A stretch of DNA of 63,250 bases, filler included, from Stramenopiles sp. TOSAG23-6 (taxonomy: Eukaryota), in NCBI GenBank assembly GCA_900128565.1. It is 11 parts of 11 records of this genome, joined end to end, with 100 filler letters (N's around TTAATTAATTAA, not from the genome) between each part and the next. Parts side by side here need not be neighbours in the genome. Positions count along the whole stretch, not along the records: positions 18,688 to 24,810 come from LT636771.1; 10 more parts are not named here. The stretch is one strand, 5' to 3'. Shown piece by piece: positions 1-63,250 of the stretch; within the stretch, counting starts at the first letter, position 1; each line of letters opens with the position of its first letter. The position numbers and the translations under genes were made by a program. The notes beneath the pieces are model-generated. The model worked only from the letters and a program-made list of their open reading frames with translations, made no database searches and had not been told where the DNA came from.

Positions 1-4
1 TAAC

Positions 5-116
5 GTATGTTTTATTTTTTTGAAAATTTGAATTTTTTTTTTTTAGTTTTCATACGAAATTTTGTACCTAACAAAATGTTTTTGATTTTTTTTTGAAATA
101 TTTTTCCAAAATACAT
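5..116 (+). mobile_element. Family A repetitive non-canonical intron (GT...AT)
   Basis: GTATGTTTT start, CATACGAAATTTTGTACCTAAC core, CCAAAATAC-AT end; the following base (117) begins the longest open frame (TISCIQP...). Confidence 0.65.
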
Positions 117-3100
117 ACAATTTCATGTATACAACCAACATTAAACACTACTTTCAGTGATATACAATTGGTGAACCGGGTATCCAGACAACCAAAGATT
201 CCAGGACGTCATCGAAAACATGGAACAGATTTGGCAAGAATAATATATGTTTTTTTTTTTTTGCCCGGATACAAAAAAATTTGATGTGAAAAAATGGTAT
301 TTATCCCCCGTAGCTGATGATAGAATAGACGATTATCCCCAACAACAACAACAACAACAAATGCATGACGTATCATCTATGGATCATGCATCTTTGGGAC
401 ATCATATTCGAAATACTGATCCATATGCAAATAACTCTAATCGAAATGAATTAAATATATCTCAAGGTACGAAATTTGGTATGGATTTGAGTAGTCAAAG
501 ATTTGTATCACAACATGTTATGGACCCTAATGGTAGAAAGCGTTCTAATTCTGATTCATCTAATTCTTATCACGAGTATAAACAACATTGTGAAAATTTA
601 ATCACACAAGTTGAACGCCTCGATTCGTATGAGGAAAAAATGTTTGATTTTCAAGGTGTTAGAGCTCGTGTACGAAAAGGTGCATATAAAAAACAACATG
701 GATTTACTGATGCTATAAAACGTGTCATAGAAAAAGTACGAAAGAAAGAAGAAGAGCACCAGAACGAGAAGTTTTTTAGAGCCACTGAAGTGTTGGAGGA
801 ATTCAAAAAATTATTAAAGAATTTTCGTAGTGATATGAATCATTTAAAAAAACAGGGGTATAGTGATCAAATATATCCCATAAGTCAAAAAAAACGTATG
901 AGAATGTATGTTTTATATGAATTTCTAATTTAATTTTTGTTTCACACGAAATTTCATACTAAACGATTTTTTTTTTGAAATATTTTTTCACTATATATGA
1001 CGCATCATGGAGGAGATGTCATTCATGGTACTCATCAATATGGATATGAGGATACTCGTAGATGGTCTTCAACAAGCAGTTCGATTAACAATGATGCAAT
1101 CAGTAATAATTATTGTTATGAAGATGATAGGCATCAGTTTGAAAATTCATCAAACATGAATCGATACAATCAAGGAATTCGACCTTCGAGTGGACTTAAA
1201 ATTAAGATTGATCGTGCTCATGCTACAGACATTATTAACCTACAACACCACCCTTCATCCGCACGTTCAACGAGCAGTCGTCAAAGCTATGTGGATGAGA
1301 TCCAACAACAGCAGTTCGAACAACAACTACAACAACAACAATTACAACAACAACAACAACAACAACAACAACTATTACAACAACAACAACAACAGCAACA
1401 ACAACAATTCCAGCTTCAGCAACAACAACAACTAAAAGAAAAAATGCGTAGAGAGCAACAGCGGGTGTTACAACAACATAAACATTCATATGTAAATCAG
1501 AGAAAATCGGAGTCTCACAGAAGACCGACTGTTCGCAGTGCTCAACAAAACACGAATTCTTCGAATAACTCTAACAAAATGTATCAGAAAGTTCCTGTCG
1601 TATTATTACTCGGAGCTCCATGCTGTGGTAAAGGAACACAAGGTAAAATATTACAAAGTGCTCTGCGGTGGCATTATGTATCATGTGGTGAAGAATTGCG
1701 TAAAGCACGAGTCATCAGCGCGAATGCTCATGCGATAAAAAATTTGGCACGTCTAGAGAATGATCCAAATTCGAAATCAGAAGCTTATGTCTTGCGGTGT
1801 CGAATTATTGATGAATTATTAAAGCGTCAATGTCTTCGTGCTTGCTTAGTAGAAAGTAATTATGCTGGCTTAGTGATTGATGGGTGCCGAACTGTAGAAC
1901 AAGCGAGGGCAATGGAGCAGACACTATCATGTATCAAAGGTCTCCCACCCCTAAAAATTCAGATTGTTGTAACTTTGCATGTACCGAAGGAAATTGTAAA
2001 AGAAAGAACATTTGATCGATGGATACATGCTCCAAGTGGTCGTATTTACAGCAAAACCATACGACCTCCAAAAAACCCTGGGTTTGATGACGTCACCGGT
2101 GAACGTCTTACCCAAAGAAGTGACAATGATATGTGGGGAAAAAGACACGATTTTTATATAGAAAAACTTGAAGATGTACAAAATTATTTTGTAAAAAGAG
2201 GCGCCTTATTATTAAATGTTGATGCTACATCAACGCCATTGAATGTTCATTCTAAAGTTACCAATGTAATCAATCTAGGTTTATATAATCGGAAAATAAA
2301 ACTTTCTCTTCCGGGTGAAGCCGCTTTATGCAGTCGTCCTCGATTGGCTCATTCATCAGCTTTACCTTCTTGGAACAAAGCTAATGGTGGTGGATGTCTT
2401 ATTTTATGTCGCAAACCACTTGCTGATTTAATAATTAGAGCTTTAGCTGAAGTTGATGAAACTCCTTTAAAACTTTCTCAGAATACGAATATACCTACAA
2501 CAGAAGTGTCAACATCACTTAGGAAAACACTTGCCTGGCCTATTACGCAAAATCCTGAGCGACTGCGTGATTTTTTAGTAGATGTTGCTTCTAGTAACAA
2601 AAATATTTCTGTTGTGCAACAAACTGTTCAGCTTGGAGAATGTTTAGGTTTACAATCATTATTACGCGAATCAACTGATATGAGTGCTTATTTTGGTACT
2701 GTCACTGGATTAAAAACGTTTGAAAATGGTGTTCAATTTGGAAAAATTTCATATAACCCTAACCCAGATGAACCTTTAAATGAACCTTTAAATGAACCTT
2801 TAAATGAGCATTTAAATGAGCATTCAGGAATAGTGAAAGAAATAGAGTTTAGTATGGATGAAGTTCGAACACCTACCATTGATATCACAAAAGATATGGA
2901 GGTTTCGTTTAATATTGTATCTAGACAGGGGAAAGATTGGGCTGTTAACATTGAAATTTGGGATGAAAAAAAAGTGAATATTTTAGATGTTTTAGAAAAT
3001 GAAAATAATGAAATTTGGAATCTTGAAAAGACGAAAAATACAAAAAATGATACGATGGACAAATTAGATCCTAAAGATTTGGAATCGACGACGGTTACAA

Positions 3101-4230
3101 CAGATAGAAATTTGATTAATTCTGGCCATTCTTTTGATTTGACTACGAGACTCTCAGACAAACACGAATTACCAAAGAGTGATACGATGATGGTTAAAAA
3201 TAATGTAGCTGATGAAACATGTACTCGTAACCCTAACCCTAATGATACAATTGGAGTTGAACAAAGTTCAATTAATACGGAATTAACTACAGAAAATGAA
3301 AACCTTTCCGTAGATGGTGAAAATCACAAAAATAATAAGAACAATGAAACATTGAAATCAGTGATGGATGATTCTAAAACAATAATGAATAAAGAGATAA
3401 AAAACAATGAAACACAAAATACTACAAAAACAATGAATGACGATACAAATCAAGAAATAACGACTAAAAAATTATTTGAGAATAATGGAAAAGATATCCA
3501 ACCATCTTCAAATTGTGATGAAAAAACTGGAAAAACTGAAAAATCGAAAACGAATAAAGAAATATGGTGTGGTTTGCTCACATTTGGATTAAAATTACCT
3601 CAAGTTGTTCTCCCCAGTGGTGTCTTTCAAGCCGAAGATTCGGGACATTCTCTAAATTGCGCAGCGCGAGAATTGAAGAAACATCTTGGCATCGTTTTAG
3701 AATCAAAAATTTGGACTAGTACGACACAACAATATTTACGACAAAAACAATTAAATCCAAAATATGGTACATTAGAGTTATATAGAGATTCGGTTAGTCA
3801 ACCCAAGCATCGCGTTTATTATATTTTATTACCAGAGGCAAAAGATGCTATTGTCAGTGTTTTGTATGATAAAGATGGCCGGCGTATCATTCGAATATCA
3901 ACAAAACATCCAGCGTCTAGTTCAACAGTTACATCAACAAAAAGTCGATCAACAATAAAAAAAAATGAAAAACAGCCTAATTGGGTTGTTAAAACTGTGG
4001 ACGGTGTGCACTTCTTTTATAATATGCATAAAAAAGTATTTGTCTCTCATACATTACCTCAAGAATGGATAGCAGCAGGATGGCAAATTGCTTGTCAGAG
4101 TGCTGGTACAATGTTGTATTGGTTTAATAAAATATCACAAGAGTCTGAATGGAGAGCAGGCGATAATGCAAAATCACCACCAGGATTTGAACCGCACCCG
4201 GATCATAAAGAAGTGAAAATCCCAAATTAA
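117..4230 (+). CDS. 5'-partial multidomain protein: low-complexity/polyQ N-terminus, adenylate kinase-like domain, putative cold-shock/OB-like and degenerate Nudix-like segments, WW-like C-terminus
   Basis: ORFs 247-933 and 997-4230 join in frame after removing 906-998. P-loop GAPCCGKGTQ, VIDG motif and ADK lid RWIHAPSGRIY...PPKNPGFDDVTGERLTQRSD. Unresolved frame change near 250-280. Confidence 0.8.
906..998 (+). mobile_element. Family A non-canonical intron (GT...AT), 93 nt
   Basis: aga at|GTATGTTTT...CACTATAT-AT|g acg gives KKRMR-M-THHG and removes an in-frame stop; flanking AT duplicated. Confidence 0.8.
1303..1431 (+). repeat. (CAA)n microsatellite encoding polyglutamine
   Basis: Imperfect CAA run translated as polyQ in ORF 997-4230. 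Confidence 0.9.
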
Positions 4231-4842
4231 AAAACTTTTCTTAAATAGTAGGATTTGAACCGCCGCGTTCATAACAGAATCAGAGGGAAGACATCTAGAG
4301 AGTAAGATTTGAATAAATAAGGATAATTTCTCTAGAAAAGTAGGACTTATTTTGGTTAGTTGAAGCCCTAATCCTATTTATTATCTCTGTAGGGTGATGT
4401 CGTGTTTGGTTTTATTTTGATTGGATTGTTGTCAAATCATATGTGAAGATGAAACATAATTTTATTCTTGTTTTGCTGGTGTAAAGAGTAAAAGCAGTTG
4501 TATGTTTTTATAAATATAGTATTAAGCTATTTCTTGTTTTTCACATTTTTTGAATTTTTTGATTACTATTATTTTTTTTTCTAAACAGGGCATTTGTTTT
4601 CGCTAAAGTTTCATTATTATTGTAGAGCTTGTATAGGCCCAGTAAGACATGAAAAATGTCGGTCATTGTATTGTAAATGATCAACTTTATCATATATCTA
4701 GTATTGTTGAAGAAGTACAAGATAAGTGATTTCAACAAATTGCACTAAAAATGATCATAATGCTAATGTATAAAAATTCGAATATGATGATGGAAAATAT
4801 ATTTGTGTATTACGACTACATTTAATTGAATAATAAAAACAT

Positions 4843-5879
4843 CTAAACAATACCGCTCTCACCTGTAGTTAAATTCACATTTTCATATAACCCATTCAAA
4901 TGTTCATTCATTTTCTCAAGTAACACGAAATCCTGTATTTCTTTTGGTTTTTCAATTTCTAATTTAATAGCTCCTTTTATATTTCTGTATAAAGCTGCTT
5001 TTTGGTATGAGTTTCCTGCTGTTTGTGCTAATAATGCTGTAACTGTTGTATTCAATCTAAGAAGTTTTTGTATTTCTTTAATTTCTGAATTTAGAATTTG
5101 TCTTCTTTCATGAAACCAATTCCAAAAATTTGGACTTTGCACGAAATATAGTAAAAGTTGAAACCAAGTTGAATTTCGTCCAGTTCCACAAATAGCCGCA
5201 ATATTTGGCATTTTCTGTGGATTTATTGTTTTTTTTTTCATATTTGATAAAAATAAATCAATTTCAAATTTAGGTATCAGATGTGTAGGATTTTCATACG
5301 GTCCAAAACCAGTCGATCCAAACCCTAACCCTAATGATATATTTTTACTGACATTTTGGGTATTTGAATGCATTGAAAAAAATGATGCTGAGCTACCAAT
5401 ACCTCCTGGAACGTACATTTTTTTATGTCGTGTTTTTTTGGAAATTTGAAAAAAGGGTTCAAATGGTAGTAATAATTCTGTAGTTAAATGTCTAAAATGT
5501 GATTTTAAAATTTTAGTATTAATCGAACAAAATGGATCTATGGACAAACCTGTTACAGATTGTACAGTAGTATCTGAATGTATGGATGAGGATGATGACG
5601 TATTGCTTCTGGTACTTTTATTATTACTCATACTTATTGGATAGGAAAATGATGAATTTCTTTGTGATTTTTGTGATGGTATTTTATCTTGTAGATTTCG
5701 TGATTGTTTTGAAAATGATGAACTTATTCTTTTCCGTATATTTCGTGTTGTTGTAGGTTTTTTTAATAATTGTTTCATAATAGTTTTATAAGGTGAAACT
5801 ACAGGCAAATTACGACATATAAGATATGCTCTATATGAATGTAATTTATTATCTGATTGTGAACTACCTGCAACAGCCC
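4843..5879 (-). CDS. DENND6: DENND6/FAM116-like protein, last exon (5'-partial)
   Basis: ILKSHFRHLTTELLLPFEPF and WFQLLLYFVQSPNFWNWFHERR resemble the DENND6 C-terminal region as I recall it; exon is preceded by a family A-like 3' end (CACATTAT-TT). Confidence 0.7.
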
Positions 5880-5972
5880 AAATAATGTGAAAAAATATGT
5901 TCCCATTCAAAATTTGTTACATTCAAGATTTTGAAAGGTTTTGAAAGGAAAACATGGAAATTGAAAAAATAT

Positions 5973-6135
5973 ATACATTTGAACAATACATTTGAACAAT
6001 ATATTTGAACAATACATTTGAACAATATATTTGAACAATAGATTTGAACAATACATTTGAACAATATATTTGAACAATACATTTGAACAATACATTTGAA
6101 CAATACATTTGAACAATACATTTGAACAATACATT
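5973..6135. repeat. 13-bp minisatellite (TTTGAACAATACA) inside the intron upstream of the DENND6-like exon
   Basis: About 12 tandem units with C/T/G variants, running into the contig end. Confidence 0.9.
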
Positions 6136-6235
6136 NNNNNNNNNNNNNNNNNNNNNNNNNNNNNNNNNNNNNNNNNNNNTTAATTAATTAANNNNNNNNN
6201 NNNNNNNNNNNNNNNNNNNNNNNNNNNNNNNNNNN
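6136..6235. other. Artificial contig spacer N44-TTAATTAATTAA-N44 (also at 12364, 18588, 24811, 31033, 37255, 43477, 49699, 55921, 62143)
   Basis: Identical 100-nt linker with stops in all six frames between every contig. Confidence 0.98.
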
Positions 6236-6241
6236 TTTACC

Positions 6242-6272
<31 letters not shown>

Positions 6273-6346
6273 CGTAAAAAAATTTCATACCTAACAAATT
6301 TGTACCAAAAAAAAAAAAAAATGAAAAATATTTTTGTACTCTTCAG

Positions 6347-7977
6347 GGTCGTTTATTTCAAGTAACATTACCTAATGATTGTAAAGCTGGTTCTCAATTT
6401 CAAGTGAATATACCTAAAATTCCTAAAATACAAAAAAACATATCACCTACAAATGTTACTCCAAATCATTCAGATAATAATAATGACAATCAAATTGATC
6501 AAATGGATCAAAATCAAAATCAAAATAGTTTTGATACTTTTGTATGTTTTTTTTTTTTTTTTTCAAAAATTTTTAAATTTTTTCAAAAAAAAAAATGTGA
6601 AATATTTTTCGTAGTTAATTTTGTACCTAACCAAAAAAACAAAAAACAAATTCAATATTTTTCAACAGTATTTGATTCAGTGAGTGACGTCAGACAATGG
6701 ACACATAAAACAATGGACAAACATACAACAAAAGAAAATGTTGATACCAAAATAGAATTAAATAATGATGAAATTGAAAAAAATAATGAAAGTGAAAAAA
6801 ATGATGAAATTGAAAAAAATGATATTTTTTCTTCCTCTTTTTCAGAATTAAGTACAGATTTTACTACGGAAACATCTTCTAGTAGTAGTGAAGAGAATGA
6901 ACATATTGATGATTCAATCGGTATACAAACACAAAATCAACACAAAACAATGATTTCAGGAATAATCAAGGCAAAACAAAAAATCAAAAATAAACTTGAA
7001 AAAAATAAAAGAAATAAAAAAAATAAAAAANATAAACAACATAAAAAAAATAAAAATTCAATGAAACAAAATGTTACACATAAAGATGAAACAAAAGTGG
7101 ATTTGATACCATTTGATCCATCAACAAAAATCCGACCTAAAACAATTGAAAAATTAATTGAACAAAAAATTGAACAAAAAATTCTTGATGATGAAAACCC
7201 TACCCCTAATGACACAACAGAAATTAAAAATGTCACAACAGAACTTGATATTGTATGGACAAATGCTTCAGCAAGAGAAGCAACACAACATTCTTTAGAG
7301 TCTTTAGGTTCTTTAGGTACAGATGTATCTTCATTAGGGTTAGGGTTTGAACAAAATGATGATGATGATTCAATCACTTTGAATCATCAAAATAAACAAA
7401 ATATATCAGAAAACACGAAATCAGAACCATCAACGAAATTACAAATTGAAGGAGAACAACAAAAAATACAAAAAAAACAAAAAATACAAAAAATACAAAA
7501 TCAAAAAAAAATTAAAAAATCAAAAAAATCATTATCAAAATTAAGAAGTGTTAGTAAACGAGTAAAATCAGCGAAAAAAACGTTAAGTGCTTTTCAACGG
7601 ATGCATTTGTACGTTTTTATTTTCATCATTTTTTTTTTTTTTTTTTTTTTTTNNNNNNNNNNNNNNNNNNNNNNNNNNNNNNNNNNNNNNNNNNNNNNNN
7701 NNNNNNNNNNNNNNNNNNNNNNNNNNNNNNNNNNNNNNNNNTTTACACTATAGAAAGATAAAAAATGAATGTATGGAATTCTTGAAAAAAAGAGCAAAAC
7801 ATGCATTATCAAGGCATTTGCCATTAGTATATTTACGAAAACGTGTTCAACATGAACGATTACGTTTAGGTACAAAACTGCTTTTACAAAAAGATGGACG
7901 TACACAAATTGATTATTTCATAAAAATGGCAAAAGCTGAAGCTGTTTGTTTTCATCATGAAATATTTAAAATTTTAA

Positions 7978-8008
<31 letters not shown>

Positions 8009-8623
8009 AATTTTTTTTTTTTTTTTTTTTTTTTTTTGTACGAAATTTCATACCTAACAAATTTTTGTATTAAAAAACATATTTTTCACAGTACATGTCA
8101 TGCGTTTACGTAAACATCAAAGAAAACAAGATAAAATGAAACACGAATTAACCGAAATTGCTATAAAATTTCGTAGATTATTAGTGAAAAAAGAAAAATG
8201 TAAATTTTTTATACGATCAAAAATCAAACACGCAAAACATCAATTTGTTCGTTTTCATTCAAAATTTCAAGTTTTTTTTTTTTGTTTAAGTACAAAATGT
8301 CGTACCAAAATTCAAGTGTTCAATCATTTCATTTTTTTTCCCTACACATTAAAAAAAAAAAAAGACAGATCTATTTATAGTTTAAATTTTTCATACAAAA
8401 TTTCATACCTAACAATTTTCTTACATTTTTTAAATATTTATATACGAGATATGCAGCTTTAACGTACCTACAAGACCGTGTACAACATGCAAATTGTCAA
8501 TTTGATGCGATAGAATACTTATTGAAACGAGTCCAACATGAAAAAGATTGTGTACAAAATAAGAAGTATTTAAATATTCGTGGTTTACATGTATGTTTTT
8601 ATTTTCATATTTTTATTTTCATA

Positions 8624-8658
<35 letters not shown>

Positions 8659-9065
8659 TTTCATTCATCTAAAAAAAAACATACTTGACATATTTTTTCA
8701 AAATACATTCAAAACGTCAATATTTTGCATTATATAAATTGCATAAAATAGCAAATAAAAATATACACAAGTGGTATAGGGAATATTTATATGAAATGTT
8801 TGGTGAAAATTCAAGAAGTTTGAACGTATGTTGATTTTTTATCAATGTGTTTTTGAAAAAAAAATTAAAATTTTTTTTTCGTACGAAATTTTGTACCTAA
8901 CAATTTTTTTTAATTTTTTAAAAATATGTTTGACAAAAAATGATAAAGAATTTAAAAGAGAACGTGAATTTTTATATACAATGAGAGATGAGTATGAAAG
9001 ACGTACACATGATATAACTCGACGGTTTCCTATGCCTGTAAAGCCACCAAATATCATTGAAATTT
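6347..9065 (+). CDS. Unknown multi-exon K/N/E-rich protein with repeated R-V-Q-H-type helical segments (partial at both ends)
   Basis: Exons ~6347-6541, 6674-7608, ~7754-7943, 8097-8246, ~8448-8590, 8709-8825, 8930-9065, mostly joined in frame by removal of family A elements; 8247-8447 is unresolved. Confidence 0.6.
6542..6673 (+). mobile_element. Family A non-canonical intron (GT...TT), 132 nt
   Basis: act ttt|GTATGTTTT...GTACCTAAC...AACAGTAT-TT|gat tca; TT duplicated; using the CAG at 6666-6668 gives a frameshift and stop. Confidence 0.7.
7609..7753 (+). mobile_element. Family A-like intron with internal N gap; 3' end ambiguous (could be TAG)
   Basis: GTACGTTTTT start; ...TTTACACTATAG end restores frame (L-KIKNECMEF), as would an end 3 nt earlier. 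Confidence 0.5.
7944..8096 (+). mobile_element. Family A non-canonical intron (GT...AT)
   Basis: gaa gct|GTTTGTTTTCATC...GTACGAAATTTCATACCTAAC...CACAGTAC-AT|gtc atg cgt; the CAG alternative is out of frame. Confidence 0.75.
8247..8447 (+). mobile_element. One or two family A elements, possibly flanking a micro-exon
   Basis: GTTCGTTTTC start, two core-like motifs and an ATAC-GA end; single removal does not restore frame and the mirror copy differs here. Confidence 0.45.
8591..8708 (+). mobile_element. Family A non-canonical intron (GT...AT)
   Basis: tta cat|GTATGTTTTT...CAAAATAC-AT|tca aaa cgt opens a 39-codon exon; AT duplicated. Confidence 0.75.
8826..8929 (+). mobile_element. Family A non-canonical intron (GT...GT)
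   Basis: ttg aac|GTATGTTG...GTACGAAATTTTGTACCTAAC...AAAATAT-GT|ttg aca aaa is in frame. Confidence 0.7.
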
Positions 9066-9207
9066 GTATGTTTTTTTTGAAATTTTTTTTGAAATTTTTT
9101 TTGAAATTTTTTTTTGAAATTTTTTTTGAAATTTTTTTTTTTTATTATCGAAAAAAAAAAAAAAAATTCATACCTAACAAATTTTTACAAAAAAAAAAAA
9201 ATTTTTT
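9066..9207 (+). mobile_element. Family A element truncated at the fold-back centre, with internal (T)nGAAA tandem expansion
   Basis: GTATGTTTT start, CATACCTAAC core, then the sequence inverts. Confidence 0.65.
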
Positions 9208-9349
9208 AAAAAATTTTTTTTTTTTTGTAAAAATTTGTTAGGTATGAATTTTTTTTTTTTTTTTCGATAATAAAAAAAAAAAATTTCAAAAAAAATTTCA
9301 AAAAAAAATTTCAAAAAAAATTTCAAAAAAAATTTCAAAAAAAACATAC

Positions 9350-9756
9350 AAATTTCAATGATATTTGGTGGCTTTACAGGCATAGGAAACCGTCGAGTTA
9401 TATCATGTGTACGTCTTTCATACTCATCTCTCATTGTATATAAAAATTCACGTTCTCTTTTAAATTCTTTATCATTTTTTGTCAAACATATTTTTAAAAA
9501 ATTAAAAAAAATTGTTAGGTACAAAATTTCGTACGAAAAAAAAATTTTAATTTTTTTTTCAAAAACACATTGATAAAAAATCAACATACGTTCAAACTTC
9601 TTGAATTTTCACCAAACATTTCATATAAATATTCCCTATACCACTTGTGTATATTTTTATTTGCTATTTTATGCAATTTATATAATGCAAAATATTGACG
9701 TTTTGAATGTATTTTGAAAAAATATGTCAAGTATGTTTTTTTTTAGATGAATGAAA

Positions 9757-9791
<35 letters not shown>

Positions 9792-10025
9792 TATGAAAAT
9801 AAAAATATGAAAATAAAAACATACATGTAAACCACGAATATTTAAATACTTCTTATTTTGTACACAATCTTTTTCATGTTGGACTCGTTTCAATAAGTAT
9901 TCTATCGCATCAAATTGACAATTTGCATGTTGTACACGGTCTTGTAGGTACGTTAAAGCTGCATATCTCGTATATAAATATTTAAAAAATGTAAGAAAAT
10001 TGTTAGGTATGAAATTTTGTATGAA

Positions 10026-10073
<48 letters not shown>

Positions 10074-12252
10074 GGTGGGGAAAAAAAACTATAAATAGAT
10101 CTGTCTTTTTTTTTTTTTAATGTGTAGGGAAAAAAAATGAAATGATTGAACACTTGAATTTTGGTACGACATTTTGTACTTAAACAAAAAAAAAAAACTT
10201 GAAATTTTGAATGAAAACGAACAAATTGATGTTTTGCGTGTTTGATTTTTGATCGTATAAAAAATTTACATTTTTCTTTTTTCACTAATAATCTACGAAA
10301 TTTTATAGCAATTTCGGTTAATTCGTGTTTCATTTTATCTTGTTTTCTTTGATGTTTACGTAAACGCATGACATGTACTGTGAAAAATATGTTTTTTAAT
10401 ACAAAAATTTGTTAGGTATGAAATTTCGTACAAAAAAAAAAAAAAAAAAAAAAAAAAATTTAAATTTNNNNNNNNNNNNNNNNNNNNNNNNNNNNNNNNN
10501 NNNNNNNNNNNNNNNNNNNNNNNNNNNNNNNNNNNNNNNNNNNNNNNNNNNNNNNNAAAAAAAAAAAAAAAAAAAAAAAAATTAAAATTTTAAATATTTC
10601 ATGATGAAAACAAACAGCTTCAGCTTTTGCCATTTTTATGAAATAATCAATTTGTGTACGTCCATCTTTTTGTAAAAGCAGTTTTGTACCTAAACGTAAT
10701 CGTTCATGTTGAACACGTTTTCGTAAATATACTAATGGCAAATGCCTTGATAATGCATGTTTTGCTCTTTTTTTCAAGAATTCCATACATTCATTTTTTA
10801 TCTTTCTATAGTGTAAANNNNNNNNNNNNNNNNNNNNNNNNNNNNNNNNNNNNNNNNNNNNNNNNNNNNNNNNNNNNNNNNNNNNNNNNNNNNNNNNNNN
10901 NNNNNNNNNNNNNNNNNNNNNNNNNNNNNNNNNNNNNNNNNNNNNNAAAAAAAAAAAAAAAAAAAAAAAATGATGAAAATAAAAACGTACAAATGCATCC
11001 GTTGAAAAGCACTTAACGTTTTTTTCGCTGATTTTACTCGTTTACTAACACTTCTTAATTTTGATAATGATTTTTTTGATTTTTTAATTTTTTTTTGATT
11101 TTGTATTTTTTGTATTTTTTGTTTTTTTTGTATTTTTTGTTGTTCTCCTTCAATTTGTAATTTCGTTGATGGTTCTGATTTCGTGTTTTCTGATATATTT
11201 TGTTTATTTTGATGATTCAAAGTGATTGAATCATCATCATCATTTTGTTCAAACCCTAACCCTAATGAAGATACATCTGTACCTAAAGAACCTAAAGACT
11301 CTAAAGAATGTTGTGTTGCTTCTCTTGCTGAAGCATTTGTCCATACAATATCAAGTTCTGTTGTGACATTTTTAATTTCTGTTGTGTCATTAGGGGTAGG
11401 GTTTTCATCATCAAGAATTTTTTGTTCAATTTTTTGTTCAATTAATTTTTCAATTGTTTTAGGTCGGATTTTTGTTGATGGATCAAATGGTATCAAATCC
11501 ACTTTTGTTTCATCTTTATGTGTAACATTTTGTTTCATTGAATTTTTATTTTTTTTATGTTGTTTATNTTTTTTATTTTTTTTATTTCTTTTATTTTTTT
11601 CAAGTTTATTTTTGATTTTTTGTTTTGCCTTGATTATTCCTGAAATCATTGTTTTGTGTTGATTTTGTGTTTGTATACCGATTGAATCATCAATATGTTC
11701 ATTCTCTTCACTACTACTAGAAGATGTTTCCGTAGTAAAATCTGTACTTAATTCTGAAAAAGAGGAAGAAAAAATATCATTTTTTTCAATTTCATCATTT
11801 TTTTCACTTTCATTATTTTTTTCAATTTCATCATTATTTAATTCTATTTTGGTATCAACATTTTCTTTTGTTGTATGTTTGTCCATTGTTTTATGTGTCC
11901 ATTGTCTGACGTCACTCACTGAATCAAATACTGTTGAAAAATATTGAATTTGTTTTTTGTTTTTTTGGTTAGGTACAAAATTAACTACGAAAAATATTTC
12001 ACATTTTTTTTTTTGAAAAAATTTAAAAATTTTTGAAAAAAAAAAAAAAAAACATACAAAAGTATCAAAACTATTTTGATTTTGATTTTGATCCATTTGA
12101 TCAATTTGATTGTCATTATTATTATCTGAATGATTTGGAGTAACATTTGTAGGTGATATGTTTTTTTGTATTTTAGGAATTTTAGGTATATTCACTTGAA
12201 ATTGAGAACCAGCTTTACAATCATTAGGTAATGTTACTTGAAATAAACGACC
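9350..12252 (-). CDS. Mirror copy of the unknown K/N/E-rich gene
   Basis: Reverse complement of 6347-9065 apart from gap sizes and a local indel. Confidence 0.5.
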
Positions 12253-12326
12253 CTGAAGAGTACAAAAATATTTTTCATTTTTTTTTTTTTTTGGTACAAA
12301 TTTGTTAGGTATGAAATTTTTTTACG

Positions 12327-12357
<31 letters not shown>

Positions 12358-12463
12358 GGTAAANNNNNNNNNNNNNNNNNNNNNNNNNNNNNNNNNNNNN
12401 NNNNNNNTTAATTAATTAANNNNNNNNNNNNNNNNNNNNNNNNNNNNNNNNNNNNNNNNNNNN

Positions 12464-14088
12464 ACATGTATTGTAAAAAAAATTAAATTCGAAATTTGTT
12501 AGGTACAAAATTTTCAAAAAAAAAAAAATAAATTTGAAATTCATAATGAAAACGTACACAATCCAGCAGCTTCAACTCTTTTCCCAGCGGCAATTAGAAC
12601 ATCCGCATTATTCCCACAAAATTGAATCACTAGAGGTCGATCCTTTTGATGAAATGCAAAAGAATTTCTATGTATAGTGAAAAAATATTTAAAAAAAAAA
12701 AAAAAAAAAATCGTTAGGTACGAAATTTCGTACGAAAAAAAATTACATTTGAAATTGTGAAAACGTACATATACTTCTGAAACATTATACCCAGCGGCAT
12801 CTATCATTTGTGTTGAACATACACTACAATTATTCTCCCGTGCAAGCATTCTAAATGCTAAATCACTTTGACCTACCATTGGCGCACACCAAAATTTATG
12901 TTTTCGGGACAAAATTTCATGTACAAAATTAGATGTACAAGATTTCGTGCGAGGTTGAGACATATATCTTGGATACATTTTCATTATTTTACTTGAAGTA
13001 TTTTCTATATTGTTTTTACTATACACGAAATCTTCTGGATCTTTTTTTATATGTTGAACTATTTCATCACTACCTCCACCACCACCGAGTAATCTTGAAG
13101 ACAATGACATTTTATTGGATGTATTCGTTGAGTGGATTGGATCAGATTCGTGAAATTGTTTTTCTTGAGTTGATGCATCAGATTCGTGAAATTGTTTCTT
13201 TTGTTTCTCTTGTTTCTCTTTTTGTGATTTCAAATTGACACAATCAGTAAAATCGACATCAGCAAATGTGATAGACTTCGACGCATCAGGGTTTGCTTTC
13301 AACCATGCATCTACATGTAGAGCAGATTCATATAATTCCATCACCATTTTAGGTAAGAGTTTTCGAACAGCAAAATTCACTGCAAATGCTGGAATACTTC
13401 CTCCAGGATCTTCAAAAATTTTTATAACAAATTTACATGAAGTAGGTGTCAACGGTTCAATCATTTGAGTAGCATAAGATTGTGTAACACGTACAACACC
13501 AGTGAAAAATCCATATCGCAAAGGGCGAAGTTTTGCGTCTTCAGGATGTGGCCGAGAAAGACAAGTATAAATTTTTCTACATTTTCCATCTTTTGCCTCT
13601 TTTGCCTCTTTCGGTATAATAACGGAACCAAGACGTCGATAAAACACATAATCTCTATTAGACATTGGCATTGGGTATGCACTTTCCAAATATAGTACTT
13701 GACAACCTTTCTCCGACGTGATATGAGAAACTTCTTTACAATTAGAATCCCAATTTAGTCTGTACGAGTCATTATATGTTGCCTGAACCAAGGCTCTCGC
13801 AGACACAGGTAGCACACCAATAAAAATATACTCAAAAAGTGAAGACGGTGGTTTTCTCCGACGATATGCATTTACATGAATGCCATCTTTTTCTGGATAT
13901 GTAAAAAAGGCACTCCACTTTGGTGAAGAAGCGTCATCTTTGCTACTATTGTTGCTGGTGAGGGATTCTGGGGGTAGTGCTGGTTCATCTTTACATATTT
14001 CCTTGAGGATTTTAAGGGTTTCCGGAAGTAACTCTTCCTTCAAAATAGGACCAGATCCTCTTGGAGGCATTGTGCGATGGACACTCAT
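12464..14088 (-). CDS. START domain + tRNA-dihydrouridine synthase (DUS1-like) fusion, 3'-partial (mirror copy)
   Basis: Identical to 16963-18587; family A introns at 12670-12768 and 12466-12557. Confidence 0.75.
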
Positions 14089-14386
14089 TCTGAAATATTT
14101 GGAAATGTTGCCCCCACCTTTTTGATCTAATCAGTTCAGTGTATACTTTTGGAGTAATGACGGGAAAGACGATCCTAGTCGAAGGTAGTGTCGTCCGTTT
14201 AATTTGGTACGAAATTTTGGTACGAAATTTTGACAATGTTGATTGTTGGCCGTTGTTTAGTAAATACTATATAACATTGTGTCGCCAAGCTAGATTATTA
14301 TTCGGCTATTATTCCGTTGTTTAGAAAGTGAATACGCCTGTCTTTGTAAGACATTTGAAGAGTTCTCATTTTATTACATTCGATCT
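14089..14386. promoter_or_regulatory. Short divergent intergenic region between START-DUS and ATG7, containing a tandem GGTACGAAATTTT motif
   Basis: Head-to-head ORFs about 300 bp apart; motif occurs twice at ~14206-14231. Confidence 0.45.
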
Positions 14387-15429
14387 ATGTTAAAATATCA
14401 GTGTTTTTCATCTCATGTTGACGCTTCATTCTGGAAAGAGTTGGCTCGGCGAAAGCTTGATGAGTACTGTCTGAGTGACGCAGCTGTCGATATTGTCGGT
14501 TCATATGATGTTTCCCGTCACGGTGGGAAAATTGGTGCTCGAATGAGTGTTAGTGCTGACGCATTCCAGGTAGAAATTGACACGTATGCTAATAGTGGTG
14601 TTCGGTGTCGTGGTGTGCTCAGAAACTTTAACACTGTGGAAGAATTTAAAGCAGCCAATCGAACTAAAATGCTTAATGATCTTGGAATGGAAGTGTTATC
14701 AGATATTATTTCAGGTAAAGCGATAGAAGATCCGAGTAGGCTTAACCCTTTTCTCCTTGTTACCTTTGCAGATCTAAAGAAACATGTTTTTGTCTATTGG
14801 TTTGCGTTTCCTGCTCTAGTCCCTTCAAATAATGCTAACTTTTGTGGTTCAATTGAAACAACTTCTGAATATTTTTCCGATCCAGAAAAACAACTACCTT
14901 CCGTAGCCGAGATAGTATGTAAACTTGGAGGTGGATCCCGACCGGCTCCAGCATTTGTCATGCGTCGAAATAGTGAAACTGGTGAAATTGATATTTTTGA
15001 TCTGTCTATATTATTAGATGAAAATCCAGAAGATTTGAAAGCAAACTTTGTAATTGGCATTTTAGATCCAAGTTCATTACCAGAGAATCCTGGGTGGCCT
15101 ATCCGTAATATTTTGTTAATGATCGCCTTACGAATGAAGTTAAACACATTTCGTATTTTATGTTATAGAGATTATCCATGTCACTCTTTTACAAATTCGT
15201 CAATGAAAAGTGTATTTTTTACAGTGGATCTCAAGGGAATGTTGACGTCGGAGGTAATGTCGACATCTCTAACTCTTCCAAATTCGATTATTTCAAAAGT
15301 TTTAGGTTGGGAATGTAATAAAAAAGGCAAAATGGGTCCAAGACATGTCAATTTATCAAAACTCATGGACTCTCGTATGTTAGCTGATTCTGCAGTAGAT
15401 TTAAATTTGAAATTGATGAGATGGAGAAT
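14387..15429 (+). CDS. ATG7: Autophagy E1-like enzyme ATG7, N-terminal exon (3'-partial)
   Basis: FSSHVDASFWKELARRKLD, GVLRNFNTVEEFK, FLLVTFADLKKHVFVYWFAFPAL, NPGWPIRN, GWE, LADSAVDLNLKLMRWR motifs. Confidence 0.95.
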
Positions 15430-15525
15430 GTTCGTTTTCAAAATTGAATTTTGATTTTTTTTTTTTTTTTTTTTTTTTTCAAAACGTTTTTTAGGCTAAC
15501 TTTTTTTTTTTTTGAAAATTTTTTT
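15430..15525 (+). mobile_element. Family A-like intron start (GTTCGTTTTC...GCTAAC) truncated at the fold-back centre
   Basis: Begins where ATG7 similarity stops (aga at|GTTCG). Confidence 0.6.
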
Positions 15526-15621
15526 AAAAAAATTTTCAAAAAAAAAAAAAGTTAGCCTAAAAAACGTTTTGAAAAAAAAAAAAAAAAAAAAAAAAATCAA
15601 AATTCAATTTTGAAAACGAAC

Positions 15622-16664
15622 ATTCTCCATCTCATCAATTTCAAATTTAAATCTACTGCAGAATCAGCTAACATACGAGAGTCCATGAGTTTTGATAAAT
15701 TGACATGTCTTGGACCCATTTTGCCTTTTTTATTACATTCCCAACCTAAAACTTTTGAAATAATCGAATTTGGAAGAGTTAGAGATGTCGACATTACCTC
15801 CGACGTCAACATTCCCTTGAGATCCACTGTAAAAAATACACTTTTCATTGACGAATTTGTAAAAGAGTGACATGGATAATCTCTATAACATAAAATACGA
15901 AATGTGTTTAACTTCATTCGTAAGGCGATCATTAACAAAATATTACGGATAGGCCACCCAGGATTCTCTGGTAATGAACTTGGATCTAAAATGCCAATTA
16001 CAAAGTTTGCTTTCAAATCTTCTGGATTTTCATCTAATAATATAGACAGATCAAAAATATCAATTTCACCAGTTTCACTATTTCGACGCATGACAAATGC
16101 TGGAGCCGGTCGGGATCCACCTCCAAGTTTACATACTATCTCGGCTACGGAAGGTAGTTGTTTTTCTGGATCGGAAAAATATTCAGAAGTTGTTTCAATT
16201 GAACCACAAAAGTTAGCATTATTTGAAGGGACTAGAGCAGGAAACGCAAACCAATAGACAAAAACATGTTTCTTTAGATCTGCAAAGGTAACAAGGAGAA
16301 AAGGGTTAAGCCTACTCGGATCTTCTATCGCTTTACCTGAAATAATATCTGATAACACTTCCATTCCAAGATCATTAAGCATTTTAGTTCGATTGGCTGC
16401 TTTAAATTCTTCCACAGTGTTAAAGTTTCTGAGCACACCACGACACCGAACACCACTATTAGCATACGTGTCAATTTCTACCTGGAATGCGTCAGCACTA
16501 ACACTCATTCGAGCACCAATTTTCCCACCGTGACGGGAAACATCATATGAACCGACAATATCGACAGCTGCGTCACTCAGACAGTACTCATCAAGCTTTC
16601 GCCGAGCCAACTCTTTCCAGAATGAAGCGTCAACATGAGATGAAAAACACTGATATTTTAACAT
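15622..16664 (-). CDS. ATG7: ATG7 N-terminal exon (mirror copy)
   Basis: Reverse complement of 14387-15429. Confidence 0.85.
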
Positions 16665-16962
16665 AGATCGAATGTAATAAAATGAGAACTCTTCAAATGT
16701 CTTACAAAGACAGGCGTATTCACTTTCTAAACAACGGAATAATAGCCGAATAATAATCTAGCTTGGCGACACAATGTTATATAGTATTTACTAAACAACG
16801 GCCAACAATCAACATTGTCAAAATTTCGTACCAAAATTTCGTACCAAATTAAACGGACGACACTACCTTCGACTAGGATCGTCTTTCCCGTCATTACTCC
16901 AAAAGTATACACTGAACTGATTAGATCAAAAAGGTGGGGGCAACATTTCCAAATATTTCAGA

Positions 16963-18587
16963 ATGAGTGTCCATCGCACAATGCCTCCAAGAGGATCTGG
17001 TCCTATTTTGAAGGAAGAGTTACTTCCGGAAACCCTTAAAATCCTCAAGGAAATATGTAAAGATGAACCAGCACTACCCCCAGAATCCCTCACCAGCAAC
17101 AATAGTAGCAAAGATGACGCTTCTTCACCAAAGTGGAGTGCCTTTTTTACATATCCAGAAAAAGATGGCATTCATGTAAATGCATATCGTCGGAGAAAAC
17201 CACCGTCTTCACTTTTTGAGTATATTTTTATTGGTGTGCTACCTGTGTCTGCGAGAGCCTTGGTTCAGGCAACATATAATGACTCGTACAGACTAAATTG
17301 GGATTCTAATTGTAAAGAAGTTTCTCATATCACGTCGGAGAAAGGTTGTCAAGTACTATATTTGGAAAGTGCATACCCAATGCCAATGTCTAATAGAGAT
17401 TATGTGTTTTATCGACGTCTTGGTTCCGTTATTATACCGAAAGAGGCAAAAGAGGCAAAAGATGGAAAATGTAGAAAAATTTATACTTGTCTTTCTCGGC
17501 CACATCCTGAAGACGCAAAACTTCGCCCTTTGCGATATGGATTTTTCACTGGTGTTGTACGTGTTACACAATCTTATGCTACTCAAATGATTGAACCGTT
17601 GACACCTACTTCATGTAAATTTGTTATAAAAATTTTTGAAGATCCTGGAGGAAGTATTCCAGCATTTGCAGTGAATTTTGCTGTTCGAAAACTCTTACCT
17701 AAAATGGTGATGGAATTATATGAATCTGCTCTACATGTAGATGCATGGTTGAAAGCAAACCCTGATGCGTCGAAGTCTATCACATTTGCTGATGTCGATT
17801 TTACTGATTGTGTCAATTTGAAATCACAAAAAGAGAAACAAGAGAAACAAAAGAAACAATTTCACGAATCTGATGCATCAACTCAAGAAAAACAATTTCA
17901 CGAATCTGATCCAATCCACTCAACGAATACATCCAATAAAATGTCATTGTCTTCAAGATTACTCGGTGGTGGTGGAGGTAGTGATGAAATAGTTCAACAT
18001 ATAAAAAAAGATCCAGAAGATTTCGTGTATAGTAAAAACAATATAGAAAATACTTCAAGTAAAATAATGAAAATGTATCCAAGATATATGTCTCAACCTC
18101 GCACGAAATCTTGTACATCTAATTTTGTACATGAAATTTTGTCCCGAAAACATAAATTTTGGTGTGCGCCAATGGTAGGTCAAAGTGATTTAGCATTTAG
18201 AATGCTTGCACGGGAGAATAATTGTAGTGTATGTTCAACACAAATGATAGATGCCGCTGGGTATAATGTTTCAGAAGTATATGTACGTTTTCACAATTTC
18301 AAATGTAATTTTTTTTCGTACGAAATTTCGTACCTAACGATTTTTTTTTTTTTTTTTTTTAAATATTTTTTCACTATACATAGAAATTCTTTTGCATTTC
18401 ATCAAAAGGATCGACCTCTAGTGATTCAATTTTGTGGGAATAATGCGGATGTTCTAATTGCCGCTGGGAAAAGAGTTGAAGCTGCTGGATTGTGTACGTT
18501 TTCATTATGAATTTCAAATTTATTTTTTTTTTTTTGAAAATTTTGTACCTAACAAATTTCGAATTTAATTTTTTTTACAATACATGT
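16963..18587 (+). CDS. START (PCTP/STARD7-like) domain fused to tRNA-dihydrouridine synthase (DUS1-like), 3'-partial
   Basis: START: YRLNWD, YPMPMSNRDYVFYRR, EDPGGSIPAFAVN. DUS: CAPMVGQSDLAFRMLAR, DRPLVIQFCGN. Exons 16963-18282, 18382-18493, 18586-. Confidence 0.85.
18283..18381 (+). mobile_element. Family A non-canonical intron (GT...AT), 99 nt
   Basis: gta tat|GTACGTTTTC...GTACGAAATTTCGTACCTAAC...CACTATAC-AT|aga aat gives SEVY-RNSF; the TAG 2 nt further would frameshift DRPLVIQF. Confidence 0.85.
18494..18585 (+). mobile_element. Family A non-canonical intron (GT...AT), 92 nt
   Basis: ttg t|GTACGTTTTC...TACAATAC-AT|gt yields a Cys codon; no AG in the element. Confidence 0.75.
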
Positions 18588-18687
18588 NNNNNNNNNNNNN
18601 NNNNNNNNNNNNNNNNNNNNNNNNNNNNNNNTTAATTAATTAANNNNNNNNNNNNNNNNNNNNNNNNNNNNNNNNNNNNNNNNNNNN

Positions 18688-20877
18688 CACCTGCATTTAG
18701 ATTTGTTAATGTACTTGTTTTTATCGCATCTAGATCAAGTGATACATTTTCGTTTTCTTCAATTTCTTCCTGAATATTTTCATCTTCAGGAATTTCATTT
18801 ACTATTATAGGCTCACGCCAGTGACAACCAGGTTCCGCAAGACATCCACTTTGTCCGATTTTGGTTAAGTTCTCGCAACTATTTCGGTCTTTACAAGATA
18901 GCTCAGTTTCATTCCAAGCACATCCTTCGAGAGATTCACAAATCATTTTATGCATAGCTGGGATCTCTGAAATAGCTTTATTCCATTGTGATACAATTTT
19001 CACACGATTTGAGCAGATCGCTGTGCAATTATCTATATTGATTTCACATAAAGGTCCTGAATAATCATCATTACACATGCATTTAAATGACGCTTTTTTG
19101 TCGATACACTTTCCGCCGTGTTGACAAGGATTTGAGAGACACTCATGTATTGAATAAAAATAATATCAAATTCGAAATTCGTTAGGTACAAAATTTTGTA
19201 TGAAAAAAAAATTCATGATGAAAACATACATCTATATTATGTTCACAAAATTGTCCATCAAATCCATTCCTACATTCACAAGTGTACTCTGCAATACCAT
19301 CCACACACTTGGCCTTATTTTTACATTCATGTTCTAAACATTCATCGATTTCTGTACCACACAAAAGTCCTTTCCATATATATTGTGAAAAATATTTTTT
19401 TTTGTAAAATTCATTAGGTACAAAATTTCGTATGAAAAAAAAAATAATAATTTGAAAATCCTTATGAAAATCCTTATGAAAACATATCCTTTTGAACATT
19501 CACATTTAAAATTTTCCTTTGGCAAGTCTATGCATTTGCTATTATTTTTACACGGAGCGCTCACACAATCATCAATATCGATTTCACAAAATTCACCTGT
19601 AAATCCTTTCGTGCACTCACATGAATATTTTGCAACTTCATCGATACATTTTGATCCATTTTCACATTTATTGTTTCCACAGTCTTGTATTGTGAAAAAA
19701 TATTAAAAAAAAAAATGTTAGGTACAAAATTTCTTATGAAAAAAAATGAAATTTATCATGAAAACGTATATCAAGATCATGGTCACATAGTATACCGGAA
19801 AACCCAGTTTTGCATTCACAGTGAAATCTACCTCCCATTAAATTCTCACAAGAAGCTCCATTGTTGCAAGGTGAGCTTTCGCATTCATCAATATCGACAT
19901 CGCAAGTTTCACCAGTCCAACCTCTAGAACATGGATATTGTAAAAAATATTTTTTTTTGATTTAAAAAACATCGTTAGATATAAAATTTTCTATGAAAAA
20001 AAAATTTGAAATTTATGATGAAAACATATGTACACCTAAATCCTATAGGTAAGTCTGTACAAATACTATTATTTTGACAAGGTTTGGATTCGCAGTCATA
20101 GATATTGTGAAAAAATATTTTTTTTTGTAAAATTCATTAGGTACCAAATTTCGTATGAAAAAAATAAATTCAAATTAATGATGAAAACGTATCTTTAATA
20201 TCGTTTTCGCAAAAGATACCTCTTGTACCAGGATGACATTTACAATAGTAATCTCCATTTTTCTTGGCAATACATATTCCTTCATTTTTGCACGGAGATG
20301 AAGAACATGGACCCATAGCTTTTGCACAGTTTTTGCCTTCCCAACCAGGAGTACAACGACACATATAGTCTTTATTTTCATTTTTACACACGCCTTGCTT
20401 ACACGGATTTGGTGTACAAAGGTCTATATTTTCCTGTTTTGGAGGTTTCCTTTTTTCTATTTGTGTTTTCAATTCGGTTTCTGTGCAGTTTTCACCAGTA
20501 AATCCACTGATGCAGTCACACTTATACAAGCTACCTTGTTTTGTACATCTACCCCCATTCTTACAAGGTGACGTTGCACATGGATCTATTATTTTATCCA
20601 AGCGCGGATCTTCCCAAGAGGTATTTCCAGTTTTACTGTTGTAATAGTATGTATTTCCAGTACTATCATCTATATGCGTTGTCCAGGTATCTTCTTCAAC
20701 TATTTTAGTTGTTTTCATTGACGCCGGTTTTTCCCATGTTGTTTCTTTTGTTTCCGTATTGTAATAATACTTGCGGCCTGAGCCTGTATCTGTGAATTCT
20801 TGCCAATCAGAAGTAATTAAACTCAAATTATTACTAAATGCAATGAGTAAGAACACAAATGTTGTATCAAATCTCAT
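18688..20877 (-). CDS. Signal peptide + 2 WW domains + about 9 EGF/Ca-EGF repeats (3'-partial, 6 exons)
   Basis: MRFDTTFVFLLIAFS; WQEFTDTGSGRKYYYNTETKETTWEKP; WTTHIDDSTGNTYYYNSKTGNTSWEDP; exons 20877-20193, 20099-20030, 19932-19770, 19684-19488, 19377-19230, 19144-18688 give continuous 6-Cys repeats. Confidence 0.9.
19145..19229 (-). mobile_element. Family A non-canonical intron (GT...AT), 85 nt
   Basis: ata gat|GTATGTTTTC...TTCAATAC-AT|gag tgt gives CEHNID-ECLSNPC; AT duplicated. Confidence 0.85.
19378..19487 (-). mobile_element. Family A non-canonical intron (AT...AT), 110 nt
   Basis: aaa gg|ATATGTTTTC...CACAATAT-AT|a tgg gives CSK-G-WKGLLC, keeping the conserved EGF Gly. Confidence 0.85.
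19685..19769 (-). mobile_element. Family A non-canonical intron (AT...AA), 85 nt
   Basis: ctt gat|ATACGTTTTC...CACAATAC-AA|gac tgt gives CDHDLD-DC. Confidence 0.8.
19933..20029 (-). mobile_element. Family A non-canonical intron (AT...CC), 97 nt
   Basis: tgt ac|ATATGTTTTC...TACAATAT-CC|a tgt gives FRC-T-CSRGWTG; boundary can slide a few nt. Confidence 0.8.
20100..20192 (-). mobile_element. Family A non-canonical intron (AT...CT), 93 nt
   Basis: aaa g|ATACGTTTTC...CACAATAT-CT|at gac tgc gives CENDIK-D-DC; an end 3 nt later is also in frame. Confidence 0.7.
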
Positions 20878-21137
20878 GGGAATCGCATGTATCCAAAGAC
20901 TATTTGTATCTATTAATAGTACGTGTTACGTGTTTTGCGTAGCCTACATTTGAATTTCATGGAATCGGAATCATCATATTCCATTCGGCCGGAGATTTTA
21001 AAATTAATAGAACCGAAAACAAAACGAAAACGCTTCGTCCTCTTCTTTTTGAAGAACATGCGATACCTACTAGACCGTGTCATCAAGAATGATTAAGGGA
21101 TTATGATTTTATGCTTAGTCGTTGGTAGTGACGAAAA

Positions 21138-21541
21138 TGGAAGCTAAGGACGACAAGCCCAGGAATAGTTTTGATGGCAGTAATTCTGGATTTACCAACT
21201 CTCGCTCAATCGGCCGCGTGAGTCCAAACCGTTTATTTAAACACAACATTAAAAGTGCTTTACAAGAATCAGCGCCATTTATTCGTTCTTCCGAGATCAT
21301 TTTCTCCAATGAATGTGACAATGAAGCAGAAATCCACATAAAATGTTTATCTGAAGGTGATGATTTAATCATTATCGCAAACTGGGTTGGAAAATCTCTT
21401 GGTTTTCGCTTATTGCGGAGTTTGCGACCATGTTTCAAAGTGACTCACTGCGATGACCTTCACTCTTTATTGATGCAATGCCCTTGCTATTCAGATGCTT
21501 TCAATTCTTCGCTTGCAAATAAATTAGCTACATTAACATAA
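21138..21541 (+). CDS. Hypothetical protein (~134 aa)
   Basis: Open frame with ATG, divergent from the EGF gene, higher GC than its flanks; no recognisable domain. Confidence 0.4.
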
Positions 21542-21824
21542 AACACGTCAATTTGTCATACAAAGAAAACGTGAAAAATAAGGGAATTAGGTTTAACGTA
21601 ACTCTCTAATCCAAAAACAATTGTTAGGTCAAAATGGATTGCCTTCAATTCGCAGGATATTACTGAGTTATTCGCGAAAGTAATAAAAATGGTTTATTTT
21701 TTGACTTTTATTTTTTATTACAATTTATGCGTTGTGCTTACAATTTATGCGTTGTGCGAGAAAATAGTAGATTTGTCTATACAGAGGTATTGAAACCACA
21801 GACTTAAACAACAAACAGTGATAA

Positions 21825-23456
21825 TTAAATAATTTTAATATTTTCTGGCTTTACAGAAATAGAAGCTGCACCATTGCACGGTCGTACACCAAGCCTTCCA
21901 TTTTTCATTATCGTTTTTGTAACCACACCTTCAGTGCCATTCAAAGACTCTCCCTTCTCCGAAGTAAGATTAAAAAATCGAACTTTATCTCCTATCGCAA
22001 ATTTATGGATTGTAATATTTTCTGGCTTTACAGAAATAGAAGCTGCACTATTGCACGGTCGTACACCAAGCCTTCCATTTTTCATTATCGTTTTTGTAAC
22101 CACACCTTCAGTGCCATTCAAAGACTCTCCCTTCTCCGAAGTAAGATTAAAAAATCGAACTTTATCTCCTATCGCAAATTTATGGATTGTGGGGACATCT
22201 ACTGCTGCTAACTTCTTAACATCTGATAAATTCTCAACTTCTGCTGCCGCCGCCGCCGCCGCTGCTGTTCCTGCTCCCGCTGCTGCGGTCGCTGCTCCTG
22301 CCGCTGCTCCTGCTCCTGCCACTGCTGCCGCCGCTGCCGCTGCTGTTTTCCTCGCGTCAGCTGTCTCCGAATGGATGCCACCTCGTCGTAAATGAGGTAG
22401 AAGTCTCTCTCTAGCATCAAAATCCTTCATCGTCTTCTGAAGTTGTTCATCCATGTTTCCCGCAATTAAATCGATCAAGTCGTCAGCTAAGTGATTTGCT
22501 TGGACGGTGCCATTGGAAATCATGTCCTGACATACCCGAGATAAGTACAATTTTAGTCTTGCTGTATATGTATTCCAAACACTTCCAGGAATCACAGTTA
22601 GTTGTTGCTGCGTTCTATCACGCCTAAAAAACAAATCATTTCTATTGATACGTTTTTCAGACATAAAAGAGATTGGTCTGTGATCACCGTCGCCATAAGC
22701 AGGAAAAGTTTCGGTCTTGTCATGAAGGTCAGCACAATGAGGTTTAATAATCCATCCGTCTGGTCGAATTACAATTTCAGTGAAAAGGAAACCCATAAAA
22801 ACCCCATGTACAGTCTCAAAGTCATCAATAACACTATCGGCACGCAAATCATTTTTCGACCTATGATAATACATCACCTCTGCTCCACTTTGGTGTCTAA
22901 ACACAGGCGCACCATTTTGATATTTGTCTTGTATATTGTATCTGCCAGATTCAATACTTTTTCTTAAAGAATATACGTATACGTCTTCATCGAATAAGTC
23001 CTGATTTTTATGCTCTTCATATTCATCTCTGTCCCGTGTTACTCTAGGCGGAAAGCTGAAAGAATAATTAATATAATTATTTGGATCAAGCCTCTCTGCG
23101 GCTCTATTCCATTGCCCAGTTGGGGAACTTGTAGTTATTTCATACCAGTGTTTATTAGTTTGACCCAATATCCACCGGTCGTCTAAACCCCCACGCCAAA
23201 TGAATATTTTACCCTCTTTGCTTTCTTTTGAAAAGATAATTTCACGTGCGTTTTCTGATTCTGATGGATCCTGTGTGTAGATTCCGTTAGCGTTTTTATA
23301 ACCAGCACCATACACATAGAGGTGTTCTGGAATTTCAGGTTCAGGTTCAAGTTCAGTTGCTCCATTTACAGTTCTATTTCTACAATTAAAAATAAGCGTC
23401 ACGAGCAACAGCTTAAGGAAGGTGGCCAACAGAAACACTTTAATAAAAGTTATCAT
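21825..23456 (-). CDS. Intronless 543-aa protein: hydrophobic N-terminus, poly-Ala linker, two near-identical 59-aa SH3/KOW-like C-terminal repeats
   Basis: Long ORF; repeat IHKFAIGDKVRFFNLTSEKGESLNGTEGVV...SVKPENI twice. Confidence 0.75.
   Translation of the reverse strand: MITFIKVFLLATFLKLLLVTLIFNCRNRTVNGATELEPEPEIPEHLYVYGAGYKNANGIYTQDPSESENAREIIFSKESKEGKIFIWRGGLDDRWILGQTNKHWYEITTSSPTGQWNRAAERLDPNNYINYSFSFPPRVTRDRDEYEEHKNQDLFDEDVYVYSLRKSIESGRYNIQDKYQNGAPVFRHQSGAEVMYYHRSKNDLRADSVIDDFETVHGVFMGFLFTEIVIRPDGWIIKPHCADLHDKTETFPAYGDGDHRPISFMSEKRINRNDLFFRRDRTQQQLTVIPGSVWNTYTARLKLYLSRVCQDMISNGTVQANHLADDLIDLIAGNMDEQLQKTMKDFDARERLLPHLRRGGIHSETADARKTAAAAAAAVAGAGAAAGAATAAAGAGTAAAAAAAAEVENLSDVKKLAAVDVPTIHKFAIGDKVRFFNLTSEKGESLNGTEGVVTKTIMKNGRLGVRPCNSAASISVKPENITIHKFAIGDKVRFFNLTSEKGESLNGTEGVVTKTIMKNGRLGVRPCNGAASISVKPENIKII
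21837..22189. repeat. 177-bp tandem duplication within CDS
   Basis: Two copies offset by 177 nt with one visible substitution (Ser/Gly). Confidence 0.9.
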
Positions 23457-23700
23457 TATTCTTATTATTTGTATATTGGGGCCTTAGTAAATAAGTATAG
23501 ATAGACTTTGCTTGTTCTTCCTTGAATTTAATCTAAATCGGTATGGACGCACAAAACACTGACTTGATCCGTGTCCTTTACCGCGGTTTTTTTCGTGTGT
23601 TTTGCTGGCAGGTCGAGGTTGAGGTCAATATATCGCGATTTGATTTGATGACGTCGTACAAATTGTACAATGATACCACCGAATACATATTAGACTAAAA

Positions 23701-24810
23701 ATGGGCAAATTTGATGAAATTCCCTTACATTTGCGTTTTTTATTCGGGGCAAGTGCAAATTGCACTGCTACGGCTGTGACACATCCTATGGATGTTTTAA
23801 AAGTTCGCTTGCAGCTCGACGGGCAAGTTGCTGCAAAAAAAACACGTCTAGTTCATTGTGCTCAGTCAGTTTTCCAATTAGAGGGTACCAGAGGTTTCTT
23901 TAGGGGTCTTTCTCCTGCATTTCTTCGACAAATTTTTTATGGTGGGACTCGGCTCACTGTATATGATATTGCGTTAGATTACGCTAGTGACCATGATGGA
24001 ACACCGCCTCCACTATATATAAAGGCCCCAATAGCTCTCACCGCAGATATTTTATACTTATTACAAAACAAAAAATAATAATTCATCAATTTCTATTGTA
24101 GCGTTATAATTTATTAATTTGTATTACAATTGACACATTGAACACTTTATATGTGCGATTGGTGCCATGGTTGGCAATCCCTTTGATTTATCATTAGTTC
24201 GAATGGCAGCAGATGGTAGTAAACCAGTAGCAGAGCGCCGTATGTATAAACATGGCTTTGATGCAGTGTATGTTTTATATGAATTTCTAATTGAATTTTT
24301 TTTCATACGAAATTTCGTACCTAACGATTTTTTTTTTGAAATATTTTTTCACAATACGTGTATCGAATCAGCAAAGAAGAAGGTTTTCTCTCACTTTGGC
24401 GGGGTTGTGGTCCAACATATTTCATACATATTACAAACAAACAAATAATAATATCAAGTTGTATCATATCTTTTATAATTTATTAATTTGTATCATAATT
24501 GACACATTGAACACTTTAAATGGTAGGTCGTTGTATGGTATTGAATGTTGGTCAGCTTTCAACGTATACTGAAGCTAAACAACAGCTTAAAGCGTATCTG
24601 GGATTTCGCGAGGGAATTACATTACATTTTGTTTCATCTATGATTTCTGGTTTTGTTGCCACGTCCATGGCTTTGCCATTTGATACTGCTAAAACTAGAA
24701 TGTATGTTTTATTTTTTTTCAAATTCTATTTTTTTTTCGTACGAACTTTTGTACATAACGATATTTTTTTGAAATATTTTTCCAAAATACATACAGCAAC
24801 TACCTTCCGG
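23701..24810 (+). CDS. Mitochondrial carrier (SLC25), 2-oxoglutarate/malate or dicarboxylate-tricarboxylate type, 3'-partial, 5 exons
   Basis: Three PxDxxKxR signatures (PMDVLKVR, PFDLSLVR, PFDTAKTR); exons 23701-24046, 24153-24267, 24360-24416, 24522-24701, 24793-. Confidence 0.92.
24047..24152 (+). mobile_element. Family B non-canonical intron (AT...AT), 106 nt
   Basis: gca g|ATATTTTATAC...TTGACACATTGAACACTTTATAT|gt gcg gives ALTA-G-AIGAMVGNP. Confidence 0.85.
24268..24359 (+). mobile_element. Family A non-canonical intron (GT...GT), 92 nt
   Basis: gca gt|GTATGTTTT...CACAATAC-GT|g tat cga gives FDA-V-YRISKEEG; GTGTAT repeated across both junctions; no AG in the element. Confidence 0.88.
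24417..24521 (+). mobile_element. Family B non-canonical intron (AT...AT), 105 nt
   Basis: cca ac|ATATTTCATAC...TTGACACATTGAACACTTTAAAT|g gta gives GCGP-T-VGRCM. Confidence 0.85.
24702..24792 (+). mobile_element. Family A non-canonical intron (GT...AT), 91 nt
   Basis: aga at|GTATGTTTT...CCAAAATAC-AT|a cag caa gives DTAKTR-I-QQ; AT duplicated. Confidence 0.8.
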
Positions 24811-25026
24811 NNNNNNNNNNNNNNNNNNNNNNNNNNNNNNNNNNNNNNNNNNNNTTAATTAATTAANNNNNNNNNNNNNNNNNNNNNNNNNNNNNNNNNN
24901 NNNNNNNNNNTAACGTATGTTTTATTTTTTTGAAAATTTGAATTTTTTTTTTTTAGTTTTCATACGAAATTTTGTACCTAACAAAATGTTTTTGATTTTT
25001 TTTTGAAATATTTTTCCAAAATACAT

Positions 25027-28000
25027 ACAATTTCATGTATACAACCAACATTAAACACTACTTTCAGTGATATACAATTGGTGAACCGGGTATCCAGACA
25101 ACCAAAGATTCCAGGACGTCATCGAAAACATGGAACAGATTTGGCAAGAATAATATATGTTTTTTTTTTTTTGCCCGGATACAAAAAAATTTGATGTGAA
25201 AAAATGGTATTTATCCCCCGTAGCTGATGATAGAATAGACGATTATCCCCAACAACAACAACAACAACAAATGCATGACGTATCATCTATGGATCATGCA
25301 TCTTTGGGACATCATATTCGAAATACTGATCCATATGCAAATAACTCTAATCGAAATGAATTAAATATATCTCAAGGTACGAAATTTGGTATGGATTTGA
25401 GTAGTCAAAGATTTGTATCACAACATGTTATGGACCCTAATGGTAGAAAGCGTTCTAATTCTGATTCATCTAATTCTTATCACGAGTATAAACAACATTG
25501 TGAAAATTTAATCACACAAGTTGAACGCCTCGATTCGTATGAGGAAAAAATGTTTGATTTTCAAGGTGTTAGAGCTCGTGTACGAAAAGGTGCATATAAA
25601 AAACAACATGGATTTACTGATGCTATAAAACGTGTCATAGAAAAAGTACGAAAGAAAGAAGAAGAGCACCAGAACGAGAAGTTTTTTAGAGCCACTGAAG
25701 TGTTGGAGGAATTCAAAAAATTATTAAAGAATTTTCGTAGTGATATGAATCATTTAAAAAAACAGGGGTATAGTGATCAAATATATCCCATAAGTCAAAA
25801 AAAACGTATGAGAATGTATGTTTTATATGAATTTCTAATTTAATTTTTGTTTCACACGAAATTTCATACTAAACGATTTTTTTTTTGAAATATTTTTTCA
25901 CTATATATGACGCATCATGGAGGAGATGTCATTCATGGTACTCATCAATATGGATATGAGGATACTCGTAGATGGTCTTCAACAAGCAGTTCGATTAACA
26001 ATGATGCAATCAGTAATAATTATTGTTATGAAGATGATAGGCATCAGTTTGAAAATTCATCAAACATGAATCGATACAATCAAGGAATTCGACCTTCGAG
26101 TGGACTTAAAATTAAGATTGATCGTGCTCATGCTACAGACATTATTAACCTACAACACCACCCTTCATCCGCACGTTCAACGAGCAGTCGTCAAAGCTAT
26201 GTGGATGAGATCCAACAACAGCAGTTCGAACAACAACTACAACAACAACAATTACAACAACAACAACAACAACAACAACAACTATTACAACAACAACAAC
26301 AACAGCAACAACAACAATTCCAGCTTCAGCAACAACAACAACTAAAAGAAAAAATGCGTAGAGAGCAACAGCGGGTGTTACAACAACATAAACATTCATA
26401 TGTAAATCAGAGAAAATCGGAGTCTCACAGAAGACCGACTGTTCGCAGTGCTCAACAAAACACGAATTCTTCGAATAACTCTAACAAAATGTATCAGAAA
26501 GTTCCTGTCGTATTATTACTCGGAGCTCCATGCTGTGGTAAAGGAACACAAGGTAAAATATTACAAAGTGCTCTGCGGTGGCATTATGTATCATGTGGTG
26601 AAGAATTGCGTAAAGCACGAGTCATCAGCGCGAATGCTCATGCGATAAAAAATTTGGCACGTCTAGAGAATGATCCAAATTCGAAATCAGAAGCTTATGT
26701 CTTGCGGTGTCGAATTATTGATGAATTATTAAAGCGTCAATGTCTTCGTGCTTGCTTAGTAGAAAGTAATTATGCTGGCTTAGTGATTGATGGGTGCCGA
26801 ACTGTAGAACAAGCGAGGGCAATGGAGCAGACACTATCATGTATCAAAGGTCTCCCACCCCTAAAAATTCAGATTGTTGTAACTTTGCATGTACCGAAGG
26901 AAATTGTAAAAGAAAGAACATTTGATCGATGGATACATGCTCCAAGTGGTCGTATTTACAGCAAAACCATACGACCTCCAAAAAACCCTGGGTTTGATGA
27001 CGTCACCGGTGAACGTCTTACCCAAAGAAGTGACAATGATATGTGGGGAAAAAGACACGATTTTTATATAGAAAAACTTGAAGATGTACAAAATTATTTT
27101 GTAAAAAGAGGCGCCTTATTATTAAATGTTGATGCTACATCAACGCCATTGAATGTTCATTCTAAAGTTACCAATGTAATCAATCTAGGTTTATATAATC
27201 GGAAAATAAAACTTTCTCTTCCGGGTGAAGCCGCTTTATGCAGTCGTCCTCGATTGGCTCATTCATCAGCTTTACCTTCTTGGAACAAAGCTAATGGTGG
27301 TGGATGTCTTATTTTATGTCGCAAACCACTTGCTGATTTAATAATTAGAGCTTTAGCTGAAGTTGATGAAACTCCTTTAAAACTTTCTCAGAATACGAAT
27401 ATACCTACAACAGAAGTGTCAACATCACTTAGGAAAACACTTGCCTGGCCTATTACGCAAAATCCTGAGCGACTGCGTGATTTTTTAGTAGATGTTGCTT
27501 CTAGTAACAAAAATATTTCTGTTGTGCAACAAACTGTTCAGCTTGGAGAATGTTTAGGTTTACAATCATTATTACGCGAATCAACTGATATGAGTGCTTA
27601 TTTTGGTACTGTCACTGGATTAAAAACGTTTGAAAATGGTGTTCAATTTGGAAAAATTTCATATAACCCTAACCCAGATGAACCTTTAAATGAACCTTTA
27701 AATGAACCTTTAAATGAGCATTTAAATGAGCATTCAGGAATAGTGAAAGAAATAGAGTTTAGTATGGATGAAGTTCGAACACCTACCATTGATATCACAA
27801 AAGATATGGAGGTTTCGTTTAATATTGTATCTAGACAGGGGAAAGATTGGGCTGTTAACATTGAAATTTGGGATGAAAAAAAAGTGAATATTTTAGATGT
27901 TTTAGAAAATGAAAATAATGAAATTTGGAATCTTGAAAAGACGAAAAATACAAAAAATGATACGATGGACAAATTAGATCCTAAAGATTTGGAATCGACG

Positions 28001-29140
28001 ACGGTTACAACAGATAGAAATTTGATTAATTCTGGCCATTCTTTTGATTTGACTACGAGACTCTCAGACAAACACGAATTACCAAAGAGTGATACGATGA
28101 TGGTTAAAAATAATGTAGCTGATGAAACATGTACTCGTAACCCTAACCCTAATGATACAATTGGAGTTGAACAAAGTTCAATTAATACGGAATTAACTAC
28201 AGAAAATGAAAACCTTTCCGTAGATGGTGAAAATCACAAAAATAATAAGAACAATGAAACATTGAAATCAGTGATGGATGATTCTAAAACAATAATGAAT
28301 AAAGAGATAAAAAACAATGAAACACAAAATACTACAAAAACAATGAATGACGATACAAATCAAGAAATAACGACTAAAAAATTATTTGAGAATAATGGAA
28401 AAGATATCCAACCATCTTCAAATTGTGATGAAAAAACTGGAAAAACTGAAAAATCGAAAACGAATAAAGAAATATGGTGTGGTTTGCTCACATTTGGATT
28501 AAAATTACCTCAAGTTGTTCTCCCCAGTGGTGTCTTTCAAGCCGAAGATTCGGGACATTCTCTAAATTGCGCAGCGCGAGAATTGAAGAAACATCTTGGC
28601 ATCGTTTTAGAATCAAAAATTTGGACTAGTACGACACAACAATATTTACGACAAAAACAATTAAATCCAAAATATGGTACATTAGAGTTATATAGAGATT
28701 CGGTTAGTCAACCCAAGCATCGCGTTTATTATATTTTATTACCAGAGGCAAAAGATGCTATTGTCAGTGTTTTGTATGATAAAGATGGCCGGCGTATCAT
28801 TCGAATATCAACAAAACATCCAGCGTCTAGTTCAACAGTTACATCAACAAAAAGTCGATCAACAATAAAAAAAAATGAAAAACAGCCTAATTGGGTTGTT
28901 AAAACTGTGGACGGTGTGCACTTCTTTTATAATATGCATAAAAAAGTATTTGTCTCTCATACATTACCTCAAGAATGGATAGCAGCAGGATGGCAAATTG
29001 CTTGTCAGAGTGCTGGTACAATGTTGTATTGGTTTAATAAAATATCACAAGAGTCTGAATGGAGAGCAGGCGATAATGCAAAATCACCACCAGGATTTGA
29101 ACCGCACCCGGATCATAAAGAAGTGAAAATCCCAAATTAA
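25027..29140 (+). CDS. Copy of ADK-like multidomain gene
   Basis: Same translation as 117-4230. Confidence 0.75.
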
Positions 29141-29752
29141 AAAACTTTTCTTAAATAGTAGGATTTGAACCGCCGCGTTCATAACAGAATCAGAGGGAAG
29201 ACATCTAGAGAGTAAGATTTGAATAAATAAGGATAATTTCTCTAGAAAAGTAGGACTTATTTTGGTTAGTTGAAGCCCTAATCCTATTTATTATCTCTGT
29301 AGGGTGATGTCGTGTTTGGTTTTATTTTGATTGGATTGTTGTCAAATCATATGTGAAGATGAAACATAATTTTATTCTTGTTTTGCTGGTGTAAAGAGTA
29401 AAAGCAGTTGTATGTTTTTATAAATATAGTATTAAGCTATTTCTTGTTTTTCACATTTTTTGAATTTTTTGATTACTATTATTTTTTTTTCTAAACAGGG
29501 CATTTGTTTTCGCTAAAGTTTCATTATTATTGTAGAGCTTGTATAGGCCCAGTAAGACATGAAAAATGTCGGTCATTGTATTGTAAATGATCAACTTTAT
29601 CATATATCTAGTATTGTTGAAGAAGTACAAGATAAGTGATTTCAACAAATTGCACTAAAAATGATCATAATGCTAATGTATAAAAATTCGAATATGATGA
29701 TGGAAAATATATTTGTGTATTACGACTACATTTAATTGAATAATAAAAACAT

Positions 29753-30789
29753 CTAAACAATACCGCTCTCACCTGTAGTTAAATTCACATTTTCATATAA
29801 CCCATTCAAATGTTCATTCATTTTCTCAAGTAACACGAAATCCTGTATTTCTTTTGGTTTTTCAATTTCTAATTTAATAGCTCCTTTTATATTTCTGTAT
29901 AAAGCTGCTTTTTGGTATGAGTTTCCTGCTGTTTGTGCTAATAATGCTGTAACTGTTGTATTCAATCTAAGAAGTTTTTGTATTTCTTTAATTTCTGAAT
30001 TTAGAATTTGTCTTCTTTCATGAAACCAATTCCAAAAATTTGGACTTTGCACGAAATATAGTAAAAGTTGAAACCAAGTTGAATTTCGTCCAGTTCCACA
30101 AATAGCCGCAATATTTGGCATTTTCTGTGGATTTATTGTTTTTTTTTTCATATTTGATAAAAATAAATCAATTTCAAATTTAGGTATCAGATGTGTAGGA
30201 TTTTCATACGGTCCAAAACCAGTCGATCCAAACCCTAACCCTAATGATATATTTTTACTGACATTTTGGGTATTTGAATGCATTGAAAAAAATGATGCTG
30301 AGCTACCAATACCTCCTGGAACGTACATTTTTTTATGTCGTGTTTTTTTGGAAATTTGAAAAAAGGGTTCAAATGGTAGTAATAATTCTGTAGTTAAATG
30401 TCTAAAATGTGATTTTAAAATTTTAGTATTAATCGAACAAAATGGATCTATGGACAAACCTGTTACAGATTGTACAGTAGTATCTGAATGTATGGATGAG
30501 GATGATGACGTATTGCTTCTGGTACTTTTATTATTACTCATACTTATTGGATAGGAAAATGATGAATTTCTTTGTGATTTTTGTGATGGTATTTTATCTT
30601 GTAGATTTCGTGATTGTTTTGAAAATGATGAACTTATTCTTTTCCGTATATTTCGTGTTGTTGTAGGTTTTTTTAATAATTGTTTCATAATAGTTTTATA
30701 AGGTGAAACTACAGGCAAATTACGACATATAAGATATGCTCTATATGAATGTAATTTATTATCTGATTGTGAACTACCTGCAACAGCCC
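29753..30789 (-). CDS. DENND6: Copy of DENND6-like last exon
   Basis: Same translation as 4843-5879. Confidence 0.65.
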
Positions 30790-31248
30790 AAATAATGTGA
30801 AAAAATATGTTCCCATTCAAAATTTGTTACATTCAAGATTTTGAAAGGTTTTGAAAGGAAAACATGGAAATTGAAAAAATATATACATTTGAACAATACA
30901 TTTGAACAATATATTTGAACAATACATTTGAACAATATATTTGAACAATAGATTTGAACAATACATTTGAACAATATATTTGAACAATACATTTGAACAA
31001 TACATTTGAACAATACATTTGAACAATACATTNNNNNNNNNNNNNNNNNNNNNNNNNNNNNNNNNNNNNNNNNNNNTTAATTAATTAANNNNNNNNNNNN
31101 NNNNNNNNNNNNNNNNNNNNNNNNNNNNNNNNTAACGTATGTTTTATTTTTTTGAAAATTTGAATTTTTTTTTTTTAGTTTTCATACGAAATTTTGTACC
31201 TAACAAAATGTTTTTGATTTTTTTTTGAAATATTTTTCCAAAATACAT

Positions 31249-34200
31249 ACAATTTCATGTATACAACCAACATTAAACACTACTTTCAGTGATATACAAT
31301 TGGTGAACCGGGTATCCAGACAACCAAAGATTCCAGGACGTCATCGAAAACATGGAACAGATTTGGCAAGAATAATATATGTTTTTTTTTTTTTGCCCGG
31401 ATACAAAAAAATTTGATGTGAAAAAATGGTATTTATCCCCCGTAGCTGATGATAGAATAGACGATTATCCCCAACAACAACAACAACAACAAATGCATGA
31501 CGTATCATCTATGGATCATGCATCTTTGGGACATCATATTCGAAATACTGATCCATATGCAAATAACTCTAATCGAAATGAATTAAATATATCTCAAGGT
31601 ACGAAATTTGGTATGGATTTGAGTAGTCAAAGATTTGTATCACAACATGTTATGGACCCTAATGGTAGAAAGCGTTCTAATTCTGATTCATCTAATTCTT
31701 ATCACGAGTATAAACAACATTGTGAAAATTTAATCACACAAGTTGAACGCCTCGATTCGTATGAGGAAAAAATGTTTGATTTTCAAGGTGTTAGAGCTCG
31801 TGTACGAAAAGGTGCATATAAAAAACAACATGGATTTACTGATGCTATAAAACGTGTCATAGAAAAAGTACGAAAGAAAGAAGAAGAGCACCAGAACGAG
31901 AAGTTTTTTAGAGCCACTGAAGTGTTGGAGGAATTCAAAAAATTATTAAAGAATTTTCGTAGTGATATGAATCATTTAAAAAAACAGGGGTATAGTGATC
32001 AAATATATCCCATAAGTCAAAAAAAACGTATGAGAATGTATGTTTTATATGAATTTCTAATTTAATTTTTGTTTCACACGAAATTTCATACTAAACGATT
32101 TTTTTTTTGAAATATTTTTTCACTATATATGACGCATCATGGAGGAGATGTCATTCATGGTACTCATCAATATGGATATGAGGATACTCGTAGATGGTCT
32201 TCAACAAGCAGTTCGATTAACAATGATGCAATCAGTAATAATTATTGTTATGAAGATGATAGGCATCAGTTTGAAAATTCATCAAACATGAATCGATACA
32301 ATCAAGGAATTCGACCTTCGAGTGGACTTAAAATTAAGATTGATCGTGCTCATGCTACAGACATTATTAACCTACAACACCACCCTTCATCCGCACGTTC
32401 AACGAGCAGTCGTCAAAGCTATGTGGATGAGATCCAACAACAGCAGTTCGAACAACAACTACAACAACAACAATTACAACAACAACAACAACAACAACAA
32501 CAACTATTACAACAACAACAACAACAGCAACAACAACAATTCCAGCTTCAGCAACAACAACAACTAAAAGAAAAAATGCGTAGAGAGCAACAGCGGGTGT
32601 TACAACAACATAAACATTCATATGTAAATCAGAGAAAATCGGAGTCTCACAGAAGACCGACTGTTCGCAGTGCTCAACAAAACACGAATTCTTCGAATAA
32701 CTCTAACAAAATGTATCAGAAAGTTCCTGTCGTATTATTACTCGGAGCTCCATGCTGTGGTAAAGGAACACAAGGTAAAATATTACAAAGTGCTCTGCGG
32801 TGGCATTATGTATCATGTGGTGAAGAATTGCGTAAAGCACGAGTCATCAGCGCGAATGCTCATGCGATAAAAAATTTGGCACGTCTAGAGAATGATCCAA
32901 ATTCGAAATCAGAAGCTTATGTCTTGCGGTGTCGAATTATTGATGAATTATTAAAGCGTCAATGTCTTCGTGCTTGCTTAGTAGAAAGTAATTATGCTGG
33001 CTTAGTGATTGATGGGTGCCGAACTGTAGAACAAGCGAGGGCAATGGAGCAGACACTATCATGTATCAAAGGTCTCCCACCCCTAAAAATTCAGATTGTT
33101 GTAACTTTGCATGTACCGAAGGAAATTGTAAAAGAAAGAACATTTGATCGATGGATACATGCTCCAAGTGGTCGTATTTACAGCAAAACCATACGACCTC
33201 CAAAAAACCCTGGGTTTGATGACGTCACCGGTGAACGTCTTACCCAAAGAAGTGACAATGATATGTGGGGAAAAAGACACGATTTTTATATAGAAAAACT
33301 TGAAGATGTACAAAATTATTTTGTAAAAAGAGGCGCCTTATTATTAAATGTTGATGCTACATCAACGCCATTGAATGTTCATTCTAAAGTTACCAATGTA
33401 ATCAATCTAGGTTTATATAATCGGAAAATAAAACTTTCTCTTCCGGGTGAAGCCGCTTTATGCAGTCGTCCTCGATTGGCTCATTCATCAGCTTTACCTT
33501 CTTGGAACAAAGCTAATGGTGGTGGATGTCTTATTTTATGTCGCAAACCACTTGCTGATTTAATAATTAGAGCTTTAGCTGAAGTTGATGAAACTCCTTT
33601 AAAACTTTCTCAGAATACGAATATACCTACAACAGAAGTGTCAACATCACTTAGGAAAACACTTGCCTGGCCTATTACGCAAAATCCTGAGCGACTGCGT
33701 GATTTTTTAGTAGATGTTGCTTCTAGTAACAAAAATATTTCTGTTGTGCAACAAACTGTTCAGCTTGGAGAATGTTTAGGTTTACAATCATTATTACGCG
33801 AATCAACTGATATGAGTGCTTATTTTGGTACTGTCACTGGATTAAAAACGTTTGAAAATGGTGTTCAATTTGGAAAAATTTCATATAACCCTAACCCAGA
33901 TGAACCTTTAAATGAACCTTTAAATGAACCTTTAAATGAGCATTTAAATGAGCATTCAGGAATAGTGAAAGAAATAGAGTTTAGTATGGATGAAGTTCGA
34001 ACACCTACCATTGATATCACAAAAGATATGGAGGTTTCGTTTAATATTGTATCTAGACAGGGGAAAGATTGGGCTGTTAACATTGAAATTTGGGATGAAA
34101 AAAAAGTGAATATTTTAGATGTTTTAGAAAATGAAAATAATGAAATTTGGAATCTTGAAAAGACGAAAAATACAAAAAATGATACGATGGACAAATTAGA

Positions 34201-35362
34201 TCCTAAAGATTTGGAATCGACGACGGTTACAACAGATAGAAATTTGATTAATTCTGGCCATTCTTTTGATTTGACTACGAGACTCTCAGACAAACACGAA
34301 TTACCAAAGAGTGATACGATGATGGTTAAAAATAATGTAGCTGATGAAACATGTACTCGTAACCCTAACCCTAATGATACAATTGGAGTTGAACAAAGTT
34401 CAATTAATACGGAATTAACTACAGAAAATGAAAACCTTTCCGTAGATGGTGAAAATCACAAAAATAATAAGAACAATGAAACATTGAAATCAGTGATGGA
34501 TGATTCTAAAACAATAATGAATAAAGAGATAAAAAACAATGAAACACAAAATACTACAAAAACAATGAATGACGATACAAATCAAGAAATAACGACTAAA
34601 AAATTATTTGAGAATAATGGAAAAGATATCCAACCATCTTCAAATTGTGATGAAAAAACTGGAAAAACTGAAAAATCGAAAACGAATAAAGAAATATGGT
34701 GTGGTTTGCTCACATTTGGATTAAAATTACCTCAAGTTGTTCTCCCCAGTGGTGTCTTTCAAGCCGAAGATTCGGGACATTCTCTAAATTGCGCAGCGCG
34801 AGAATTGAAGAAACATCTTGGCATCGTTTTAGAATCAAAAATTTGGACTAGTACGACACAACAATATTTACGACAAAAACAATTAAATCCAAAATATGGT
34901 ACATTAGAGTTATATAGAGATTCGGTTAGTCAACCCAAGCATCGCGTTTATTATATTTTATTACCAGAGGCAAAAGATGCTATTGTCAGTGTTTTGTATG
35001 ATAAAGATGGCCGGCGTATCATTCGAATATCAACAAAACATCCAGCGTCTAGTTCAACAGTTACATCAACAAAAAGTCGATCAACAATAAAAAAAAATGA
35101 AAAACAGCCTAATTGGGTTGTTAAAACTGTGGACGGTGTGCACTTCTTTTATAATATGCATAAAAAAGTATTTGTCTCTCATACATTACCTCAAGAATGG
35201 ATAGCAGCAGGATGGCAAATTGCTTGTCAGAGTGCTGGTACAATGTTGTATTGGTTTAATAAAATATCACAAGAGTCTGAATGGAGAGCAGGCGATAATG
35301 CAAAATCACCACCAGGATTTGAACCGCACCCGGATCATAAAGAAGTGAAAATCCCAAATTAA
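31249..35362 (+). CDS. Copy of ADK-like multidomain gene
   Basis: Same translation as 117-4230. Confidence 0.75.
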
Positions 35363-35974
35363 AAAACTTTTCTTAAATAGTAGGATTTGAACCGCCGCGT
35401 TCATAACAGAATCAGAGGGAAGACATCTAGAGAGTAAGATTTGAATAAATAAGGATAATTTCTCTAGAAAAGTAGGACTTATTTTGGTTAGTTGAAGCCC
35501 TAATCCTATTTATTATCTCTGTAGGGTGATGTCGTGTTTGGTTTTATTTTGATTGGATTGTTGTCAAATCATATGTGAAGATGAAACATAATTTTATTCT
35601 TGTTTTGCTGGTGTAAAGAGTAAAAGCAGTTGTATGTTTTTATAAATATAGTATTAAGCTATTTCTTGTTTTTCACATTTTTTGAATTTTTTGATTACTA
35701 TTATTTTTTTTTCTAAACAGGGCATTTGTTTTCGCTAAAGTTTCATTATTATTGTAGAGCTTGTATAGGCCCAGTAAGACATGAAAAATGTCGGTCATTG
35801 TATTGTAAATGATCAACTTTATCATATATCTAGTATTGTTGAAGAAGTACAAGATAAGTGATTTCAACAAATTGCACTAAAAATGATCATAATGCTAATG
35901 TATAAAAATTCGAATATGATGATGGAAAATATATTTGTGTATTACGACTACATTTAATTGAATAATAAAAACAT

Positions 35975-37011
35975 CTAAACAATACCGCTCTCACCTGTAG
36001 TTAAATTCACATTTTCATATAACCCATTCAAATGTTCATTCATTTTCTCAAGTAACACGAAATCCTGTATTTCTTTTGGTTTTTCAATTTCTAATTTAAT
36101 AGCTCCTTTTATATTTCTGTATAAAGCTGCTTTTTGGTATGAGTTTCCTGCTGTTTGTGCTAATAATGCTGTAACTGTTGTATTCAATCTAAGAAGTTTT
36201 TGTATTTCTTTAATTTCTGAATTTAGAATTTGTCTTCTTTCATGAAACCAATTCCAAAAATTTGGACTTTGCACGAAATATAGTAAAAGTTGAAACCAAG
36301 TTGAATTTCGTCCAGTTCCACAAATAGCCGCAATATTTGGCATTTTCTGTGGATTTATTGTTTTTTTTTTCATATTTGATAAAAATAAATCAATTTCAAA
36401 TTTAGGTATCAGATGTGTAGGATTTTCATACGGTCCAAAACCAGTCGATCCAAACCCTAACCCTAATGATATATTTTTACTGACATTTTGGGTATTTGAA
36501 TGCATTGAAAAAAATGATGCTGAGCTACCAATACCTCCTGGAACGTACATTTTTTTATGTCGTGTTTTTTTGGAAATTTGAAAAAAGGGTTCAAATGGTA
36601 GTAATAATTCTGTAGTTAAATGTCTAAAATGTGATTTTAAAATTTTAGTATTAATCGAACAAAATGGATCTATGGACAAACCTGTTACAGATTGTACAGT
36701 AGTATCTGAATGTATGGATGAGGATGATGACGTATTGCTTCTGGTACTTTTATTATTACTCATACTTATTGGATAGGAAAATGATGAATTTCTTTGTGAT
36801 TTTTGTGATGGTATTTTATCTTGTAGATTTCGTGATTGTTTTGAAAATGATGAACTTATTCTTTTCCGTATATTTCGTGTTGTTGTAGGTTTTTTTAATA
36901 ATTGTTTCATAATAGTTTTATAAGGTGAAACTACAGGCAAATTACGACATATAAGATATGCTCTATATGAATGTAATTTATTATCTGATTGTGAACTACC
37001 TGCAACAGCCC
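35975..37011 (-). CDS. DENND6: Copy of DENND6-like last exon
   Basis: Same translation as 4843-5879. Confidence 0.65.
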
Positions 37012-37470
37012 AAATAATGTGAAAAAATATGTTCCCATTCAAAATTTGTTACATTCAAGATTTTGAAAGGTTTTGAAAGGAAAACATGGAAATTGAAAAA
37101 ATATATACATTTGAACAATACATTTGAACAATATATTTGAACAATACATTTGAACAATATATTTGAACAATAGATTTGAACAATACATTTGAACAATATA
37201 TTTGAACAATACATTTGAACAATACATTTGAACAATACATTTGAACAATACATTNNNNNNNNNNNNNNNNNNNNNNNNNNNNNNNNNNNNNNNNNNNNTT
37301 AATTAATTAANNNNNNNNNNNNNNNNNNNNNNNNNNNNNNNNNNNNNNNNNNNNTAACGTATGTTTTATTTTTTTGAAAATTTGAATTTTTTTTTTTTAG
37401 TTTTCATACGAAATTTTGTACCTAACAAAATGTTTTTGATTTTTTTTTGAAATATTTTTCCAAAATACAT

Positions 37471-40400
37471 ACAATTTCATGTATACAACCAACATTAAAC
37501 ACTACTTTCAGTGATATACAATTGGTGAACCGGGTATCCAGACAACCAAAGATTCCAGGACGTCATCGAAAACATGGAACAGATTTGGCAAGAATAATAT
37601 ATGTTTTTTTTTTTTTGCCCGGATACAAAAAAATTTGATGTGAAAAAATGGTATTTATCCCCCGTAGCTGATGATAGAATAGACGATTATCCCCAACAAC
37701 AACAACAACAACAAATGCATGACGTATCATCTATGGATCATGCATCTTTGGGACATCATATTCGAAATACTGATCCATATGCAAATAACTCTAATCGAAA
37801 TGAATTAAATATATCTCAAGGTACGAAATTTGGTATGGATTTGAGTAGTCAAAGATTTGTATCACAACATGTTATGGACCCTAATGGTAGAAAGCGTTCT
37901 AATTCTGATTCATCTAATTCTTATCACGAGTATAAACAACATTGTGAAAATTTAATCACACAAGTTGAACGCCTCGATTCGTATGAGGAAAAAATGTTTG
38001 ATTTTCAAGGTGTTAGAGCTCGTGTACGAAAAGGTGCATATAAAAAACAACATGGATTTACTGATGCTATAAAACGTGTCATAGAAAAAGTACGAAAGAA
38101 AGAAGAAGAGCACCAGAACGAGAAGTTTTTTAGAGCCACTGAAGTGTTGGAGGAATTCAAAAAATTATTAAAGAATTTTCGTAGTGATATGAATCATTTA
38201 AAAAAACAGGGGTATAGTGATCAAATATATCCCATAAGTCAAAAAAAACGTATGAGAATGTATGTTTTATATGAATTTCTAATTTAATTTTTGTTTCACA
38301 CGAAATTTCATACTAAACGATTTTTTTTTTGAAATATTTTTTCACTATATATGACGCATCATGGAGGAGATGTCATTCATGGTACTCATCAATATGGATA
38401 TGAGGATACTCGTAGATGGTCTTCAACAAGCAGTTCGATTAACAATGATGCAATCAGTAATAATTATTGTTATGAAGATGATAGGCATCAGTTTGAAAAT
38501 TCATCAAACATGAATCGATACAATCAAGGAATTCGACCTTCGAGTGGACTTAAAATTAAGATTGATCGTGCTCATGCTACAGACATTATTAACCTACAAC
38601 ACCACCCTTCATCCGCACGTTCAACGAGCAGTCGTCAAAGCTATGTGGATGAGATCCAACAACAGCAGTTCGAACAACAACTACAACAACAACAATTACA
38701 ACAACAACAACAACAACAACAACAACTATTACAACAACAACAACAACAGCAACAACAACAATTCCAGCTTCAGCAACAACAACAACTAAAAGAAAAAATG
38801 CGTAGAGAGCAACAGCGGGTGTTACAACAACATAAACATTCATATGTAAATCAGAGAAAATCGGAGTCTCACAGAAGACCGACTGTTCGCAGTGCTCAAC
38901 AAAACACGAATTCTTCGAATAACTCTAACAAAATGTATCAGAAAGTTCCTGTCGTATTATTACTCGGAGCTCCATGCTGTGGTAAAGGAACACAAGGTAA
39001 AATATTACAAAGTGCTCTGCGGTGGCATTATGTATCATGTGGTGAAGAATTGCGTAAAGCACGAGTCATCAGCGCGAATGCTCATGCGATAAAAAATTTG
39101 GCACGTCTAGAGAATGATCCAAATTCGAAATCAGAAGCTTATGTCTTGCGGTGTCGAATTATTGATGAATTATTAAAGCGTCAATGTCTTCGTGCTTGCT
39201 TAGTAGAAAGTAATTATGCTGGCTTAGTGATTGATGGGTGCCGAACTGTAGAACAAGCGAGGGCAATGGAGCAGACACTATCATGTATCAAAGGTCTCCC
39301 ACCCCTAAAAATTCAGATTGTTGTAACTTTGCATGTACCGAAGGAAATTGTAAAAGAAAGAACATTTGATCGATGGATACATGCTCCAAGTGGTCGTATT
39401 TACAGCAAAACCATACGACCTCCAAAAAACCCTGGGTTTGATGACGTCACCGGTGAACGTCTTACCCAAAGAAGTGACAATGATATGTGGGGAAAAAGAC
39501 ACGATTTTTATATAGAAAAACTTGAAGATGTACAAAATTATTTTGTAAAAAGAGGCGCCTTATTATTAAATGTTGATGCTACATCAACGCCATTGAATGT
39601 TCATTCTAAAGTTACCAATGTAATCAATCTAGGTTTATATAATCGGAAAATAAAACTTTCTCTTCCGGGTGAAGCCGCTTTATGCAGTCGTCCTCGATTG
39701 GCTCATTCATCAGCTTTACCTTCTTGGAACAAAGCTAATGGTGGTGGATGTCTTATTTTATGTCGCAAACCACTTGCTGATTTAATAATTAGAGCTTTAG
39801 CTGAAGTTGATGAAACTCCTTTAAAACTTTCTCAGAATACGAATATACCTACAACAGAAGTGTCAACATCACTTAGGAAAACACTTGCCTGGCCTATTAC
39901 GCAAAATCCTGAGCGACTGCGTGATTTTTTAGTAGATGTTGCTTCTAGTAACAAAAATATTTCTGTTGTGCAACAAACTGTTCAGCTTGGAGAATGTTTA
40001 GGTTTACAATCATTATTACGCGAATCAACTGATATGAGTGCTTATTTTGGTACTGTCACTGGATTAAAAACGTTTGAAAATGGTGTTCAATTTGGAAAAA
40101 TTTCATATAACCCTAACCCAGATGAACCTTTAAATGAACCTTTAAATGAACCTTTAAATGAGCATTTAAATGAGCATTCAGGAATAGTGAAAGAAATAGA
40201 GTTTAGTATGGATGAAGTTCGAACACCTACCATTGATATCACAAAAGATATGGAGGTTTCGTTTAATATTGTATCTAGACAGGGGAAAGATTGGGCTGTT
40301 AACATTGAAATTTGGGATGAAAAAAAAGTGAATATTTTAGATGTTTTAGAAAATGAAAATAATGAAATTTGGAATCTTGAAAAGACGAAAAATACAAAAA

Positions 40401-41584
40401 ATGATACGATGGACAAATTAGATCCTAAAGATTTGGAATCGACGACGGTTACAACAGATAGAAATTTGATTAATTCTGGCCATTCTTTTGATTTGACTAC
40501 GAGACTCTCAGACAAACACGAATTACCAAAGAGTGATACGATGATGGTTAAAAATAATGTAGCTGATGAAACATGTACTCGTAACCCTAACCCTAATGAT
40601 ACAATTGGAGTTGAACAAAGTTCAATTAATACGGAATTAACTACAGAAAATGAAAACCTTTCCGTAGATGGTGAAAATCACAAAAATAATAAGAACAATG
40701 AAACATTGAAATCAGTGATGGATGATTCTAAAACAATAATGAATAAAGAGATAAAAAACAATGAAACACAAAATACTACAAAAACAATGAATGACGATAC
40801 AAATCAAGAAATAACGACTAAAAAATTATTTGAGAATAATGGAAAAGATATCCAACCATCTTCAAATTGTGATGAAAAAACTGGAAAAACTGAAAAATCG
40901 AAAACGAATAAAGAAATATGGTGTGGTTTGCTCACATTTGGATTAAAATTACCTCAAGTTGTTCTCCCCAGTGGTGTCTTTCAAGCCGAAGATTCGGGAC
41001 ATTCTCTAAATTGCGCAGCGCGAGAATTGAAGAAACATCTTGGCATCGTTTTAGAATCAAAAATTTGGACTAGTACGACACAACAATATTTACGACAAAA
41101 ACAATTAAATCCAAAATATGGTACATTAGAGTTATATAGAGATTCGGTTAGTCAACCCAAGCATCGCGTTTATTATATTTTATTACCAGAGGCAAAAGAT
41201 GCTATTGTCAGTGTTTTGTATGATAAAGATGGCCGGCGTATCATTCGAATATCAACAAAACATCCAGCGTCTAGTTCAACAGTTACATCAACAAAAAGTC
41301 GATCAACAATAAAAAAAAATGAAAAACAGCCTAATTGGGTTGTTAAAACTGTGGACGGTGTGCACTTCTTTTATAATATGCATAAAAAAGTATTTGTCTC
41401 TCATACATTACCTCAAGAATGGATAGCAGCAGGATGGCAAATTGCTTGTCAGAGTGCTGGTACAATGTTGTATTGGTTTAATAAAATATCACAAGAGTCT
41501 GAATGGAGAGCAGGCGATAATGCAAAATCACCACCAGGATTTGAACCGCACCCGGATCATAAAGAAGTGAAAATCCCAAATTAA
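37471..41584 (+). CDS. Copy of ADK-like multidomain gene
   Basis: Same translation as 117-4230. Confidence 0.75.
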
Positions 41585-42196
41585 AAAACTTTTCTTAAAT
41601 AGTAGGATTTGAACCGCCGCGTTCATAACAGAATCAGAGGGAAGACATCTAGAGAGTAAGATTTGAATAAATAAGGATAATTTCTCTAGAAAAGTAGGAC
41701 TTATTTTGGTTAGTTGAAGCCCTAATCCTATTTATTATCTCTGTAGGGTGATGTCGTGTTTGGTTTTATTTTGATTGGATTGTTGTCAAATCATATGTGA
41801 AGATGAAACATAATTTTATTCTTGTTTTGCTGGTGTAAAGAGTAAAAGCAGTTGTATGTTTTTATAAATATAGTATTAAGCTATTTCTTGTTTTTCACAT
41901 TTTTTGAATTTTTTGATTACTATTATTTTTTTTTCTAAACAGGGCATTTGTTTTCGCTAAAGTTTCATTATTATTGTAGAGCTTGTATAGGCCCAGTAAG
42001 ACATGAAAAATGTCGGTCATTGTATTGTAAATGATCAACTTTATCATATATCTAGTATTGTTGAAGAAGTACAAGATAAGTGATTTCAACAAATTGCACT
42101 AAAAATGATCATAATGCTAATGTATAAAAATTCGAATATGATGATGGAAAATATATTTGTGTATTACGACTACATTTAATTGAATAATAAAAACAT

Positions 42197-43233
42197 CTAA
42201 ACAATACCGCTCTCACCTGTAGTTAAATTCACATTTTCATATAACCCATTCAAATGTTCATTCATTTTCTCAAGTAACACGAAATCCTGTATTTCTTTTG
42301 GTTTTTCAATTTCTAATTTAATAGCTCCTTTTATATTTCTGTATAAAGCTGCTTTTTGGTATGAGTTTCCTGCTGTTTGTGCTAATAATGCTGTAACTGT
42401 TGTATTCAATCTAAGAAGTTTTTGTATTTCTTTAATTTCTGAATTTAGAATTTGTCTTCTTTCATGAAACCAATTCCAAAAATTTGGACTTTGCACGAAA
42501 TATAGTAAAAGTTGAAACCAAGTTGAATTTCGTCCAGTTCCACAAATAGCCGCAATATTTGGCATTTTCTGTGGATTTATTGTTTTTTTTTTCATATTTG
42601 ATAAAAATAAATCAATTTCAAATTTAGGTATCAGATGTGTAGGATTTTCATACGGTCCAAAACCAGTCGATCCAAACCCTAACCCTAATGATATATTTTT
42701 ACTGACATTTTGGGTATTTGAATGCATTGAAAAAAATGATGCTGAGCTACCAATACCTCCTGGAACGTACATTTTTTTATGTCGTGTTTTTTTGGAAATT
42801 TGAAAAAAGGGTTCAAATGGTAGTAATAATTCTGTAGTTAAATGTCTAAAATGTGATTTTAAAATTTTAGTATTAATCGAACAAAATGGATCTATGGACA
42901 AACCTGTTACAGATTGTACAGTAGTATCTGAATGTATGGATGAGGATGATGACGTATTGCTTCTGGTACTTTTATTATTACTCATACTTATTGGATAGGA
43001 AAATGATGAATTTCTTTGTGATTTTTGTGATGGTATTTTATCTTGTAGATTTCGTGATTGTTTTGAAAATGATGAACTTATTCTTTTCCGTATATTTCGT
43101 GTTGTTGTAGGTTTTTTTAATAATTGTTTCATAATAGTTTTATAAGGTGAAACTACAGGCAAATTACGACATATAAGATATGCTCTATATGAATGTAATT
43201 TATTATCTGATTGTGAACTACCTGCAACAGCCC
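42197..43233 (-). CDS. DENND6: Copy of DENND6-like last exon
   Basis: Same translation as 4843-5879. Confidence 0.65.
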
Positions 43234-43692
43234 AAATAATGTGAAAAAATATGTTCCCATTCAAAATTTGTTACATTCAAGATTTTGAAAGGTTTTGAAA
43301 GGAAAACATGGAAATTGAAAAAATATATACATTTGAACAATACATTTGAACAATATATTTGAACAATACATTTGAACAATATATTTGAACAATAGATTTG
43401 AACAATACATTTGAACAATATATTTGAACAATACATTTGAACAATACATTTGAACAATACATTTGAACAATACATTNNNNNNNNNNNNNNNNNNNNNNNN
43501 NNNNNNNNNNNNNNNNNNNNTTAATTAATTAANNNNNNNNNNNNNNNNNNNNNNNNNNNNNNNNNNNNNNNNNNNNTAACGTATGTTTTATTTTTTTGAA
43601 AATTTGAATTTTTTTTTTTTAGTTTTCATACGAAATTTTGTACCTAACAAAATGTTTTTGATTTTTTTTTGAAATATTTTTCCAAAATACAT

Positions 43693-46600
43693 ACAATTTC
43701 ATGTATACAACCAACATTAAACACTACTTTCAGTGATATACAATTGGTGAACCGGGTATCCAGACAACCAAAGATTCCAGGACGTCATCGAAAACATGGA
43801 ACAGATTTGGCAAGAATAATATATGTTTTTTTTTTTTTGCCCGGATACAAAAAAATTTGATGTGAAAAAATGGTATTTATCCCCCGTAGCTGATGATAGA
43901 ATAGACGATTATCCCCAACAACAACAACAACAACAAATGCATGACGTATCATCTATGGATCATGCATCTTTGGGACATCATATTCGAAATACTGATCCAT
44001 ATGCAAATAACTCTAATCGAAATGAATTAAATATATCTCAAGGTACGAAATTTGGTATGGATTTGAGTAGTCAAAGATTTGTATCACAACATGTTATGGA
44101 CCCTAATGGTAGAAAGCGTTCTAATTCTGATTCATCTAATTCTTATCACGAGTATAAACAACATTGTGAAAATTTAATCACACAAGTTGAACGCCTCGAT
44201 TCGTATGAGGAAAAAATGTTTGATTTTCAAGGTGTTAGAGCTCGTGTACGAAAAGGTGCATATAAAAAACAACATGGATTTACTGATGCTATAAAACGTG
44301 TCATAGAAAAAGTACGAAAGAAAGAAGAAGAGCACCAGAACGAGAAGTTTTTTAGAGCCACTGAAGTGTTGGAGGAATTCAAAAAATTATTAAAGAATTT
44401 TCGTAGTGATATGAATCATTTAAAAAAACAGGGGTATAGTGATCAAATATATCCCATAAGTCAAAAAAAACGTATGAGAATGTATGTTTTATATGAATTT
44501 CTAATTTAATTTTTGTTTCACACGAAATTTCATACTAAACGATTTTTTTTTTGAAATATTTTTTCACTATATATGACGCATCATGGAGGAGATGTCATTC
44601 ATGGTACTCATCAATATGGATATGAGGATACTCGTAGATGGTCTTCAACAAGCAGTTCGATTAACAATGATGCAATCAGTAATAATTATTGTTATGAAGA
44701 TGATAGGCATCAGTTTGAAAATTCATCAAACATGAATCGATACAATCAAGGAATTCGACCTTCGAGTGGACTTAAAATTAAGATTGATCGTGCTCATGCT
44801 ACAGACATTATTAACCTACAACACCACCCTTCATCCGCACGTTCAACGAGCAGTCGTCAAAGCTATGTGGATGAGATCCAACAACAGCAGTTCGAACAAC
44901 AACTACAACAACAACAATTACAACAACAACAACAACAACAACAACAACTATTACAACAACAACAACAACAGCAACAACAACAATTCCAGCTTCAGCAACA
45001 ACAACAACTAAAAGAAAAAATGCGTAGAGAGCAACAGCGGGTGTTACAACAACATAAACATTCATATGTAAATCAGAGAAAATCGGAGTCTCACAGAAGA
45101 CCGACTGTTCGCAGTGCTCAACAAAACACGAATTCTTCGAATAACTCTAACAAAATGTATCAGAAAGTTCCTGTCGTATTATTACTCGGAGCTCCATGCT
45201 GTGGTAAAGGAACACAAGGTAAAATATTACAAAGTGCTCTGCGGTGGCATTATGTATCATGTGGTGAAGAATTGCGTAAAGCACGAGTCATCAGCGCGAA
45301 TGCTCATGCGATAAAAAATTTGGCACGTCTAGAGAATGATCCAAATTCGAAATCAGAAGCTTATGTCTTGCGGTGTCGAATTATTGATGAATTATTAAAG
45401 CGTCAATGTCTTCGTGCTTGCTTAGTAGAAAGTAATTATGCTGGCTTAGTGATTGATGGGTGCCGAACTGTAGAACAAGCGAGGGCAATGGAGCAGACAC
45501 TATCATGTATCAAAGGTCTCCCACCCCTAAAAATTCAGATTGTTGTAACTTTGCATGTACCGAAGGAAATTGTAAAAGAAAGAACATTTGATCGATGGAT
45601 ACATGCTCCAAGTGGTCGTATTTACAGCAAAACCATACGACCTCCAAAAAACCCTGGGTTTGATGACGTCACCGGTGAACGTCTTACCCAAAGAAGTGAC
45701 AATGATATGTGGGGAAAAAGACACGATTTTTATATAGAAAAACTTGAAGATGTACAAAATTATTTTGTAAAAAGAGGCGCCTTATTATTAAATGTTGATG
45801 CTACATCAACGCCATTGAATGTTCATTCTAAAGTTACCAATGTAATCAATCTAGGTTTATATAATCGGAAAATAAAACTTTCTCTTCCGGGTGAAGCCGC
45901 TTTATGCAGTCGTCCTCGATTGGCTCATTCATCAGCTTTACCTTCTTGGAACAAAGCTAATGGTGGTGGATGTCTTATTTTATGTCGCAAACCACTTGCT
46001 GATTTAATAATTAGAGCTTTAGCTGAAGTTGATGAAACTCCTTTAAAACTTTCTCAGAATACGAATATACCTACAACAGAAGTGTCAACATCACTTAGGA
46101 AAACACTTGCCTGGCCTATTACGCAAAATCCTGAGCGACTGCGTGATTTTTTAGTAGATGTTGCTTCTAGTAACAAAAATATTTCTGTTGTGCAACAAAC
46201 TGTTCAGCTTGGAGAATGTTTAGGTTTACAATCATTATTACGCGAATCAACTGATATGAGTGCTTATTTTGGTACTGTCACTGGATTAAAAACGTTTGAA
46301 AATGGTGTTCAATTTGGAAAAATTTCATATAACCCTAACCCAGATGAACCTTTAAATGAACCTTTAAATGAACCTTTAAATGAGCATTTAAATGAGCATT
46401 CAGGAATAGTGAAAGAAATAGAGTTTAGTATGGATGAAGTTCGAACACCTACCATTGATATCACAAAAGATATGGAGGTTTCGTTTAATATTGTATCTAG
46501 ACAGGGGAAAGATTGGGCTGTTAACATTGAAATTTGGGATGAAAAAAAAGTGAATATTTTAGATGTTTTAGAAAATGAAAATAATGAAATTTGGAATCTT

Positions 46601-47806
46601 GAAAAGACGAAAAATACAAAAAATGATACGATGGACAAATTAGATCCTAAAGATTTGGAATCGACGACGGTTACAACAGATAGAAATTTGATTAATTCTG
46701 GCCATTCTTTTGATTTGACTACGAGACTCTCAGACAAACACGAATTACCAAAGAGTGATACGATGATGGTTAAAAATAATGTAGCTGATGAAACATGTAC
46801 TCGTAACCCTAACCCTAATGATACAATTGGAGTTGAACAAAGTTCAATTAATACGGAATTAACTACAGAAAATGAAAACCTTTCCGTAGATGGTGAAAAT
46901 CACAAAAATAATAAGAACAATGAAACATTGAAATCAGTGATGGATGATTCTAAAACAATAATGAATAAAGAGATAAAAAACAATGAAACACAAAATACTA
47001 CAAAAACAATGAATGACGATACAAATCAAGAAATAACGACTAAAAAATTATTTGAGAATAATGGAAAAGATATCCAACCATCTTCAAATTGTGATGAAAA
47101 AACTGGAAAAACTGAAAAATCGAAAACGAATAAAGAAATATGGTGTGGTTTGCTCACATTTGGATTAAAATTACCTCAAGTTGTTCTCCCCAGTGGTGTC
47201 TTTCAAGCCGAAGATTCGGGACATTCTCTAAATTGCGCAGCGCGAGAATTGAAGAAACATCTTGGCATCGTTTTAGAATCAAAAATTTGGACTAGTACGA
47301 CACAACAATATTTACGACAAAAACAATTAAATCCAAAATATGGTACATTAGAGTTATATAGAGATTCGGTTAGTCAACCCAAGCATCGCGTTTATTATAT
47401 TTTATTACCAGAGGCAAAAGATGCTATTGTCAGTGTTTTGTATGATAAAGATGGCCGGCGTATCATTCGAATATCAACAAAACATCCAGCGTCTAGTTCA
47501 ACAGTTACATCAACAAAAAGTCGATCAACAATAAAAAAAAATGAAAAACAGCCTAATTGGGTTGTTAAAACTGTGGACGGTGTGCACTTCTTTTATAATA
47601 TGCATAAAAAAGTATTTGTCTCTCATACATTACCTCAAGAATGGATAGCAGCAGGATGGCAAATTGCTTGTCAGAGTGCTGGTACAATGTTGTATTGGTT
47701 TAATAAAATATCACAAGAGTCTGAATGGAGAGCAGGCGATAATGCAAAATCACCACCAGGATTTGAACCGCACCCGGATCATAAAGAAGTGAAAATCCCA
47801 AATTAA
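43693..47806 (+). CDS. Copy of ADK-like multidomain gene
   Basis: Same translation as 117-4230. Confidence 0.75.
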
Positions 47807-48418
47807 AAAACTTTTCTTAAATAGTAGGATTTGAACCGCCGCGTTCATAACAGAATCAGAGGGAAGACATCTAGAGAGTAAGATTTGAATAAATAAGGAT
47901 AATTTCTCTAGAAAAGTAGGACTTATTTTGGTTAGTTGAAGCCCTAATCCTATTTATTATCTCTGTAGGGTGATGTCGTGTTTGGTTTTATTTTGATTGG
48001 ATTGTTGTCAAATCATATGTGAAGATGAAACATAATTTTATTCTTGTTTTGCTGGTGTAAAGAGTAAAAGCAGTTGTATGTTTTTATAAATATAGTATTA
48101 AGCTATTTCTTGTTTTTCACATTTTTTGAATTTTTTGATTACTATTATTTTTTTTTCTAAACAGGGCATTTGTTTTCGCTAAAGTTTCATTATTATTGTA
48201 GAGCTTGTATAGGCCCAGTAAGACATGAAAAATGTCGGTCATTGTATTGTAAATGATCAACTTTATCATATATCTAGTATTGTTGAAGAAGTACAAGATA
48301 AGTGATTTCAACAAATTGCACTAAAAATGATCATAATGCTAATGTATAAAAATTCGAATATGATGATGGAAAATATATTTGTGTATTACGACTACATTTA
48401 ATTGAATAATAAAAACAT

Positions 48419-49455
48419 CTAAACAATACCGCTCTCACCTGTAGTTAAATTCACATTTTCATATAACCCATTCAAATGTTCATTCATTTTCTCAAGTAAC
48501 ACGAAATCCTGTATTTCTTTTGGTTTTTCAATTTCTAATTTAATAGCTCCTTTTATATTTCTGTATAAAGCTGCTTTTTGGTATGAGTTTCCTGCTGTTT
48601 GTGCTAATAATGCTGTAACTGTTGTATTCAATCTAAGAAGTTTTTGTATTTCTTTAATTTCTGAATTTAGAATTTGTCTTCTTTCATGAAACCAATTCCA
48701 AAAATTTGGACTTTGCACGAAATATAGTAAAAGTTGAAACCAAGTTGAATTTCGTCCAGTTCCACAAATAGCCGCAATATTTGGCATTTTCTGTGGATTT
48801 ATTGTTTTTTTTTTCATATTTGATAAAAATAAATCAATTTCAAATTTAGGTATCAGATGTGTAGGATTTTCATACGGTCCAAAACCAGTCGATCCAAACC
48901 CTAACCCTAATGATATATTTTTACTGACATTTTGGGTATTTGAATGCATTGAAAAAAATGATGCTGAGCTACCAATACCTCCTGGAACGTACATTTTTTT
49001 ATGTCGTGTTTTTTTGGAAATTTGAAAAAAGGGTTCAAATGGTAGTAATAATTCTGTAGTTAAATGTCTAAAATGTGATTTTAAAATTTTAGTATTAATC
49101 GAACAAAATGGATCTATGGACAAACCTGTTACAGATTGTACAGTAGTATCTGAATGTATGGATGAGGATGATGACGTATTGCTTCTGGTACTTTTATTAT
49201 TACTCATACTTATTGGATAGGAAAATGATGAATTTCTTTGTGATTTTTGTGATGGTATTTTATCTTGTAGATTTCGTGATTGTTTTGAAAATGATGAACT
49301 TATTCTTTTCCGTATATTTCGTGTTGTTGTAGGTTTTTTTAATAATTGTTTCATAATAGTTTTATAAGGTGAAACTACAGGCAAATTACGACATATAAGA
49401 TATGCTCTATATGAATGTAATTTATTATCTGATTGTGAACTACCTGCAACAGCCC
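48419..49455 (-). CDS. DENND6: Copy of DENND6-like last exon
   Basis: Same translation as 4843-5879. Confidence 0.65.
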
Positions 49456-49914
49456 AAATAATGTGAAAAAATATGTTCCCATTCAAAATTTGTTACATTC
49501 AAGATTTTGAAAGGTTTTGAAAGGAAAACATGGAAATTGAAAAAATATATACATTTGAACAATACATTTGAACAATATATTTGAACAATACATTTGAACA
49601 ATATATTTGAACAATAGATTTGAACAATACATTTGAACAATATATTTGAACAATACATTTGAACAATACATTTGAACAATACATTTGAACAATACATTNN
49701 NNNNNNNNNNNNNNNNNNNNNNNNNNNNNNNNNNNNNNNNNNTTAATTAATTAANNNNNNNNNNNNNNNNNNNNNNNNNNNNNNNNNNNNNNNNNNNNTA
49801 ACGTATGTTTTATTTTTTTGAAAATTTGAATTTTTTTTTTTTAGTTTTCATACGAAATTTTGTACCTAACAAAATGTTTTTGATTTTTTTTTGAAATATT
49901 TTTCCAAAATACAT

Positions 49915-52900
49915 ACAATTTCATGTATACAACCAACATTAAACACTACTTTCAGTGATATACAATTGGTGAACCGGGTATCCAGACAACCAAAGATTCC
50001 AGGACGTCATCGAAAACATGGAACAGATTTGGCAAGAATAATATATGTTTTTTTTTTTTTGCCCGGATACAAAAAAATTTGATGTGAAAAAATGGTATTT
50101 ATCCCCCGTAGCTGATGATAGAATAGACGATTATCCCCAACAACAACAACAACAACAAATGCATGACGTATCATCTATGGATCATGCATCTTTGGGACAT
50201 CATATTCGAAATACTGATCCATATGCAAATAACTCTAATCGAAATGAATTAAATATATCTCAAGGTACGAAATTTGGTATGGATTTGAGTAGTCAAAGAT
50301 TTGTATCACAACATGTTATGGACCCTAATGGTAGAAAGCGTTCTAATTCTGATTCATCTAATTCTTATCACGAGTATAAACAACATTGTGAAAATTTAAT
50401 CACACAAGTTGAACGCCTCGATTCGTATGAGGAAAAAATGTTTGATTTTCAAGGTGTTAGAGCTCGTGTACGAAAAGGTGCATATAAAAAACAACATGGA
50501 TTTACTGATGCTATAAAACGTGTCATAGAAAAAGTACGAAAGAAAGAAGAAGAGCACCAGAACGAGAAGTTTTTTAGAGCCACTGAAGTGTTGGAGGAAT
50601 TCAAAAAATTATTAAAGAATTTTCGTAGTGATATGAATCATTTAAAAAAACAGGGGTATAGTGATCAAATATATCCCATAAGTCAAAAAAAACGTATGAG
50701 AATGTATGTTTTATATGAATTTCTAATTTAATTTTTGTTTCACACGAAATTTCATACTAAACGATTTTTTTTTTGAAATATTTTTTCACTATATATGACG
50801 CATCATGGAGGAGATGTCATTCATGGTACTCATCAATATGGATATGAGGATACTCGTAGATGGTCTTCAACAAGCAGTTCGATTAACAATGATGCAATCA
50901 GTAATAATTATTGTTATGAAGATGATAGGCATCAGTTTGAAAATTCATCAAACATGAATCGATACAATCAAGGAATTCGACCTTCGAGTGGACTTAAAAT
51001 TAAGATTGATCGTGCTCATGCTACAGACATTATTAACCTACAACACCACCCTTCATCCGCACGTTCAACGAGCAGTCGTCAAAGCTATGTGGATGAGATC
51101 CAACAACAGCAGTTCGAACAACAACTACAACAACAACAATTACAACAACAACAACAACAACAACAACAACTATTACAACAACAACAACAACAGCAACAAC
51201 AACAATTCCAGCTTCAGCAACAACAACAACTAAAAGAAAAAATGCGTAGAGAGCAACAGCGGGTGTTACAACAACATAAACATTCATATGTAAATCAGAG
51301 AAAATCGGAGTCTCACAGAAGACCGACTGTTCGCAGTGCTCAACAAAACACGAATTCTTCGAATAACTCTAACAAAATGTATCAGAAAGTTCCTGTCGTA
51401 TTATTACTCGGAGCTCCATGCTGTGGTAAAGGAACACAAGGTAAAATATTACAAAGTGCTCTGCGGTGGCATTATGTATCATGTGGTGAAGAATTGCGTA
51501 AAGCACGAGTCATCAGCGCGAATGCTCATGCGATAAAAAATTTGGCACGTCTAGAGAATGATCCAAATTCGAAATCAGAAGCTTATGTCTTGCGGTGTCG
51601 AATTATTGATGAATTATTAAAGCGTCAATGTCTTCGTGCTTGCTTAGTAGAAAGTAATTATGCTGGCTTAGTGATTGATGGGTGCCGAACTGTAGAACAA
51701 GCGAGGGCAATGGAGCAGACACTATCATGTATCAAAGGTCTCCCACCCCTAAAAATTCAGATTGTTGTAACTTTGCATGTACCGAAGGAAATTGTAAAAG
51801 AAAGAACATTTGATCGATGGATACATGCTCCAAGTGGTCGTATTTACAGCAAAACCATACGACCTCCAAAAAACCCTGGGTTTGATGACGTCACCGGTGA
51901 ACGTCTTACCCAAAGAAGTGACAATGATATGTGGGGAAAAAGACACGATTTTTATATAGAAAAACTTGAAGATGTACAAAATTATTTTGTAAAAAGAGGC
52001 GCCTTATTATTAAATGTTGATGCTACATCAACGCCATTGAATGTTCATTCTAAAGTTACCAATGTAATCAATCTAGGTTTATATAATCGGAAAATAAAAC
52101 TTTCTCTTCCGGGTGAAGCCGCTTTATGCAGTCGTCCTCGATTGGCTCATTCATCAGCTTTACCTTCTTGGAACAAAGCTAATGGTGGTGGATGTCTTAT
52201 TTTATGTCGCAAACCACTTGCTGATTTAATAATTAGAGCTTTAGCTGAAGTTGATGAAACTCCTTTAAAACTTTCTCAGAATACGAATATACCTACAACA
52301 GAAGTGTCAACATCACTTAGGAAAACACTTGCCTGGCCTATTACGCAAAATCCTGAGCGACTGCGTGATTTTTTAGTAGATGTTGCTTCTAGTAACAAAA
52401 ATATTTCTGTTGTGCAACAAACTGTTCAGCTTGGAGAATGTTTAGGTTTACAATCATTATTACGCGAATCAACTGATATGAGTGCTTATTTTGGTACTGT
52501 CACTGGATTAAAAACGTTTGAAAATGGTGTTCAATTTGGAAAAATTTCATATAACCCTAACCCAGATGAACCTTTAAATGAACCTTTAAATGAACCTTTA
52601 AATGAGCATTTAAATGAGCATTCAGGAATAGTGAAAGAAATAGAGTTTAGTATGGATGAAGTTCGAACACCTACCATTGATATCACAAAAGATATGGAGG
52701 TTTCGTTTAATATTGTATCTAGACAGGGGAAAGATTGGGCTGTTAACATTGAAATTTGGGATGAAAAAAAAGTGAATATTTTAGATGTTTTAGAAAATGA
52801 AAATAATGAAATTTGGAATCTTGAAAAGACGAAAAATACAAAAAATGATACGATGGACAAATTAGATCCTAAAGATTTGGAATCGACGACGGTTACAACA

Positions 52901-54028
52901 GATAGAAATTTGATTAATTCTGGCCATTCTTTTGATTTGACTACGAGACTCTCAGACAAACACGAATTACCAAAGAGTGATACGATGATGGTTAAAAATA
53001 ATGTAGCTGATGAAACATGTACTCGTAACCCTAACCCTAATGATACAATTGGAGTTGAACAAAGTTCAATTAATACGGAATTAACTACAGAAAATGAAAA
53101 CCTTTCCGTAGATGGTGAAAATCACAAAAATAATAAGAACAATGAAACATTGAAATCAGTGATGGATGATTCTAAAACAATAATGAATAAAGAGATAAAA
53201 AACAATGAAACACAAAATACTACAAAAACAATGAATGACGATACAAATCAAGAAATAACGACTAAAAAATTATTTGAGAATAATGGAAAAGATATCCAAC
53301 CATCTTCAAATTGTGATGAAAAAACTGGAAAAACTGAAAAATCGAAAACGAATAAAGAAATATGGTGTGGTTTGCTCACATTTGGATTAAAATTACCTCA
53401 AGTTGTTCTCCCCAGTGGTGTCTTTCAAGCCGAAGATTCGGGACATTCTCTAAATTGCGCAGCGCGAGAATTGAAGAAACATCTTGGCATCGTTTTAGAA
53501 TCAAAAATTTGGACTAGTACGACACAACAATATTTACGACAAAAACAATTAAATCCAAAATATGGTACATTAGAGTTATATAGAGATTCGGTTAGTCAAC
53601 CCAAGCATCGCGTTTATTATATTTTATTACCAGAGGCAAAAGATGCTATTGTCAGTGTTTTGTATGATAAAGATGGCCGGCGTATCATTCGAATATCAAC
53701 AAAACATCCAGCGTCTAGTTCAACAGTTACATCAACAAAAAGTCGATCAACAATAAAAAAAAATGAAAAACAGCCTAATTGGGTTGTTAAAACTGTGGAC
53801 GGTGTGCACTTCTTTTATAATATGCATAAAAAAGTATTTGTCTCTCATACATTACCTCAAGAATGGATAGCAGCAGGATGGCAAATTGCTTGTCAGAGTG
53901 CTGGTACAATGTTGTATTGGTTTAATAAAATATCACAAGAGTCTGAATGGAGAGCAGGCGATAATGCAAAATCACCACCAGGATTTGAACCGCACCCGGA
54001 TCATAAAGAAGTGAAAATCCCAAATTAA
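49915..54028 (+). CDS. Copy of ADK-like multidomain gene
   Basis: Same translation as 117-4230. Confidence 0.75.
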
Positions 54029-54640
54029 AAAACTTTTCTTAAATAGTAGGATTTGAACCGCCGCGTTCATAACAGAATCAGAGGGAAGACATCTAGAGAG
54101 TAAGATTTGAATAAATAAGGATAATTTCTCTAGAAAAGTAGGACTTATTTTGGTTAGTTGAAGCCCTAATCCTATTTATTATCTCTGTAGGGTGATGTCG
54201 TGTTTGGTTTTATTTTGATTGGATTGTTGTCAAATCATATGTGAAGATGAAACATAATTTTATTCTTGTTTTGCTGGTGTAAAGAGTAAAAGCAGTTGTA
54301 TGTTTTTATAAATATAGTATTAAGCTATTTCTTGTTTTTCACATTTTTTGAATTTTTTGATTACTATTATTTTTTTTTCTAAACAGGGCATTTGTTTTCG
54401 CTAAAGTTTCATTATTATTGTAGAGCTTGTATAGGCCCAGTAAGACATGAAAAATGTCGGTCATTGTATTGTAAATGATCAACTTTATCATATATCTAGT
54501 ATTGTTGAAGAAGTACAAGATAAGTGATTTCAACAAATTGCACTAAAAATGATCATAATGCTAATGTATAAAAATTCGAATATGATGATGGAAAATATAT
54601 TTGTGTATTACGACTACATTTAATTGAATAATAAAAACAT

Positions 54641-55677
54641 CTAAACAATACCGCTCTCACCTGTAGTTAAATTCACATTTTCATATAACCCATTCAAATG
54701 TTCATTCATTTTCTCAAGTAACACGAAATCCTGTATTTCTTTTGGTTTTTCAATTTCTAATTTAATAGCTCCTTTTATATTTCTGTATAAAGCTGCTTTT
54801 TGGTATGAGTTTCCTGCTGTTTGTGCTAATAATGCTGTAACTGTTGTATTCAATCTAAGAAGTTTTTGTATTTCTTTAATTTCTGAATTTAGAATTTGTC
54901 TTCTTTCATGAAACCAATTCCAAAAATTTGGACTTTGCACGAAATATAGTAAAAGTTGAAACCAAGTTGAATTTCGTCCAGTTCCACAAATAGCCGCAAT
55001 ATTTGGCATTTTCTGTGGATTTATTGTTTTTTTTTTCATATTTGATAAAAATAAATCAATTTCAAATTTAGGTATCAGATGTGTAGGATTTTCATACGGT
55101 CCAAAACCAGTCGATCCAAACCCTAACCCTAATGATATATTTTTACTGACATTTTGGGTATTTGAATGCATTGAAAAAAATGATGCTGAGCTACCAATAC
55201 CTCCTGGAACGTACATTTTTTTATGTCGTGTTTTTTTGGAAATTTGAAAAAAGGGTTCAAATGGTAGTAATAATTCTGTAGTTAAATGTCTAAAATGTGA
55301 TTTTAAAATTTTAGTATTAATCGAACAAAATGGATCTATGGACAAACCTGTTACAGATTGTACAGTAGTATCTGAATGTATGGATGAGGATGATGACGTA
55401 TTGCTTCTGGTACTTTTATTATTACTCATACTTATTGGATAGGAAAATGATGAATTTCTTTGTGATTTTTGTGATGGTATTTTATCTTGTAGATTTCGTG
55501 ATTGTTTTGAAAATGATGAACTTATTCTTTTCCGTATATTTCGTGTTGTTGTAGGTTTTTTTAATAATTGTTTCATAATAGTTTTATAAGGTGAAACTAC
55601 AGGCAAATTACGACATATAAGATATGCTCTATATGAATGTAATTTATTATCTGATTGTGAACTACCTGCAACAGCCC
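54641..55677 (-). CDS. DENND6: Copy of DENND6-like last exon
   Basis: Same translation as 4843-5879. Confidence 0.65.
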
Positions 55678-56136
55678 AAATAATGTGAAAAAATATGTTC
55701 CCATTCAAAATTTGTTACATTCAAGATTTTGAAAGGTTTTGAAAGGAAAACATGGAAATTGAAAAAATATATACATTTGAACAATACATTTGAACAATAT
55801 ATTTGAACAATACATTTGAACAATATATTTGAACAATAGATTTGAACAATACATTTGAACAATATATTTGAACAATACATTTGAACAATACATTTGAACA
55901 ATACATTTGAACAATACATTNNNNNNNNNNNNNNNNNNNNNNNNNNNNNNNNNNNNNNNNNNNNTTAATTAATTAANNNNNNNNNNNNNNNNNNNNNNNN
56001 NNNNNNNNNNNNNNNNNNNNTAACGTATGTTTTATTTTTTTGAAAATTTGAATTTTTTTTTTTTAGTTTTCATACGAAATTTTGTACCTAACAAAATGTT
56101 TTTGATTTTTTTTTGAAATATTTTTCCAAAATACAT

Positions 56137-59100
56137 ACAATTTCATGTATACAACCAACATTAAACACTACTTTCAGTGATATACAATTGGTGAACCGGG
56201 TATCCAGACAACCAAAGATTCCAGGACGTCATCGAAAACATGGAACAGATTTGGCAAGAATAATATATGTTTTTTTTTTTTTGCCCGGATACAAAAAAAT
56301 TTGATGTGAAAAAATGGTATTTATCCCCCGTAGCTGATGATAGAATAGACGATTATCCCCAACAACAACAACAACAACAAATGCATGACGTATCATCTAT
56401 GGATCATGCATCTTTGGGACATCATATTCGAAATACTGATCCATATGCAAATAACTCTAATCGAAATGAATTAAATATATCTCAAGGTACGAAATTTGGT
56501 ATGGATTTGAGTAGTCAAAGATTTGTATCACAACATGTTATGGACCCTAATGGTAGAAAGCGTTCTAATTCTGATTCATCTAATTCTTATCACGAGTATA
56601 AACAACATTGTGAAAATTTAATCACACAAGTTGAACGCCTCGATTCGTATGAGGAAAAAATGTTTGATTTTCAAGGTGTTAGAGCTCGTGTACGAAAAGG
56701 TGCATATAAAAAACAACATGGATTTACTGATGCTATAAAACGTGTCATAGAAAAAGTACGAAAGAAAGAAGAAGAGCACCAGAACGAGAAGTTTTTTAGA
56801 GCCACTGAAGTGTTGGAGGAATTCAAAAAATTATTAAAGAATTTTCGTAGTGATATGAATCATTTAAAAAAACAGGGGTATAGTGATCAAATATATCCCA
56901 TAAGTCAAAAAAAACGTATGAGAATGTATGTTTTATATGAATTTCTAATTTAATTTTTGTTTCACACGAAATTTCATACTAAACGATTTTTTTTTTGAAA
57001 TATTTTTTCACTATATATGACGCATCATGGAGGAGATGTCATTCATGGTACTCATCAATATGGATATGAGGATACTCGTAGATGGTCTTCAACAAGCAGT
57101 TCGATTAACAATGATGCAATCAGTAATAATTATTGTTATGAAGATGATAGGCATCAGTTTGAAAATTCATCAAACATGAATCGATACAATCAAGGAATTC
57201 GACCTTCGAGTGGACTTAAAATTAAGATTGATCGTGCTCATGCTACAGACATTATTAACCTACAACACCACCCTTCATCCGCACGTTCAACGAGCAGTCG
57301 TCAAAGCTATGTGGATGAGATCCAACAACAGCAGTTCGAACAACAACTACAACAACAACAATTACAACAACAACAACAACAACAACAACAACTATTACAA
57401 CAACAACAACAACAGCAACAACAACAATTCCAGCTTCAGCAACAACAACAACTAAAAGAAAAAATGCGTAGAGAGCAACAGCGGGTGTTACAACAACATA
57501 AACATTCATATGTAAATCAGAGAAAATCGGAGTCTCACAGAAGACCGACTGTTCGCAGTGCTCAACAAAACACGAATTCTTCGAATAACTCTAACAAAAT
57601 GTATCAGAAAGTTCCTGTCGTATTATTACTCGGAGCTCCATGCTGTGGTAAAGGAACACAAGGTAAAATATTACAAAGTGCTCTGCGGTGGCATTATGTA
57701 TCATGTGGTGAAGAATTGCGTAAAGCACGAGTCATCAGCGCGAATGCTCATGCGATAAAAAATTTGGCACGTCTAGAGAATGATCCAAATTCGAAATCAG
57801 AAGCTTATGTCTTGCGGTGTCGAATTATTGATGAATTATTAAAGCGTCAATGTCTTCGTGCTTGCTTAGTAGAAAGTAATTATGCTGGCTTAGTGATTGA
57901 TGGGTGCCGAACTGTAGAACAAGCGAGGGCAATGGAGCAGACACTATCATGTATCAAAGGTCTCCCACCCCTAAAAATTCAGATTGTTGTAACTTTGCAT
58001 GTACCGAAGGAAATTGTAAAAGAAAGAACATTTGATCGATGGATACATGCTCCAAGTGGTCGTATTTACAGCAAAACCATACGACCTCCAAAAAACCCTG
58101 GGTTTGATGACGTCACCGGTGAACGTCTTACCCAAAGAAGTGACAATGATATGTGGGGAAAAAGACACGATTTTTATATAGAAAAACTTGAAGATGTACA
58201 AAATTATTTTGTAAAAAGAGGCGCCTTATTATTAAATGTTGATGCTACATCAACGCCATTGAATGTTCATTCTAAAGTTACCAATGTAATCAATCTAGGT
58301 TTATATAATCGGAAAATAAAACTTTCTCTTCCGGGTGAAGCCGCTTTATGCAGTCGTCCTCGATTGGCTCATTCATCAGCTTTACCTTCTTGGAACAAAG
58401 CTAATGGTGGTGGATGTCTTATTTTATGTCGCAAACCACTTGCTGATTTAATAATTAGAGCTTTAGCTGAAGTTGATGAAACTCCTTTAAAACTTTCTCA
58501 GAATACGAATATACCTACAACAGAAGTGTCAACATCACTTAGGAAAACACTTGCCTGGCCTATTACGCAAAATCCTGAGCGACTGCGTGATTTTTTAGTA
58601 GATGTTGCTTCTAGTAACAAAAATATTTCTGTTGTGCAACAAACTGTTCAGCTTGGAGAATGTTTAGGTTTACAATCATTATTACGCGAATCAACTGATA
58701 TGAGTGCTTATTTTGGTACTGTCACTGGATTAAAAACGTTTGAAAATGGTGTTCAATTTGGAAAAATTTCATATAACCCTAACCCAGATGAACCTTTAAA
58801 TGAACCTTTAAATGAACCTTTAAATGAGCATTTAAATGAGCATTCAGGAATAGTGAAAGAAATAGAGTTTAGTATGGATGAAGTTCGAACACCTACCATT
58901 GATATCACAAAAGATATGGAGGTTTCGTTTAATATTGTATCTAGACAGGGGAAAGATTGGGCTGTTAACATTGAAATTTGGGATGAAAAAAAAGTGAATA
59001 TTTTAGATGTTTTAGAAAATGAAAATAATGAAATTTGGAATCTTGAAAAGACGAAAAATACAAAAAATGATACGATGGACAAATTAGATCCTAAAGATTT

Positions 59101-60250
59101 GGAATCGACGACGGTTACAACAGATAGAAATTTGATTAATTCTGGCCATTCTTTTGATTTGACTACGAGACTCTCAGACAAACACGAATTACCAAAGAGT
59201 GATACGATGATGGTTAAAAATAATGTAGCTGATGAAACATGTACTCGTAACCCTAACCCTAATGATACAATTGGAGTTGAACAAAGTTCAATTAATACGG
59301 AATTAACTACAGAAAATGAAAACCTTTCCGTAGATGGTGAAAATCACAAAAATAATAAGAACAATGAAACATTGAAATCAGTGATGGATGATTCTAAAAC
59401 AATAATGAATAAAGAGATAAAAAACAATGAAACACAAAATACTACAAAAACAATGAATGACGATACAAATCAAGAAATAACGACTAAAAAATTATTTGAG
59501 AATAATGGAAAAGATATCCAACCATCTTCAAATTGTGATGAAAAAACTGGAAAAACTGAAAAATCGAAAACGAATAAAGAAATATGGTGTGGTTTGCTCA
59601 CATTTGGATTAAAATTACCTCAAGTTGTTCTCCCCAGTGGTGTCTTTCAAGCCGAAGATTCGGGACATTCTCTAAATTGCGCAGCGCGAGAATTGAAGAA
59701 ACATCTTGGCATCGTTTTAGAATCAAAAATTTGGACTAGTACGACACAACAATATTTACGACAAAAACAATTAAATCCAAAATATGGTACATTAGAGTTA
59801 TATAGAGATTCGGTTAGTCAACCCAAGCATCGCGTTTATTATATTTTATTACCAGAGGCAAAAGATGCTATTGTCAGTGTTTTGTATGATAAAGATGGCC
59901 GGCGTATCATTCGAATATCAACAAAACATCCAGCGTCTAGTTCAACAGTTACATCAACAAAAAGTCGATCAACAATAAAAAAAAATGAAAAACAGCCTAA
60001 TTGGGTTGTTAAAACTGTGGACGGTGTGCACTTCTTTTATAATATGCATAAAAAAGTATTTGTCTCTCATACATTACCTCAAGAATGGATAGCAGCAGGA
60101 TGGCAAATTGCTTGTCAGAGTGCTGGTACAATGTTGTATTGGTTTAATAAAATATCACAAGAGTCTGAATGGAGAGCAGGCGATAATGCAAAATCACCAC
60201 CAGGATTTGAACCGCACCCGGATCATAAAGAAGTGAAAATCCCAAATTAA
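56137..60250 (+). CDS. Copy of ADK-like multidomain gene
   Basis: Same translation as 117-4230. Confidence 0.75.
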
Positions 60251-60862
60251 AAAACTTTTCTTAAATAGTAGGATTTGAACCGCCGCGTTCATAACAGAAT
60301 CAGAGGGAAGACATCTAGAGAGTAAGATTTGAATAAATAAGGATAATTTCTCTAGAAAAGTAGGACTTATTTTGGTTAGTTGAAGCCCTAATCCTATTTA
60401 TTATCTCTGTAGGGTGATGTCGTGTTTGGTTTTATTTTGATTGGATTGTTGTCAAATCATATGTGAAGATGAAACATAATTTTATTCTTGTTTTGCTGGT
60501 GTAAAGAGTAAAAGCAGTTGTATGTTTTTATAAATATAGTATTAAGCTATTTCTTGTTTTTCACATTTTTTGAATTTTTTGATTACTATTATTTTTTTTT
60601 CTAAACAGGGCATTTGTTTTCGCTAAAGTTTCATTATTATTGTAGAGCTTGTATAGGCCCAGTAAGACATGAAAAATGTCGGTCATTGTATTGTAAATGA
60701 TCAACTTTATCATATATCTAGTATTGTTGAAGAAGTACAAGATAAGTGATTTCAACAAATTGCACTAAAAATGATCATAATGCTAATGTATAAAAATTCG
60801 AATATGATGATGGAAAATATATTTGTGTATTACGACTACATTTAATTGAATAATAAAAACAT

Positions 60863-61899
60863 CTAAACAATACCGCTCTCACCTGTAGTTAAATTCACAT
60901 TTTCATATAACCCATTCAAATGTTCATTCATTTTCTCAAGTAACACGAAATCCTGTATTTCTTTTGGTTTTTCAATTTCTAATTTAATAGCTCCTTTTAT
61001 ATTTCTGTATAAAGCTGCTTTTTGGTATGAGTTTCCTGCTGTTTGTGCTAATAATGCTGTAACTGTTGTATTCAATCTAAGAAGTTTTTGTATTTCTTTA
61101 ATTTCTGAATTTAGAATTTGTCTTCTTTCATGAAACCAATTCCAAAAATTTGGACTTTGCACGAAATATAGTAAAAGTTGAAACCAAGTTGAATTTCGTC
61201 CAGTTCCACAAATAGCCGCAATATTTGGCATTTTCTGTGGATTTATTGTTTTTTTTTTCATATTTGATAAAAATAAATCAATTTCAAATTTAGGTATCAG
61301 ATGTGTAGGATTTTCATACGGTCCAAAACCAGTCGATCCAAACCCTAACCCTAATGATATATTTTTACTGACATTTTGGGTATTTGAATGCATTGAAAAA
61401 AATGATGCTGAGCTACCAATACCTCCTGGAACGTACATTTTTTTATGTCGTGTTTTTTTGGAAATTTGAAAAAAGGGTTCAAATGGTAGTAATAATTCTG
61501 TAGTTAAATGTCTAAAATGTGATTTTAAAATTTTAGTATTAATCGAACAAAATGGATCTATGGACAAACCTGTTACAGATTGTACAGTAGTATCTGAATG
61601 TATGGATGAGGATGATGACGTATTGCTTCTGGTACTTTTATTATTACTCATACTTATTGGATAGGAAAATGATGAATTTCTTTGTGATTTTTGTGATGGT
61701 ATTTTATCTTGTAGATTTCGTGATTGTTTTGAAAATGATGAACTTATTCTTTTCCGTATATTTCGTGTTGTTGTAGGTTTTTTTAATAATTGTTTCATAA
61801 TAGTTTTATAAGGTGAAACTACAGGCAAATTACGACATATAAGATATGCTCTATATGAATGTAATTTATTATCTGATTGTGAACTACCTGCAACAGCCC
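60863..61899 (-). CDS. DENND6: Copy of DENND6-like last exon
   Basis: Same translation as 4843-5879. Confidence 0.65.
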
Positions 61900-62420
61900 A
61901 AATAATGTGAAAAAATATGTTCCCATTCAAAATTTGTTACATTCAAGATTTTGAAAGGTTTTGAAAGGAAAACATGGAAATTGAAAAAATATATACATTT
62001 GAACAATACATTTGAACAATATATTTGAACAATACATTTGAACAATATATTTGAACAATAGATTTGAACAATACATTTGAACAATATATTTGAACAATAC
62101 ATTTGAACAATACATTTGAACAATACATTTGAACAATACATTNNNNNNNNNNNNNNNNNNNNNNNNNNNNNNNNNNNNNNNNNNNNTTAATTAATTAANN
62201 NNNNNNNNNNNNNNNNNNNNNNNNNNNNNNNNNNNNNNNNNNACCATTCGTATCTTCGCGAGATCGATGCAGATCTCACCGTTACCGGGTTCTATAATAC
62301 CCCCCAGAAATCATTGAAAAAATGATCGTAATTGTCTTTCTTTTATTTCACTATCTAAAATATAATTTTTAGCTCCTATTTTTCTCAAATTCATCTAATA
62401 TCACGTATATAACTTTTCAC

Positions 62421-63250
62421 TTACTTCTGTTGCAACTGCACTTTGCAGAACCTAGCTACAATAGTATCCTACTAACATTTCATTTTTTTGTACAAAATTT
62501 TGTACCTAACTACACATATCTTCATCCATGAGTTTATTCCTATCATTTGTCTGTGTTTCAGTATCACAAATACCAGCAAAAGAGAGAATCTCAAACTTTA
62601 TTACATCAATTGGAACCATATCAAGTGTCTTGATCACAGTGACTGCACGTGCAAGACGTGCAACGTGGTTTTTTTTCTCTTTTTCAATCCATTCCTCAAC
62701 CAATTGAAGCATTTCAAATTTACCATGTATTTTGGAAAAATATTTCAAAAAATATATCCACCGAATAAATCAGATGAATTATATGAACCAAAATTATGAC
62801 AATACTCCGCAATCTCTTCCAATGGTGTTTTGCCGAAAGCATTTGGAATTCTTGGGTCAGCTCCGTGCTCTAATAATAGACTCATCAACTCAATATTACC
62901 TGTAGCAGCTGCAACTCCAAAATGAGTACGAAAACCAACTCGTATTGTGAAAAAATATTTTTTGTTTGTTTGTGTTTAATTAAATTCGTAATTGAAAAAA
63001 AAAAATGTACTCGTTCTTTCACTTGTGCACCACGATCAATAAGAATTTTTGCTACGTCAATACTGCCACAAGATGTTGCAAAGCTCAGAACAGTTGTGCC
63101 CATACACATATTCCCAAGTATATCCCCAAGTATTAGTGTATCAACTTCAATTCCACTCGGAAAACAATCGGAAGATGTATCCAACAACTTACAAACTTTT
63201 TCCACATCGTTCCACTCAGCTGCTAAGCGAAATTCGTATAACATTTGCTC
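62421..63250 (-). CDS. Ankyrin-repeat protein (5' end at or beyond window edge), about 4 exons
   Basis: GTTVLSFATSCGSIDVAKILIDRGAQV; after removing 63010-62940: VGFRTHFGVAAATGNIELMSLLLEHGADPRIPNAFGKTPL. Confidence 0.8.
62462..62519 (-). mobile_element. Short family A-like element with its core antisense to the host gene; candidate AT...TA intron, 58 nt
   Basis: GTACAAAATTTTGTACCTAAC lies on the + strand; on the - strand gaa g|ATATGTG...GGATAC-TA|tt gta gct enters the only open frame. Confidence 0.5.
62725..62805 (-). mobile_element. Family A-like intron with clear 3' end (TGAAATATTTTTCCAAAATAC-AT) but uncertain 5' end
   Basis: A frame change is needed between GKTPLEEIAE and GKFEMLQL; the GTATTG start is 1 nt off the usual register. 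Confidence 0.5.
62940..63010 (-). mobile_element. Family A non-canonical intron (GT...GA), 71 nt
   Basis: gaa cga|GTACATTTT...CACAATAC-GA|gtt ggt restores the ankyrin frame; GA duplicated; GT-AG (1 nt longer) would frameshift. Confidence 0.8.

Follow-up and report, generated by a model that had tools for sequence, protein, structure and literature searches.

Nearly all eukaryotes end their introns in AG, only a handful of lineages escape this rule, and why AG is used remains an open question. The stretch of DNA analyzed here (63,250 nt, hereafter the window) bears on it, for a first-pass annotation had described in it an AT-rich element that interrupts unrelated genes and whose removal appeared to restore their reading frames without any AG at the 3' end. 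We asked whether these elements behave as introns, what might define their 3' ends and how they came to carry such variable termini.

Contigs and the element family

The window is made up of 11 contigs joined with N-TTAATTAATTAA-N linkers, of which five are distinct:

1-6135: contig A, contained six more times at 24911-62142
6236-12363: contig B, an inverted duplicate of itself
12464-18587: contig C, an inverted duplicate of itself
18688-24810: contig D
62243-63250: contig E

Given the repeated contigs and mirror arms, unique sequence amounts to about 19 kb, and element copies in the duplicated parts are not to be counted twice. The mirror-image contigs look to us like chimeras of single-cell amplification. 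The first-pass annotation had listed 16 elements, all of which were recovered with the positions and termini given here:

5-116, plus strand: element copy, GT-AT; upstream exon cut by contig start
906-998, plus strand: element copy, GT-AT; flanked on either side by a long open frame of contig A; 2-nt direct repeat at/AT
6542-6673, plus strand: element copy, GT-TT; AG 5 nt before end bypassed; direct repeat tt/TT
7944-8096, plus strand: element copy, GT-AT; CACAG 5 nt before end bypassed
8591-8708, plus strand: divergent copy without CCTAAC box, GT-AT
8826-8929, plus strand: element copy, GT-GT
18283-18381, plus strand: element copy in START-Dus gene, GT-AT; 99 nt, read-through open; AG 2 nt beyond shifts frame
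18494-18585, plus strand: element copy in START-Dus gene, GT-AT; downstream exon lost at contig end
19145-19229, minus strand: element copy in WW/EGF gene, GT-AT; at ...HNID/EC... junction
19378-19487, minus strand: element copy inside EGF domain (CECSKG/WKG), AT-AT; no in-frame GT/GC-AG alternative
19685-19769, minus strand: element copy in WW/EGF gene, AT-AA; at ...DLD/DC... junction
19933-20029, minus strand: element copy in WW/EGF gene, AT-CC; within invariant C-x-C of EGF domain
20100-20192, minus strand: element copy in WW/EGF gene, AT-CT; between EGF domains
24268-24359, plus strand: element copy in mitochondrial carrier gene, GT-GT; 4-nt direct repeat GTGT at both junctions
24702-24792, plus strand: element copy in carrier gene, GT-AT; after ...DTAKTR
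62940-63010, minus strand: divergent copy without box, GT-GA; located between ankyrin repeats; direct repeat GAGT (4 nt)

The proposal that these elements form a single family was borne out by three conserved blocks common to the copies (a 5' RTAYGTTTT, an internal AAATTTYGTACCTAAC box and a 3' AAATATTTTTTCACAATAY followed by 2 nt) and by an alignment that runs end to end for 14 of them, the two outliers (8591-8708 and 62940-63010) having only the 5' and 3' blocks in common with the family. Identity between copies is 77% in the 5' block, 87% in the box, which is the best conserved, and 74% in the 3' block, compared to 38% from composition alone. The linkers between the blocks vary in length (22-88 nt and 8-24 nt), and the elements span 71-153 nt, contain U-runs and enclose a palindrome (GTACGAAATTTCGTAC) that is internal rather than terminal. 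With up to two mismatches allowed, the whole window contains 44 occurrences of the box TTYGTACCTAAC, where 10.9 are expected. The 16 copies and their relatives are spread over at least six genes and five contigs, so that many similar copies reside in unrelated genes.

The tabulated termini (GT-AT in eight copies, GT-GT in two, and GT-TT, GT-GA, AT-AT, AT-AA, AT-CC and AT-CT once each) agree with the first-pass tally and include no 3' AG in any of the 16 listed copies. The first base is G in 12 copies and A in four, with GTAYGT in 12 of 16. Ten of the 16 elements end in AT, as do both introns of a second family described below, and the last triplet is YAY (CAT or TAT) in 10; a YAY in the exon ahead of the 5' site is found in three of 16 only. 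The annotation had further claimed that several elements lack AG and that nearby AGs usually shift the frame. Indeed, 10 of 16 contain no AG anywhere, and use of the AG located 5 nt before the inferred end of 6542-6673 and 7944-8096 breaks the frame. The presence, inside many genes of an apparent marine microbial eukaryote, of a short AT-rich repeat whose ends are almost never AG is confirmed at the sequence level.

Terminal dinucleotides and flanking direct repeats

The last two nucleotides of the intron match the two nucleotides upstream of it in eight of 16 cases (permutation p 0.003), and the first two match the start of the following exon in seven of 16. Introns starting with A associate with 'at' exons (Fisher p 0.007). 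Across a 4-nt border window 39 of 64 positions match (p 0.003), with perfect 4-nt repeats in only two of 16 cases. This link between terminal dinucleotides and flanking exon bases is absent from the first-pass annotation. The repeats straddling the junctions look as if a target-site duplication of about 4 nt had been divided by the splice sites, the signal being modest. Because the terminal dinucleotides vary in step with the exon bases next to them, they point to a transposon origin, and we set this finding beside known introner systems below.

Terminal inverted repeats, a common feature of DNA transposons, extend to 4 nt at most (GTAT...ATAC), and the 19 kb of unique sequence yielded no autonomous element, no empty site and no copy lying between genes. 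Scans for the box returned no loci in public genome contigs, 35 loci in public viral contigs with just two weak partial matches, and at least 117 loci in public metagenome contigs, those listed being single 16-mer chance matches with no nhmmer match. A literature search for the motif yielded unrelated primer matches only.

All 16 copies lie in the sense orientation of their host gene (two-sided p 3e-5), an arrangement that bears on whether the elements might instead be removed from DNA, like the internal eliminated sequences of ciliates, with the contigs representing a germline-like copy. Such removal would accommodate short, AT-rich elements devoid of a 3' splice consensus and flanked by direct repeats of which one copy is left. 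However, a DNA process does not require sense orientation, TA is not found at the borders, the standard code leaves the frames open, and the elements conserve internal signals resembling those of spliceosomal introns. We consider DNA-level removal very unlikely.

Reading frames and host genes

The claim that excision from the R of the 5' block to 2 nt after ATAY restores the frame held in 12 of 12 scored cases, an outcome with a chance of 1.9e-6 at one third each, a figure not corrected for the annotation's selection of fitting cases. Scoring left out 5-116 and 18494-18585, which adjoin a contig end or Ns. The rule keeps the frame at each of the 11 elements flanked on both sides by long open frames, at 24268-24359 and 24702-24792 as judged by homology, and at 62940-63010 as judged by open frames together with ankyrin profile positions. 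The genes of contig B are not conserved, and the frames there are therefore judged on open reading frames alone. Two host genes on contig D were delineated:

18688-20880, minus strand: WW/EGF gene; N-terminal hydrophobic stretch, 2 WW and 9 EGF domains, five elements
23701-24810, plus strand: mitochondrial carrier gene; four introns (two per family); cut by contig end

Unspliced, the WW/EGF gene meets a stop at residue 235; without its five elements it encodes 573 residues with no stop and nine EGF domains. Canonical alternatives with in-frame GT/GC-AG borders do not exist for 19378-19487 and lead to loss of domains for 19933-20029 and 20100-20192, and for 19145-19229 and 19685-19769 the AG alternatives disrupt the D-x-D/N-E-C spacing found at other domain borders. 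Registers displaced 2 nt or 1 nt upstream at both ends were ruled out for two elements, as they forfeit the conserved Gly before Trp at 19378-19487 and replace D-L-D-D-C with D-L-E-D-C at 19685-19769.

In an alignment with 14 homologues, the predicted carrier product is gapless at all four junctions; a search with its exon 1 against longer proteins found nothing. The reported frame of the Dus gene was likewise upheld, its profile running through positions 2-39 before and 47-78 after 18283-18381, and so was that of the ankyrin gene, whose profile positions are contiguous across 62940-63010. A PDB search with the Dus region gave one weak match only, and a protein search with the 544-residue orphan found nothing. 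The identity of a further host gene as a member of the ATG7 family was confirmed by a protein atlas search, and in a single-gene tree this sequence falls outside the animal clade (95/95), on a long branch.

These host genes also speak to the possibility that the elements are unspliced miniature transposons in dead or dying genes, or artefacts of assembly or amplification. The contigs do contain amplification chimeras and duplicates, and one RNA-library contig retains the element. Against this, the flanking frames extend without a stop over as many as 1076 codons, nine junctions preserve both conserved residues and domain spacing, and five elements occupy one otherwise intact gene. Furthermore, an independent public assembly (P0121) contains a near-identical carrier exon 1 with the same second-family intron read through, and the copies have diverged from each other, which argues that they are not fresh insertions. 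Dead genes or artefacts thus appear highly improbable. The alternative that the elements behave as introns with non-AG 3' ends is supported by family membership, by the proteins that their predicted removal restores and by the lack of a usable AG.

Related introns and the position of the 3' splice site

The 16 listed elements are only those cases that fit the rule. In the follow-up, four further relatives were located, together with part of an ATG7 intron and two introns of a second family:

245-302, plus strand: candidate short intron ATATGTTTT...GGTATTT (AT-TT); rule keeps the frame
7609-7753, plus strand: related intron across an assembly gap; frames fit GT...CACTATAG (GT-AG), against the +2 rule
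8247-8446, plus strand: related intron GTTCGTTTTCA...CATACCTAAC...TATATACG; frames fit ATAC+1 (GT-CG)
62725-62789, minus strand: short relative with 3' end ...TTTTTCCAAAATACAT; 1-nt ambiguity at the borders (GG..AT or GT..TG)
15430-15525, plus strand: 5' part of ATG7 intron (GTTCGTTTTCAAAA...TTAGGCTAAC...); truncated at the palindrome centre of contig C
24047-24152, plus strand: second-family copy 1, ATATTTTATAC...CACTTTATAT (AT-AT); removal restores a Gly that all 14 homologues conserve
24417-24521, plus strand: second-family copy 2 in carrier gene, ATATTTCATAC...CACTTTAAAT (AT-AT)

The second family carries TTGAC 19 nt before its end. The proposal that CAATAY plus 2 nt sets the 3' splice site was sustained by the scored copies among the 16 listed and by 245-302, but not by 8247-8446 (+1) or 7609-7753 (GT-AG), 62725-62789 being ambiguous. 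As the rule fails in two of the four additional relatives, the distance to the 3' site would not be strictly fixed, and an AG, if there is one, may serve as that site.

RNA libraries and RNA folding

Three seawater metatranscriptome runs, taken as contigs and in small shares, were compared with 18688-24810, and coverage of the single-copy parts reached a depth of only 2-6. At that depth, none of the predicted exon-exon joints was found among the 15 of 22 joints listed, which link repeat copies. Summed over the RNA-library contigs that bear the element, depth reaches thousands (X1, X3), and the sole border-crossing contig (X3 record 18) runs unspliced across the 5' border of 19378-19487 from intron into exon; it could be pre-mRNA or DNA. 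Taken with each other, the depth and this intron-exon contig suggest that the element is probably transcribed. The libraries that bear it include one made from poly(A) RNA, with DNA carry-over possible; subject to the same caveat, its abundance in RNA and the exon-continuous contig also weigh against elimination at the DNA level.

The first-pass annotation had offered pairing of the element ends as another determinant of the 3' site. This found no support other than a 4-nt complementarity (GUAU/AUAC): a terminal helix forms in five of 15 minimum-energy folds, a consensus fold of 12 copies contained neither pairs nor covariation, and fold z-scores range from -2.5 to +0.9. The same results constrain a spliceosome-independent excision, in which two cuts, specified by the element ends and short direct repeats, would be followed by ligation of the exons, as proposed for euglenids and marine diplonemids. 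Nonconserved termini and short direct repeats at the junctions are compatible with such a process, as is the 2-nt 3' overhang that the GUAU...AUAC complement, where it forms, would leave at the inferred 3' site; single cells of uncultured marine diplonemids have been reported to contain introns of this kind (PMC12621601; PMC6221363), and the present contigs look like amplification chimeras. However, the elements have a 5' site of the GUAUGU type along with a branch-like box and U-tracts, features that nonconventional introns reportedly lack, they yield no consensus structure, and Hemistasiid noncanonical ends are C/G-rich (PMC12621601), whereas the elements are AT-rich. We regard spliceosome-independent excision as unlikely.

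The internal box and the type of spliceosome

In the 13 copies with a CTAAY match, the box lies 29-45 nt from the 3' end in 12 and 70 nt from it in 906-998. U12-type splicing relies on a strong branch box and tolerates A or G at +1 as well as non-AG 3' ends; its consensus is RTATCCTT(T) at the 5' site and TCCTTAAC at the branch site, 10-26 nt from the 3' end. Removal by a transformed minor (U12-like) spliceosome could hence be envisaged, because the first base is A or G, the ...CCTAAC box outranks the other blocks in conservation and resembles TCCTTAAC, RTAYGTTTT has RTAY and TTT in common with RTATCCTTT, and the second family combines AT-AT termini with TTGAC near its end. The ATCC core of the U12 5' site is nevertheless missing, U-rich tracts are present and the box lies beyond the expected distance from the 3' end. 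Moreover, A or G at +1 tracks the downstream exon, which suggests a target-site origin and not an intron subtype. An Rfam scan of 24.8 kb, with U11, U12, U4atac and U6atac among the RNAs of interest, returned no match. A U12-like machinery seems decidedly unlikely.

Proposed mechanism and significance

We favor, as somewhat the more probable account, that the elements are short, non-autonomous, transposon-derived ('introner'-like) introns of an AT-rich marine microbial eukaryote, with 3' sites that do not depend on AG. Each copy carries AYGTTTT at its 5' end, to which a GT or AT apparently contributed by the target site is joined to form RTAYGTTTT, a strong GUAUGU-type 5' splice site. The near-invariant UACCUAAC box, within the palindrome, is a likely branch site; the yeast branch-site consensus is UACUAAC, and the box is likened to that type. 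U-runs and a conserved 3' block, AAAUAUUUUUUCACAAUAY, complete the signals of each copy. Removal from pre-mRNA is predicted to start at the R of RTAYG and generally to end 2 nt beyond AUAY, and the first two and last two intron bases would be the halves of a target-site duplication of about 4 nt, cut mid-way by the splice sites. Splicing would then be the exact reversal of insertion, and because of this the terminal dinucleotides could vary (AT, GT, TT, GA, AA, CC, CT) with the frame kept. The 3' site would be positioned relative to the conserved 3' block without AG being read, and the most likely agent is a spliceosome whose recognition of 3' sites has been relaxed or re-targeted, for instance through a U2AF-like factor, as proposed for Fritillaria.

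A broader and more tentative possibility is that an undescribed marine protist lineage has a spliceosome that places the 3' site a fixed few bases past a U-tract/CACAAUAY block with AG unread, and that a transposon with a target-site duplication of about 4 nt, cut mid-way, has made its introns in bulk, splicing being the exact inverse of insertion. Such a lineage might represent a third independent AG-free origin, after larvaceans and Syndiniales, and would differ from these two in having kept textbook 5' and branch sites, which would single out the 3'-site step.

If a canonical-looking 5' site, branch box and U-tract are kept and AG is dropped, 3'-site choice would be separable from the rest of intron recognition, and such a system would supply natural sequence variants for studying that choice. 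It would also add a case of a mobile element that seems to supply the greater part of the signals for its own splicing, with splice sites inside the target-site duplication. Standard gene finders will mis-annotate genomes of this kind, as exemplified by the public protein P0121, a truncated read-through.

Comparison with known systems

Transposon-derived introns with non-GT/AG ends are documented in Fritillaria and Amoebophrya (PMC13326754, PMC11282704; PMC7789003), and the AG-free system described here looks like a variant beside these two, with different signals. In the larvaceans Fritillaria borealis and F. pellucida, GT-AG introns are the minority, the main classes being AG/AC and AG/AT, and removal is by a U2-type spliceosome with a diverged, duplicated U2AF (PMC13326754, PMC11282704); the window contains no U2AF gene. 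AT is the commonest 3' end in these species, at 34% and 44% (PMC13326754). At their ends the elements are closer to Fritillaria than the first-pass annotation had granted, AT being the commonest 3' end there (PMC13326754) as it is here. The two systems further resemble each other in their predominance of non-GT-AG introns, in the YAY that ends many of them, in the contribution, apparent here, of a target-site duplication to the splice site and in the retention of U-rich tracts. They differ in that the main Fritillaria classes start with AG, as do none of the 18 introns with fixed borders here, in the canonical-looking GTAYGT 5' site and very strong branch box of the present elements, in the rarity here of an exonic YAY before the 5' site, and in the host, an animal there and one that falls outside the animal clade here in the single-gene ATG7 tree, on a long branch.

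Amoebophrya, also a marine protist, likewise has repeated introns in unrelated genes, with no fixed terminal dinucleotides and a transposon-like spread (PMC7789003), and direct repeats overlap the exon/intron borders in both systems (3-5 nt there, PMC7789003; 2-4 nt here). In contrast, inverted repeats of 8-20 nt pair the intron ends in Amoebophrya (PMC7789003), whereas those of the present elements reach at most 4 nt with no conserved fold, and the 5' site and branch box here look canonical. The introners of Micromonas and Aureococcus (Huff et al. 2016, as described in PMC11282704) are also short non-autonomous elements that become introns on insertion, with the element supplying one splice site and the target-site duplication helping to form the other, and splicing takes out the element and one duplicate (PMC11282704). 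Their borders are GT/GC-AG (PMC11282704), whereas a 3' AG occurs here in none of the 16 listed copies and in one of the four further relatives.

The nonconventional introns of euglenids and diplonemids (PMC6221363, PMC12621601) share variable borders, short junction repeats, a suspected transposon origin and marine uncultured hosts studied from single cells. They are described as having no U1 complementarity, no polypyrimidine tract and stable pairing of their ends (PMC6221363, PMC12621601), and the present elements show the reverse on all three counts. Finally, ciliate internal eliminated sequences are TA-bounded, free in orientation and absent from transcripts, whereas the elements described here have borders other than TA, are sense in 16 of 16 copies and occur in RNA libraries.

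Composition of the window and its genes

Rather than a continuous chromosomal segment, the window consists of 11 contigs separated by linkers of Ns and TTAATTAATTAA. The distinct contigs are the following.

Distinct contigs of the window
1-6135: contig A
6236-12363: contig B
12464-18587: contig C
18688-24810: contig D
62243-63250: start of contig E

Six further identical 6122-nt copies of contig A sequence, contained in A (1-6135), occupy 24911-62142, which suggests that several assemblies were merged without dereplication. Contigs B and C are self-inverted duplicates, with their initial 200 nt reverse-complemented at the far end and every feature present twice, mirrored. Mirror-image contigs are the usual look of chimeras after whole-genome amplification of very little DNA, and B and C probably arose as such chimeras. 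Unique sequence in the window amounts to ~19 kb, and the G+C content across it is 21-41% per 2 kb. Its genes are eukaryotic, and include those listed below.

Genes identified
Adenylate-kinase-domain protein
START-domain protein continuing into dihydrouridine synthase (Dus)
ATG7
18688-20880, minus strand: protein carrying two WW and nine EGF domains behind a hydrophobic N-terminus
Mitochondrial carrier
Ankyrin-repeat protein

The START lipid-binding domain and the dihydrouridine synthase share one open frame (16921-18587), which makes an unusual fusion. No in-frame stop occurs in the 99-nt element at 18283, so gene-prediction software would translate it as part of the exon. WW domains, normally intracellular, follow a signal-peptide-like N-terminus in the 18688-20880 protein, ahead of the nine EGF domains. 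An alanine-rich run is present in a 552-aa open frame (21825-23483, minus strand), for which searches yielded neither a Pfam match nor a homologue; its C-terminus holds a tandem duplication of ~60 residues (DNA about 21840-22200).

To place the host we used ATG7: identity over its N-terminal domain is 51% with one EukProt protein and 33-40% with the remaining 119 matches listed, which include animals, fungi and an amoebozoan. The maximum-likelihood tree, a single-gene placement with a long branch, groups the window protein with that EukProt protein, and the pair falls outside the fungal clade, adjoining an MMETSP protist sequence. The pair also lies outside the animal clade (support 95/95); with a long branch and one gene, a fast-evolving animal host would be a remote possibility.

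A family of elements with three conserved blocks

All 16 copies of the short AT-rich intron-like element described in the first-pass annotation were recovered at their positions and with their reported termini, and 14 of them align over their whole length. Three blocks are conserved: a 5' block (counts among the 16 copies: G12 T16 A15 T11 G15 T16 T16 T15 T15), an internal box, AAATTTYGTACCTAAC, present in 14 of 16 copies with a mean pairwise identity of 87%, and a 3' block, ...AAATATTTTTTCACAATAY, followed by two variable bases. Averaged over pairs of copies, block identity is 74-87%, compared to 38% expected from composition, and the linkers between them span 22-88 nt and 8-24 nt. Matches to the box number 44 in the window (duplicates counted in), against 10.9 expected.

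A profile of 14 copies, used with nhmmer, re-finds those copies by construction and detected additional partial copies at 6259-6304, 8387-8423 and 62483-62512. The last, a box fragment (GTACAAAATTTTGTACCTAAC), lies just past the point where the open frame of the ankyrin gene stops; it is antisense to that gene and the sole copy not in sense orientation. The contig start at 6236-6345, without an upstream exon, holds the 3' part of a family member ending ...AAATATTTTTGTACTCTTCAG/GG (the slash marking a possible border), where a canonical-looking AG follows the usual 3' block.

Exact removal restores frames and domains

The first-pass annotation proposed that each element is cut from the R of RTAYG to 2 nt after ATAY. 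This rule joins the flanking frames in all 11 elements that lie between long open frames; 12 of 12 scored cases are in frame, with a chance probability of 1.9e-6 that is too favourable, since only fitting cases had been listed. Freed of its five elements, the EGF gene stays open for 573 residues, as far as the contig end, and encodes nine EGF domains with regular cysteine spacing, compared to a stop at residue 235 in the unspliced frame. Two of its junctions fall inside domains (C-T/C and G/W) and three at D-x-D/N-E/D-C borders. When two elements and the two introns of a second family are removed from the carrier gene, alignment with 14 homologues reveals no gap at the four junctions. Furthermore, Pfam profile positions 2-39 precede the element in the Dus gene and positions 47-78 follow it, and the repeats of the ankyrin gene abut across its element. 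Five lines of evidence say that the elements would have to be removed, at exactly the positions of the rule.

The 3' ends are predicted to be AG-independent

The absence of AG, ascribed to several elements by the first-pass annotation, extends to 10 of the 16; in two others an AG lies 5 nt ahead of the predicted end, and its use would break the frame. For the five EGF-gene introns we enumerated every frame-keeping GT/GC...AG pair near the borders. None was found near those of 19378-19487, and every alternative for 19933-20029 and 20100-20192 destroys an EGF domain. One alternative each for 19685-19769 and 19145-19229 retains nine domains; both spoil the five-residue D-x-D/N-E/D-C motif, which the protein shows at five of its six other domain borders, the sixth reading DIKDDC. 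In the Dus gene, where a nearby AG had been said to shift the frame, using the AG that lies 2 nt beyond the element would indeed move the frame out of the Dus match.

The second family comprises two carrier-gene introns.

Second-family introns
24047-24152: carrier gene
24417-24521: carrier gene

These are alike over their full length (88% mean column identity for the flanked stretches), and no further copy was found in the window. Their borders, set by homologue alignment, read ATATTTYATAC...CACTTTAWAT and are AT-AT, indicating that non-AG ends are not peculiar to one element. P0121, a protein from a public assembly, is 98% identical to carrier exon 1 and then runs ten residues into the family-2 intron; it provides an independent observation of this exon-intron structure. 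Counting both families, well-fixed borders are available for 18 introns, of which 12 end in AT and none in AG. At the sequence level, AG-independent 3' ends are well founded.

Four further introns of the same kind, absent from the original list, lie in non-conserved genes and are supported by open frames only.

Further introns
245-302: AT-TT, obeys the rule
62725-62789: obeys the rule only with one border moved by 1 nt
8247-8446: GT-CG, needs ATAC+1
7609-7753, across an assembly gap: normal GT...AG, ending CACTATAG, not +2

The proposed CAATAY+2 ruler is therefore a good description of the usual offset but an imperfect one, as two of these introns need other ends; the offset is usual, not fixed, and AG may be used where one is suitably placed, as the fit of 7609-7753 to GT...AG suggests.

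Intron borders and a possible target-site duplication

The variable end bases of the introns are not random. The last two intron bases equal the two exon bases directly upstream in 8 of 16 cases (permutation p = 0.003), non-AT ends included (tt/TT, gt/GT, ga/GA), and in 7 of 16 the opening dinucleotide of the intron recurs at the start of the next exon. An exon starting with "at" follows three of four AT-start introns, compared to none of 12 GT-start introns (Fisher p = 0.007). Pooled over four border positions, 39 of 64 match (p = 0.003), with no signal further out; the signal is modest, with perfect 4-nt repeats in 2 of 16, and no empty site was seen in the window.

The simplest reading of these matches is a target-site duplication of ~4 nt, N1N2N3N4, at the element borders. 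The 5' and 3' splice sites would then lie between N2 and N3 of the left and right duplicates, respectively, and splicing would restore the uninterrupted target. The GT or AT at the intron start would be target-derived, with the element proper beginning at AYGTTTT.

Probable removal at the RNA rather than the DNA level

Orientation is sense to the host gene in each of the 16 copies and in the further relatives (p = 3e-5), which neither DNA-level excision nor neutral insertion would require. The blocks also resemble spliceosome signals, with a GUAUGU-type 5' site, a UACCUAAC box similar to the yeast branch consensus UACUAAC, and U-runs.

Parts of contig D are present in three seawater metatranscriptomes, stored as contigs only, with single-copy pieces at a depth of 2-6. 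Over bins that mainly cover elements (19098-19507, 19713-19917, 24223-24427 and 24633-24810), the summed depth of the element is about 900-4200 in two runs, compared to 7-31 in the poly(A) run; the pair of bins on the final two EGF-gene copies (19918-20327) reach only 17-30 and nothing. X3 record 18, an RNA-library contig (167 nt, one mismatch), is unspliced and runs from intron into exon at 19487/19488. Together with the depths, it shows that the element is present in RNA libraries, where it may represent DNA carry-over. No predicted exon-exon joint was among the joints listed for these contigs at that single-copy depth. The RNA-library consensus of many copies differs from the local copies at 19412-19413, 24305 and 24746. 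Where a local copy has CCTAAT, most copies elsewhere have CCTAAC, to which the box seems to be held across the family.

RNAalifold on 12 copies returned no consensus pairs, and single-sequence folds showed no unusual stability (z -2.5 to +0.9). The sole end-to-end complement, GUAU/AUAC, forms in the minimum-energy structures of 5 out of 15 copies; its helix would put the 3' site two bases beyond it, and such end pairing may be a weak lead.

Comparison with known systems

On balance, we lean towards an introner-like transposon family with splice sites within its own target-site duplication, removed by an AG-independent spliceosome. Its significance would grow if the junctions were confirmed and the host belonged to a lineage where AG-free introns are unknown. 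We found no paper describing the element, which is weak evidence that it is unpublished.

The Fritillaria literature (PMC13326754, PMC11282704) states that fewer than 10% of F. borealis introns obey GT/AG, that AT is the commonest 3' end (34% in F. borealis, 44% in F. pellucida) and that the main classes end in a YAY triplet. Miniature transposons that duplicate a TAC target are their proposed source, and they are removed by a U2-type spliceosome with duplicated and diverged U2AF. In Amoebophrya, non-canonical introns occur in repeated copies, with direct repeats of 3-5 nt overlapping the borders and inverted repeats of 8-20 nt (PMC7789003). Nonconventional introns with paired ends and no U1 complementarity are reported from euglenids, hemistasiid diplonemids and uncultured marine diplonemid single cells (PMC12621601, PMC6221363), and canonical introners are widespread, especially in aquatic organisms (PMC11282704, PMC12130899).

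The window element shares with known systems a probable origin of the intron from a mobile element, borders that fall in a direct repeat and the lack of AG. In contrast with Fritillaria, none of its introns begins with AG; in contrast with Amoebophrya, the element is without long inverted repeats; and, unlike the euglenozoan type, it has a strong 5' site, a branch box and U-tracts.

What the first reader, a model, noticed from the sequence alone, without database searches (positions are those of the whole stretch)
24047..24521. Second, unrelated repetitive intron family with AT-AT termini
Seen: 24047-24152 and 24417-24521 share ATATTTYATAC...ATTACAAA at the start and TTATAATTTATTAATTTGTAT...AATTGACACATTGAACACTTTAWAT at the end, but not the family A core. 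Removal gives ALTAGAIGAMVGNP and GCGPTVGRCM, fitting carrier motifs. No TSD is evident. ATATTT loosely resembles the U12 donor ATATCC, and TTGAC about 20 nt from the end could be a branch site. Inference: two independent families lacking AG suggest the relaxed rule belongs to the host machinery, not to one element.
Basis: partly seen in the sequence, partly recalled or inferred. Interest (0 to 1): 0.75.

Follow-up and report, generated by a model that had tools for sequence, protein, structure and literature searches.

The report
AT-AT introns in a marine protist gene
Two related ~105-base inserts in a mitochondrial carrier gene of an uncultured marine protist are real introns that begin and end with AT instead of the near-universal GT and AG, which suggests this lineage reads splice sites by a different rule.

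Summary
24047-24152 and 24417-24521 are two copies of one ~105-nt sequence: 92 of 108 aligned columns match, and 0 of 500 shuffles reach that score. They are unrelated to the abundant "family A" element and have no flanking duplication. A poly(A) metatranscriptome contig matches the exons perfectly and joins 24416 directly to 24522. It also skips the family A copy at 24700-24790. So the second copy is removed from RNA exactly at AT...AT, although an AG lies 5 nt downstream. The borders of the first copy rest on homology only: the spliced protein aligns without gaps to 16 carriers, and the junction codon gives an invariant Gly. DNA contigs keep both inserts at exon depth, so the removal happens in RNA.

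A protein label suggests a MAST-3 marine stramenopile. I found no report of non-GT-AG introns for that group.

Limits:
- "Repetitive family" is unproven. Only these two copies were found, both in one gene, and no other copy at least 90% alike appeared in a DNA run holding the organism.
- The U12 resemblance is weak.
- The ends do not pair.

Best reading: spliceosomal introns under a lineage-specific non-AG rule. This is a new variant of a known kind.

The parts
23701..24046 (+). Exon 1 of a mitochondrial carrier gene. It starts at the ATG at 23701 and ends in phase 1.
   Evidence: The frame is open for 115 codons. Pfam PF00153 is on record for the near-identical protein P0002. The 16 homologues used were taken from the 150 listed.
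24047..24152 (+). Intron B1, 106 nt, ATATTT...TTATAT (AT-AT). The borders are inferred from homology.
   Evidence: Removing it gives a gap-free alignment to 16 carriers, with the junction Gly on an invariant column. Keeping it gives a stop after 10 codons. DNA contig 2 of run X2 spans it at exon depth. No RNA contig covers this joint.
24153..24265 (+). Exon 2. Its 3' border can slide by up to 6 nt because GTGTAT is repeated at both ends of the next intron.
24266..24363 (+). Family A intron copy 1. 92 nt are removed, and there are seven equivalent positions between 24266-24357 and 24272-24363.
   Evidence: GTGTAT is repeated directly at 24266-24271 and 24358-24363. The spliced frame and alignment are intact.
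24364..24416 (+). Exon 3, the part seen in RNA.
   Evidence: Positions 1-53 of RNA contig 11 of run X5 lie here.
24417..24521 (+). Intron B2, 105 nt, ATATTTC...TTTAAAT (AT-AT). Removal is shown in RNA and the joint is unambiguous.
   Evidence: Contig 11 of run X5 joins 24416 to 24522 with 0 mismatches. RNA contig 17 of run X6 and DNA contig 7 of run X2 keep it. Keeping it gives an in-frame stop.
24522..24699 (+). Exon 4.
   Evidence: Positions 54-231 of contig 11 of run X5 lie here. The piece 24523-24699 hits Pfam Mito_carr at E 1.6e-4, 21.8 bits, just under the 22.3-bit cut-off.
24700..24792 (+). Family A intron copy 2. 91 nt are removed. The joint can sit at 24700-24790 (AT-AC), 24701-24791 (TG-CA) or 24702-24792 (GT-AT).
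   Evidence: Contig 11 of run X5 joins 24699 to 24791. The slide is read from the sequence.
24793..24810 (+). Start of exon 5, cut off by the end of the contig.
   Evidence: Positions 232-251 of contig 11 of run X5 lie on 24791-24810. An N linker starts at 24811.
24103..24152 (+). Conserved 3' block of B1. Its B2 counterpart is 24472-24521. It holds TTGAC at 24130-24134, with the A at -20.
   Evidence: 46 of 50 columns are identical, against 14 of 22 in the middle. All 3 strain variants inside B1 and B2 lie outside this block and outside the first 22 nt (table 3).
24047..24068 (+). Conserved 5' block of B1. Its B2 counterpart is 24417-24438.
   Evidence: 32 of the first 36 columns are identical. 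By my own count from the printed sequences, the first 11 nt match the family A start GTATGTTTTAT at 8 positions.

Best explanation
B1 and B2 are genuine introns of an intact, expressed mitochondrial carrier gene. The organism is an uncultured marine eukaryote, probably a MAST-3 stramenopile. The DNA keeps both inserts, and the mature poly(A) RNA lacks them.

I think they are cut out by the spliceosome of a lineage whose splice-site rule is not GT...AG. The 5' end reads RTATKT: ATATTT in family B and GTATGT in family A. The 3' cut falls after AT, about 7 nt past a CAC, even when an AG lies a few bases further on.

The two copies descend from one ancestral intron sequence. Their ends have stayed alike while the middle drifted, so the first ~22-36 nt and the last ~50 nt probably carry the recognition signals. 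Those would include a branch site, perhaps the A of TTGAC at -20.

Shown: B2 is removed from RNA at exact AT-AT borders; a family A copy in the same transcript is removed without AG; both inserts are present in DNA.

Inferred: the B1 borders, the involvement of the spliceosome, the signal positions, and that the rule holds genome-wide.
For: RNA:
- Contig 11 of poly(A) run X5 (252 nt, 0 mismatches) lies on 24364-24416 | 24522-24699 | 24791-24810.
- Its genotype is the window's. The other strain seen in X2 and X6 differs at 24522 (table 3).

DNA:
- Contigs of run X2 span B1 (23500-24292) and B2 (24335-24725) at depths 7.45 and 9, the same as the exons.

Gene integrity:
- The spliced product is a gap-free carrier against 16 homologues.
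- Retention of either intron gives stops.

Site choice:
- An AG ends 5 nt after the B2 cut, and another ends 6 nt after the leftmost placement of the family A cut. Neither is used.

Constraint:
- Block identities are 32/36, 14/22 and 46/50.
- The 3 strain variants inside B all fall in the middle.

Host rule:
- All 11 family A copies that sit in genes of the window lie in the sense orientation of their genes (my count).
- They carry GTAYGT, a CTAAC motif ~33 nt from the 3' end and a T run, but end in ATAC+NN rather than AG.
- I saw no convincing GT-AG intron in the window. The one modelled in the public ATG7 protein removes residues that homologues possess.
Against: - Only one RNA contig, at depth 3.1, from one run shows the spliced form. 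RNA contig 17 of run X6 keeps B2; this could be unspliced RNA or carried-over DNA.
- No RNA covers the B1 joint.
- No snRNA or splicing-factor gene could be examined. No whole genome is held and Rfam found nothing in the window.
- The family A register is ambiguous (AT-AC, TG-CA or GT-AT), so the shared 'ends in AT' rule is one of two readings.
- An A at +1 paired with a T at -1 is not a combination I know to work in standard spliceosomes (recalled). It does occur in Fritillaria AG/AT introns (PMC13326754, section read).
- The taxonomic placement rests on a source label of one protein.
Confidence: 0.65

Rival explanations
1. B1 and B2 are minor-spliceosome (U12-type) introns with AT-AT ends. 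Family A, read in its AT-AC register, would then be U12-type as well. The lineage would have expanded and loosened the minor system rather than changed the major one.
For: - B2 starts with AT and ends with AT.
- The family A joint at 24700-24790 can be read as AT-AC.
- AT-AC is the hallmark of U12-type introns (PMC13326754, introduction read).
- TTGAC lies at -20 and TTGAAC at about -11, within the short branch-to-3' distance I recall for U12 introns.
- U12 3' sites are recalled to tolerate varied end dinucleotides.
Against: - The 5' ends ATATTTTA and ATATTTCA match the recalled ATATCCTT consensus at 5 of 8 and 4 of 8 positions, and lack the CC that pairs with U11 and U6atac.
- No TCCTTAAC-like branch box is present.
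- In the AT-AC register family A starts ATGTATGT, which is unlike the U12 consensus.
- At the family A copy near 19432 the AT-AC-type register replaces the conserved Gly of the EGF C-x-C-x-x-G-[FYW] pattern. The other register keeps it (my reading).
- No U11, U12, U4atac or U6atac hit was found in the window. That covers only ~19 kb of non-redundant sequence.
Confidence: 0.12
2. There is no dispersed family B. The two copies are a local pair made by duplication or transposition of one intron within this gene, for example by reverse splicing into the same transcript or by gene conversion. 'Second repetitive family' would then overstate what is there. They would still be AT-AT introns.
For: - Only 2 copies are in the window.
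- They lie 370 nt apart in one gene.
- There is no flanking duplication and no terminal inverted repeat beyond ATAT.
- In DNA run X2 no further contig at least 90% alike was laid on B1 or B2. The bins show the depth of one contig each, while family A bins sum to ~1e5.
- 18- to 20-mers of the invariant 3' block gave only chance matches: 4 loci in JGI metagenome contigs with no flank similarity, 1 chance match in viral contigs, and 0 in prokaryote genomes.
Against: - Copies as diverged as B1 and B2 (85%) would escape a 90% threshold and exact 18- to 20-mer scans.
- The organism's own assembly could not be searched.
- The two sites are not at equivalent places of the carrier's internal repeats, so a segmental duplication that carried the intron along is unlikely.
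Confidence: 0.4
3. Removal does not use the spliceosome and is guided by structure, as proposed for the nonconventional introns of euglenids and hemistasiid diplonemids and for Amoebophrya introner elements. In those, the paired intron ends bring the exons together.
For: - The ends are not GT-AG.
- Those lineages are marine protists with many such introns (PMC12621601 and PMC7789003, sections and passages read).
- ATAT...ATAT at the B1 ends could form 4 A-U pairs.
Against: - B1 and B2 fold no better than shuffles. Minimum free energy is -7.7 and -5.8 kcal/mol, z -0.02 and +1.18, and 93 and 180 of 200 shuffles fold as well. The predicted structures leave both ends unpaired.
- In B2 the terminal pairing is broken (ATAT against AAAT).
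- There is no direct repeat across the junctions.
- The 5' ends look like a weakened GTATGT donor.
Confidence: 0.05
4. The 'spliced' RNA contig does not reflect splicing. It comes from DNA-level loss of the inserts (programmed elimination, or an intron-less allele or retrocopy), or it is an assembly chimera.
For: - Only one contig at low depth shows the joined form.
- The tool warns that RNA libraries can hold DNA.
Against: - The contig skips two unrelated inserts precisely and keeps the reading frame.
- It has 0 mismatches in 251 nt to the window genotype, whose DNA holds the inserts.
- DNA contigs of run X2 keep both inserts at exon depth. None of the 15 X2 joints shown skips B1 or B2, although 75 further joints were not displayed.
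- A de Bruijn chimera would need shared 31-mers at the joints, and there are none.
Confidence: 0.05

Closest known systems
Non-canonical U2-type introns of the larvacean tunicates Fritillaria borealis and F. pellucida (AG/AC and AG/AT classes)
   Same: - Introns are removed precisely without GT-AG.
- A 3' AT is the commonest 3' end there: 34% in F. borealis and 44% in F. pellucida (PMC13326754, section read). B1 and B2 also end in AT.
- The first base is A and the last is T, as in the AG/AT class.
- B1 ends in a YAY triplet (TAT).
- Those introns are attributed to transposon insertions and to a modified major spliceosome (PMC13326754; review PMC11282704, passages read).
   Different: - The host here is a protist, by its label a MAST-3 stramenopile, not a chordate.
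- The 5' end is AT, not AG.
- No YAY triplet precedes the 5' site (CAG, AAC), and B2 ends in AAT.
- Family B shows no terminal inverted repeats or target-site duplication.
- Nothing is known here about U2AF duplication or snRNA modification.
Non-canonical introns and introner elements of Amoebophrya (Syndiniales)
   Same: - A marine protist with repeated introns.
- No fixed terminal dinucleotides, and more than 60% of introns are non-GT-AG (PMC7789003, passages read).
   Different: - Those elements are defined by 8-20 nt inverted repeats at the ends plus 3-5 nt direct repeats across the borders. B has neither.
- That paper gives 54-58% GC for some nuclear genes, whereas the window bins are 21-41% GC.
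Nonconventional introns of euglenids and hemistasiid diplonemids
   Same: - Variable, non-GT-AG ends.
- Short introns; the median is 37-91 nt in hemistasiids (PMC12621601, section read).
   Different: - Those show strong pairing between G/C-rich intron ends. The B ends are A/T-only and unpaired.
- The lineage is different.
U12-type (AT-AC) introns of the minor spliceosome
   Same: - The 5' dinucleotide is AT.
- There is a possible branch motif close to the 3' end.
- The 3' dinucleotide is not AG.
   Different: - The recalled 5' consensus ATATCCTT and the branch box TCCTTAAC are not met.
- The 3' end is AT, not AC.
Introners: transposon-derived GT-AG introns of Micromonas, Aureococcus, dinoflagellates and others
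   Same: - Related sequences sit as introns at unrelated sites, in the sense orientation.
- Family A in this window behaves like a classic high-copy introner with 2-nt flanking repeats.
   Different: - Introners are described as using canonical splice sites in Aureococcus (PMC7789003, passage read).
- They are numerous and often have target-site duplications or inverted repeats (PMC9860276, passage read).
- B has two known copies, no such marks, and AT-AT ends.

Membership tests
Spliceosomal intron (generic) | Present in genomic DNA, absent from mature mRNA, with exact exon joining that keeps the frame | tested here: met
   B2: RNA contig 11 of run X5 joins 24416|24522, and DNA contigs of run X2 keep the insert. 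B1 is supported by homology only.
Spliceosomal intron (generic) | Lariat formation at a branch adenosine; dependence on snRNPs | not testable with these tools
   Only contigs were available, not raw reads, and no genome is held. TTGAC at -20 is a candidate only.
U2-type GT-AG intron | GT at the 5' end and AG at the 3' end | tested here: not met
   B2 is AT...AT and the joint cannot slide. An AG 5 nt downstream is not used.
U12-type intron | 5' splice site [AG]TATCCTT (consensus recalled) | tested here: not met
   B1 ATATTTTA matches 5 of 8 positions and B2 ATATTTCA matches 4 of 8. The CC is missing.
U12-type intron | Branch box TCCTTAAC 10-26 nt from the 3' end (recalled) | tested here: inconclusive
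   Only TTGAC (A at -20) and TTGAAC (about -11) are present, without the TCC.
U12-type intron | Minor snRNAs (U11, U12, U4atac, U6atac) present in the organism | not testable with these tools
   No genome is held. The window alone gave no Rfam match.
Introner / MITE-derived intron family | Many related copies dispersed in different genes | tested here: inconclusive
   There are 2 copies, both in one gene. No other copy at least 90% alike was seen in DNA run X2. The assembly itself could not be searched.
Introner / MITE-derived intron family | Target-site duplication and/or terminal inverted repeats | tested here: not met
   The flanks share no repeat, and the ends share only ATAT in B1.
Fritillaria-type non-canonical intron | AG/AC or AG/AT ends, with YAY before the 5' site and as the last three bases | tested here: not met
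   The 5' end is AT. The upstream triplets are CAG and AAC. The last three bases are TAT (B1, fits) and AAT (B2, does not fit). The rule is taken from PMC13326754.
Euglenozoan nonconventional intron / Amoebophrya introner element | Stable pairing of the intron ends (inverted repeats), with direct repeats across the borders | tested here: not met
   Folds are no better than shuffles (z -0.02 and +1.18) and the ends are unpaired. There are no direct repeats.
Germline-limited DNA (IES-like) | Insert absent from the bulk (somatic) DNA | tested here: not met
   DNA contigs of run X2 carry B1 and B2 at the same depth as the exons.

The most novel reading that the evidence does not exclude
MAST-3 stramenopiles have abandoned the GT...AG rule genome-wide. 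Nearly all their introns would be short, element-derived and cut at RT...AT (or AT...AY) borders. This would be a further independent lineage, and the first stramenopile, with a re-tuned 3' splice-site recognition that actively ignores nearby AG. Family B would then be a low-copy, older class. Its conserved ends would define the minimal signals of this altered code.
Probability: 0.4. Interest if true: 0.8.

Novelty: new variant of a known kind. Interest (0 to 1): 0.65.

Why it matters
Genome-scale splicing without GT-AG is documented in only a few lineages: Fritillaria, Amoebophrya, and euglenids with hemistasiid diplonemids. Each case bears on why GT-AG is otherwise so fixed. An RNA-backed AT-AT junction, next to a second unrelated non-AG intron in the same transcript, points to another such lineage among abundant, uncultured ocean grazers.

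It also has a practical side. Gene models built with GT-AG predictors will be wrong in these assemblies.

Finally, the B pair is a small natural experiment. Its ends are conserved and its middle is drifting, so it marks where the signals of the unusual rule should lie.

Tried and rejected
- Whole-genome search.
- More copies in public collections.
  - The 20-mer of the invariant 3' block gave 4 loci in JGI metagenome contigs. All were chance matches with no flank similarity.
  - An 18-mer gave 1 chance match in viral contigs.
  - The 20-mer gave 0 matches in prokaryote genome contigs.
  - The family A core 20-mer gave 0 matches in viral contigs.
- RNA for the B1 joint. None of the three RNA runs laid has a contig across 24046|24153. 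Contig 1 of run X12 covers only 23841-23991 and contig 12 of run X6 only 23678-23811. This is a gap in cover, not evidence either way.
- Proteins that span the joints.
  - The exon 1 peptide found one near-length relative, P0002. It reads into B1 and comes from a 2030-nt Logan contig that by its length is probably contig 2 of DNA run X2.
  - It found no longer relative in the word-based search.
  - The exhaustive search found no relative above 40% identity other than P0002. Intron positions in close orthologues therefore could not be compared.
- Taxonomy by feature search. The Atlas hit list for ATG7 was uninformative.
- Rfam on the window gave no matches.
- Earlier findings of this scan held nothing relevant.
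- Considered and dropped:
  - A ciliate-type IES with TA borders: removing a TA-bounded stretch breaks the frame, and the DNA keeps the insert.
  - Spirotrich-type pointers: B has no flanking repeat.
  - An origin by duplication of the carrier's internal repeats: the two sites are not at equivalent positions.
- Papers not held: Henriet et al. 2019 and Gawryluk et al. 2016. What I say about them comes from papers that cite them.

Full report
**What the window is.** The 63,250 bases are not one locus. They are a chain of short contigs of ~6.1 kb, ordered by length and joined by 44 N + TTAATTAATTAA + 44 N.
- One 6,122-nt contig occurs six times, and a seventh copy 13 nt longer opens the window.
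- Contig 12464-18587 is a perfect palindrome.
- 6236-12363 looks like a gapped palindrome, because its two end pieces are exact reverse complements.
- The finding lies in contig 18688-24810. No whole genome is held.
- Non-redundant sequence amounts to about 19 kb.

**The observation.** B1 (24047-24152, 106 nt) and B2 (24417-24521, 105 nt) align end to end.
- 92 of 108 columns are identical. The score is z 13.1 above 500 shuffles, and none of the 500 reaches it.
- Identity is 32/36 at the 5' end, 14/22 in the middle and 46/50 at the 3' end.
- They are unrelated to the abundant family A element. Four A-versus-B comparisons give z -0.5 to 0.2.
- The flanks share no repeat.
- TTGAC sits with its A at -20 in both copies.
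- A profile of the pair finds only these two in the window. The next hit has E 2.1.

**The host gene.** An ATG at 23701 opens a mitochondrial carrier gene. I removed four stretches: B1, a family A copy (92 nt, bounded by a GTGTAT repeat), B2, and a second family A copy (91 nt).
- This gives an open frame with the three carrier signature motifs.
- The product aligns without gaps to 16 homologues chosen from an exhaustive search.
- The codon split by B1 becomes Gly on a column where all 16 homologues have Gly.
- Keeping B1 or B2 gives in-frame stops.
- The gene is cut by the contig end at 24810.

**RNA and DNA evidence (the session allowed one such call).** I laid three poly(A) metatranscriptome runs and one DNA run, all held as contigs.
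- Contig 11 of RNA run X5 (252 nt, depth 3.1, no mismatches) lies on 24364-24416, 24522-24699 and 24791-24810 with consecutive contig coordinates.
The neighbouring bases differ, so the joint cannot slide.
- The same contig skips the second family A copy. That joint can sit at three positions: AT-AC, TG-CA or GT-AT.
- An AG ending 5 nt after the B2 cut is not used. The same holds for an AG ending 6 nt after the leftmost placement of the family A cut.
- RNA contig 17 of run X6 runs straight through B2. It carries the variants of the second strain that is also seen in DNA run X2. It may be unspliced RNA or carried-over DNA.
- DNA contigs of run X2 span B1 and B2 at depths 7.45 and 9, like the exons. 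The inserts are therefore in the bulk DNA.
- No RNA contig covers the B1 joint.
- The three strain variants inside B (24084, 24443, 24458) all lie in the poorly conserved middle.

**Family size.**
- In run X2 the family A bins sum to ~1e5, against 7-9 for unique bins. The tool warns that this is not a copy number.
- The window itself has 11 family A copies in genes within ~16 kb of gene-bearing sequence. Both figures point to a very abundant element.
- The B bins show the depth of one contig only. So no other copy at least 90% alike was laid there.
- Exact 18- to 20-mer scans of public collections gave only chance matches.
- B is therefore a pair so far. Copies as diverged as B1 and B2 are from each other would have been missed.

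**The organism.** The ATG7-like ORF lies on the neighbouring contig.
- That contig also carries family A copies inside a Dus-like gene.
- The ORF is identical over 339 of the 340 aligned residues to EukProt protein P0152. The only other difference is one 15-residue gap.
- The source name of P0152 reads like 'MAST3'. The next relative is 51% identical.
- So the window most likely comes from a MAST-3-clade marine stramenopile. This rests on a label.
- The 15-residue gap is a modelled 45-nt GT-AG intron. Eight aligned sequences include seven ATG7 relatives besides P0152, and all seven have residues there. The model is probably wrong.
- I saw no convincing GT-AG intron anywhere in the window.

**How it probably works.** All 11 family A copies in genes lie in the sense orientation.
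- They read (G/A)TA(T/C)GTTTT ... TACGAAATTTCGTACCTAAC ... T run ... CA(A/C)(A/T)ATA(C/T)+NN.
- That is a good major-type donor, a CTAAC branch-like motif ~33 nt from the end and a pyrimidine tract, but no AG.
- Suppose family A introns start at the G/A of GTATG. Then the B start (ATATTTTATAC) matches the family A start (GTATGTTTTAT) at 8 of 11 positions. Both families then end CAC-N3-A-N-AT (my counts).
- At the family A copy near 19432 this register keeps the Gly of the EGF C-x-C-x-x-G-[FYW] pattern, and the alternative register loses it. These are inferences from conserved protein patterns, not from RNA.
- B1 and B2 do not fold better than shuffles, and their ends stay unpaired.
- I therefore favour a spliceosome with a lineage-specific code (RTATKT ... 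AT) over the alternatives:
  - a U12-type reading, because the 5' match is 5/8 and 4/8 with the CC missing;
  - structure-guided removal, because there is no end pairing;
  - DNA elimination, because the inserts are in the DNA.

**Comparison with what is known.**
- Fritillaria introns most often end in AT and are cut by a modified major spliceosome (PMC13326754, introduction and one results section read). They start with AG and follow a YAY rule that B does not meet.
- Amoebophrya introner elements have 8-20 nt inverted repeats at their ends (PMC7789003, passages read). B lacks them.
- Hemistasiid diplonemid introns have G/C-rich paired ends (PMC12621601, sections read). B lacks these too.

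**Prior reports.** My searches for non-GT-AG introns or introners in MAST lineages found none.
- PMC5778133: 'splice' and 'canonical' occur 0 times in the main text, and 'intron' occurs twice, in methods. Its three text supplements hold none of the terms. PDF supplements could not be read.
- PMC8163842: 'intron' occurs 0 times in the main text.

**Verdict.** The intron reading and the 'host rule' inference are supported for B2 by one RNA contig and for B1 by homology. 'Repetitive family' and the U12 likeness are not established. This is a new variant of a known kind: non-GT-AG introns in a lineage where they have apparently not been described.

Noticed in passing
window 1-63250 (linkers at 6136-6235, 12364-12463, 18588-18687, 24811-24910 and then every 6222 nt): The window is a chain of short contigs joined by N44+TTAATTAATTAA+N44. 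One 6122-nt contig is present six times, and a seventh copy 13 nt longer opens the window. 12464-18587 is a perfect palindrome and 6236-12363 looks like a gapped one. This looks like amplification or assembly artefacts of single-cell data.
   Followed up: partly
window 24266-24363, 24700-24792, 25815-25901, 24920-25030, 18270-18360, ~18500-18587, and on the minus strand near 19200, 19432, 19736, 19993, 20155: Family A is a ~92-nt element with a GTATGT-like start, a palindromic core TACGAAATTTCGTA, CCTAAC, a T run and an ATAC end. All 11 copies in genes lie in the sense orientation. Five are flanked by an identical dinucleotide (AT four times, GT once). Summed depth in a DNA run is ~1e4 times that of unique sequence.
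   Followed up: partly
window 24522-24527 and 24791-24796: AG dinucleotides ending 5 nt after the B2 3' cut and 6 nt after the leftmost family A 3' cut are not used in the RNA contig. So the 3' site choice seems to be specific rather than merely relaxed.
   Followed up: yes
window 15826-15870, minus strand (ATG7-like gene 15597-16757): The public protein model P0152 omits 15 residues through a modelled 45-nt GT-AG intron. Seven ATG7 relatives have residues aligned there, so the model is probably a predictor artefact.
   Followed up: yes
window 18688-20925, minus strand: A secreted-looking protein with two WW domains and a run of calcium-binding-type EGF repeats is interrupted by five family A copies. 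Three of them sit at the same place of the repeat, just before the [DE]-C. This suggests that repeat units were duplicated together with their intron.
   Followed up: partly
window 24084, 24443, 24458, 24522 and exon sites 23710, 23727, 23793, 23992, 24232: A second strain, seen in DNA run X2 and RNA run X6, differs at about 1% of sites. It keeps both B introns. Its three changes inside B lie outside the conserved end blocks (table 3).
   Followed up: partly
window 6236-12363: A very AT-rich (21-25% GC) palindromic contig has long A and T runs and several degenerate family A cores outside any obvious gene.
   Followed up: no
window 25154-29140, plus strand: A long gene has an adenylate kinase domain embedded in Q- and N-rich low-complexity sequence. 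One family A copy (25815-25901) splits its 5' part.
   Followed up: no

What the first reader, a model, noticed from the sequence alone, without database searches (positions are those of the whole stretch)
24268..24792. 4-nt terminal inverted repeats plus 2-nt duplication: DNA-transposon origin where the TSD becomes the 3' splice site
Seen: elements start RTAY and end ATAY. A-starting copies mostly end ATAT (3 of 4) and G-starting copies mostly end in TAC, consistent with end-to-end pairing. The last 2 intron bases equal the last 2 upstream exon bases in 8 of 16 copies, including TT/TT (6542), GT/GT (24268) and GA/GA (63010). Known: introner elements in algae are non-autonomous DNA transposons that co-opt part of the TSD as a splice site. 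Inference: a 2-bp TSD of any sequence is excised with the element, so insertion would be scarless without an AG target; mismatched copies would be older and drifted.
Basis: partly seen in the sequence, partly recalled or inferred. Interest (0 to 1): 0.78.

Follow-up and report, generated by a model that had tools for sequence, protein, structure and literature searches.

The report
Mobile introns with two-base flank repeats
A short DNA element present in very many copies forms most introns in these genes of an unidentified marine eukaryote, ends without the usual AG signal, and in about half of its copies is flanked by a two-base repeat suggesting it inserted like a transposon, a pattern already known in kind from a few other plankton genomes.

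Summary
The window is a string of draft contigs, and one 6122-bp contig stands in it seven times, so raw counts over the window repeat themselves. After removing duplicates I found 17 independent copies of one intron family, typically 83-116 nt. All 17 lie in the sense direction in unrelated genes.

Each copy carries:
- a normal-looking 5' splice site (GTAYGT, or ATAYGT in four copies);
- a conserved core with a branch-site-like CCTAAC;
- a T-rich tract and a conserved end, TTTCACAATAY.

Reading frames, a carrier-protein profile and EGF cysteine spacing put the exon junction 2 nt after ATAY. These introns therefore lack a 3' AG.

The 2 nt equal the last 2 exon nt in 8 of 17 copies (3.9 expected, p = 0.004). 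They are AT in 10 of 17, so they are not "any sequence". Matched copies are not the younger-looking ones. The 4-nt inverted ends and the +1/-3 covariation are weak, and the covariation is confounded by subfamily.

No RNA junction, empty site or transposase could be obtained. My best reading is an introner-like mobile element with a 2-bp target duplication whose downstream copy is spliced out. That topology is already published for Fritillaria borealis. I rate this a new variant of a known kind.

The parts
24268..24359 (+). Family-1 intron e1 in a mitochondrial-carrier gene: element 24268-24357 (GTATGT...CACAATAC) plus GT. The upstream exon ends ...CAGT.
   Evidence: The carrier profile scores the 92-nt excision at 55.0 bits and a 6-nt-shorter GT..AC excision at 47.6 bits.
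24268..24273 (+). 5' splice-site-like GTATGT of e1.
   Evidence: Read from the sequence. The first block is conserved across the 17 copies.
24304..24325 (+). Conserved core CATACGAAATTTCGTACCTAAC, containing a branch-site-like CCTAAC at 24320-24325, about 35 nt before the junction.
   Evidence: This is the best-conserved block in the 17-copy alignment. The branch-site role is inferred from the motif and its distance, not shown.
24338..24357 (+). Conserved 3' block GAAATATTTTTTCACAATAC, ending in ATAY.
   Evidence: In run X2, contigs from other copies lose likeness exactly after 24357 (table 7).
24702..24792 (+). Family-1 intron e2: element 24702-24790 plus AT. The upstream exon ends ...GAAT.
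   Evidence: The exact border is not resolvable because the contig ends 18 nt later (54.7-56.5 bits for the rival models).
19145..20192 (-). Five family-1 introns of a WW+EGF-repeat gene: g1 20100-20192, g2 19933-20029, g3 19685-19769, g4 19378-19487, g5 19145-19229.
   Evidence: EGF cysteine spacing fits element+2 (or 2+element) for g2-g5 and fails for the 6-nt-shorter model. Intron g1 fits none of the models.
5..116 (+). Family-1 copy c0a at a contig start. It is repeated at 24915, 31137, 37359, 43581, 49803 and 56025 in the identical contigs.
906..998 (+). Family-1 intron c0b (AT/AT), also present in each of the six repeated contigs.
   Evidence: open frame across the junction.
18283..18585 (+). 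Family-1 introns c2a 18283-18381 (AT/AT) and c2b 18494-18585 (GT/AT). Mirrored copies stand at 12466-12768 on the other strand.
62940..63010 (-). Short family-1 variant c10c in an ankyrin-repeat gene (GA/GA).
6542..6673 (+). Diverged family-1 intron c1d (TT/TT; ends GTAT+TT).
7944..8941 (+). Four further family-1 introns in one gene: c1b 7944-8096 (CT/AT), c1fc 8247-8446 (needs element+1), c1g 8591-8708 (AT/AT), c1a 8826-8941 (AC/AT).
   Evidence: Of element+0 to +3, only element+2 gives an open frame for c1b, c1g and c1a; only element+1 does for c1fc.

Best explanation
Family 1 is an introner-like mobile element of an unidentified marine eukaryote. It brings its own splicing signals: a 5' GTAYGT, a CCTAAC branch-site core, a T-rich tract and a conserved 3' block ending in ATAY. 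It is removed from the transcript as an intron.

On insertion it duplicated 2 bp of the target, or used 2 nt of microhomology. The upstream copy stays as the last 2 exon bases. The downstream copy forms the last 2 bases of the intron. Excision therefore runs from the element's first base to 2 nt past ATAY and restores the original reading frame without needing an AG. The preferred 3' dinucleotide is AT, either because AT sites are preferred targets or because the intronic copy drifts or is selected towards AT.

Shown here:
- a repeated family in unrelated genes, all copies in sense orientation;
- a junction register of element+2;
- absence of a 3' AG;
- a 2-nt flank repeat above chance.

Inferred, not shown:
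- that the elements are spliced by a spliceosome;
- that CCTAAC is the branch site;
- that the repeat is a target-site duplication of a DNA insertion.
For: - Family and abundance: 17 independent copies on 5 unique contigs, 17 of 17 in the sense direction of their gene. In run X2, depth in bins holding elements is 500-32,500 against 6-9 in single-copy bins.
- Register: the carrier profile (built from 85 of the 150 homologues listed) gives 55.0 bits for the 92-nt excision of e1 and 47.6 bits for the 86-nt one. EGF spacing fits element+2 or 2+element for 4 of 5 introns and never the shorter model. Of the 9 non-EGF copies tested, 8 are open across the junction with element+2. With element+0, +1 or +3 only 3 of those 8 have any open frame.
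- Flank repeat: 8 of 17 against 3.94 expected, p = 0.0038. Three of the 7 non-AT cases match (GT, GA, TT), p = 0.011. Slid controls gave 0-3 of 13 against 7 of 13.
- Upstream copy kept: g4 keeps the Gly and g3 keeps the Asp of the EGF motifs under element+2 but not under 2+element.
- Same topology elsewhere: in Fritillaria borealis a YAY triplet precedes the 5' splice site and forms the last 3 intron bases, as read in section 21 of PMC13326754 and in passages of PMC11282704.
Against: - Only 8 of 17 copies match, and 10 of 17 end in AT, so AT could simply belong to the element.
- Matched copies are not nearer the consensus (0.70 against 0.80).
- The inverted ends are only 4 nt long, and no stable end pairing was found.
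- One copy needs element+1 (c1fc), and g1 is off by one codon under every model.
- I found no transposase in the window, had no genome to search, and found no copies in JGI metagenome contigs.
- A second repeated intron type in the same gene has no flank repeat.
Confidence: 0.5

Rival explanations
1. The propagating unit is the whole intron, GTAY...ATAY-AT, and it makes no target duplication. It might spread through an RNA intermediate such as reverse splicing, or by an unknown introner-like route as in fungi. On this view the exon-end AT reflects a preferred insertion or splice context, and the GT, GA and TT matches are chance.
For: - AT follows ATAY in 10 of 17 copies.
- Contigs of other copies in run X8 keep likeness through 24792, that is through the AT (table 7).
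- Matched copies are not younger-looking.
- The inverted ends are only 4 nt long.
- Family 2 in the same gene has no flank repeat.
Against: - Three of the 7 non-AT copies match the exon end exactly (p = 0.011).
- The exon ends in AT in 6 of 17 copies against a 9.6% background (p = 0.004). This model has to explain that by an extra assumption.
Confidence: 0.27
2. The window comes from a fast-evolving fritillariid tunicate. On that view these are simply the already described MITE-derived non-canonical introns of that lineage, the 3' AT class.
For: - The 3' AT end and the U-rich tract fit what section 21 of PMC13326754 reports for F. pellucida and F. borealis.
- The organism is marine.
- In the ATG7 tree the window's protein sits on a long branch among other long branches, so its placement could be an attraction artefact.
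Against: - The ATG7_N tree places it outside the animal clade (support 98/99).
- The published YAY-exon rule, applied literally as a GT..AY intron, fails for e1 and for 4 of 5 EGF introns.
- An exon-end YAY occurs in only 3 of 17 copies.
- Gene spacing is very tight: four genes in 6.1 kb.
Confidence: 0.15
3. The ends pair in the RNA (RTAY with ATAY), and the introns are removed as euglenozoan-type nonconventional introns. The +1/-3 covariation would then reflect that helix.
For: - +1/-3 complementarity in 13 of 17 copies. One further copy (c0b) has G opposite T, which would be a G-U pair in RNA.
- The terminal 4-bp helix appears in the minimum-energy fold of 3 of 8 family-1 introns.
Against: - Fold z-scores run from -1.7 to +1.2.
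- Positions +4 and -4 of the element do not covary.
- The 5' end is a good U1-type GTATGT, and a branch-site motif and a U-tract are present. The nonconventional introns lack these features, per passages of PMC12621601 and PMC6221363.
- All four A-type copies lie in one gene.
Confidence: 0.05
4. The pattern is an artefact of a redundant, chimeric assembly.
For: One contig is repeated 7 times, and two contigs are palindromic.
Against: - The statistics were computed on de-duplicated sequence.
- The loci are found in independent seawater DNA runs, with the introns in place. Contig records 7 and 8 of X2 cover 22350-24292 and 24335-24725.
Confidence: 0.03

Closest known systems
MITE-derived non-canonical introns of Fritillaria borealis and F. 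pellucida. Sources: Henriet et al. 2019, not held here and cited only through others; Soo et al. 2026, PMC13326754, sections 4 and 21 read; review PMC11282704, passages read.
   Same: [quoted passage not shown]
- A short direct repeat links the exon end to the intron end, and the downstream copy is removed with the intron.
- A U-rich tract is kept.
- An origin as introner transposons has been proposed.
   Different: - There the repeat is a YAY triplet and the main classes are AG/AC and AG/AT.
- Here the 5' end is a canonical-looking GTAYGT, and the repeat is 2 nt lying outside a conserved ATAY.
- The literal YAY rule fails on protein evidence.
- The ATG7 tree does not place the organism among animals.
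Introner elements of Micromonas pusilla and Aureococcus anophagefferens (Huff et al. 2016), as summarised in passages of PMC11282704.
   Same: - Short non-autonomous elements in very many copies make up introns.
- One splice site comes from the element and the other is tied to the target duplication.
- Excision is scarless.
   Different: - Those introns use canonical GT or GC ... AG, with the AG co-opted from a 3-nt duplication, and they have clear inverted repeats.
- Here there is no AG, the repeat is 2 nt, and only 4 nt are inverted.
Introner elements of Amoebophrya (PMC7789003, passages read).
   Same: A marine protist with many non-canonical introns that exist in repeated families, with direct repeats overlapping the exon/intron borders.
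   Different: - Their direct repeats are 3-5 nt, their inverted repeats are 8-20 nt and form hairpins, and U1 was not found.
- Here the inverted ends are 4 nt, there is no hairpin, and the 5' site is U1-like.
Nonconventional introns of euglenids and diplonemids (PMC12621601 and PMC6221363, passages read).
   Same: Variable non-GT/AG borders, short repeats at the junctions, and a suspected MITE origin.
   Different: Those introns lack U1 complementarity and a pyrimidine tract and rely on strong end pairing. None of that is seen here.

Membership tests
Introner / MITE-type intron-generating element | Many near-identical introns in unrelated genes | tested here: met
   17 independent copies occur in at least 6 genes on 5 contigs. 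Depth at element positions is hundreds- to thousands-fold above single-copy depth in run X2.
Introner / MITE-type intron-generating element | Target-site duplication flanking the element | tested here: met
   A 2-nt repeat is present in 8 of 17 copies against 3.94 expected, p = 0.0038. Slid controls gave 0-3 of 13. The sample is small, and AT dominates.
Introner / MITE-type intron-generating element | Terminal inverted repeats | tested here: inconclusive
   Only 4 nt are inverted (RTAY/ATAY), with a weak extension in some copies. This could equally be a splice signal.
Introner / MITE-type intron-generating element | Autonomous partner with a transposase and the same termini | not testable with these tools
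   No genome is held. Pfam found no transposase in the 12 ORFs I scanned.
Introner / MITE-type intron-generating element | Insertion polymorphism (empty sites) | not testable with these tools
   Only contigs of the runs could be laid, and only 15 of 208 joints were shown, none of them an exact excision.
Introner / MITE-type intron-generating element | Removal from mRNA shown by RNA | not testable with these tools
   The RNA runs held only short contigs, and no exon-exon junction was recovered. Splicing is inferred from frames and protein patterns.
Fritillaria-type non-canonical introns | YAY as the last three intron bases and often just before the 5' splice site | tested here: not met
   The last three bases are YAY in 9 of 17 copies, and the exon end is YAY in 3 of 17 (tables). 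Applying the rule as a GT..AY intron fails for e1 and g2-g5.
Fritillaria-type non-canonical introns | Host is a fritillariid tunicate | tested here: inconclusive
   The ATG7_N tree puts the organism outside animals (98/99), but on a long branch.
Euglenozoan nonconventional introns | Stable pairing of the intron ends and no U1-type 5' site | tested here: not met
   Fold z-scores run from -1.7 to +1.2, and the 5' end is GTATGT.
U12-type (AT-AC) introns | 5' RTATCCTT and a branch site 10-15 nt from the 3' end (consensus recalled, not from a call) | tested here: not met
   The 5' end is RTAYGTTTT, and CCTAAC lies about 35 nt from the junction.

The most novel reading that the evidence does not exclude
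This is a self-erasing introner in an uncultured marine eukaryote. The element duplicates 2 bp of essentially any target. The host spliceosome cuts at a fixed offset of 2 nt after the element's ATAY, whatever those 2 nt are, with no AG needed. Any coding position can therefore host the element without a scar, and this one family has built most of the organism's introns.
Probability: 0.3. Interest if true: 0.75.

Novelty: new variant of a known kind. Interest (0 to 1): 0.55.

Why it matters
If the reading holds, the window shows how one mobile element can fill a compact genome with introns while ignoring the AG rule. The 3' splice site would be set by position relative to an element motif, not by the terminal dinucleotide.

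That would make two open questions testable in a second lineage besides Fritillaria. The first is how a 3' splice site is chosen without AG. The second is whether target duplications are what make intron-creating insertions harmless.

The concept itself is already in print: a transposon-derived intron whose downstream repeat copy is spliced out. The gain would therefore be a new family, and possibly a new host lineage, rather than a new principle.

Tried and rejected
- Whole genome: none is held.
- More copies from public collections: the 21-mer core gave 0 matches in metagenome contigs. A 16-mer gave 36 viral-contig loci, all matching only around the seed, so I rejected them as chance.
- RNA evidence: I laid three metatranscriptome runs (X7, X8, X9) and one DNA run (X2). 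They are contigs only, and no splice junction or exact-excision joint was listed. The tail-to-head joints such as 24357 to 24700 carry "between: not known", so they probably come from other loci with two neighbouring introns. I do not read them as circles or tandem copies.
- My first EGF profile test was uninformative, because intact neighbouring domains dominated the score. I replaced it with spacing patterns. The first whole-gene splice script failed on frames.
- A third matching position (intron +1 equals the first base of the next exon) looked promising by eye, but it was 8 of 12 against 6.0 expected, p = 0.27. I rejected it.
- Lineage: the 552-aa ORF has no homologue. Rfam and tRNA scans of 1-24810 found nothing. 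The ATG7 tree leaves the lineage unresolved.
- Literature: Henriet 2019 and Gawryluk 2016 are not held. The supplements of PMC13326754, whose Fig. S1 gives the border rules, were closed. These sources may already describe a GT/AT class or a 2-nt repeat. Searches for "GT-AT" with introner and non-canonical, for MAST-4 introns and for single-cell genomes with non-canonical introns turned up no description of this family.

Full report
**What the window is.** It is AT-rich (21-41% G+C in 2-kb steps). It consists of draft contigs joined by N44-TTAATTAATTAA-N44 linkers.
- One 6122-bp contig occurs seven times at 100% identity: at 1-6122 and at six further places from 24911 to 62142.
- The contigs at 6236-12363 and 12464-18587 are inverted duplications of themselves, with mirrored hits and mirrored ORFs.
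- Unique sequence is therefore about 1-6135, half of each palindromic contig, 18688-24810 and 62243-63250.
- Pfam finds ordinary eukaryotic genes: adenylate-kinase domain, START, Dus, ATG7_N, WW plus EGF repeats, mitochondrial carrier and ankyrin. It finds no transposase.

**The thing itself.** The stated range 24268-24792 runs from the first base of one intron to the last base of another in a mitochondrial-carrier gene. Both introns belong to one family, found with blastn and a profile built from eight hand-defined copies. On unique sequence I could locate both ends of 17 copies.
- The 17 copies lie in the carrier gene, a WW/EGF gene (five copies), an adenylate-kinase-domain gene, a START/Dus gene, an ankyrin gene and a gene on the 6236-12363 contig.
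- All 17 lie in the sense direction of their gene.
- The alignment consensus is ATATGTTTTCAT ... TTTTTCATACGAAATTTTGTACCTAAC ... AAATATTTTTTCACAATAC.
- That is a 5' GTAYGT (13 copies start with G, 4 with A), a conserved core ending in CCTAAC about 35 nt from the junction, a T-rich stretch and a conserved 3' block.

**Abundance.** Public runs that hold 18688-24810 are labelled as one coded organism (2015) and as seawater or marine metagenomes. In the seawater DNA run X2, single-copy bins have depth 6-9. Bins with family-1 elements have depth 500-32,500. The tool warns that summed contig depth is not a copy number, so I say only that the family is very abundant. X2 contigs cover 22350-24292 and 24335-24725 at about 98-99% likeness, so the introns are in place in an independent sample. 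No RNA junction was recovered.

**Where the junctions lie.** I built a profile from 85 carrier proteins of 270-335 aa, taken from the 150 listed. I scored every in-frame excision within 12 nt of each border.
- For e1, the 92-nt excision (junction ...FDAVYRISKEE...) scores 55.0 bits. The 86-nt excision that keeps RTAY and the 2 nt in the exon scores 47.6 bits.
- For e2, the contig ends 18 nt after the intron and the models differ by less than 2 bits, so the border is unresolved.
- In the EGF gene, all seven uninterrupted EGF units have C-x-C-x8-C, and the three uninterrupted linkers that the pattern picked out have six residues.
- With "element + 2 nt" or "2 nt + element" removed, g2, g3, g4 and g5 restore these spacings. 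With the 6-nt-shorter model none does. Intron g1 fits no model, and my small linker profile prefers a 96-nt excision for it.
- For c1b, c1g and c1a, only element+2 among +0 to +3 leaves an open frame over 90 nt on each side. For c1fc, only element+1 does.
- For c0b, c2a, c10c and c1d, element+2 is open.
- The introns therefore end 2 nt after ATAY. The endings are AT (10 copies), GA (2), and GT, TT, CT, CC and AA (one each). None ends in AG.

**The flank repeat.** The last 2 exon nt and the 2 nt after ATAY, copy by copy, are:

| Copy | Exon end / after ATAY |
|---|---|
| e1 | GT/GT |
| e2 | AT/AT |
| c0a | AC/AT |
| c0b | AT/AT |
| g1 | AG/CT |
| g2 | AC/CC |
| g3 | AT/AA |
| g4 | GG/AT |
| g5 | AT/AT |
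| c2a | AT/AT |
| c2b | GT/AT |
| c10c | GA/GA |
| c1d | TT/TT |
| c1b | CT/AT |
| c1fc | TT/GA |
| c1g | AT/AT |
| c1a | AC/AT |

- Eight of 17 match. Permuting the partners gives 3.94 expected, p = 0.0038.
- In the 13-copy set, the in-register count was 7, against 0-3 in ten slid registers.
- Three of the seven copies not ending in AT match exactly, p = 0.011 at the 7.3% chance rate measured in long exons.
- The exon ends in AT in 6 of 17 copies against a 9.6% background, p = 0.004.
- The repeat is therefore real, but it is strongly biased to AT.
- Six of the nine mismatches differ by one base, and in five of the nine the intronic copy is AT. This fits drift or selection of the intronic copy towards AT, but that is inference.
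- Where the two copies differ and the protein is informative, the upstream copy is the one kept. Intron g4 gives CSKGWKG rather than CSKIWKG, and g3 gives DLDDC rather than DLEDC.

**What did not hold.**
- Age: identity to the consensus is 0.70 on average for matched copies and 0.80 for mismatched ones. The test for "matched copies are closer" gives p = 0.96. Subfamily structure may blur this test.
- Covariation: complementarity of +1 with the last base of ATAY is 13 of 17 against 9.6 expected (p = 0.053; Fisher p = 0.10). All four A-type copies sit in the EGF gene and share other diagnostic bases, so common descent or gene conversion explains it as well as pairing does.
- RNA folding: folds of eight family-1 introns have z-scores from -1.7 to +0.7. 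Two family-2 introns have z-scores of 0.0 and +1.2.
- Inverted ends: these are 4 nt long, far shorter than in typical MITEs. That comparison is from my own knowledge.

**A second family.** The carrier gene has two further introns, best placed at 24047-24152 and 24417-24521 (149.7 bits against 145.5 for the next border at the first; 79.1 bits, tied with one other border, at the second). They have AT...AT ends, are alike in sequence and have no flank repeat. They show no excess depth in X2. The organism therefore seems to accept non-GT/AG introns in general.

**The organism.**
- The ATG7 N-terminal domain has one 52%-identical relative (an unnamed EukProt protein). Otherwise it has 33-40% matches to animals, chytrids and other fungi, and unnamed metagenome proteins.
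- A tree of 37 rows places the pair outside the animal clade (98/99) and outside fungi. It groups with other long branches, including a foraminiferan.
- This could be long-branch attraction, so I treat the lineage as unresolved.
- Four genes in 6.1 kb and the palindromic contigs suggest a small genome sequenced after amplification. That is an inference.

**Comparison with what is known.**
- The topology is that described for Fritillaria borealis: a short repeat whose upstream copy is exonic and whose downstream copy forms the intron's end, in a transposon-like repeated intron without GT/AG. There, YAY stands before the 5' site and forms the last three bases, and the classes are AG/AC and AG/AT (section 21 of PMC13326754; review passages).
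- In canonical form, the same topology is described for algal introners (review passages).
- Direct repeats at the borders of non-canonical repeated introns are also reported for Amoebophrya and for euglenozoans.
- The present family differs in four ways: a canonical-looking 5' site and branch site, a 2-nt repeat set off from a conserved ATAY, minimal inverted ends, and possibly its host lineage.
- I could not read Henriet 2019, Gawryluk 2016 or the supplements of PMC13326754. Any of them may bear on whether this exact class is already described.

**Verdict.** I rate it a new variant of a known kind, with interest 0.55.

Noticed in passing
1-6122, 24911-31032, 31133-37254, 37355-43476, 43577-49698, 49799-55920, 56021-62142: The same 6122-bp contig stands seven times at 100% identity. 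The first copy carries 13 extra bases. This is assembly redundancy, and it inflates any count made over the whole window.
   Followed up: yes
6236-12363 and 12464-18587: Both contigs are inverted duplications of themselves, with mirrored ORFs and mirrored element hits. This is as expected of amplification or assembly chimeras.
   Followed up: partly
24047-24152 and 24417-24521: A second repeated intron type sits in the carrier gene. Its ends are AT...AT, it is 105-106 nt long, it has no flanking repeat, and it is not high-copy in run X2.
   Followed up: partly
24306-24321 and the same block in the copy at 18283-18379: The conserved core holds a perfect 16-nt palindrome, GTACGAAATTTCGTAC, just before CCTAAC. 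It is imperfect in most other copies. It could be a small hairpin or a protein-binding site, but I did not test this.
   Followed up: no
5975-6135 (minus strand): A tandem repeat of a 13-nt unit, AATGTATTGTTCA, lies at a contig end. The unit contains the reverse complement of the element's terminal CAATAC.
   Followed up: no
6245-6342: A 5'-cut family copy ends ...TTTTTGTACTCTTCAG directly before an open frame. Some relatives of the family may therefore use an ordinary AG.
   Followed up: no
21828-23483 (minus strand): A 552-aa intron-less ORF has an internal duplicated segment and an alanine-rich tract. It has no Pfam family, and the 5.8-billion-protein search returned no homologue of 303-966 residues.
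   Followed up: partly
20736-20876 (minus strand): The EGF-repeat protein starts with a signal-peptide-like stretch that is followed by two WW domains. This is an unusual pairing of an extracellular array with WW domains.
   Followed up: no
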